Positions 1 to 31,979 of a DNA stretch of 31,979 nt are shown one piece after another; within the stretch, counting starts at the first letter, position 1, and every line of letters begins with the position of its first letter. This stretch comes from Actinomycetota bacterium (GTDB lineage: Bacteria; Actinomycetota; CADDZG01; WHSQ01): assembly GCA_046262955.1 (NCBI GenBank), contig JBHELU010000284.1, forward strand, positions 1-31,979. Direction: 5' to 3'. The notes beneath the pieces were generated by a model, which searched no databases, was not told where the DNA came from, and worked only from the letters and a program-made list of their open reading frames with translations. Position numbers and translations under genes: made by a program.

Positions 1-157
1 CTGGTACTACCGCCAAGTCGGCCAGATCGGAAGCTGGCTCGAGTTTCAGCCACCACCCGAGCGCGGTCCGGAGCGCGGCGCCATCGCCGAGCTCCCCGCC
101 GACTGGGCTCCCTCGATCGCCCGGGGGTTAAGCGAGGCCCAACCACCGTCACCCTGA
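1..157 (+). CDS. 3' end of an unidentified gene (partial, enters from the left edge)
   Basis: Frame starting at nt 2 reads WYYRQVGQIGSWLEFQPPPERG...AQPPSP and ends TGA at 155-157, overlapping the next ATG (TGATG), typical of translational coupling. Product not identifiable. Confidence 0.55.
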   Translation, partial: WYYRQVGQIGSWLEFQPPPERGPERGAIAELPADWAPSIARGLSEAQPPSP

Positions 158-1614
158 TGGACGGCATCGGCGGCTTCGCTGCTGCGACGCCCGATGCAAC
201 GGCGCTGGTGATGCTCGGGCGACAGCTCACGTTCGCGGAGCTCGATTCGCGTCAGCGCCGGCTGGTTGGTGCTCTACAAACAGCCGGACTCACACGCGGA
301 GATCGGATCGCGGCTCTCGCTTCCAATCGAACCGAACTTCTCGAAGTGACGATAGGAGCGCTGCGCGCGGGCATCGTTCCCGTTCCGATCAATGCGCTAC
401 TGACGCCCACGGAGGTCGCCTACGTCTTAGAAGACTCCGGCGCGCGCTGGCTCTTCTGCGACCGCCCGGTGGAGGCCGAGGGTATCGAGCGGATCGTCAC
501 GTTCGGCGATGCATACGAACGCGTATTGCACGAATCCAAAGCGGCGAAATTGGCGCCCGGCGCTCTCGGCCGCCCGATGCATTACACGTCCGGCACTACG
601 GGCCGTCCGAAAGGCGTGTGGGTGAAACCGGCGGGCCCTAAGGAAGCCGCACGGTTGTCCCGCGATTTCCGCTCGATGTGGGCCATCGATGCCTCGGACG
701 TGCACCTCGTGTGCTCTCCTCTGACTCATTCAGCACCTCATCGATTCTCGCTGAGGACGCTCGAAGCCGGGGGCACCGTGATCGTCCAAACGAAGTTCGA
801 TGCACGAGAAACACTGGCCGCGATCGAGATGTTCGGAGCGACATCGACCTTTGTAGTCCCCACGCACATCGAACGCATCTTGACGTTAGGAACCCGAACG
901 CTGAGCACGCATGATCTGTCGACGTTGCGACTGGTCGCTCATGCAGGAGCGCCCATTAGAGAAGACTCGAAAAGAAGGGTGATGGAACTCGTCCCTTACG
1001 GATCTCTGTGGGAGTTCTACGGATCGACCGAAGGACAAGCCACTCGGATATCAACGGACGAGTGGCTGCGCAAACCCGGGAGCGTAGGAACGCCTCGCGC
1101 CGGAGCGCGAGTCGAGATCCGAGACGATGAGGGCGAGTTGCTGCCGGCGGGCAAAGTAGGAACGGTGTGGGTTGGCGACCCGGCCGGAGAACGATTCGAG
1201 TACTGGGGCGACAAAGCGAAGACGCGCGCAGCGTGGCGGGGCGACACGTTCTCGGTCGGAGATCTCGGCTACCTCGACGAAGACGGTTACTTATTCCTAA
1301 CGGGACGAAAGTTCGACACGATCATCACCGGCGGCGTGAACGTCTACCCGCAGGAAGTGGAGGGAGTGCTCAACCAGCATCCGGCGGTAGCGGAGGTTCT
1401 CGTGTACGGCGCCGAGCACGACGAATGGGGTCAGGAAGTACGAGCTCGCGTGGTCCCCAAGTTCGGTGAACCGCTGGATCCGGATTTGTTGGTCTCGTGG
1501 GCGCGCGAGCGGCTCGCAGGGTTCAAGTGCCCTCGCAAGATCGAGATCGTCGACGCGCTTCCGCGCACACCGACCGGGAAGATCTCTCGACGCCCGGGTT
1601 CTGACGAAAGCTAG
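157..1614 (+). CDS. Acyl-CoA synthetase / AMP-binding enzyme (long-chain fatty acid-CoA ligase-like)
   Basis: Adenylate-forming motifs YTSGTTGRPKG, EFYGSTE, VGDLGYLDEDGYLFLTGR, IITGGVNVYPQEVE and C-terminal PRTPTGK. Confidence 0.93.
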   Translation: MDGIGGFAAATPDATALVMLGRQLTFAELDSRQRRLVGALQTAGLTRGDRIAALASNRTELLEVTIGALRAGIVPVPINALLTPTEVAYVLEDSGARWLFCDRPVEAEGIERIVTFGDAYERVLHESKAAKLAPGALGRPMHYTSGTTGRPKGVWVKPAGPKEAARLSRDFRSMWAIDASDVHLVCSPLTHSAPHRFSLRTLEAGGTVIVQTKFDARETLAAIEMFGATSTFVVPTHIERILTLGTRTLSTHDLSTLRLVAHAGAPIREDSKRRVMELVPYGSLWEFYGSTEGQATRISTDEWLRKPGSVGTPRAGARVEIRDDEGELLPAGKVGTVWVGDPAGERFEYWGDKAKTRAAWRGDTFSVGDLGYLDEDGYLFLTGRKFDTIITGGVNVYPQEVEGVLNQHPAVAEVLVYGAEHDEWGQEVRARVVPKFGEPLDPDLLVSWARERLAGFKCPRKIEIVDALPRTPTGKISRRPGSDES

Positions 1615-1636
1615 GGTCCGCCGCTGAACGAGAGGG

Positions 1637-2659
1637 TCAAGCACCTCGCCAGAAGGGAGTCGGCGAGGTCTGCTTCACGACTCCGACACCGAACAAGCCG
1701 GCGACCAACCGATCGACGAGACGGGTGATCTGCGCGGCGGAGTTTCGGTACGCACCGATCGTCTGCCCGATCGGATCCACGAGATCGACCGCGGCTCCGT
1801 ACTTACGCACAAGCCTGCGATGGTCGTTGGACCGAGAGACGGCAACGCGAGCGCGCTCGAGAGGATCGTTCGTACGGATCGGACCGATCTCGGACAACAG
1901 GTCTGCAAACTCCATGATGGTGAACGCACGATCGCGTGGAGCTCCGCCGAACCGGATCGCTTCGGCAACGTGCGTACGCTCGAAGCCAAGAACCAGATCG
2001 AAGCCTTTCAACTCGCGCTGTGTGAGAGCTCGCGCGCGGTGCTCCGAGAGATCGAGCCCCAATTCGCGCGCCACCTCGAGTGCTTCAGGCAGAGCAGCAC
2101 CGGGCCGCGCGTCGGGGCGTCCTACCGACACGATGGCCAGCGGACAATCGATCGTTCGAGCCGAGAGCATCGCCTGGGTGATAGGGCTCCGGAAACGGTT
2201 CCCGGTGCACACGAGTGCGATCGAGAACGTTTGACCTTCGACCGGTGCTAGCTCGGGCGCCAGTCGAAGCCCTCCGGTCGCGCTTTCTTGAATCGCATCT
2301 GCGGGAGCCGGAGCTTCGATGTCTTCGATCGGTATCGGTGCCAGGTGGATCTCTGCCTGGGCAGGAACGACGGGGGCCTCGATCGTCGTGGAGGACGCCG
2401 TCGCGGTCGCCGGGAGAGGTGGAGGAGGTGGTGGTGGTGCGGCAGACGCGTGTACGAGCGCCGGTTCGGTTTCGATCGTGTCCGCGATCAGCTCCGCCAC
2501 GTCAAGATCGACCCAAGTGTCGGCGGCAACCACCCGGCCGCTCTCCCAGCTGAACTCGCCGACCTCCCACGTCACTATGTCCAGGGCAGCGGCCTTCATC
2601 TGGGCCCGTACGGCCGCAGCCAGCGCAGACTTGTCGACCCCGGTGCCCGTTTGCAGCAC
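1637..2659 (-). CDS. Low-molecular-weight protein tyrosine phosphatase (Wzb/LMW-PTP) domain, preceded by a Pro-rich linker and the C-terminal part of a DUF4388/MshEN-like region
   Basis: P-loop LVCTGNRFRS (CX5R-S) at 2186-2209, GLDLSEHRAR, FDLVLGFE and general-acid loop DLVDPIG. N-terminus reads LDIVTWEVGEFSWE, the usual end of DUF4388-type proteins. The GTG start directly follows an in-frame TAG. Confidence 0.85.
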   Translation of the reverse strand: MLQTGTGVDKSALAAAVRAQMKAAALDIVTWEVGEFSWESGRVVAADTWVDLDVAELIADTIETEPALVHASAAPPPPPPPLPATATASSTTIEAPVVPAQAEIHLAPIPIEDIEAPAPADAIQESATGGLRLAPELAPVEGQTFSIALVCTGNRFRSPITQAMLSARTIDCPLAIVSVGRPDARPGAALPEALEVARELGLDLSEHRARALTQRELKGFDLVLGFERTHVAEAIRFGGAPRDRAFTIMEFADLLSEIGPIRTNDPLERARVAVSRSNDHRRLVRKYGAAVDLVDPIGQTIGAYRNSAAQITRLVDRLVAGLFGVGVVKQTSPTPFWRGA

Positions 2660-3034
2660 CTAGTCCAGGTCCCGGCCGGTCGTCACCGAGCGGTCCTTGG
2701 CCCGCCGCAGCTCCTCGGCCCCCAAGGCCCCCATCTCGACGAGACGCTCTCCGAGCGTCGTTGGCACCAGGTCCGAGTGAGCGTGGTAGATCCGGCCGCG
2801 GTCGAAGAAGGCCGTGGCGCTGCCCGCCGGTCGCACGACGTCGAGCCGGCCCGTGCGCCGGGCGGTGGCGAGAAGCTTGAAGACGCTCGCCATCCCAATG
2901 TCGTCGGCGGTCCCGGTCAGCACTGCGGAGCTCCCCGTCAAGTGGCCCGCCTCCGGTGGTGGAGGCGGCGAGGGTCGCGACTCCACCCGTTGCGGAGCCG
3001 TACGAGAACCTCTGGCGGCGGACCATGCGCCCAT
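2660..3034 (-). CDS. DUF4388 (PatA-N-like) domain plus first MshEN-like repeat; N-terminal part of the split gene
   Basis: LTGTADDIGMASVFKLLATARRTGRLDV...AFFDRGRIYHA matches the DUF4388 pattern (GxLxxxxLxxLLxxxxxxxxTGxL...FxxGxIxHA). Start uncertain: ATG 3034, or ATG 3121 overlapping the upstream GT2. Confidence 0.72.
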   Translation of the reverse strand: MGAWSAARGSRTAPQRVESRPSPPPPPEAGHLTGSSAVLTGTADDIGMASVFKLLATARRTGRLDVVRPAGSATAFFDRGRIYHAHSDLVPTTLGERLVEMGALGAEELRRAKDRSVTTGRDLD

Positions 3035-3093
3035 CTTGGCTTTGGCGTAGGCCCAACCTCGGAACCATATTCTTCCAGCGTCACGCCTCGCAG

Positions 3094-4074
3094 TCAACCT
3101 CGCGCTCCCGGTGACACCCATTTACCGAGCTGCGCCTTAAGCAAGGCCACATGGAGGCGGTGGCGGTCGAGCTCGACCCGGGGCAGCAACCGCTCCGGAA
3201 GGGGGCTGCGCCGCCCCCGGATCAGGGCTCGCTGGCGCCACGCGTCCGCGATCCCGCCGGCCCACGAGCGAAATGACTTCCGGTAGGTGCACTCGATCAG
3301 GTCGAAGACCCCGTAGAAGATCGCTCGCCACGCCCCGGCCCGGGTCGGGAACCTGAGCCGGAAGTACCAGAGTTGATTGCGAACTCGGAGCCTCAGGGTC
3401 TGCCCCGCGTCCCGACCGGCGGCCGCCTTCATGTGGTCGAAAGGCGCCTCGGGGTCGTACCGGACATCCCATCCGTCCGCGATCAGCCGGGTCGCCAGAT
3501 CCAGCTCCGACAAGGTCGCGAAATAGGGCTCGAAGAAGCCGCCGACCTGATCGAATGCCTCGCGTCGGAACAATGACGCTCCCTCAGGGAAGAAGAACGC
3601 CGGAACGACACCCGAGGCGTCGGCCGTTCGATCCCCCCTCAAGAACCAATCGAAAGTGCCCGGCTCGGTGGACCTGATCACGTTGCCCGACTCGTCCACG
3701 TCGCGAACGAATCCGCCGACCACCCCGATCCGATCGTCTTGCTCGAGAGTCGCGACCATCCGCTCGAGCGCGCCCGGAAGTGGATACGAGTCGTCATCGA
3801 GCATCAAGAGATATCGACCTCGGCACAGCTCGGCACCCTTGTTTCGTCCTGCAATGCCAAGGTTTTCTCCGCTGCGAAGAACACGAACATGTGGATGACT
3901 GTGCTCGACTTCCTGAGCCGTGCCATCCGTCCCGTTGTCCACCACGACTACCTCATCGACGGGAAGGACCGACAGTCGATCCAAGACGACCCGCACCGAA
4001 TCTTTTCGATTGAAAGCCAGAATGACGGTCGAAACCAGAGGGTCGCGCTTGTCTGTTTCGTCTGTTCCGGCCAT
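3094..4074 (-). CDS. Glycosyltransferase family 2
   Basis: VSTVILAFNR, VVVVDNG, ENLGIAGRNKG, LLMLDDDS (DxD) and FEPYF..SELDLATRL. Confidence 0.92.
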   Translation of the reverse strand: MAGTDETDKRDPLVSTVILAFNRKDSVRVVLDRLSVLPVDEVVVVDNGTDGTAQEVEHSHPHVRVLRSGENLGIAGRNKGAELCRGRYLLMLDDDSYPLPGALERMVATLEQDDRIGVVGGFVRDVDESGNVIRSTEPGTFDWFLRGDRTADASGVVPAFFFPEGASLFRREAFDQVGGFFEPYFATLSELDLATRLIADGWDVRYDPEAPFDHMKAAAGRDAGQTLRLRVRNQLWYFRLRFPTRAGAWRAIFYGVFDLIECTYRKSFRSWAGGIADAWRQRALIRGRRSPLPERLLPRVELDRHRLHVALLKAQLGKWVSPGARG

Positions 4075-4082
4075 GGCCGTGG

Positions 4083-4088
4083 AGTTTA
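4083..4088 (-). promoter_or_regulatory. Putative -10 element (TAAACT) for a near-leaderless GT2 transcript
   Basis: TANNNT hexamer ends 8 nt before ATG 4074, and no SD sequence lies in between. Confidence 0.4.
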
Positions 4089-4121
4089 GAGAACGGCGGC
4101 CCTACCTGGTATGAGTTTGTC

Positions 4122-4817
4122 GTGATCTCACCGTGGACGCGGCCCGTGACGCTCGTCTATCACGGCGTCAATCAGGTAACCGACGCCGAGGATCCTTCGC
4201 GACTTGTCGTTTCGCCGGACCATCTGCATTCTCAGCTGATGTGGTTGAAAGACCGGGGCTACAGATTCGAGACTGCTACCCAGCTAGCGCAACGTGATGC
4301 CCCGGCCCTCAAGATCGCGACGGTTACCTTCGACGACGGCTGGGCCGACACTCTAGATACGGTCGCTCTGCTTAGGGACTGGGATGTGGTGGCGACCTTC
4401 TTCGTGTGCCCCGGCCTATGGGGGTCGCAGCATCCGGATGTCGCGGGGCCGGCAGGTGCTCTCTTGACAAGGGAGCAAGCAACTGAGCTTGCCTCGACCG
4501 GGATCGACCTTGGATCGCACTCGATGAGCCATCCCGATCTCACAAAGCTGGACGACGATCGACTTGCCTACGAGCTGGCGACCTCCAAAGCGCAGATCGA
4601 AGATCTCTCGGGCCGAGAGTGCCCGACGCTCGCTTATCCCTTCGGTCTCTACGACGACCGCGTGAGCGCGGCCGCTCAGGCAGCGGGCTACCGGCTCGCC
4701 TTCGCGTGGTTACCCGGTCCCTGGAAATCCTTCGCCGCTCCTCGACTTCCTGGCCCCCCCCGCCACGGCTCGTCCCGGCTGGCGCTCAAGATGATGGGAC
4801 TGAGACGCCGGACCTAA
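4122..4817 (+). CDS. Polysaccharide deacetylase (CE4/NodB-like)
   Basis: LVYHGV, VTFDDG, GSHSMSHPDL (metal-binding His pair) and LAYPFG. No signal peptide evident. Confidence 0.9.
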   Translation: MISPWTRPVTLVYHGVNQVTDAEDPSRLVVSPDHLHSQLMWLKDRGYRFETATQLAQRDAPALKIATVTFDDGWADTLDTVALLRDWDVVATFFVCPGLWGSQHPDVAGPAGALLTREQATELASTGIDLGSHSMSHPDLTKLDDDRLAYELATSKAQIEDLSGRECPTLAYPFGLYDDRVSAAAQAAGYRLAFAWLPGPWKSFAAPRLPGPPRHGSSRLALKMMGLRRRT

Positions 4818-5947
4818 CGTCTGACGAGCTGCTTGATCCGGCGTTTGACACCCGGCGGAAGCTTGCCGGCGAGCGAGCCTCGTCCACGCGCCGCGAGCAG
4901 CGCCGCGCGCGCGGCAGCGGACGTGGGGCCGGGAGGAACAACCGCCCACCACTCCAACGTGTCTTCGCCGTCCGTGAAACGCAACTTGTACGACTGGCTG
5001 CCGCCGCCGAGGTCGACGCGCCGGTCGCCGCGAGCGAACGACTCTTGGATCGCCGCAAGGATCGCGATGATCGAGGGCCGGTACGCACGCCACGCTTCGT
5101 CGAACCCACCGAGCCAGTAGGTCACTTCACCACCGCTGGACAAGAACGCTTGCGAGCTGATGATCCTGTCGCCGACTTTGATCGTCCACAACCGCAGTCG
5201 TTTCGTACCTTCATCGCTGTTGACTATGTCGAGCAGCATCCGCTCAACGCGTGTCGACATCACGGCTGATCCACCGCGTGAGGCCCAGCGCTGTTCGTGC
5301 AGGTTTCGAAGCGCGGCAACAGCGTTGCGAAGATCGTCTTCACCCGAGGCTCGATCTAGCACCGCGCCCTGCTCTGCAAGTTGTCGTTGTGTACGCCGCA
5401 TCTGCTGACGGAAGTTGCGCGTCCGCGCCGCGAACCACTCGTCGTACGTCCCACTGATCGAGAGCGTTGGTGAACCCATCGAATCGACTTGCGCGAGCTT
5501 CGGTGTTTCGGCAGTGGGCCATTGCATGCGGAACCCACGCGGCCACGGTGATCCCGATGGGATCCCCTCGAGCCGGATCAGTGCCGGGAACGGGCGGAGC
5601 TCGGCCAGTTTCCTAACTACCTCACCGACGAACTCCTCTTCACGTTCCGCACTTGCAAGGGGCTCGGCACGCGGAGAGGTCGACGCCCCAAGGATGCGAT
5701 AGGTCCACAGACCTGCGGCATTCCGCTGCGCGAAGAATGGAGCGATCCCGCACATCCGCCCGCGTTCGTCGAAACCGGCCACGAACCGAGGTTGCGCGGC
5801 GGAGGGTGCGACCTGGCGCCACCACGACAACATCCACACCGGCGACGAATAGGGTCGGCCTCGCTCGCTCGCAAGAGCGTCCCACTCGTCCTGTATCCGA
5901 TCGAGCGTGGTCGGATCGCCAAAAACCTCGAGCTTCACGTCGTGCAA
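4814..5947 (-). CDS. GNAT-family acyltransferase, CelD/BcsL (Acetyltransf_6) type
   Basis: EWDAL...PYSSPVWMLSWW, FAARTRNFRQQMRR, YWLGGFD and RVDLGGGSQSYKLRF. Start is TTG 5947 or GTG 5938; an in-frame TAG lies immediately upstream of 5947. Confidence 0.85.
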   Translation of the reverse strand: MHDVKLEVFGDPTTLDRIQDEWDALASERGRPYSSPVWMLSWWRQVAPSAAQPRFVAGFDERGRMCGIAPFFAQRNAAGLWTYRILGASTSPRAEPLASAEREEEFVGEVVRKLAELRPFPALIRLEGIPSGSPWPRGFRMQWPTAETPKLAQVDSMGSPTLSISGTYDEWFAARTRNFRQQMRRTQRQLAEQGAVLDRASGEDDLRNAVAALRNLHEQRWASRGGSAVMSTRVERMLLDIVNSDEGTKRLRLWTIKVGDRIISSQAFLSSGGEVTYWLGGFDEAWRAYRPSIIAILAAIQESFARGDRRVDLGGGSQSYKLRFTDGEDTLEWWAVVPPGPTSAAARAALLAARGRGSLAGKLPPGVKRRIKQLVRR

Positions 5948-5956
5948 CTATGCAGC

Positions 5957-6724
5957 ATGAGCGGCCGGCGGCTCGACCCGTTGATCCTTGCGATGCATGC
6001 AGTCGAATACGTCCCCGTGCGAGACGACCCAAACAGGCTCTTCATCGCGCCCCGCACGTTGTCGTCGCTCGTCGACCGGCTTAAGGACAAGGGTTACACG
6101 TTCGTCACGTTCGGCGACATGGCCCGGGCGGTCGCGCTCGGCGAATCTGCCGGACTGGTGTCGCTGACCTTCGATGACGGTTATCGAAACAATCTCTACG
6201 AATTGGTACCGATCGTGCAGGGCCGCGGCGTCGTTGCGACCGTGTTCGTAGCAACCGGATTGCTCACAAAGATGCATCCCGATCCTCCCAGCCGGCCGAT
6301 GCTTACGCTCGATGAAGTGGCAGTCCTGCACGGCGAGGGTGTCGAGATCGGTTGTCACACCAACACCCACCGAGATCTCACCCGGCTCGACGCATCTGAA
6401 GTGACGGATGAGTTGAGCACCAGCAAAGAAGCGCTCGAGGACGTCACCCAGGCCCCCGTCGAAGGCCTCGCGTATCCCTTCGGCGACGCGAACAAGGAAA
6501 CGATCTCGCTGGCGAAGAAAGCAGGGTTCCTTGCTGCATGCCGGACATCGGGCCGCGGATCTTGGAGCGACCTTCACGACCTTCCCAGGCAAGACGTCGG
6601 AAATCATCCATCGGCCGTGGGCCTGGAGCTGAAGCGTCGCGACCTGTACGAGCCCTTGATGCGGTTCCTTCCTGCGCGGGTCGCGCGGCGCGTCTACTAC
6701 GGCGTGCAGAAGAAAGTGTTGTGA
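5957..6724 (+). CDS. Polysaccharide deacetylase (CE4/NodB-like)
   Basis: ILAMHAV, LTFDDGY, GCHTNTHRDL and LAYPFG. Start moved to ATG 5957 because the longer ORF from 5792 overlaps the GNAT gene on the other strand. Confidence 0.9.
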   Translation: MSGRRLDPLILAMHAVEYVPVRDDPNRLFIAPRTLSSLVDRLKDKGYTFVTFGDMARAVALGESAGLVSLTFDDGYRNNLYELVPIVQGRGVVATVFVATGLLTKMHPDPPSRPMLTLDEVAVLHGEGVEIGCHTNTHRDLTRLDASEVTDELSTSKEALEDVTQAPVEGLAYPFGDANKETISLAKKAGFLAACRTSGRGSWSDLHDLPRQDVGNHPSAVGLELKRRDLYEPLMRFLPARVARRVYYGVQKKVL

Positions 6725-7839
6725 GCGCGATCCCAATCACGTTCGTGTCCTCACATAGCGCGAACGGAGGATCAGAGAGGTATCTGCGTCGGTTGATCAC
6801 CGAATTGGGATCGGATTGGGTGAAAGACATCATCTGTCTTCAAGATGGGTGGCTGGCCGAAACACTGCGCGCGGATGGACGCGACGTGACCGTGATCGAC
6901 ATGCCCACGCGCCCCCCAGGTTTGCTGACACGGTCGATGGCGCTTCGTCGCCATTTGCGATCGACGTCAGCCACTCTGGTACACGCGAACGGGATCAAAG
7001 CTGCGTTCGCATGCGGCATCGCAACGATGGGGACGCGGATCAAGGTTGTCTGGGTCAAGCACGACTTCAGCTTCGAAGGAGCTTTCGCGAGCGCGGTGGG
7101 GGCGGCCGTGGACAGAACGGTCGGTGTCAGCAAAGCGTCGATCTCGCAACTACGCGGGCCGGCAGTGCGCAAGGCAACTTACGTTCACACCGGGATCGAC
7201 CATGTTCCAGCCGATCGATCCGTCGCGCGCCGCGCTCTGCTCGAGCAAATGAGATGGCCCGACGATTCATTCGTCATCGGAGCAGTCGGCCGGCTCGATC
7301 CCACGAAAGGTTTCGCCGAGCTCATCCGAGCTGCGGCGATCGTTCGTACAACGCAGCCTGCGACTCGCGTCGTCGTCGCCGGGAGCCCCGATCCACACCA
7401 TCCGCAAACACGCAGCGAATTGGAAAGGATCGCTCGCGATCTCGGTCTCGCGGACAAGGTGACGATCCTCGGGGAACAAAAGGACGTCCGATCCCTGATG
7501 GCGGCATTCGATTTAGGAGTGATCCCGACGGTCGCAACGCGGCGGGGGGGCCGCGAAGGTTTCTCGCTGGTCGCACTCGAGATGCTCGATGCGGGGACCC
7601 CCGTCGTCGCATTCGAGAGCGGCGCCCTGCCCGAGGTGCTGGGCCCCTGCGGCATCCTCGTGACCGAAGGAAGTGTCGACGCTCTGGCGGCAGCAATCCG
7701 ATCGGTAGCGGAAGATAAAGCGCTGGGCGCCGGCCTCACCGATTGCGGTCGAGATCGAGTCGCCAGTTTCTCGACCACTCGGTGGATCGATGAGATGAAA
7801 AGGGAGTACGGATCGGTGAAGGAGAGCCCCGCTCGATGA
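6721..7839 (+). CDS. Glycosyltransferase family 4 (GT-B)
   Basis: GGSERY, VGRLDPTKG and REGFSLVALEMLDAGTPVV (EX7E). GTG 6721 overlaps the upstream stop (GTGA). Confidence 0.92.
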   Translation: MSAIPITFVSSHSANGGSERYLRRLITELGSDWVKDIICLQDGWLAETLRADGRDVTVIDMPTRPPGLLTRSMALRRHLRSTSATLVHANGIKAAFACGIATMGTRIKVVWVKHDFSFEGAFASAVGAAVDRTVGVSKASISQLRGPAVRKATYVHTGIDHVPADRSVARRALLEQMRWPDDSFVIGAVGRLDPTKGFAELIRAAAIVRTTQPATRVVVAGSPDPHHPQTRSELERIARDLGLADKVTILGEQKDVRSLMAAFDLGVIPTVATRRGGREGFSLVALEMLDAGTPVVAFESGALPEVLGPCGILVTEGSVDALAAAIRSVAEDKALGAGLTDCGRDRVASFSTTRWIDEMKREYGSVKESPAR

Positions 7840-9329
7840 GCTTGTTCGAAGGCTCGGAAGCTCGTCTGCCTATCCTGAGGCCCATCTCCGACGGAGCCCG
7901 GCCACGCTGGCTTGCCGCTCTTGGATATGCGGCCCTCGCGGCGATCGCCGGTCTTGCCGGCGTGCTGCTGACCGCAGTTGCCTCGAGAGCGGACAACGCG
8001 GCCCCCATCGCGCTGCTGGCTCTCGTGCTCGGCCCCCTGCTGATCGCGGCGGTCGTGGTCGACCCGCGGATCGGGATCGTGTGCATCTTCCTTTCGTTCC
8101 CCGCGGGGTTCAGAGGCATCGAGCTGGGTGTGTTCAATCTTCAGGCAACCGATGCAGCGGTACTGCTGGTCGCGGTTGTGGTGGCGCTGCGCCGTATCGG
8201 AACGGGCTCGGCGCCGTTGTCCTGGTCCGCTCCTCTTGTATGGGCGGTCGGCATGATCGGGTGGGCGATCGTTGCAACTCCCTCGGCTGCCGACAAAACC
8301 CTGGCGGTGAAGCAGCTCGGTTACCTGATCGACGACGTGGTCCTCGCGTGTCTCGTCCTTGCTGCGTTCAAGTCGGCTCGCGACCTGCGCGTCATTCTCT
8401 CGGCCCTAGTGATCGTTTCGGTTGCCATAACGATCCAGGCCTTGACCAGCATCCACGAGCTCACGTCCTTCTACAGCGGCGCCGTAGTCAGTGGCCGCGC
8501 CGCCGGTCTCTTCCAGGAGCCCAACCAGCTCGGCGACTTCTGCGCGATGACGGCGTTGCTAACCGCCGGGATGGCTCTCGGCGCCAAAACCCGATGGGGC
8601 ACGATCACCTTGGTCGGTGCTTTTGGAGTGCTCGTCACCGGCCTTACTTTGTCCCTATCGAGGGGTGCGTGGATAGCGGCGGTTCCGGGAGTCGTCTTAC
8701 TTGCGCTTCTCTTGAAGAGCGCGCGCCGCACGATCGCGGTGCTTGCGATCCCCATCTTGATCATGGCGTTCTCGGTAGGTGCGTTCGCGCCGAGCCATCC
8801 GGACGTGCGCGTGATCGGCGAACGTTTCCACTCGCTGACGACTTTGAATCAGCCATACGACGATCGACTGGCGATCTGGCGTGAAGCGATCCGGGAAACA
8901 CGAAACGATCCGTGGACGGGGGTCGGCCCCGGAAACTTCGCAGTCGCAAGTCAGCGGTCGACGTCGCTTGCGTTCACCGCTTTCGCTCCGCACGCACACA
9001 ACATCTTCCTGAACACCGCTGCCGAGATGGGCTTGCCGGGCGTCGCTTTCCTGGTTGCACTGATCGTGGCCCTTGCGTTCGCTGGTCGAACTGCGCTAAA
9101 AGCCATGCGCAAGACCCGTCGATCGCGGGAGCTCGCGCTGACCGCCGGAATATGCGCTGCACTATTCGCCACGCTCATCCAGGGACTCACCAACACGTTC
9201 ACAGGCAACTCGATCATCGACGGCACCATTTGGACGCTGATCGGGGCACTGCTTGTGGCCCGGCGCGAGGCGCGCACGATGGTTGAAGAGCAAGCCGCGG
9301 CTCCCACGGAGGCTCCCGCGACAGCATGA
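7836..9329 (+). CDS. O-antigen ligase / Wzy-like polymerase family membrane protein
   Basis: About 12 hydrophobic segments with GRAAGLFQEPNQLG, LSLSRGAW, RLAIW, WTGVGPGNF and HAHNIFLNTAAEMGLPG (Wzy_C-type motifs). ATGA overlaps at both ends. Confidence 0.88.
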   Translation: MSLFEGSEARLPILRPISDGARPRWLAALGYAALAAIAGLAGVLLTAVASRADNAAPIALLALVLGPLLIAAVVVDPRIGIVCIFLSFPAGFRGIELGVFNLQATDAAVLLVAVVVALRRIGTGSAPLSWSAPLVWAVGMIGWAIVATPSAADKTLAVKQLGYLIDDVVLACLVLAAFKSARDLRVILSALVIVSVAITIQALTSIHELTSFYSGAVVSGRAAGLFQEPNQLGDFCAMTALLTAGMALGAKTRWGTITLVGAFGVLVTGLTLSLSRGAWIAAVPGVVLLALLLKSARRTIAVLAIPILIMAFSVGAFAPSHPDVRVIGERFHSLTTLNQPYDDRLAIWREAIRETRNDPWTGVGPGNFAVASQRSTSLAFTAFAPHAHNIFLNTAAEMGLPGVAFLVALIVALAFAGRTALKAMRKTRRSRELALTAGICAALFATLIQGLTNTFTGNSIIDGTIWTLIGALLVARREARTMVEEQAAAPTEAPATA

Positions 9330-10372
9330 CCGCCTCGATATCGGTGATCGTCCCGGTCCTCAACGAGGAGAAATCGATCGCCTCTCTGCTCGACGCGTTG
9401 ACGGATCAATTGCTCGCGGGCGACGAGGTCGTTGTTGTCGACGGGGGATCCACGGACGGTACGGCGACCATCGCAGCGCAAAAGGGTGACCCGGTTCGTG
9501 TGTTGTCGGCGCCGGGAACGAATATCTCGCAAGCTCGAAACGCGGGCGTTCTTGCAGCGGCCAACGACGTGATCGCGTGCACCGATGCAGGTTGCTCTCC
9601 GGGCTCGATGTGGCTCGACTCTCTGCGTAGCTGCGTCACGAGCGAACCGGCACCCGACTTGGTTACGGGCATCTACGAGGTCTCTGCCGGCACACCTTTC
9701 GAAGCGGCCATGGCTGCCGCTTGTTATCCCGATCCGGATGCGCGTCAACCGTCGGGGTGGGCCTCCGTTTACGGCCGGCTCTTCGGACGGACGTTCGACT
9801 CGGCCTTTCCCACGGGTCGCTCGATGGCCTTTACGAAACGCGCGTGGTCACGCGTCGGCGGATTCCCAGAAGATCTCGAGACTGCGGAAGACGTGACGTT
9901 TGGACGCTCGATCGCGCAAGCCGGGCTCGGGGCCGTGCTGTGTCCCGAAGCCCGCGTCGTGTGGAGACAGCGGCCGACCTTTGGTTCCACGGCGCGCATG
10001 TATTTCCGCTACGGATCGGGCGGAGGCCGTTCGCAAGACGCGAAGGTCATCTCGAGAGACGTGATCAGAGCCGCTGCCTACGGTCTCGGTGTGTGGGGTC
10101 TGGTTGCCGGCGGCAACGTAATGCGAGCGGCAATAGCTTTGGGTGCAGCGGTTTACTTATCGGTGCCGCTGGCCAGGGCCGCTCGGGGCCCCCATGGTGC
10201 CGCCGCCGTGCCGCTGGTTCCGGTCGCACTCGCTACGAAGGATCTGTCGAAGGCTGCCGGTTGTTTGATCGGTTTGTCTAGTAGACGGGAGCGATCACAC
10301 CCGGTGCAGCGTGACATCATCGACGACGAACGAGCGGCCCCTTCGGATCGGAGCCTTGATCCGAAGCACTAG
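9326..10372 (+). CDS. Glycosyltransferase family 2
   Basis: ISVIVPVLNEE, VVDGGSTDGT, NISQARNAG, IACTDAG and GGFPEDLETAED. Confidence 0.92.
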   Translation: MTASISVIVPVLNEEKSIASLLDALTDQLLAGDEVVVVDGGSTDGTATIAAQKGDPVRVLSAPGTNISQARNAGVLAAANDVIACTDAGCSPGSMWLDSLRSCVTSEPAPDLVTGIYEVSAGTPFEAAMAAACYPDPDARQPSGWASVYGRLFGRTFDSAFPTGRSMAFTKRAWSRVGGFPEDLETAEDVTFGRSIAQAGLGAVLCPEARVVWRQRPTFGSTARMYFRYGSGGGRSQDAKVISRDVIRAAAYGLGVWGLVAGGNVMRAAIALGAAVYLSVPLARAARGPHGAAAVPLVPVALATKDLSKAAGCLIGLSSRRERSHPVQRDIIDDERAAPSDRSLDPKH

Positions 10373-12007
10373 ATGACTGTGAGCCGCTCCGTGAGAGCGG
10401 TAGTAGATCTGAGGCATCTCGTTCCACGCTCCAGCTGCGACTCGCTTCATCACGACCTGGCGACCCAACTTTCGTCCATGAGACCACTCGACGATGACGA
10501 ACCGGATCCGCTCCACTCGATCGGTCAAGACGTACCCGGATGCGGTCAGCCACTTGCGATGACTGCCCACCTGTACGCGACGGGCCGCAAGGCTCGCTCG
10601 CGAGCCGTTGCTGCCAACACGACCGGCATCAGAGCCTGAGTGCGCTGTGTGCACCACGGTGAGGTAACCCGAAGGCGTGTCCCACCCGCGTGTGCCCGAC
10701 TCGAAACCACCGTTCACGAGCAGGTTCGGCTCCGAAGGAGGTGTCGTGCTGGGCGAGGGATCCGGCGTAGGTGTGTCGATCGCGCTGGGCGACGGATCGG
10801 GAGCCGGCGTGTCGCTGGCGCTCGGGTCCGGGGACGGCTGCTCGCTCGGTGTGTCGCTGGGGCTCGGTACCGGGTCCGGAGTCGATGCCGACGGTGATGG
10901 ATCCGGTGTCGATGCCGACGGAGACGGGTCCGGGGCCGGCGCTTGCGTCAGGAGATCCTTCAGTGCCGTGTATGCGGGTTTCGGCGAGTCGTCCTGCGTG
11001 AGGATCCCGTAGTTGTCCAGCTGGGCATCGCCGGAGCTCTCGTCGTTGGATTCGTAAGCGATCAAGTTGGTGACGTAAGGCATGTTCTGCTGCACGTACT
11101 TCACGCTGTTCACGAGGAAATCTGCCTGCTCCTGCCGAGTCACACCGATGTTCCAGTTGGATTCGTTCCCAGTGTTCGAGTGCGTCGACCATCCGAACTC
11201 GGTGAACCAGATAGGCGTGTCGCCGTCGCCTCGGTTCGCCATCAGCTGATGGACCTGCGCGGCGTAGGGGAAGCTCCAGATGTTGTTGTTGTCGACCGAT
11301 GGGCCGATGTTCGAGGGGGCCGTGTATGGATGCGTCGCCATGACGTCGAACGAGCCTTTGACTCCGGCGCCGTAACAGTTGCGGATCCAATTGATGTCGT
11401 TGTACGAGGGCCCGCCGAACACGACTTGTGTCGTTGGATCACCCGCCTTGAATGCCGGGTAGGCGAGCTTTAAGAGCCGGACGTAGTCGGCTGCATTCCC
11501 CGACCAGAACGACTGGAGGTTGGGCTCGTTCCATACCTCCCACGCATTCACGCGGCCTGCGAAGTGATGCGCGGCCCACTGGGCTGCGGCGGCGTAGTCG
11601 GCCGGATCGGTCGGAGGCACACTCGCAGCGGTTCGCCACCCCACACCCGTGAGCCCATTCGCCCACGCGGGGGTGCACCACATCGTCATGAGCACCTTCA
11701 GACCGGCCGCCCGAGCTTCGTCGACGGCTTGGTCGGCATTGTCGATGAACCACTGGCTGTACTGACCGCGGGCATCCTCTTGAAGGGAGCACCAACCGAA
11801 GTCCATCCGGACCCAAGTGACGCCCGCTGCTGCCAGCTTGTCGAAGATCACCTTGCGCTCGGCGTCGGAGAACTCCCAGAGAGCATGCACCTGGACGCCA
11901 AAGGCGGGAAGGGGTCGGGTAGCTGCGACCGCGGGGTGGGATGCAGCCAGGCCGACGGCTGAGGTCGAGACGATGGTGAGTGCTGCGAATAGACGCTTGA
12001 ACTTCAA
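10295..12007 (-). CDS. Secreted clan GH-A glycoside hydrolase (GH5/GH39-like) with Pro/Ser/Thr linker and C-terminal CBM4/9-like domain
   Basis: TTG start with GGGAG RBS 6 nt upstream, signal peptide ending PAVA, acid/base motif WEVWNEP, nucleophile motif PIWFTEFGW, ATHPY, PKPAY, then NLLVNGGFE...VVDDVTL (carbohydrate-binding module pattern). Confidence 0.88.
   Translation of the reverse strand: MKFKRLFAALTIVSTSAVGLAASHPAVAATRPLPAFGVQVHALWEFSDAERKVIFDKLAAAGVTWVRMDFGWCSLQEDARGQYSQWFIDNADQAVDEARAAGLKVLMTMWCTPAWANGLTGVGWRTAASVPPTDPADYAAAAQWAAHHFAGRVNAWEVWNEPNLQSFWSGNAADYVRLLKLAYPAFKAGDPTTQVVFGGPSYNDINWIRNCYGAGVKGSFDVMATHPYTAPSNIGPSVDNNNIWSFPYAAQVHQLMANRGDGDTPIWFTEFGWSTHSNTGNESNWNIGVTRQEQADFLVNSVKYVQQNMPYVTNLIAYESNDESSGDAQLDNYGILTQDDSPKPAYTALKDLLTQAPAPDPSPSASTPDPSPSASTPDPVPSPSDTPSEQPSPDPSASDTPAPDPSPSAIDTPTPDPSPSTTPPSEPNLLVNGGFESGTRGWDTPSGYLTVVHTAHSGSDAGRVGSNGSRASLAARRVQVGSHRKWLTASGYVLTDRVERIRFVIVEWSHGRKLGRQVVMKRVAAGAWNEMPQIYYRSHGAAHSHLVLRIKAPIRRGRSFVVDDVTLHRV
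10728..10944 (-). repeat. Intragenic tandem repeats encoding the PDPSPS-rich linker of the hydrolase
   Basis: Two 27-nt units at 10875-10901 and 10902-10928 (4 mismatches) plus more degenerate copies; protein reads PDPSPSAST x2, PDPSASDTPA, PDPSPSAIDTPT. Confidence 0.8.
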
Positions 12008-12016
12008 AGAGGACTC

Positions 12017-12096
12017 CCAATTCGGTAGCTGGGCGACCCCCGTGGGGGCCCTGGCTTTGCGTCCCTGCGTTGCCGCAGGTTTGCCCTTGTCGTTGG
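12017..12096 (-). ncRNA. Cyclic di-GMP-I (GEMM-I) riboswitch aptamer upstream of the glycoside hydrolase
   Basis: Minus strand: CCAACGACAAGGGCAAACCUGCG-GCAA-CGCAGGGACGCAAAGCCAGGGCCCCCACGGGGGUCGCCCAGCUACCGAAUUGG. It has the GGGCAAACC and GGGACGCAAAGC hallmarks, a GNRA-capped P2 (CCUGCG/CGCAGG), a P3 stem, the CUACCG 3' strand, and G at the Vc2 G20-equivalent position. Confidence 0.9.
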
Positions 12097-12131
12097 TTCT
12101 TGTGAGTTATGAATCGGCCCCCTATGGGGAC

Positions 12132-12159
12132 CTCTTTAGCCTCAACCGAGGCTAAAGAG
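12132..12159. promoter_or_regulatory. Perfect 12-bp inverted repeat (candidate operator or hairpin) in the divergent hydrolase/wzc region
   Basis: CTCTTTAGCCTC-AACC-GAGGCTAAAGAG. Confidence 0.55.
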
Positions 12160-12285
12160 ATCGGCTCGAATCGGACAATCGGGTACACACCCGGCCGGGA
12201 GCCCTCCCGACACGCGATGATGCGGACTCCCCCGCGGGCTATGGGGACGCACGATCTGCATGACGTCTAGCTGAAATGAGGTGAA

Positions 12286-13569
12286 GTGGCGCAGGAATCG
12301 GGGTTGCCGGAGCTACTCGACACCCTTCGATGGCGGTGGCACGTGGTGGCGATCATCGCCGTAGCATTCCTTGTCGGCGCGATCGTCTATGCGCAGGGGC
12401 TTCCCCTCCAATACGAGGGCCAGACGATCACCACATTCGCACCTCGGCCCAATGTGGATTCGGGTGCGGCCACGCTCCTGCTGCCCAAGTACGCGGCGTA
12501 CGTAACCGCCCCCGCCACGATCCAGCAGATCGCCCCAGATGTAGGCGTCGGCGCGGGCACACTCGAGAAAGCGGTCAACGCCACAACCGCCACCGAGACC
12601 GCGAACCTGACGATCACGGTCACGCTGACGAACGCGGCCAAAGCTGCCGAAGCAGCCAACGCGTTCGCTCAGGCAGCCGTCGACTTCTCGGCGACCGACA
12701 AAGCCGTCGAGGGCGAGATCGTCGCCAAGGCGTTGACGCCAAACAAGCCGTCCGGCCCTCCGCGGAAGTTGATGGAGGCAGCGGCGCTCGCCGTCGGTCT
12801 CCTTCTGGGTATCGCCGTCGCGTTCGTGATCGAGCGGCAGCGGCCACGGCTCAGGACGTGGCAGGAGATCGCCAAAGTCACGGGTTACCCAGTCGTGGGT
12901 CGCGTTCCCCGCTCTCGCGCGCTCAGAGGCAAACCTCAAGATGCGCTGACCGACCCACGGGTAGGGGCCGCGTTCAGAACGCTGCGAACAAACCTCGAAC
13001 GTGAGTGGCAGGACCGAACGGTCGACATCATCGTCGTGACATCGCCGAGCTCGGGAGATGGCAAGACGACGATCGCCGCGTTGTTTGCCGAATCTCTCGC
13101 ACGGCTTGGTGGCAACACGCTTCTGATCGATGCCGACCTGCGACGTCCGGGCCTTTCCGGCAGCATCCTGGACGGCCAGGTCACGAAAGGCTTGGACGAC
13201 GTGCTGCGCGAGAAAGTGAAGCTCGAGCACGCGGTCAGGCCCGGGTGGACCGATCGGCTCACGATCTTGCCGACCAAAGCCGATCCCGATGCCGGGGACC
13301 TTCTTGCTCGCCGCTTCCAAGATGTGCTGCGGGAAGCGCGCGAGCGTTACGACATCATCGTGATCGACACTGCTCCGATATTGGGAACGGACGACGCGCG
13401 CACGATCGCAACGGTTGCGAACGGTTTGTTGCTTGTGATCTCGGCCCGGTCGTTCGCAGGGCCTGTGAACGAGTCGGTGCTTGCCCTCGAATCGTTGCGT
13501 GCACCGGTGCTCGGTGCGATCGGTAACCGTCTACGCGAATCGGGCCGGAGCTACTACTACTACACCTGA
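12286..13569 (+). CDS. Polysaccharide co-polymerase / tyrosine autokinase (fused Wzz-like and CpsD/CapB-like domains; Wzc-type)
   Basis: Two TM segments around a short extracytoplasmic domain; Walker A SPSSGDGKTT, A' LIDADLRRP, B IIVIDTAP; C-terminal tyrosine cluster RSYYYYT; GAGGTG RBS. Confidence 0.93.
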   Translation: MAQESGLPELLDTLRWRWHVVAIIAVAFLVGAIVYAQGLPLQYEGQTITTFAPRPNVDSGAATLLLPKYAAYVTAPATIQQIAPDVGVGAGTLEKAVNATTATETANLTITVTLTNAAKAAEAANAFAQAAVDFSATDKAVEGEIVAKALTPNKPSGPPRKLMEAAALAVGLLLGIAVAFVIERQRPRLRTWQEIAKVTGYPVVGRVPRSRALRGKPQDALTDPRVGAAFRTLRTNLEREWQDRTVDIIVVTSPSSGDGKTTIAALFAESLARLGGNTLLIDADLRRPGLSGSILDGQVTKGLDDVLREKVKLEHAVRPGWTDRLTILPTKADPDAGDLLARRFQDVLREARERYDIIVIDTAPILGTDDARTIATVANGLLLVISARSFAGPVNESVLALESLRAPVLGAIGNRLRESGRSYYYYT

Positions 13570-13594
13570 AAATTGTCGCCACGGCGCTCTGCGC

Positions 13595-13613
13595 TGGCGC
13601 TTCGCTAGCGCCA
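13595..13613. terminator. Possible hairpin between convergent wzc-like and GT4 genes
   Basis: TGGCGCT-TCGCT-AGCGCCA inverted repeat with no U-tract. Confidence 0.3.
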
Positions 13614-13675
13614 CAGCATGGCTCCGCCAAGTGCGGAATTGGGATTCCTAGTCGGCGACCCCACGAGCAATTTGG

Positions 13676-14797
13676 TCAGTGCGCTCCGGTTCGTCGATCC
13701 AGAACGTCGCGGTAGACCTGCGCGATTCGATCGGTCGTTGCTTTCACGTCGTGATGTTTCTCGATCGTCTGTCGGCCTCGAGCACCTTCAGCCGCGAGGA
13801 TCTGGCGGTTGCTGAGTCGGTCGGCGATCGCACGAGCAAGCGCTTCTCTGTCTTCGACCGGCACGACTTCTCCGCCACCTCGGCCTAGGACCTCGCGCAT
13901 CCCGGCGACGTCTGTCGCCACGACCGGACGCGCGGAAGCCATGGCCTCGAGCAGGACCAACGACATCCCTTCCCATCTCGACGGCAGCACAACGACGTCA
14001 CTTGCGGCGAGCCAGGTCGAAACGTCCTTTCGCTCGCCGACCATCTCGACGCCGTCCGGAAGATTCTGTTCGAGCGACTGACGATCCGGTCCGTCACCAA
14101 CCAGGTAGAGCCGCGCGTCCGTCACGATTGCTCGAACCCGAGGCCAGGCATCGATAAGGACGTCTTGACCTTTCTGGCGCGTGAAACGGCCCACGCATAT
14201 CGCTACCGGCTCGGTCCCGATACCCAACCCGAGGCGAGCGTTCGATGCATCCGTTGCCGTCGCAGGCTTCCACCGCATCAGGTCGACGCCATTGGGGACG
14301 ACGATCCAAGGCGCGCTGATACCGGCCGCGATCCCCTCGGCCCGCTCGATGTCGCCCACGCATATCAACGCGTCGGTCCACCGAGCCCCGCGTCGCTCCC
14401 ACCGCCGAGCCATAGCGGCTGTGGTGCCGCCGACCGCCCAGAACGACCACCCATGTGGCTGAAAGACTGTCGGTAAACGCCCACGCAGACCTAGCCGGCC
14501 GCACAGGCCAGCTTTAGACGAATGCAGATGGACCAGCTGAGGGTCGACATCTTTGAAGATGCTCGCTAGAGCGCGGGTCTCGCCGACGGTTGGAGGGCCG
14601 GGATATCGATCCGCTTCCCACGAGATGTGGGTAGCCCCTGCGTCAACCGCCGCATCGGCCAGCCACCCTACGCGCGGTGATGCCACCACGACAGTCATCC
14701 CGCGCGCAAGTTGATCTCGGACGAGCGTCTCGACCACCGTGGGGACGCCCGCTTCGGTGGGCTGGGAGACGTGCAGAACAGCGATCCGATCCTCCAT
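13676..14797 (-). CDS. Glycosyltransferase family 4 (GT-B)
   Basis: LHVSQPTEAGV, HLHSSKAG, VPNGVD, VGRFTRQKGQD and WEGMSLVLLEAMA. Start set at ATG 14797 to avoid overlap with the divergent gene. Confidence 0.92.
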   Translation of the reverse strand: MEDRIAVLHVSQPTEAGVPTVVETLVRDQLARGMTVVVASPRVGWLADAAVDAGATHISWEADRYPGPPTVGETRALASIFKDVDPQLVHLHSSKAGLCGRLGLRGRLPTVFQPHGWSFWAVGGTTAAMARRWERRGARWTDALICVGDIERAEGIAAGISAPWIVVPNGVDLMRWKPATATDASNARLGLGIGTEPVAICVGRFTRQKGQDVLIDAWPRVRAIVTDARLYLVGDGPDRQSLEQNLPDGVEMVGERKDVSTWLAASDVVVLPSRWEGMSLVLLEAMASARPVVATDVAGMREVLGRGGGEVVPVEDREALARAIADRLSNRQILAAEGARGRQTIEKHHDVKATTDRIAQVYRDVLDRRTGAH

Positions 14798-14805
14798 GAA
14801 GCCCG

Positions 14806-14812
14806 TAGGGTA
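14806..14812. promoter_or_regulatory. Symmetric bidirectional -10 element (TAGGGTA)
   Basis: + strand TAGGGT (14806-14811) and - strand TACCCT (14812-14807) both match TANNNT, and each ends 9 nt before its start codon (TTG 14821, ATG 14797). Confidence 0.6.
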
Positions 14813-14820
14813 AGGCGGCT

Positions 14821-16689
14821 TTGAAGCGCAAGTCGCTATTGCTCGCGGGGGGCATCTTTCTATCTGCGGTTGCCGGTGCAGCCGCTTTCGTTCTGTTTCC
14901 GGTAGCTCACGACCTCCAAGCCGCACGTGCCACCCTGACGACGAACGTCGCGGATCTGAAAGCCGGAGATATCGCGAACGCAGAAACTCGGTTGCGATCG
15001 GCTCACGACCGCCTCAACAGTTTGCCCGGGCATTTCTTGCACCTCATCCCTCTCCTGGGAGCCAATCTCGACGCCGTCGATCGCGTTGTCGTCGCGGCGG
15101 AACCGGTGCTAACCGCGGCGGAAGATCTGAAGCGGACGAGCAACCGGGCTTTGGGGAACGGGCTCTTCGCGAACGGTCGCATCGACCCGCAGGCGATCCA
15201 GGCGCTCGACGATCCCCTAGGTGCGGAGGTTGCGTCCTTGGGTCGGCTGAGCGCAGCGGCAGAGGACGCCCGAGGTGGGTGGCTGCTCCCCCCCGTATGG
15301 TCGGCGATCACCGACATCATGGACAAGGCCTCGAGCTTGCACGCCGATGCCGGTCGAGCCGCCGCAGCGCTCCAACAAACCCCGAGCCTGCTGGGCACGG
15401 TGACCCCTCGGACCTACCTGGTGATGCTCATCAACAACGCCGAGCTCCGCGGCGGGGGTGGGGTGCTGTCCGGCATCGGGACGCTCACGGTGAACGACGG
15501 GCACCTGAAGCTGGGCCGCTTCTACACGCGGGAGGCGCTCGTGAGGCACCCCTACAAGCAGGTCCCGGCCCCAGCGGACTACGAGCGCAGGTTCGGCATC
15601 TTCGAAGCCAACACCACTCTGTGGATCAACTCTACCTACTCGCCGGACTTCCCCGACGATGCTCTCGTGGCCGCCCGGCTCCTGAAGCTAGAAACGGGAG
15701 TGAAAACGCAAGGGGCGTTGGCCTTGGACCCCCGGGGGCTCGCGGCGCTCATGCCTCAGAACTCGAGCGTCAAGGTTCCGGGTCTCGACGGCCGGGTGAC
15801 CAGGGAAGGCCTTCCCGGATTCGTGTACTCCGAGGCCTACAAGCTGTTCGACACTCAGGCCCAACGACGTAAGGCGATCCTGGCGGCCGGAAGCCAGGCT
15901 TTCGACCAGGTGCTCAACGGCTCGTTCGACGGCACCGACACGCTCGCCGAGCTCGGCCCTCAGATCACCGGAGGTCACATCCGGGTCATCTCGTTCGATC
16001 CCCACCAGGAGCAAGTCCTGGACGCCGCGGGAGCCAGCGGGAAATTGCGTCACCCGGTCGGAGACGAGCTGTTCGTGACGATCGACAACTTGGGCACCCA
16101 CCAACTCGGCTTCGGAACGAAGCTCGACTTTTGGGCGCACCGTCACGTGACGCACCACTGCGACATCGTCCAGGACCAAGCGTCGTGTTCGACGTTCGTG
16201 TCGATCCAGAACACTGCGCCCAAAGGTCTGTCGCGTTACGTTGCAGGACGTCCTTACGCGTTGATGAGGGACTACGTCCAGGTTTACATCCCCGACGACG
16301 CGACCGTGGAGATCGTGAATCTGGATGGGAACAACGCGCCGGATCTGATCGAGAAACAGGACGGCTCGATGTCGATCGGCGTTCCCGTCAACATCAAGCG
16401 CGGCGACGAACGCACGGTGCAAGTGAACTACTCGATCCCGCTAACCGAGAACCGCTACACGCTGACCGCTGTCCCGCAACCTCTTACGGCCGATGCCCGA
16501 CTCGATCTGTCGTTGTCGATGCCCCAGGACTGGAGGGTGGAGTCGGACTCGAACGACAAGGCCGGCGCGTTCAGCATGTCGGGCCCCTTCGACGGACGGA
16601 TCACCATCAACGCAAAACCGAGCGATGAGACAGGCATCTCTCGAGCGTGGTCGGCGATCCTCCGCTTCTGGAGGAACCCGGTCTTCTAA
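14821..16689 (+). CDS. DUF4012 domain-containing membrane-anchored protein (possibly LCP-like)
   Basis: N-terminal TM anchor, helical region, then family-like motifs YLVMLINNAELRGGGG, NSTYSPDFP and GALALDP. Confidence 0.82.
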   Translation: MKRKSLLLAGGIFLSAVAGAAAFVLFPVAHDLQAARATLTTNVADLKAGDIANAETRLRSAHDRLNSLPGHFLHLIPLLGANLDAVDRVVVAAEPVLTAAEDLKRTSNRALGNGLFANGRIDPQAIQALDDPLGAEVASLGRLSAAAEDARGGWLLPPVWSAITDIMDKASSLHADAGRAAAALQQTPSLLGTVTPRTYLVMLINNAELRGGGGVLSGIGTLTVNDGHLKLGRFYTREALVRHPYKQVPAPADYERRFGIFEANTTLWINSTYSPDFPDDALVAARLLKLETGVKTQGALALDPRGLAALMPQNSSVKVPGLDGRVTREGLPGFVYSEAYKLFDTQAQRRKAILAAGSQAFDQVLNGSFDGTDTLAELGPQITGGHIRVISFDPHQEQVLDAAGASGKLRHPVGDELFVTIDNLGTHQLGFGTKLDFWAHRHVTHHCDIVQDQASCSTFVSIQNTAPKGLSRYVAGRPYALMRDYVQVYIPDDATVEIVNLDGNNAPDLIEKQDGSMSIGVPVNIKRGDERTVQVNYSIPLTENRYTLTAVPQPLTADARLDLSLSMPQDWRVESDSNDKAGAFSMSGPFDGRITINAKPSDETGISRAWSAILRFWRNPVF

Positions 16690-17060
16690 GACTCTTGCTT
16701 ACGCGTCCTCGTTCGCCGAACGATCACGAATCCGATACCGATGGCCGCCAGGCCGGTCAGCACGAACAACGTCACGTCCGCACCGGTGAACGGCAGGACC
16801 TGCTTGTGCAGCACCGTAGGCGTCGGCGAAGGTGGTTCAACCGTCGTCGTCGTCGCGCTGTGGTGCGGCGGAGACGTCGTGAATCGCGTCGGGCTGATGG
16901 TTTTGCACTTGTGCGTGTAAGGGTCACAGATCCTTTTCGCCGAAGCCGATCCGGCGAAGAGCATCATCGACCCGAGAATTCCGACCACGCACAACGCCAT
17001 CAGCGCCAGCGTCCCGCGAGCGATCCTGCGCTTTCTCCTCTGTGAAGCAGACATCATCAC
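16686..17060 (-). CDS. Small secreted LPXTG-type (LPFTG) cell-wall-anchored protein
   Basis: AGGAGG RBS (start GTG 17060, ATG 17057 or ATG 17054), signal peptide ending ASA, S/T/P-rich stalk, then LPFTG, a hydrophobic helix and a basic tail RRTRTRK. Confidence 0.85.
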   Translation of the reverse strand: MMMSASQRRKRRIARGTLALMALCVVGILGSMMLFAGSASAKRICDPYTHKCKTISPTRFTTSPPHHSATTTTVEPPSPTPTVLHKQVLPFTGADVTLFVLTGLAAIGIGFVIVRRTRTRKQES

Positions 17061-17064
17061 CCTC

Positions 17065-18489
17065 CTACACTCTGAAGAAGGTCCCCACTGTCCTCATGAG
17101 GATCTTCATGTCCTGGGACAACGACCAGTTCTCTACGTAGTAATTGTCGAATGCCGCGCGCTCCTCGATCGAGGTATCTCCTTTCAACCCGTGTACCTGA
17201 GCCCATCCCGTGATCCCCGCCGGCAGCCGGTGGCGAGAGTCGTATTGCGGATACATCTCCTTGAACAGCTCGACGAAATAAGGGCGCTCCGGACGGGGTC
17301 CTACCAGGGACATGTTGCCCGTCAGTACGTTGAAGAGTTGGGGCAACTCGTCCAGTGAAGTCTCTCGCAAGAAACGCCCCACGCGAGTCATCCGCTGCTC
17401 GTCTGCAGCCCATTCCGTGTCTTCGATCTCGGTTTCGCGTAGGGCCATGCTCCGGAACTTGAACAGAGTGAACGGTCGTCCGTCGAGTCCGACGCGAACC
17501 TGGCGAAGGAAGATCGGCCCCCGCGACTCGATGTAGATCGCAAGCGCGATCAGCCCCATCAATGGCGCGGTAACGACGACGCCTATGGCCGCGATCGCAA
17601 AATCGATCGCGCGCTTTGCTATCCAAGCCGGACGGCTGCGCGCCGGAGTTTGCAAGCGCACAACGGGCAGTCCCCACAGATGATCGTTGGTCGTCGCACT
17701 AGAGCCGAGCTCAAAGAATCGAGGGACGACCCAGACCTGCGCGCCCGCTTCCATCGCAGCGCGGATCTCGTGCACCATGTCTTGCTGTTGAGTCGAACCA
17801 AACGCCACTATCAATACGTCGATGTCGCGCGAGCGAACGATCTCGGTAAGAGCAGAAGTCCCACCCAGCAGTCGAGCGCCGAGCTCGTCTGCGGAGAACA
17901 TCGGGTCATCGTCGATCACGCCGACAACGTCTAATCCATATTCGTCGTGCGAAGCGAGGGTCGAGATGACGTGCCGTCCGATCGTGCCGCCGCCTAGAAC
18001 CAGTGTGCGAGACGTCGCCGTGCGCCGCAGCGTGCGTTCGAAAGCCCGGCCGGCGACACGTCCGATCGCCAAGGAACCCGAAACGGCTATCGCAACGACG
18101 AGGAGCTCGTGAAGTGCGCCCCATCCGAATGCCAGGGTCACGGCCGACGCGAACGCGTACGAGAGACCAACCTTGCGCAGGATCTCTCCCGCGTCGTCAA
18201 GCGTGCCGACACTTAGCTTCTGTCTAAAGAAACTCTGAGAAACGATCGCGACGACCGTTCCGATAGCAAAGACGGCCACCCCCGCGCCGAGCCGCCCCGA
18301 CAAGAGCTTCGTTGCGAACAGAACTGCCAGCAATACCCAAATGTCGACGATGGCTACGACGTCGCCGGGGTCGAGCCGCGCGACGAGCCCCCGACGGGAG
18401 GCAGTCGTTGGTAACGAACCGACCGCACCGAGCGACGGGGCTTCGATAACGTTTTCTTGGACGGGCGGCGTCACGAGGACACGCTCCAT
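17065..18489 (-). CDS. Priming polyprenyl-phosphate glycosylphosphotransferase (WcaJ/CpsE-like sugar transferase)
   Basis: N-terminal TM helices, CoA-binding-like VLGGGTIG, then KRAIDF, FTLFKFRSM, SLDELPQLFNVLTGNMSLVGPRPE and PAGITGWAQV. Exact start uncertain because no SD precedes ATG 18489. Confidence 0.95.
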   Translation of the reverse strand: MERVLVTPPVQENVIEAPSLGAVGSLPTTASRRGLVARLDPGDVVAIVDIWVLLAVLFATKLLSGRLGAGVAVFAIGTVVAIVSQSFFRQKLSVGTLDDAGEILRKVGLSYAFASAVTLAFGWGALHELLVVAIAVSGSLAIGRVAGRAFERTLRRTATSRTLVLGGGTIGRHVISTLASHDEYGLDVVGVIDDDPMFSADELGARLLGGTSALTEIVRSRDIDVLIVAFGSTQQQDMVHEIRAAMEAGAQVWVVPRFFELGSSATTNDHLWGLPVVRLQTPARSRPAWIAKRAIDFAIAAIGVVVTAPLMGLIALAIYIESRGPIFLRQVRVGLDGRPFTLFKFRSMALRETEIEDTEWAADEQRMTRVGRFLRETSLDELPQLFNVLTGNMSLVGPRPERPYFVELFKEMYPQYDSRHRLPAGITGWAQVHGLKGDTSIEERAAFDNYYVENWSLSQDMKILMRTVGTFFRV

Positions 18490-18798
18490 CGCGGAGAGGC
18501 CGCGCCTGGCAGACCCATTACAGGGGGAGGAGATCCCGCTGAGAAAAACATCGAACTCCTAACAACAAGTCGCGGCCAGATCGACGCCGACCGTAGCGCA
18601 CCAAGCACTACCAGCCGAATCCCATATACCCCAAATGGGGAAAAATCTTCCTCTTTGGGGTGAATCCTAATCTTGGGCTCCACTAAGCGCCTATCCCCCA
18701 AATGTGTTACCCGCACCGTTTAGTGGAAAACTTTACCTGCCAATTAAAGGGCAAACCGGCGCTCACGTCCACCTATAACGAACCGGGCACCTAGAAGG

Positions 18799-18816
18799 TT
18801 TGCCCACCAGGGCAAA
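18799..18816 (-). terminator. Hairpin downstream of mdh (possible terminator)
   Basis: Minus strand TTTGCCC-TGGT-GGGCAAA about 20 nt after the mdh stop. The following tract (CCTTCT) is weak. Confidence 0.4.
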
Positions 18817-18836
18817 GAGGAGGTTTAAGCGCGAAA

Positions 18837-19784
18837 TTAGCGCAGGCGGTCGGCGAGCTCCTGGCACTTGGCCCGGATCGCCTCGGCCGCTTCCGACAGC
18901 TTCGCCTGCTCGTCGGCGTTCAGCTCGAGCTCCACGATCCCGGTCACCCCACCTGCCCCCAATTTGGCCGGAACCCCCAGATACACGTCCGAGATGCCGT
19001 ACTCACCGGTCGTCCATGCACACGTGGGAAGGACCTCGTTGGAGTCGGACAGGATCGCAGCGACCATCTGAGCAGCGGACGAGGACGGCGCGTAGAACGC
19101 GCTCCCCTTCTGCAGGTACTTGACGATCTCGGCCCCTGCGTCGCGGGTCCGCTGGAACAGAGCGTCGAGCGAAGCCTGGTCGACCAGCTCGGGCAGTGGC
19201 TTGCCTTCGACCGTTGCATGGCGAGGAAGGGCAACCATCTGATCCCCGTGCGAGCCGAGCGTGATGGCCTCGACCGATGTCGGAGCGACACCCAGCTTCT
19301 CGGCGATGAAGAAGCGCAAGCGAGAGGAATCCAGGACGCCGGCCATTCCCATCACGCGCTCCTTCGGGAAGTCGCTGACCTTTGAAGCCAGAAACGTCAT
19401 CTCGTCCAAGGGATTGGAGACGACGATGAGGATGCAATCCGGCGAGTTCGCTGCGATCTCGCGAGTCACCCCGCCGACGATCTCCGAGTTCTTGTCCAGC
19501 AGGTCCATCCGGCTCATGCCCGGCTTGCGCGGCAGTCCGGCAGTGATGACCACGACGTCCGAGTCGGCCGTATCTTCGTAGTCGTTCGTTCCGGTCACGA
19601 GCGTCTCGAACCCCTCGACCGGTGCAGATTGATTGATATCGAGCGCAAGTCCCTGCGGCAGACCTTCGACGATGTCGATCATCACGACTTCGTCTGCCAT
19701 CCCTTTCTCGGCTACGCGCCGAGCGGTGTTGGAGCCGACGTTGCCCGCGCCGACCACGGTTACCTTCGTTGACCCCTTTGTCAT
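18837..19784 (-). CDS. mdh: Malate dehydrogenase (LDH-like)
   Basis: VVGAGNVG, TAGLPRKPGMSR (Arg specificity residue of MDH), VSNPLD, GMAGVLDSSR, LGSHGD and GSAFYAP. Confidence 0.96.
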   Translation of the reverse strand: MTKGSTKVTVVGAGNVGSNTARRVAEKGMADEVVMIDIVEGLPQGLALDINQSAPVEGFETLVTGTNDYEDTADSDVVVITAGLPRKPGMSRMDLLDKNSEIVGGVTREIAANSPDCILIVVSNPLDEMTFLASKVSDFPKERVMGMAGVLDSSRLRFFIAEKLGVAPTSVEAITLGSHGDQMVALPRHATVEGKPLPELVDQASLDALFQRTRDAGAEIVKYLQKGSAFYAPSSSAAQMVAAILSDSNEVLPTCAWTTGEYGISDVYLGVPAKLGAGGVTGIVELELNADEQAKLSEAAEAIRAKCQELADRLR

Positions 19785-19800
19785 GCAGTCCTCCCGTGGA

Positions 19801-20898
19801 TCAGGAAAGCTTCTCGATGATCCCGTCGGCGACCTCTGATGTGCCCACCGCCGAGGGATCGTCTCGATCCGGCTTCATGTCGTACGTCACGTGCTTGCCT
19901 TCTGCGATCACGTCCGCGATCGCTTTCTCGAGCCGATCTGCAGCATCAGTTTCGTTGAGGTGCCGAAGCATCAGCACGCCCGACAGCATCATCGCCATCG
20001 GGTTCACCTTGTTCTGCCCCGAATACTTGGGGGCAGACCCGTGCGTGGGCTCGAAGACCGCCGCCTCATCGCCGATGTTCCCGCCCGGTGCAACACCGAG
20101 CCCTCCGACCAACCCCGCGCCCAGATCGGACACGATGTCGCCGTAGAGGTTGGGCAACACCAGCACGTCGTAGAGCTCGGGCTTCTGAACCAGCTGCATG
20201 CACATGTTGTCGACGATCCGGTCTTCGAATTCGACGCCGGAATCGCCGTACTCCTCTTCTGCAACCTGACGAGCGGTGTGCAGGAACAGGCCGTCGGAGA
20301 ACTTCATGATGTTCGCCTTGTGCACCGCAGTTACTTTCTTGCGCCCGTTCTTGATCGCGTAGTCGAACGCGGCCCTCACGATGCGCTGGGTGCCGAACAC
20401 GGAGATCGGCTTGATCGAGATCCCCGAGTCCTCACGGATGCGTCTGGCCCCCAGCTCGTCGATGAAATCGATCAGCTTCCTAGCTTCGGGCGAGCCTTGC
20501 TCGAACTCGATCCCTGCGTATAGGTCCTCGTGGTTCTCGCGGACGACGACCAGGTCGATGTTCTCGTAGCGGGAGCGCACACCTGGATAGGACTTGCACG
20601 GACGCAAGCACATGTAAAGGTCGAGCTCCTTGCGAAGAGCGACGTTCACGCTCCTGAATCCTGTCCCCACCGGCGTGGTTATGGGCCCCTTGATCGCTAC
20701 CTTGTTCTTGCGGACCGACTCCAGAACCGAGTCGGGAAGGGGCGTCCCGTACTCCTCCATCACGTCCGTTCCCGCTTGCTGAACGTCCCAGTCGAAACCC
20801 ACACCGGTCGCTTCGAGCACGCGGCGTGTTGCCTCGGCGATCTCCGGTCCCGTTCCGTCACCGGGGATGAAAGTGACGCGATGAACTTTCTGTGACAT
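19801..20898 (-). CDS. icd: Isocitrate dehydrogenase (homodimeric, probably NADP-dependent)
   Basis: [55 protein letters not shown] and [10 protein letters not shown] (Lys-Tyr pair associated with NADP preference). Confidence 0.92.
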
Positions 20899-21027
20899 CT
20901 AGGAAACCTCTCTCGCGGTGAGTTTTGTTACTGCTCGGAGGCGCCTAACCTACCTGATAGCCTTTGCCAAAGAGCCTGGTGAGGACATGCGCGAGCGGGC
21001 GCGAGGCGAAAGGTCGGATGCGTACGG

Positions 21028-22155
21028 ATGGCTAAACCCGGCAAGGGTCTCGAAGGTGTAGTCGCTGCCGAAACGGCCCTCTCGGACATCGACGGAGCCG
21101 AGGGCCGGCTTTCCTACGTCGGTTACGACATCCACGACCTGGCGAACCACGCCACCTTCGAAGAGGTCATCTACCTCCTTCAGAATCTCGAGCTGCCGAC
21201 GGGTCAGCAGCTGGACGAGCTCAAGTCGCAGCTTGCTCGGGAGCGCGAGCCCAACGACTTCGTGATGAAGCTGATGCCCTACCTCGCGGCGAACTGCGCA
21301 CCGATGTCGATGCTGCGCACTGCGGTTTCTGCTTCTTCTGCCAAGGACCCGGATGGATGGGACACGTCTGAAGAAGCCAACTACCGCAAGGCCGTTCGGT
21401 TGTGCGCCGTGTTTCCCACGCTGGTGGCCTACTACGACCGGATGCGGAACGAGCAGCCGCTCGTACCGCCCGACGAGACGTTGTCGCAAGCCGCCAACTT
21501 CTTGTGGATGCTGAAGGGCGATAAGGCTGACGACGAGCAGGCACGGATCTTCGACGTTTGCCTCGTCTTGCACGCGGACCACACCATGAATGCTTCGACG
21601 TTCGCAGCGCGGGTGTGCGCGGCAACTTTGTCCGACATCCACTCGGCGATCACAGCAGCCATCGCGGCCCTCAAGGGCCCGCTCCACGGCGGAGCCAACG
21701 AGCAGGTGATGCGGATGATCAAAGAGATCAAAGAGCCGTCCAAGGCGCGCGACTACATCATCGAGAGGCTGCGCAACAAGCAAAAGGTCATGGGGTTCGG
21801 CCACCGCGTGTACCGCACGGAGGACCCCCGCGCGACTCACCTTCGCGAGATGGCGAAGCTCCTCGCCGAAAAGACCGGCGACTCGAATAATTACGAGATC
21901 TCTCAAGAGATCGAGAAGGCCGTCATGGACGAGAAGGGCATCTACCCCAACGTCGACTTCTATGCCGCATCGGTCTACGGCTACCTGAAGATCCCCACCG
22001 ACCTGTTCACAACCGTGTTTGCGTGCAGCCGCGTTTCTGGATGGACGGCCCACGTGCGAGAGCAGTACGCAGACAACCGGCTGATCCGCCCCGACCACGA
22101 GTACGTAGGGCCCGACCCTCGCTCTTGGTTGCCCTTGGAAGAGCGGAGCCACTAG
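21028..22155 (+). CDS. gltA: Citrate synthase (short type; 2-methylcitrate synthase activity not excluded)
   Basis: GLEGVVAAET, LHADHTMNAST, GPLHGGANE, MGFGHRVY, YPNVDFY and RLIRP. Confidence 0.92.
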   Translation: MAKPGKGLEGVVAAETALSDIDGAEGRLSYVGYDIHDLANHATFEEVIYLLQNLELPTGQQLDELKSQLAREREPNDFVMKLMPYLAANCAPMSMLRTAVSASSAKDPDGWDTSEEANYRKAVRLCAVFPTLVAYYDRMRNEQPLVPPDETLSQAANFLWMLKGDKADDEQARIFDVCLVLHADHTMNASTFAARVCAATLSDIHSAITAAIAALKGPLHGGANEQVMRMIKEIKEPSKARDYIIERLRNKQKVMGFGHRVYRTEDPRATHLREMAKLLAEKTGDSNNYEISQEIEKAVMDEKGIYPNVDFYAASVYGYLKIPTDLFTTVFACSRVSGWTAHVREQYADNRLIRPDHEYVGPDPRSWLPLEERSH

Positions 22156-22278
22156 ACCTCGTACTGCTTCAAGGGCGGCACTTCCGGACATACATCAAGG
22201 TAGCCAGGCGCGCTCCCGAGAATCCTGGAGGCGTTGAGATCCGTAGAAGAAGGGGCCCTGCCCCATTTCCGCGAGGCC

Positions 22279-22303
22279 GTAACGCTGGGCCTTTTTCTCC
22301 GTT
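22279..22303 (+). promoter_or_regulatory. Putative ECF-type promoter upstream of the sigma factor gene
   Basis: GTAAC (22279-22283), 16 nt spacer, CGTT (22300-22303): the AAC-N16-CGT layout typical of ECF sigma promoters. Confidence 0.45.
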
Positions 22304-22315
22304 CAAGGGACAAAT

Positions 22316-22870
22316 GTGGACATCGATCAGCTCAGGGACAACGTCCGCCGGGCCGTCAAAGGGGACGGCCGGGCAGCTTCGGCGTTGTTCGACGAGTTCC
22401 ATCCCCGGATCTATCGCTACGCCCTATCCAAGCTCCGATCCGCTCAGGATGCCGACGACGTCGCCTCGGAGACCTTCGCCCGCGTCCTTCGCGATCTGGG
22501 ACGGTTCCGCTGGAAAGCCGGGGGGTTCGAGGCGTGGATCTTCCGGATCGCCTCTAACCTCGTCGTCGATCATGTCCGGCACTCATCTAGGGAGCGACCG
22601 GGCTCCGACCCACTTCCCGAGCGGGAATCTCTCGACCCAAGACCGGAGGAGCTGGTGCTCACCGGCGAGCTCGTGGCAGACCTCACGAGCTTGCTCGACC
22701 GGCTGGTTCCAGATCAGCGCGAGGTCCTGCTCCTCAGGTTCGCGGCGGGGCTCGATACAAGCGAAACGGCTACCGTGATGGGCAAGAAGGTGAACGCCAC
22801 CCGGCAGCTGCAGTTCCGAGCGATCCAGAACCTGCGGGCGCTCATGGCGGAGAAAGCAGACGCACGATGA
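22316..22870 (+). CDS. ECF-family RNA polymerase sigma-70 factor
   Basis: Region 2 DADDVASETF...FEAWIFRIASNLVVDHVR; region 4 LVPDQREVLLLRFAAGLDTSETATVMG. Confidence 0.93.
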   Translation: MDIDQLRDNVRRAVKGDGRAASALFDEFHPRIYRYALSKLRSAQDADDVASETFARVLRDLGRFRWKAGGFEAWIFRIASNLVVDHVRHSSRERPGSDPLPERESLDPRPEELVLTGELVADLTSLLDRLVPDQREVLLLRFAAGLDTSETATVMGKKVNATRQLQFRAIQNLRALMAEKADAR

Positions 22871-23943
22871 CCGCGACGCGCAGCGACTACGACTTGCTCG
22901 ACGACGCGCTCGAGGGGCGCTTGGTCGATCCCAGCGTGGCCGAGCTCGCCGAGCTGGGTGCCGGTCTAAATGAAAGCCTTGGCCACGAGGTCCCACCTGC
23001 TCCGGGCACACGGGCACTGTTCGTTCAAGGCGTGTCCGCCCGGGCGCAGACTCGCCGCGGCCCCCGCATCCTGGTGCCGTCGATCGCACTTGGCATCCTT
23101 GCGCTGGTGGTTGCGGGCCTCAGCCGTACCGCACTTCCCGGCAGCGCGCTGTATCAAGTCAGGAAGGTCCTTGCGTCGGTTGACCTCGCGCCGTCGGCCC
23201 AGCACGAGGTGGACCTCCGCATCACGCGTGCTCGGGACGAGCTCGCGCTTGCGCAATCCCTCCTCCCCGGCAAGCCCACGGTGGCTCTCGATGCAGCGAA
23301 CATCGCACTAGAACAGCTCGGACAGGCGCGGTCGTTCCTCGACGACGTCTCTTCGAGCGAAGTCTCTCGAGACAGAGTCACCATCTCGCAGCTCGAGCGG
23401 CGAGCTGAGTCAGTCATCGGGCAGGCAACGGCCGAGTCGTCACACTCCCCGAGCGGCGGCTCGTCTCCCACAAAGTCGATGAGCGGATCCGGTGCGGGAC
23501 CTACGCGATCCGATAACTCCGGCGATCGCGGGGACGGGTCGGGGGCCGATAACTCCGGTCGCGGATCCGATGCATCAGGCTCACATGGGAGCTCCGGCGA
23601 TTCTGGGTCCAGCGGATCGAACGGCGACAATGGCTCGGGCGACGGCTCCAACCATGGATCGTCGGGCGCTCATCCCGGCTCGAATGACCGGGGCAGCGGC
23701 TCCTCTAGCTCGGGCGACGGGGGCAGCGGCAGCGATTCGGGGAGCGACGGCTCGAACGATCATTCGGGTGGGGGCGCTCAGCCGTCGCCGAGCCCGGGTG
23801 ACGGTTCCGGCGACAGTGGCGAGGGATCTAACGATTCGAACGGCACGTCCGACCTCGGTACGGGCAAGGGCGGCGGGGACCACCCGGGTGGCTCGGGCTC
23901 GGGGTCGACAGACGGGAGCTCCGGTGGGAGCCTCGACAACTAA
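22867..23943 (+). CDS. Putative membrane anti-sigma factor (DUF5667-like) with Gly/Ser/Asp-rich C-terminal tail
   Basis: ATGA overlap with the sigma gene, a single TM (ILVPSIALGILALVVAGL), ALPGSALYQVRK motif like DUF5667, a helical domain, then a long low-complexity tail. Confidence 0.7.
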   Translation: MTATRSDYDLLDDALEGRLVDPSVAELAELGAGLNESLGHEVPPAPGTRALFVQGVSARAQTRRGPRILVPSIALGILALVVAGLSRTALPGSALYQVRKVLASVDLAPSAQHEVDLRITRARDELALAQSLLPGKPTVALDAANIALEQLGQARSFLDDVSSSEVSRDRVTISQLERRAESVIGQATAESSHSPSGGSSPTKSMSGSGAGPTRSDNSGDRGDGSGADNSGRGSDASGSHGSSGDSGSSGSNGDNGSGDGSNHGSSGAHPGSNDRGSGSSSSGDGGSGSDSGSDGSNDHSGGGAQPSPSPGDGSGDSGEGSNDSNGTSDLGTGKGGGDHPGGSGSGSTDGSSGGSLDN

Positions 23944-23946
23944 CGC

Positions 23947-24804
23947 TTAGAGAGAACGGCGCGCCAGCGCCACGGTGTTCTTCAAAAGCATCGCGATCGT
24001 CATCGGGCCAACGCCCCCAGGCACCGGCGTGATCTTGCCGGCGACCTCCTTCGCTGCATGGAAGTCGACGTCTCCAGCAAGGCCCGCTTCGGTTCGATTC
24101 ATCCCGACATCGATCACGGTCGCTCCCGGAGCGATCATGGGGGCCGTGATGGCGTGCGCGCGGCCCATCGCCGCAACGAGGATGTCGGCGCGTCGCGTAT
24201 GGGCCGGCAGGTCCTTCGTAGCCGTGTGACAGATCGTGACGGTGGCGTTGGCTCCGTTGCCCTTCTGAACCAGCAACGCGCCGAGTGGCTTTCCGACGAT
24301 GTTCGAGCGACCCACGACGACGACCTCGGCACCTGAGATCTCGACGCCGGTCCTAAGCAGAAGCTCCTGGATGCCTGCCGGGGTAGCGGGAACCACTACG
24401 GCGTCGCCCATCAGCAACCGTCCGAGGTTGCATGGATGGAAACCGTCCGCATCCTTTGAGGGGTCGACCGCGTTCAGCACGCGTTCTTCGTCTACATGTG
24501 CAGGGAGTGGAAGCTGAACCAGGATTCCGTGAACGGCCTCGTCGGCATTCAAGTCGGCGAGCAACGCCAGCAGGTCTTGCTCGGGAGTGCTCGCATCGAG
24601 GTCGTGATCCCAAGCTTTGATGCCGACTTCCGCGCACATCTTTCGCTTGGAGTTGACGTAGATGCGCGAGGCGGGATCGTCGCCGACCAGAACCGTTGCG
24701 AGGCCCGGAATCACGCCTTTCTCGGAAAGCTGGTTGACCTCCTCGGCGACCTCGCGGCGCACGTCTTGCGCGATCGCCTTTCCATCAATGATGTCCGCAG
24801 TCAC
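23947..24804 (-). CDS. folD: Methylenetetrahydrofolate dehydrogenase/cyclohydrolase
   Basis: [48 protein letters not shown] and [14 protein letters not shown] 24804 has a GGAGGG RBS. Confidence 0.97.
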
Positions 24805-24829
24805 ACTGCCCTCCGATCGACGTTTGTGA

Positions 24830-26359
24830 TCAGTGGCGGAAATGCCTTCGCCCAGTGAAAACCATAGGGATGCCGTGCTCGTCGGCAGCAGCGATGACTT
24901 CTTCGTCACGCACCGAGCCACCCGGCTGAATCACTGCGATCGCGCCGGCCTCGACCGCCGCGTCCAATCCATCGCGGAACGGGAAGTACGCGTCCGACGC
25001 GCACACGGAACCCTTCGCGCGCTGTCGAGCTCGGCGCGCGGCCAGCTCCGTCGACTCGACCCGGCTCATCTGGCCCGCACCGACACCGACGGCCATTCGG
25101 TTCTTGGCCAGCACAACGGCATTCGATTTCACGTGCTTAGCGATGACCCACGCGAACCGGAGGTCGCGCCACTGTTCGTCGGTGGGTTGTGTCTCGGTTA
25201 CGACCTTTGCAGCTTCCAACTCGTCGGGAGGATCCGGCCACTGGACGAGCAGCCCTCCGGAGACGCGCCTGAGGTCGAACTCGGGAAGCGGATATTCCGG
25301 CATCGTCAGTACGCGCACGTTTTTCTTTAGCTTCAGATGTTCGAGGGCGTCCTTTTCGTAACGGGGTGCCAGCACGACTTCCGTGAATATCTTTCCGATC
25401 TCTTGCGCTGTTGCCAGGTCGCACGGCTCGTTCAGGGCAACGATGCCCCCGAACGCAGAGGTTGGATCGCACTCGAGAGCCTTGACGTATGCATCGGTGA
25501 TCGACGTGCTGATAGCCGCTCCACACGGATTCGAATGTTTGACGATTGCGACGGCCGGATGCTCGAGCTCGCGGGCCAGCTTCCACGCAGCGTCGGAATC
25601 CAAAAGGTTGTTGTAGGAGAGCTCCTTGCCGTGCAGCTGCTCGGCGTCGGCGAGGCCGGTTGTCGGACCGGCATTCCGATAGAACGCCGCGCGCTGATGT
25701 GGGTTCTCGCCGTAACGGAGATCCATGACCTTCACGGCCCCCAGTACAAAACGGTCGGGCAACGCGTTGTCGCGAGTGAAGAAACCGGCAATGGCGGCGT
25801 CGTATGCAGCCGTGTGCTCGAATGCGAGAACCGCAAGCCGGCGACGGTTGGCTTCGGACACCTCGCCCGTCGAACGGATCTCGTCGAGGACTTCGGCGTA
25901 GCGAGCCGGATCGACTACCACCGCAACCGAATGGAAGTTCTTTGCGGCCGCTCGGACCATGGCCGGCCCCCCGATGTCTATCTGCTCGACGGCATCAGCC
26001 TCTTTCACGCTGGGATGCGCCACCGCATGCTCGAAGGGATAAAGGTTGCAAACGACCAGGTCGATCGGCTCGATCCCCTGCTGAGTGAGCTGTTCCATGT
26101 GATCGGGATTCTTTCGATCCGCAAGGATCCCGCCGTGGATCTTGGGGTGCAGCGTTTTCACGCGGCCTCCGAGGATCTCGGGCGCCCCGGTAACGGCGGC
26201 CACCTTGGTGACCTCGATGCCGGCATCCGCCAGAGCCGCCGCCGTGCCACCCGACGAGACGATCGTGACCCCTCGTTCGCGCAGGCCTCGAGCTAGGTCG
26301 ACCACACCGGTCTTGTCGGAGACGCTTATCAGAGCTCGGGAGACCTTCACGGCGGGCAT
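24830..26359 (-). CDS. purH: Bifunctional AICAR transformylase / IMP cyclohydrolase
   Basis: [59 protein letters not shown] and FTGRRHFRH. Confidence 0.98.
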
Positions 26360-26360
26360 C

Positions 26361-26972
26361 CTAACTAGAGCCGGAAAAGACGACCCGGCCCCCATCAAGC
26401 CGAGCACTTCCTTCGATCACGAGCTTGCACGCCTCCGGCAACAACTGATGCTCGACGGCTTTGATCCGTTCGTGCAATTCGGATTCCGAGACGCCGGGCG
26501 AGATCTCGACGGCGGCTTGAGCAACTATCGGCCCGTGATCGACCTCGTTGTCGATGAAATGAACGGTTGAGCCGGTAACGCGCGCACCGAAGTCGAGCGT
26601 GTCGCGCACCGCATGAGCGCCCGGGAACGACGGCAACAGAGACGGATGAAGGTTTATCAATCGCCCGGCAAACGCGTCGACGAAAACGGGAGCAAGGATG
26701 CGCATAAATCCTGCGGAAACAACGAGATCGGGTTGTAGGGACTCAACGGCATCTTTCAGTGCCCCGCTCCACTCGTCGCGCGAAGCGAAGTCGCCGGGTT
26801 CGAGCACCACCGTCTCTGTTCCCGCTTCGCGAGCGGCCTCGACCCCATCGCATGGACGGTCGGCGACCACGGCGGCGACACGCCCGGGCACCTCACCTCG
26901 CTCACAGGCTGCTACCAGCGCCAGCATGTTGGAGCCGGTGCCTGAGATCAGAACGACTAGGCGAGCAGTCAC
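26361..26972 (-). CDS. purN: Phosphoribosylglycinamide formyltransferase
   Basis: VLISGTGSN, AGFMRIL, INLHPSLLPSFPG and GSTVHF..EVDHGPI. GTG 26972 overlaps the esterase stop (GTGA). Confidence 0.97.
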   Translation of the reverse strand: MTARLVVLISGTGSNMLALVAACERGEVPGRVAAVVADRPCDGVEAAREAGTETVVLEPGDFASRDEWSGALKDAVESLQPDLVVSAGFMRILAPVFVDAFAGRLINLHPSLLPSFPGAHAVRDTLDFGARVTGSTVHFIDNEVDHGPIVAQAAVEISPGVSESELHERIKAVEHQLLPEACKLVIEGSARLDGGRVVFSGSS

Positions 26973-28024
26973 GATTCCAGCGCATAGGCAAGTGCACCGA
27001 CCGCCTTCGGGTAGCGGAATTGAATGCCCGCGTGCGTGCCCTCGAACAGCTCGAGGGTGTGCTCGATGCCGGCTTTGGTCAGCTCCTTGGAGAACGCTTG
27101 CGCGCCGAGGTCCAGGTAGTAATCGTCGGCTCTCCCCGCATCGATGTAGATGAGTCGCATGGACCGAAGGGCGTCCAGATGATCTGGAACCATCCGGACC
27201 GGATCCCACGCCAGCCACCGCTGCCACACGTCGTCGATGAGCCGCCCGGAGTCGATCTCGAAGGGAAGGTCGATCGTCGTCGGATCTTGATTATTGGGCG
27301 AATAGCACGCGGCCATCGCATAAGCGTTCAAAGGAGCGTCCATCACGTCCCAGTCGATGTGGTCGGCCGTCCTGAACGACTTGAAGAAATTCTCGTAGCT
27401 TCCGTCGAACTTGTCGCGCAACGTACGCGCGGTGGCACGAAAATCATGCATGTAGCAAACCTCGAACAGCGCGTCGCCCGCGTGGGTTGCCAGTGCACCG
27501 AAGACATCTGGTCGCAACATCGGAACGACCATGGCTCCATAACCGCCGCTGGATTTCCCGGTGAGCGCGCGGCTCTCTCTGTCGGGAATCGTTGGATAGC
27601 GCGAATCCACGAAAGCAGTCACCTCGTCACATAGGTAGTCCATGTAACGACCGGTTCCGGTTGAATTTATGAACTGCGATCCGCCGTAGCTTGTCCACGC
27701 GTCGACGAAAACGACGATCGCGGGCGGCACGTCACCCTGGGAAAAGAGGCCATCGATCCGTTCGACGACGGTTGGCTCGAAGGGGGCGCGGTTGAGCCAC
27801 ATGTCGAGCTGGCCGGTCATCCCCTGGATCAGATAGATAGACGGGTACTTCTGCGCCGATGACTCGTCGACCCCGCGCGGCAGATAGACGTACAGCGGAC
27901 GTGTCGCCGGATCTCGCAATGGGTTGTCGCGGAGTATCTCGGACTCGATCGTCAGCACGTCGAAGCGCCCGCGGTAGCTCCGAGCGTAAGGGGGGCCGGG
28001 CGGCCCTGCTACTTCTCTCAGCAT
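26969..28024 (-). CDS. Alpha/beta-hydrolase, putative esterase family (enterochelin esterase / S-formylglutathione hydrolase-like)
   Basis: LYVYLP, YPSIYLIQG, nucleophile elbow LTGKSSGGYGA, YIDAG..DDY and LFEGTH. ATG 28024 has a GAGG RBS. Confidence 0.88.
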   Translation of the reverse strand: MLREVAGPPGPPYARSYRGRFDVLTIESEILRDNPLRDPATRPLYVYLPRGVDESSAQKYPSIYLIQGMTGQLDMWLNRAPFEPTVVERIDGLFSQGDVPPAIVVFVDAWTSYGGSQFINSTGTGRYMDYLCDEVTAFVDSRYPTIPDRESRALTGKSSGGYGAMVVPMLRPDVFGALATHAGDALFEVCYMHDFRATARTLRDKFDGSYENFFKSFRTADHIDWDVMDAPLNAYAMAACYSPNNQDPTTIDLPFEIDSGRLIDDVWQRWLAWDPVRMVPDHLDALRSMRLIYIDAGRADDYYLDLGAQAFSKELTKAGIEHTLELFEGTHAGIQFRYPKAVGALAYALES

Positions 28025-28043
28025 TTGTGCCTCGGCACTAGCC

Positions 28044-28916
28044 CTAGCGGAGCCCCGCGACGAGCTCGGCAACCTCTGTCGGATTACGGCCGACCTTGAT
28101 CCCAACCGCTTCGAGAGCCTCTGCCTTTGCCTGAGCAGTTCCTTTTGATCCGGAGATGATGGCTCCGGCGTGCCCCATCCTCTTTCCTTCGGGGGCCGTG
28201 AACCCTGCTATGTAGGCAACGATCGGCTTGGTCATGTTCTCCTTCGCCCACGCCGCTGCACGCTCTTCCGCGTCTCCGCCGATCTCACCGACCAGGACGA
28301 CGATCTCTGTCACGGGGTCGGCTTCGAACAGCGTCAGCACGTCGATGAAGTCCGAGCCGGGGATGGGGTCGCCTCCGATCCCCACGCACGTCGATTGACC
28401 GATGTCGCGCTGCGTTAGCTCGTGAACGATCTGGTACGTGAGCGTGCCCGAGCGCGACACGAGTCCGACGGGGCCGGGAAGGCATATCTCGCCGGGGATG
28501 ATGCCCACGTTCGCCTTGCCCGGCGAGATCAAGCCGGGGCAGTTCGGGCCGATCAGCGTGGTCGAGCGTCGCGGATTGCGCAGATACGGCACCACGCGGG
28601 CCATGTCCATCGCGGGGATGTTTTCGGTGATCGCGACGATGACGTCGATACCGGCGTCGTAAGACTCGAGGATCGCGTCGGCCGCGAAGCGAGGGGGCAC
28701 GAACACCATGGCGGTATTAGCCCGGGTCTTCGAAACGGCTTCGGCAACTGTGTCGAAGACCGGCACGCCGTCGACGTCTGAGCCACCTTTGCCGGGAGTC
28801 ACGCCGGCCACCACATCCGTTCCGTAGGAGCGGTTGCGGCCTGCGTGGAACGAGCCCTCTCTCCCGGTCAACCCCTGGACAACGAGACGTGTGCGATCGT
28901 CGATCAGGATCGACAT
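28044..28916 (-). CDS. sucD: Succinyl-CoA synthetase alpha subunit
   Basis: [35 protein letters not shown] and GKRMGHAGA (phospho-His). Confidence 0.98.
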
Positions 28917-30067
28917 CAGCGCATCCCTTCCTTAGCCAGCGCCACGGCACGTTCGGCCGCGCCGAGCATCGTGTCTTCGCTGACGAGCATCGGATGTGGC
29001 GCGTCGGCAAGCATCTTGCGGCCTTGCTCTGCGTTCGTCCCATCGAGGCGCACGACGATAGGAACCTTCACGTCCAAGCGACCCAGTGCGTCGATGATCC
29101 CCTCTGCGACCAAATCTCCCCTCGTGATCCCACCGAAGATGTTGATGAGAACGCTCTTTACCTCCGGGTTCGACGTGATCACCTCGAGCGCAGTGGACAG
29201 GACGTCTGCCCCCGCGCCGCCGCCGACGTCGAGGAAATTCGCAGGCGCGCCTCCGGCAGCCTTTACTACGTCGAGCGTCGACATGACGAGACCCGCGCCG
29301 TTACCGATGATCCCGACATCACCGTCAAGCTTGATGAAGTTCAAGCCCTTCTCTTTAGCGATGCGCTCTTGCTCGGGGACTTCATGGACGGATTTCAGCT
29401 CGTCGAAGTTGGGGTGTCTGTAAGCGGCCGAATCGTCGAGCGAAACTTTGGCGTCTAGCGCGACCACGCGTCCATCGCCCGTTAGGACCAGTGGGTTCAC
29501 TTCGACGAGAGACGCATCCAGATCGACGAAAGCTCTGTAGAGCTTCGGCAACAGCGCGATCGCTTCGGTTCGCGCCTCGGCATCTAGCGCGGCGCCGAAG
29601 ACCAAGTCGCGAGCGTGGAAATCCGAGATCCCGAGGAGTGGATCGATATGAACCTGGGCGATCGCATCTGGATCGGTCTCTGCAACCTCTTCGATCTCGA
29701 CACCGCCCTTCGCGCTCATCATCCCCAGGAAGTCGCGTCGCGAACGATCGAGCAAGAACGAGCAGTAGTACTCGGCTTTGATGTCCCCGGCGCGCTCGAC
29801 AAGCACCCGTTTGACGGTGTGCCCTTTGATGTCCATGCCCAAGATCTGGGACGCGACCTCGCGAGCTTCATCTGGAGAAGTCGCAAGCTTGATACCGCCC
29901 GCTTTCCCGCGGCCCCCGACCTGAACCTGCGCTTTGACTACAACCCGGCTACCGAGTCCGCTCGCCGCTTCCGCAGCCTCGTCTGCCGTTGAGGCGACGC
30001 GACCCTCGGGGACCGGCACTCCGAACTTGCGCAGCAGCTCTTTGCCCTGATATTCGAAGAGATCCAC
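28916..30067 (-). CDS. sucC: Succinyl-CoA synthetase beta subunit
   Basis: [52 protein letters not shown] and VRLDGTN. Confidence 0.98.
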
Positions 30068-30078
30068 GGAACCTTCCC

Positions 30079-30501
30079 CTATGCGCTTTGTTGCGCCTTA
30101 GGCGCAACGTGGTCGTTAACCCAGTCGACGATCGTCTTGGTCGTCGTGCCGGGAGTGAATATCTCTTTGATGCCCGCTTCTTTGAGCTTTGGGATGTCGG
30201 AGTCGGGGATGATGCCGCCGCCGAATACGACGATGTCGTCTCCTCCCTGCTCGCGTATCAGCTCGACGATCTTGGGGAACAAGGTCATGTGGGCTCCGGA
30301 AAGAACGCTCAACCCGACGGCGTCGACGTCTTCCTGGATGGCAGCCGCCGCTATCTGATCGGGCGTTTGATGGAGACCCGTGTAGATGACCTCGAATCCG
30401 GCATCACGAAGGGCGCGTGCCACTACTTTGATCCCCCTGTCGTGCCCGTCGAGGCCGGGCTTCGCCACCAATATGCGAGGGCGTCCTGAAGTCACAGTCA
30501 C
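30079..30501 (-). CDS. Stand-alone cobalamin-binding subunit of methylmalonyl-CoA mutase family
   Basis: [11 protein letters not shown] (DxHxxG), GLSVLSGAH and GGGIIP. Confidence 0.94.
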
Positions 30502-30583
30502 TTAACTCCGTCGAGGATTGTGTTGCTACGGTTTGCGCGATGAACCCAACCGAGACTAGCAGCTAGGGCGACAGGACCCGCCT

Positions 30584-31979
30584 GTGACAGAAGCCAAAGA
30601 GGTCGAAACCGCGCTGTATGACGAGGGCTCGTTTCGCCCGGTCGACGGCCCTACGTCGCAGGATCCCCTCGCCTATCCCGGCTATCTCGACGACCTCGGT
30701 GCCGCGGGAGAACGCGCCGGAACCGACGAGTCCGTCGTTGCCGGACCCGCGCGCGTCGGCGGATACGACGTCGAGCTTGCACAGTTCGTTTTTCCGTTCA
30801 TGGGCGGGAGCATGGGCGAAGCGTCGGGCGAGCGACTTGCACTAGCGCTCGAACGCGCAGCCGATCGCAAGGTGCCGATGGTCCTCAGAACGGAAACGGG
30901 CGGCGCGCGCATGCAGGAGGGGATGCGCTCACTGGTGCAGATGCCGAAAATCTTGGCAGTTCGACGAGCGCTATCCGCTGCAGCACAACCGTTGATCGCG
31001 ATCCTCGGTAATCCAACCACCGGCGGCGTGCTCGCATCGATCGCGGCGGACGCCGACGTCGCCGTTGCGGAAGCCGGCGCAACGGTTGGATTTGCCGGGC
31101 CTCGCGTGGTCGCCCGAGCAACGGGAAGCCCTCCTCCGGCGGACTCGCACACGGCGCGCGCTGCCTTCGACAACGGGCTCGTCGACATGGTCGTGGCTTC
31201 CGACGGGATCCGCGACTACGTAGCACGGGCACTCAGGACGCTGGCCCCCGATACACCCGATCCCGTCGAACCTCCTGATTCGCTTTCGAAGGACGAAGCA
31301 AAGCGTGACGCCGCGGAAGCAGTGAAGACGTTGAGATCGTCACCTCCTCCGCGCGCGCCTCACCTGACCGTGGCGATGAGCGATTCGAGCATTCAGCTGC
31401 GCGGGGATCGAGCCGGCACTCAAGACCCCGCTCTGGTGACTTCTCTCGAGAGAGTGGCCGGACGCAGAGCTTTGGTGATGGCACTCGACTCGAAGTTCGC
31501 TCCCGGACCCGGTGCCTACCGCAAGGCGCGGCGCTGTCTCGCGATCGCTCAACGATTACAGATCCCCGTAGTGACGATCGTCGACACCGAGGGGGCCGAC
31601 CCGTCACCCCGATCTGAGGCAGGTGGGATCGCGTGGGAGATATCGAGCCTCACTCAAGACATGCTGGGAGCGGAGGTTCCGACATTGGCGATCGTCACCG
31701 GGCACGGCGGAAGTGGCGGGGCGCTCGCGTTCGCAGCGACCGATGTGCTGCTTGCTTACGAAGGGGCCGTCTTCTCGGTGATCGCGGTGGACCTTGCAGC
31801 AGAGATCCTGTGGCGCGATGCGAGCCGCTCGGCCGAAGCAGCGCGGCTCTTGGATCCCACCGCTAGGCGGCTCGTCGAACTCGGGATCGCCGATGGCCTA
31901 CTTGCCGAGCCGGTGTCGGCCGAATCACTAAGACGGGCAGTCGCCTATCATCTCGACGTTTTGTCGAAGCGCCCCGTGA
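30584..31979 (+). CDS. accD: Fused acyl-CoA carboxylase carboxyltransferase (AccD-like beta plus AccA-like alpha), partial at the window end
   Basis: Absent from the ORF track because no stop occurs before 31979. Manual translation from GTG 30584 is open throughout: DPLAYPGY, FMGGSMG, TGGARMQEG, PTTGGV.AS, GFAGPRVV, then YRKARR, IVDTEGA and GHGGSGGALA. Confidence 0.9.
   Translation, partial: MTEAKEVETALYDEGSFRPVDGPTSQDPLAYPGYLDDLGAAGERAGTDESVVAGPARVGGYDVELAQFVFPFMGGSMGEASGERLALALERAADRKVPMVLRTETGGARMQEGMRSLVQMPKILAVRRALSAAAQPLIAILGNPTTGGVLASIAADADVAVAEAGATVGFAGPRVVARATGSPPPADSHTARAAFDNGLVDMVVASDGIRDYVARALRTLAPDTPDPVEPPDSLSKDEAKRDAAEAVKTLRSSPPPRAPHLTVAMSDSSIQLRGDRAGTQDPALVTSLERVAGRRALVMALDSKFAPGPGAYRKARRCLAIAQRLQIPVVTIVDTEGADPSPRSEAGGIAWEISSLTQDMLGAEVPTLAIVTGHGGSGGALAFAATDVLLAYEGAVFSVIAVDLAAEILWRDASRSAEAARLLDPTARRLVELGIADGLLAEPVSAESLRRAVAYHLDVLSKRPV

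What the first reader, a model, noticed from the sequence alone, without database searches (positions are those of the whole stretch)
10295..12096. c-di-GMP-I riboswitch whose P1 stem overlaps the RBS of a secreted glycan hydrolase inside the biosynthetic locus
Seen: a full GEMM-I aptamer ends 9 nt before the TTG start. P1 can pair CCAA (12096-12093) with UUGG (12020-12017), which includes the first two G of the GGGAG RBS (12018-12014). G20-type pocket, GCAA tetraloop, and a P3 without the CCUAA 11-nt receptor, an architecture also seen in Geobacter cGAMP-sensing variants. Established: ligand stabilises P1; GH39 PslG-type enzymes cleave their own exopolysaccharide; these riboswitches are best known from Firmicutes and Proteobacteria. 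Inference: a translational OFF switch that releases a matrix-degrading enzyme when c-di-GMP falls (dispersal switch).
Basis: partly seen in the sequence, partly recalled or inferred. Interest (0 to 1): 0.8.

Follow-up and report, generated by a model that had tools for sequence, protein, structure and literature searches.

The report
c-di-GMP riboswitch gating matrix hydrolase
A genuine, standard-pocket c-di-GMP-sensing RNA sits right against the ribosome-binding site of a secreted PslG-like sugar-polymer hydrolase inside a capsule/slime gene cluster of an uncultured actinobacterium, behind a promoter type that c-di-GMP also controls, so the enzyme is probably made only when c-di-GMP is low.

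Summary
Window 12020-12094 (-) is a class I c-di-GMP riboswitch aptamer: RF01051 60.1 bits (cut-off 35) and RF03167 62.5 bits (cut-off 59). It keeps the canonical pocket (G20/A47/C92 equivalents at 12085/12058/12025). It outscores on the 'GGC variant' model only because it lacks the tetraloop receptor, and it is not a GGC or cGAMP variant. The Shine-Dalgarno GGGAG starts 2 nt after the aptamer, and CCAA (12096-12093) can extend P1 onto UUGG. This aptamer-abuts-SD design recurs in 30 of 34 riboswitches of the family, and 5'/3' flank complementarity exceeds all controls. The gene encodes a secreted GH39 enzyme whose closest solved relative is PslG. Both catalytic Glu are kept, and it lies mid-way in a Wzx/Wzy-type polysaccharide locus. 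New here: a sigma-WhiG/FliA-type promoter (TAAA-N16-GCCGATTC, 12138-12111) lies just upstream. The same motif precedes 21/34 family riboswitches and 14/23 in other Actinomycetota families (about 0.5 expected), and the genome encodes a twin-motif RsiG. Best reading: two c-di-GMP checks of the same sign, transcription and translation, with a translational OFF switch. The riboswitch is a new member of a known class. This scan had already noted WhiG-promoter-plus-GEMM-I wiring in other genomes. OFF polarity and a dispersal role remain inferences.

The parts
12135..12138 (-). -35 element TAAA (within CTAAAG) of a sigma-WhiG/FliA-type promoter
   Evidence: Sequence. It matches the published WhiG2 query T(A/C)AA-N16-GCCGA (bioRxiv 10.64898/2026.01.14.699351; PMC8325347). 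It is conserved in both same-genus orthologues. The position-specific profile over 27 loci is.
12111..12118 (-). -10 element GCCGATTC of the sigma-WhiG/FliA-type promoter, 16 nt after TAAA and 24 nt before the aptamer. The predicted transcription start is about 12104-12100.
   Evidence: GCCGA[AT] lies at -40..-15 in 23/34 family loci, against 1.0 expected; the full motif is in 21/34 and 14/23 loci, against 0 on the opposite strand and about 0.5 in shuffles. The transcription start is inferred, not measured.
12093..12096 (-). 5' strand of the P1 extension (CCAA), which can pair with UUGG 12020-12017
   Evidence: Sequence. With core P1 enforced, the minimum-energy fold forms this extension.
12020..12094 (-). 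c-di-GMP-I (GEMM-I, type 2) aptamer. Core P1 is 12092-12091 with 12024-12023. The P2 GCAA loop is at 12073-12070. Pocket equivalents are G20 = 12085, A47 = 12058 and C92 = 12025. The interhelical C/G equivalents are 12061 and 12034.
   Evidence: Rfam hits, and the RF01051 consensus. Covariation on 67 actinobacterial aptamers gives 98.4% paired cells, compensatory changes in 14/18 pairs, and 0/500 shuffles as high.
12014..12018 (-). Shine-Dalgarno GGGAG. Its first two G (12018, 12017) lie in the P1 extension.
   Evidence: Sequence. An SD-like tetramer lies within 9 nt of the aptamer end in 30/34 family riboswitches.
12005..12007 (-). TTG start codon of the hydrolase
   Evidence: It is the first start in frame. 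Orthologues have GTG at the aligned position followed by KFKR.
10295..12007 (-). Secreted GH39 (PslG-like) glycoside hydrolase, 570 aa. It has an N-terminal signal-peptide-like segment and a (beta/alpha)8 domain at about aa 34-355, with catalytic Glu161 (11527-11525) and Glu270 (11200-11198). A Pro/Ser/Asp-rich disordered linker spans about aa 356-445. A C-terminal beta-sandwich spans about aa 446-570 (10298-10672).
   Evidence: Pfam. PDB sequence search and alignment to PslG. Invariant columns N160, E161 and E270 in 34 homologues. AlphaFold model, pLDDT 79. The Foldseek top hits are PslG 5bx9, 4zn2 and 9g17. The signal peptide is read from the sequence only.
12132..12159 (.). Perfect 12-bp inverted repeat with a 4-nt loop. 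Its promoter-proximal arm contains the -35 CTAAAG. Its role is unknown.
   Evidence: Sequence. It is not conserved as a palindrome in the two same-genus orthologues.

Best explanation
This is a canonical-pocket class I c-di-GMP riboswitch of the receptor-less 'type 2' GEMM architecture, at the 5' end of the mRNA for a secreted PslG-like GH39 hydrolase encoded in the middle of a Wzy-type polysaccharide locus of an uncultured Actinomycetota bacterium. Transcription most likely starts about 8-10 nt before the aptamer, from a sigma-WhiG/FliA-type promoter. In Actinomycetota, RsiG sequesters sigma-WhiG when c-di-GMP is high. The aptamer's 3' P1 strand runs straight into the Shine-Dalgarno sequence. 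When c-di-GMP binds and locks P1, a short extension (CCAA with UUGG) plus the compact folded aptamer 12 nt from the start codon hinder 30S binding, which makes a translational OFF switch. High c-di-GMP would therefore block the enzyme twice, with no transcription and no translation. Falling c-di-GMP would release both blocks, and the hydrolase would be secreted, probably to cut the locus's own polymer. Shown: the aptamer, its pocket, covariation, the geometry, the promoter motif and its enrichment, RsiG in the genome, and enzyme family, catalytic residues and synteny. Inferred: ligand binding, OFF polarity, the transcription start, sigma-WhiG dependence, the substrate, and the physiological role.
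For: The aptamer passes both Rfam models. A47-type ACGCAAAGC and C92-type UACCG match the RF01051 consensus, not RF03167's ACGCGAA. PMC4744006 names G20/A47/C92 as the ligand contacts. Structure is supported by covariation. The aptamer-then-SD design occurs in 30/34 family riboswitches and in all six hydrolase orthologues that carry the aptamer, spanning 5 genera. The mean 5'-flank/3'-flank duplex energy is -5.78 kcal/mol, against -4.69 for permuted partners (sd 0.27, best -5.46), -4.33 for shuffled flanks and -3.45 for far-upstream controls. With core P1 enforced, the extension into the SD is part of the minimum-energy fold in most of the nine loci folded. The promoter is TAAA-N16-GCCGATTC. 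The motif is found in 21/34 and 14/23 loci, against 0 on the opposite strand and 0.5/0.36 in shuffles, and in 3 of the 4 riboswitch loci of this genome. RsiG: Pfam PF22802 at 4e-24 with two E-x3-S-x2-R-x3-Q-x3-D motifs, and PDB 6pfj_T at 1e-16. A WhiG sigma with the c-di-GMP/RsiG contact residues is present in 33/33 near-complete family genomes. The genome has at least 7 GGDEF genes. For the enzyme; for the locus and its synteny.
Against: This locus's own P1 extension is only 4 bp and covers 2 of the 5 SD bases. The unconstrained fold does not recover the aptamer and is not unusually stable (z -1.13). The 3' strand of P3 (CCCAG) can also pair with UUGGG, and that pairing appears in the minimum-energy fold. 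No bona fide WhiG gene is in this 81%-complete assembly; its one WhiG-like sigma (216 aa) lacks the K57/G61/R62 and RsiG-contact residues. Genome-wide, the promoter motif is barely enriched (57 observed against about 36 expected), so the evidence is positional only. The loci compared are related, so the statistics overstate independence. No RNA data could be found. PslG-type enzymes also serve in polymer biosynthesis (PMC9075953 abstract), and that role would not obviously call for an OFF switch.
Confidence: 0.62

Rival explanations
1. The aptamer is the same but the polarity is opposite (an ON switch). Without ligand, the SD would be masked by the 3' strand of P3 (CCCAG 12033-12029 with UUGGG 12020-12016), and ligand-driven folding of P3/P1 would free it. 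Combined with a WhiG promoter, this gives an incoherent circuit: mRNA is made at low c-di-GMP and translated only when c-di-GMP rises, for example at attachment. That would fit a PslG-like role in polymer synthesis.
For: The CCCAG/UUGGG hairpin appears in the unconstrained minimum-energy fold and in the terminator-like scan. In many family members the match is a perfect CCCAG/CUGGG, and one lineage shows CCCGG/CCGGG, a possible compensatory change. PslG has an intracellular, biosynthesis-linked role (PMC9075953).
Against: The 5-bp hairpin would have to displace a GC-rich P3 of 10 or more pairs. P2 and P3 of GEMM-I are preformed without ligand (own knowledge, Vc2 structural studies). Where the SD directly abuts the aptamer (CCGAAA|GGAG), only 2-3 G-C pairs remain for this hairpin. 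The bound state would still tie up the same G residues in the P1 extension. Only one putative covariation event was seen.
Confidence: 0.12
2. The riboswitch is functional but acts mainly through mRNA fate, such as Rho-dependent termination or RNase access that follows from blocked translation, or through transcription, rather than through direct SD occlusion. The 4-bp extension would be incidental.
For: The window's own extension is weak (-3.6 kcal/mol). A few family riboswitches (L022, L025, L030, L032) use a different platform with no adjacent SD, so the lineage has more than one mechanism.
Against: There is no intrinsic terminator between the aptamer and the start. Only 12 nt separate them, and the one terminator-like hit is not conserved in orthologues. 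SD adjacency is conserved in 30/34 loci. Flank complementarity is beyond all controls.
Confidence: 0.12
3. Regulation is as in the best explanation, but the enzyme is not a dispersal factor. It would be a processing or quality-control hydrolase of the export machinery, or a scavenging enzyme for foreign glycans (it carries a long linker and a C-terminal beta-sandwich, like secreted CAZymes), and its place in the locus would reflect co-inheritance only.
For: The hydrolase sits next to BY-kinase, Wzy and GT4 homologues in 20 or more loci across Actinomycetota, mostly without a riboswitch, as expected of a core biosynthetic component. The C-terminal domain is not identified (CBM_4_9 only at E 0.08). 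The other riboswitch-controlled genes are a mixed secretome: CAP, EEP, DUF3048 and RTX proteins.
Against: A Sec-type leader and a linker-tethered extra domain suit an extracellular enzyme. PslG added from outside disperses Psl biofilms (abstracts). Co-control with a secreted EEP-family protein, a possible nuclease, and with a low-c-di-GMP sigma factor fits matrix turnover. None of this is decisive.
Confidence: 0.3

Closest known systems
c-di-GMP-I (GEMM-I) riboswitch, Rfam RF01051; type examples Vibrio cholerae Vc2 (tfoY leader) and Vc1
   Same: It has the same three-helix junction, the G20/A47/C92 pocket, the interhelical C-G pair and a GNRA loop on P2. The score is 60.1 bits against a cut-off of 35.
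   Different: P3 is short and lacks the 11-nt tetraloop receptor, and the loop is GCAA (the 'type 2' form). The SD lies directly behind P1, rather than in a distant expression platform or a terminator.
c-di-GMP-I-GGC variant, Rfam RF03167
   Same: It is the best-scoring Rfam model for this and almost all aptamers of the family (62.5 bits against a cut-off of 59). Both have the short, receptor-less P3.
   Different: The model's defining ACGCGAA (G at the A47 position) and UGC before P1 read ACGCAAA and UAC here, which is the canonical pocket. That 'GGC' stands for positions 20/47/92 is my reading of the consensus. The defining paper (Weinberg 2017, PNAS) was not held.
RsiG-(c-di-GMP)-sigma-WhiG switch and WhiG2 target promoters of Actinomycetota (PMC7005675, PMC8325347, bioRxiv 10.64898/2026.01.14.699351)
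   Same: The promoter is an exact match to the published query T(A/C)AA-N16-GCCGA and lies within 200 nt of a start codon. The genome encodes a twin-motif RsiG.
   Different: Those papers do not mention riboswitches among the targets ('riboswitch' occurs 0 times in the 2026 preprint). Here the WhiG-type promoter drives an mRNA that itself senses c-di-GMP.
PslG of Pseudomonas aeruginosa (GH39; PDB 4zn2, 5bx9, 9g17)
   Same: It is the best sequence and fold match. The WNEPN acid/base and TE(F/W)GW nucleophile motifs align. Both are encoded inside a polysaccharide biosynthesis cluster.
   Different: Identity is about 25%. Here there is a Sec-type leader, a disordered Pro/Ser/Asp linker of about 90 residues and a separate C-terminal beta-sandwich. 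The host is Gram-positive-type. The substrate is unknown.
Clostridioides difficile c-di-GMP-I OFF riboswitch on zmpI, the secreted protease that releases c-di-GMP-induced adhesins (own knowledge: Soutourina 2013; Peltier 2015; not checked here)
   Same: The logic is the same: a class I c-di-GMP OFF switch on a secreted enzyme that dismantles surface or matrix components made at high c-di-GMP.
   Different: There the switch works through a transcription terminator, the enzyme is a protease rather than a glycanase, and no c-di-GMP-controlled sigma factor is involved.

Membership tests
c-di-GMP-I riboswitch (RF01051) | Covariance-model score above the curated gathering score | tested here: met
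   60.1 bits against 35, E 2e-11
c-di-GMP-I riboswitch (RF01051) | Ligand-contacting nucleotides G20, A47 and C92 (Vc2 numbering) | tested here: met
   G 12085, A 12058 and C 12025, by alignment to the Rfam consensus. The contacts are as named in PMC4744006.
c-di-GMP-I riboswitch (RF01051) | P2 and P3 helices maintained by compensatory change | tested here: met
   67 actinobacterial aptamers: 98.4% of cells paired, 14/18 pairs with changes on both sides, 0/500 shuffles as high, slid controls 0.035-0.076 against 0.475. The alignment was fitted to the model, which favours the structure.
c-di-GMP-I riboswitch (RF01051) | GNRA tetraloop docking into an 11-nt receptor in P3 (type 1 only) | tested here: not met
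   The GCAA loop is present. The receptor CUAAG...UAUG of the consensus is deleted. The family also includes receptor-less type 2 members (own knowledge), so this does not exclude membership.
c-di-GMP-I riboswitch (RF01051) | Selective binding of c-di-GMP | not testable with these tools
   Needs in-line probing, ITC or equilibrium dialysis
c-di-GMP-I-GGC variant (RF03167) | Score above the gathering score | tested here: met
   62.5 bits against 59
c-di-GMP-I-GGC variant (RF03167) | G in place of A47 (consensus ACGCGAA) | tested here: not met
   The window and all ten aligned family aptamers read ACGCAAAGC or GCGCAAAGC. It is therefore not filed as a GGC variant.
c-AMP-GMP (GEMM-Ib) riboswitch | A at position 20 | tested here: not met
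   G at 12085, and this column is invariant in alignment A1
GH39 / PslG-like glycoside hydrolase | Family profile match, with the nearest solved relative in GH39 | tested here: met
   PF01229 at 40.5 bits against 26. PslG at E 4.6e-26, followed by GH39 enzymes. The Foldseek top three hits are PslG. GH5 also matches at 38.6 bits, so the clan GH-A assignment is firm and the family assignment rests on the PDB ranking.
GH39 / PslG-like glycoside hydrolase | Catalytic acid/base Glu (NEP motif) and nucleophile Glu | tested here: met
   E161 in WNEPN and E270 in FTEFGW align with PslG's WNEPN and STEWGW. Both are invariant in 34 homologues.
GH39 / PslG-like glycoside hydrolase | Endo-cleavage of the cluster's own exopolysaccharide | not testable with these tools
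   Needs an enzyme assay on the native polymer
sigma-WhiG (WhiG2) target promoter | -35 T(A/C)AA, 16-nt spacer, -10 GCCGA, within 200 nt of a start codon | tested here: met
   TAAA 12138-12135, N16, GCCGATTC 12118-12111, 104 nt before TTG.
sigma-WhiG (WhiG2) target promoter | A cognate WhiG sigma and RsiG encoded in the genome | tested here: inconclusive
   RsiG is present with a twin motif. No above-threshold WhiG is in this 81%-complete assembly, but one is present in 33/33 family genomes that are at least 95% complete, with the contact residues kept.
sigma-WhiG (WhiG2) target promoter | A transcription start appropriately placed downstream of the -10 | not testable with these tools
   No sequencing run was listed for this DNA

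The most novel reading that the evidence does not exclude
Across Actinomycetota, class I c-di-GMP riboswitches are mostly wired behind sigma-WhiG-type promoters, giving a phylum-wide two-tier c-di-GMP lock. RsiG would hold the sigma factor, and the riboswitch would silence mRNA already made. Together they would control a secretome of matrix-remodelling proteins (PslG-like glycanase, EEP-family enzyme, CAP-domain proteins) that is released when c-di-GMP falls.
Probability: 0.4. Interest if true: 0.7.

Novelty: new member of a known kind. Interest (0 to 1): 0.48.

Why it matters
The RNA itself is an ordinary class I c-di-GMP riboswitch. What would matter is the wiring. c-di-GMP receptors known in Actinomycetota are proteins (BldD, RsiG-WhiG, GlgX), and the published WhiG regulon predictions do not mention riboswitches. 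If mRNAs made by sigma-WhiG also sense c-di-GMP directly, the same signal is read twice with the same sign. That would sharpen and speed the shut-off of a secreted matrix hydrolase, and would give a concrete, testable dispersal module in abundant uncultured soil and freshwater actinobacteria. It also gives a practical annotation caution: Rfam assigns these aptamers to the 'GGC variant', whose ligand is unsettled, although their pocket is canonical.

Tried and rejected
(1) GGC-variant or cGAMP-variant identity was rejected on the pocket nucleotides.

(2) The defining paper for the Rfam variants could not be read.

(3) The unconstrained MFE fold recovers only P2 and is not significant (z -1.13), so it was not used as evidence.

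(4) An intrinsic terminator was considered. The single terminator-like hit (12033-12016 plus a T-rich tail) is the P3/SD hairpin. It is not conserved in orthologues and leaves no room before the start codon, so it was rejected.

(5) A sigma-70-type promoter scan of 11950-12350 found none.

(6) The genome-wide count of the WhiG motif is 57 against about 36 expected, which is not convincing alone. Only the positional association counts.

(7) The 216-aa WhiG-like sigma on contig C3 was considered as RsiG's partner. Its contact residues are not conserved, so this is not claimed. The best TIGR02479 hit, on C104, is a SigB/F/G-type sigma next to an RsbW-like gene.

(8) For public RNA or DNA runs covering 11500-12600, none was listed, so there is no transcription-start evidence.

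(9) Pfam on the C-terminal 146 aa gave only sub-threshold CBM_4_9 (E 0.08), so the domain is left unnamed.

(10) SD unpaired probabilities from constrained partition functions were uninformative, because ligand energy is not modelled.

(11) Flagellin was not found in this 81%-complete assembly, so no link to motility is claimed.

(12) No complex prediction was run, because no protein-protein binding claim is made.


Full report
**Observation**

It scores 62.5 bits on RF03167, the c-di-GMP-I-GGC model, whose cut-off is 59 (E 1e-12). A lower-scoring hit of the same clan was suppressed. Searching the window's own genome with RF01051 shows that this was the canonical c-di-GMP-I model, at 60.1 bits against a cut-off of 35.

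The ORF 10295-12007 (-) starts with TTG 12 nt after the aptamer. GGGAG lies at 12018-12014. CCAA 12096-12093 is complementary to UUGG 12020-12017. The two same-genus orthologues have GTG at the aligned position followed by the same K-F-K-R, which fixes the start.

**Which c-di-GMP-I class?**

All four aptamers in this genome, and nearly all in the family, score slightly better on RF03167. The RF03167 consensus reads ACGCGAA at the P2/P3 junction and UGC before the 3' P1 strand. The RF01051 consensus reads GACGCAAAgC and carries the receptor motif CUAAgg...cuAuG in P3. The window reads ACGCAAAGC and CUACCG and has no receptor.

So the pocket is canonical:
- The G20 equivalent is 12085.
- The A47 equivalent is 12058.
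- The C92 equivalent is 12025. PMC4744006 names these three as the ligand contacts.
- The interhelical C/G equivalents are 12061 and 12034.

The small RF03167 advantage comes from the short, receptor-less P3 that both share. I therefore file it as a c-di-GMP-I riboswitch of the receptor-less type with a GCAA loop. It is not a GGC variant, and it is not a cGAMP (A20) variant. That 'GGC' denotes positions 20/47/92 is my reading of the consensus, because the defining paper was not held.

On 67 aptamers from Actinomycetota aligned to my own model, 98.4% of cells pair and 14 of 18 pairs show compensatory change. No shuffle of 500 reaches the observed values, and slid partners collapse. That alignment was fitted to the model.

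**Lineage**

The window is contig C284 of a 2.12-Mb, 321-contig MAG that is 81% complete. Its nearest public relatives are uncultured 'Actinomycetota bacterium' MAGs. RF01051 matches 82 of 86 genomes of its GTDB family, with 1-7 hits each. It also matches 65 of 151 genomes sampled across the phylum. The riboswitch class is therefore common here, not exotic.

Some of the family genomes are unpublished: G049, G048, G068, G041, G028, G047, G040, G035, G034, G039, G024, G023, G036, G073 and G037. The family tallies include them, and so do loci L009, L018, L023/L039, L025, L026, L036, L042 and L047. Public-only counts are given where I computed them. L036 has a public twin in L052.

**Expression platform**

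In the six hydrolase orthologues that carry the aptamer (5 genera), and in the other three riboswitches of this genome, the aptamer's CCGAAN is followed at once by GGAG, GGGAG or GGAGG. A start codon follows 5-9 nt later. Over the family, 30 of 34 riboswitches have an SD-like tetramer within 9 nt, or 25 of 29 in public genomes.

The 5' flank is C-rich and complementary to the linker plus SD. The mean duplex energy is -5.78 kcal/mol. The controls are weaker:
- -4.69 when flanks are permuted between loci (sd 0.27; best of 200 is -5.46).
- -4.33 for shuffled 5' flanks.
- -3.45 for a far-upstream segment.

When only the 2-bp core P1 is enforced, the minimum-energy fold continues P1 into the SD in most of the nine loci folded, including the window. 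For the window itself the extension is only CCAA/UUGG, at -3.6 kcal/mol. The argument for OFF therefore rests on the conserved design and on the steric closeness of a folded aptamer 12 nt from the start codon, not on this helix alone.

The rival pairing is CCCAG (the 3' strand of P3) with UUGGG. It appears in the unconstrained fold and in the terminator-like scan, and it shows one possible compensatory change in another genus. To form, it would have to displace a much stronger P3.

The three same-genus loci conserve GGCTAAAG...GGGGCCGATTCATAA just upstream of the aptamer. This is TAAA (12138-12135), 16 nt, then GCCGATTC (12118-12111). It is an exact match to the published sigma-WhiG2 query T(A/C)AA-N16-GCCGA and to the flagellar consensus TAAA / GCCGATAA.

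GCCGA[AT] lies 15-40 nt before the aptamer in 23 of 34 family loci, against 1.0 expected. The aligned sites give cT[AC]AAGg-N14-GCCGA[TA]. By the published criterion with N15-17, counts for the 90 nt upstream of the aptamer are:

| Set of loci | With motif | Opposite strand, same stretches | Dinucleotide shuffles, mean (max) |
|---|---|---|---|
| This family | 21 of 34 (18 of 29 public) | 0 | 0.5 (4) |
| Other Actinomycetota families | 14 of 23 | 0 | 0.36 (3) |

All five genera whose hydrolase has the riboswitch also have the motif. Ten of 51 riboswitch-less hydrolase loci have it as well, against 0.9 expected. Genome-wide the motif is barely enriched (57 against about 36), so the evidence is positional. 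A start about 7-10 nt after the -10 would leave a leader that still contains the CC of the P1 extension.

**Sigma and anti-sigma factors**

The genome encodes a twin-motif RsiG on contig C97. It has two E-x3-S-x2-R-x3-Q-x3-D motifs, a Pfam RsiG hit at 4e-24, and a match to PDB 6pfj chain T at 1e-16.

A bona fide WhiG is not in this incomplete assembly. The 216-aa WhiG-like sigma on C3 lacks the c-di-GMP and RsiG contact residues. However, every one of the 33 family genomes that are at least 95% complete has exactly one above-threshold FliA/WhiG sigma. The example I aligned matches S. venezuelae WhiG at 1e-98 and keeps K57, G61, R62, T235, L236, Y239, E240 and L242. At least seven GGDEF genes are present.

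By the established model, RsiG with c-di-GMP sequesters WhiG (PMC7005675, PMC8325347). These promoters should therefore fire at low c-di-GMP, the same sign as an OFF riboswitch.

**The enzyme and its locus**

Pfam gives GH39 and GH5, both above their cut-offs. The best solved relative by sequence is PslG, E 4.6e-26. The WNEPN and TE(F/W)GW catalytic motifs align, and both Glu are invariant in 34 homologues.

An AlphaFold model (pLDDT 79) shows three parts:
- a confident (beta/alpha)8 barrel at residues 34-355;
- a disordered Pro/Ser/Asp linker;
- a beta-sandwich at residues 448-569.

Its top three Foldseek hits are PslG structures. The N-terminus looks like a Sec signal peptide, read from sequence only.

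The locus spans about 1637-18489. It holds an LMW-PTP, DUF4388, two GT2, a deacetylase, a GNAT/FemAB-like protein, two GT4, Wzy_C, a Wzz/P-loop kinase-like protein, DUF4012 and a priming transferase. Housekeeping genes lie beyond it. The hydrolase keeps BY-kinase, Wzy and GT4 neighbours in 20 or more loci across Actinomycetota, but only about 10 of 78 species-level homologue loci carry the aptamer.

**Regulon**

The other three riboswitches of this genome precede three secreted proteins: an Exo_endo_phos-family protein, a DUF3048 protein and a CAP-domain protein. In the family, CAP-domain proteins, an RTX-repeat protein and many unnamed small secreted proteins recur.

**Verdict**

The riboswitch is an ordinary member of a known class in a phylum where it is common.

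Earlier notes of this scan had already reported GEMM-I riboswitches behind sigma-28/WhiG-type promoters, and masking of the ribosome site by the mRNA 5' end, in other actinobacterial genomes. I found both here before reading those notes. They agree with my results but are not independent proof. I found no paper in the held library that links WhiG promoters with c-di-GMP riboswitches, or PslG-type enzymes with such riboswitches.

Noticed in passing
window 12132-12159: A perfect 12-bp inverted repeat with a 4-nt loop (CTCTTTAGCCTC GGTT GAGGCTAAAGAG) lies in the divergent intergenic region. Its arm nearest the hydrolase gene contains the -35 CTAAAG. It is not a palindrome in the two same-genus orthologues. 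It could be a regulator site or chance.
   Followed up: partly
L129:3951-4937 (-), L130:877-1992 (-), L001:1600-2037 (+) (own genome contigs C41, C277, C262): The genome's three other c-di-GMP-I riboswitches precede secreted proteins: an Exo_endo_phos (EEP) family protein, a DUF3048 protein and a CAP/SCP-domain protein. The CAP and DUF3048 loci have a WhiG-type motif at promoter distance from the aptamer. The EEP locus has only a relaxed match about 60 nt upstream.
   Followed up: partly
loci L141-L167 (other Actinomycetota families): 14 of 23 c-di-GMP-I aptamers sampled outside the window's family also have a T(A/C)AA-N15-17-xCCGA/GxCGA motif within 90 nt upstream, usually 30-60 nt before the aptamer. 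The promoter-riboswitch pairing therefore looks phylum-wide.
   Followed up: partly
L139:4330-4869 (-) (own genome contig C97): This is a twin-motif RsiG anti-sigma gene, with two E-x3-S-x2-R-x3-Q-x3-D motifs about 100 residues apart.
   Followed up: yes
L134:1177-1827 (-) (own genome contig C3, next to a 444-aa primary-type sigma): A short (216 aa) FliA/WhiG-like sigma has S. venezuelae WhiG as its best match. It scores below the family cut-off, lacks region 3, and lacks the K57/G61/R62 and RsiG-contact residues. It may be a distinct sigma-28 offshoot.
   Followed up: partly
L022 (two copies), L025, L030, L032: A subgroup of family riboswitches has P1 GCAG/CUGC and a conserved downstream stretch (CAGGGACGGUCC...GGGCCG) instead of an adjacent SD, and no ORF start within 60 nt. 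This is a different, unexamined expression platform.
   Followed up: no
L123:2846-2924 and 4572-4650: Two near-identical copies of riboswitch plus gene lie in tandem in an uncultured actinobacterium. The first gene is a GH5/cellulase-like homologue of the hydrolase.
   Followed up: no
L045 (own genome contig C106:805-1836): A paralogue of the hydrolase (39% identity) has no aptamer upstream. The search reported one in-frame TAG in its matched stretch.
   Followed up: no
window 1637-3121 (-): An LMW phosphotyrosine phosphatase ORF (1637-2659) and a DUF4388 ORF (2660-3121) abut in the same orientation at the edge of the locus.
   Followed up: no
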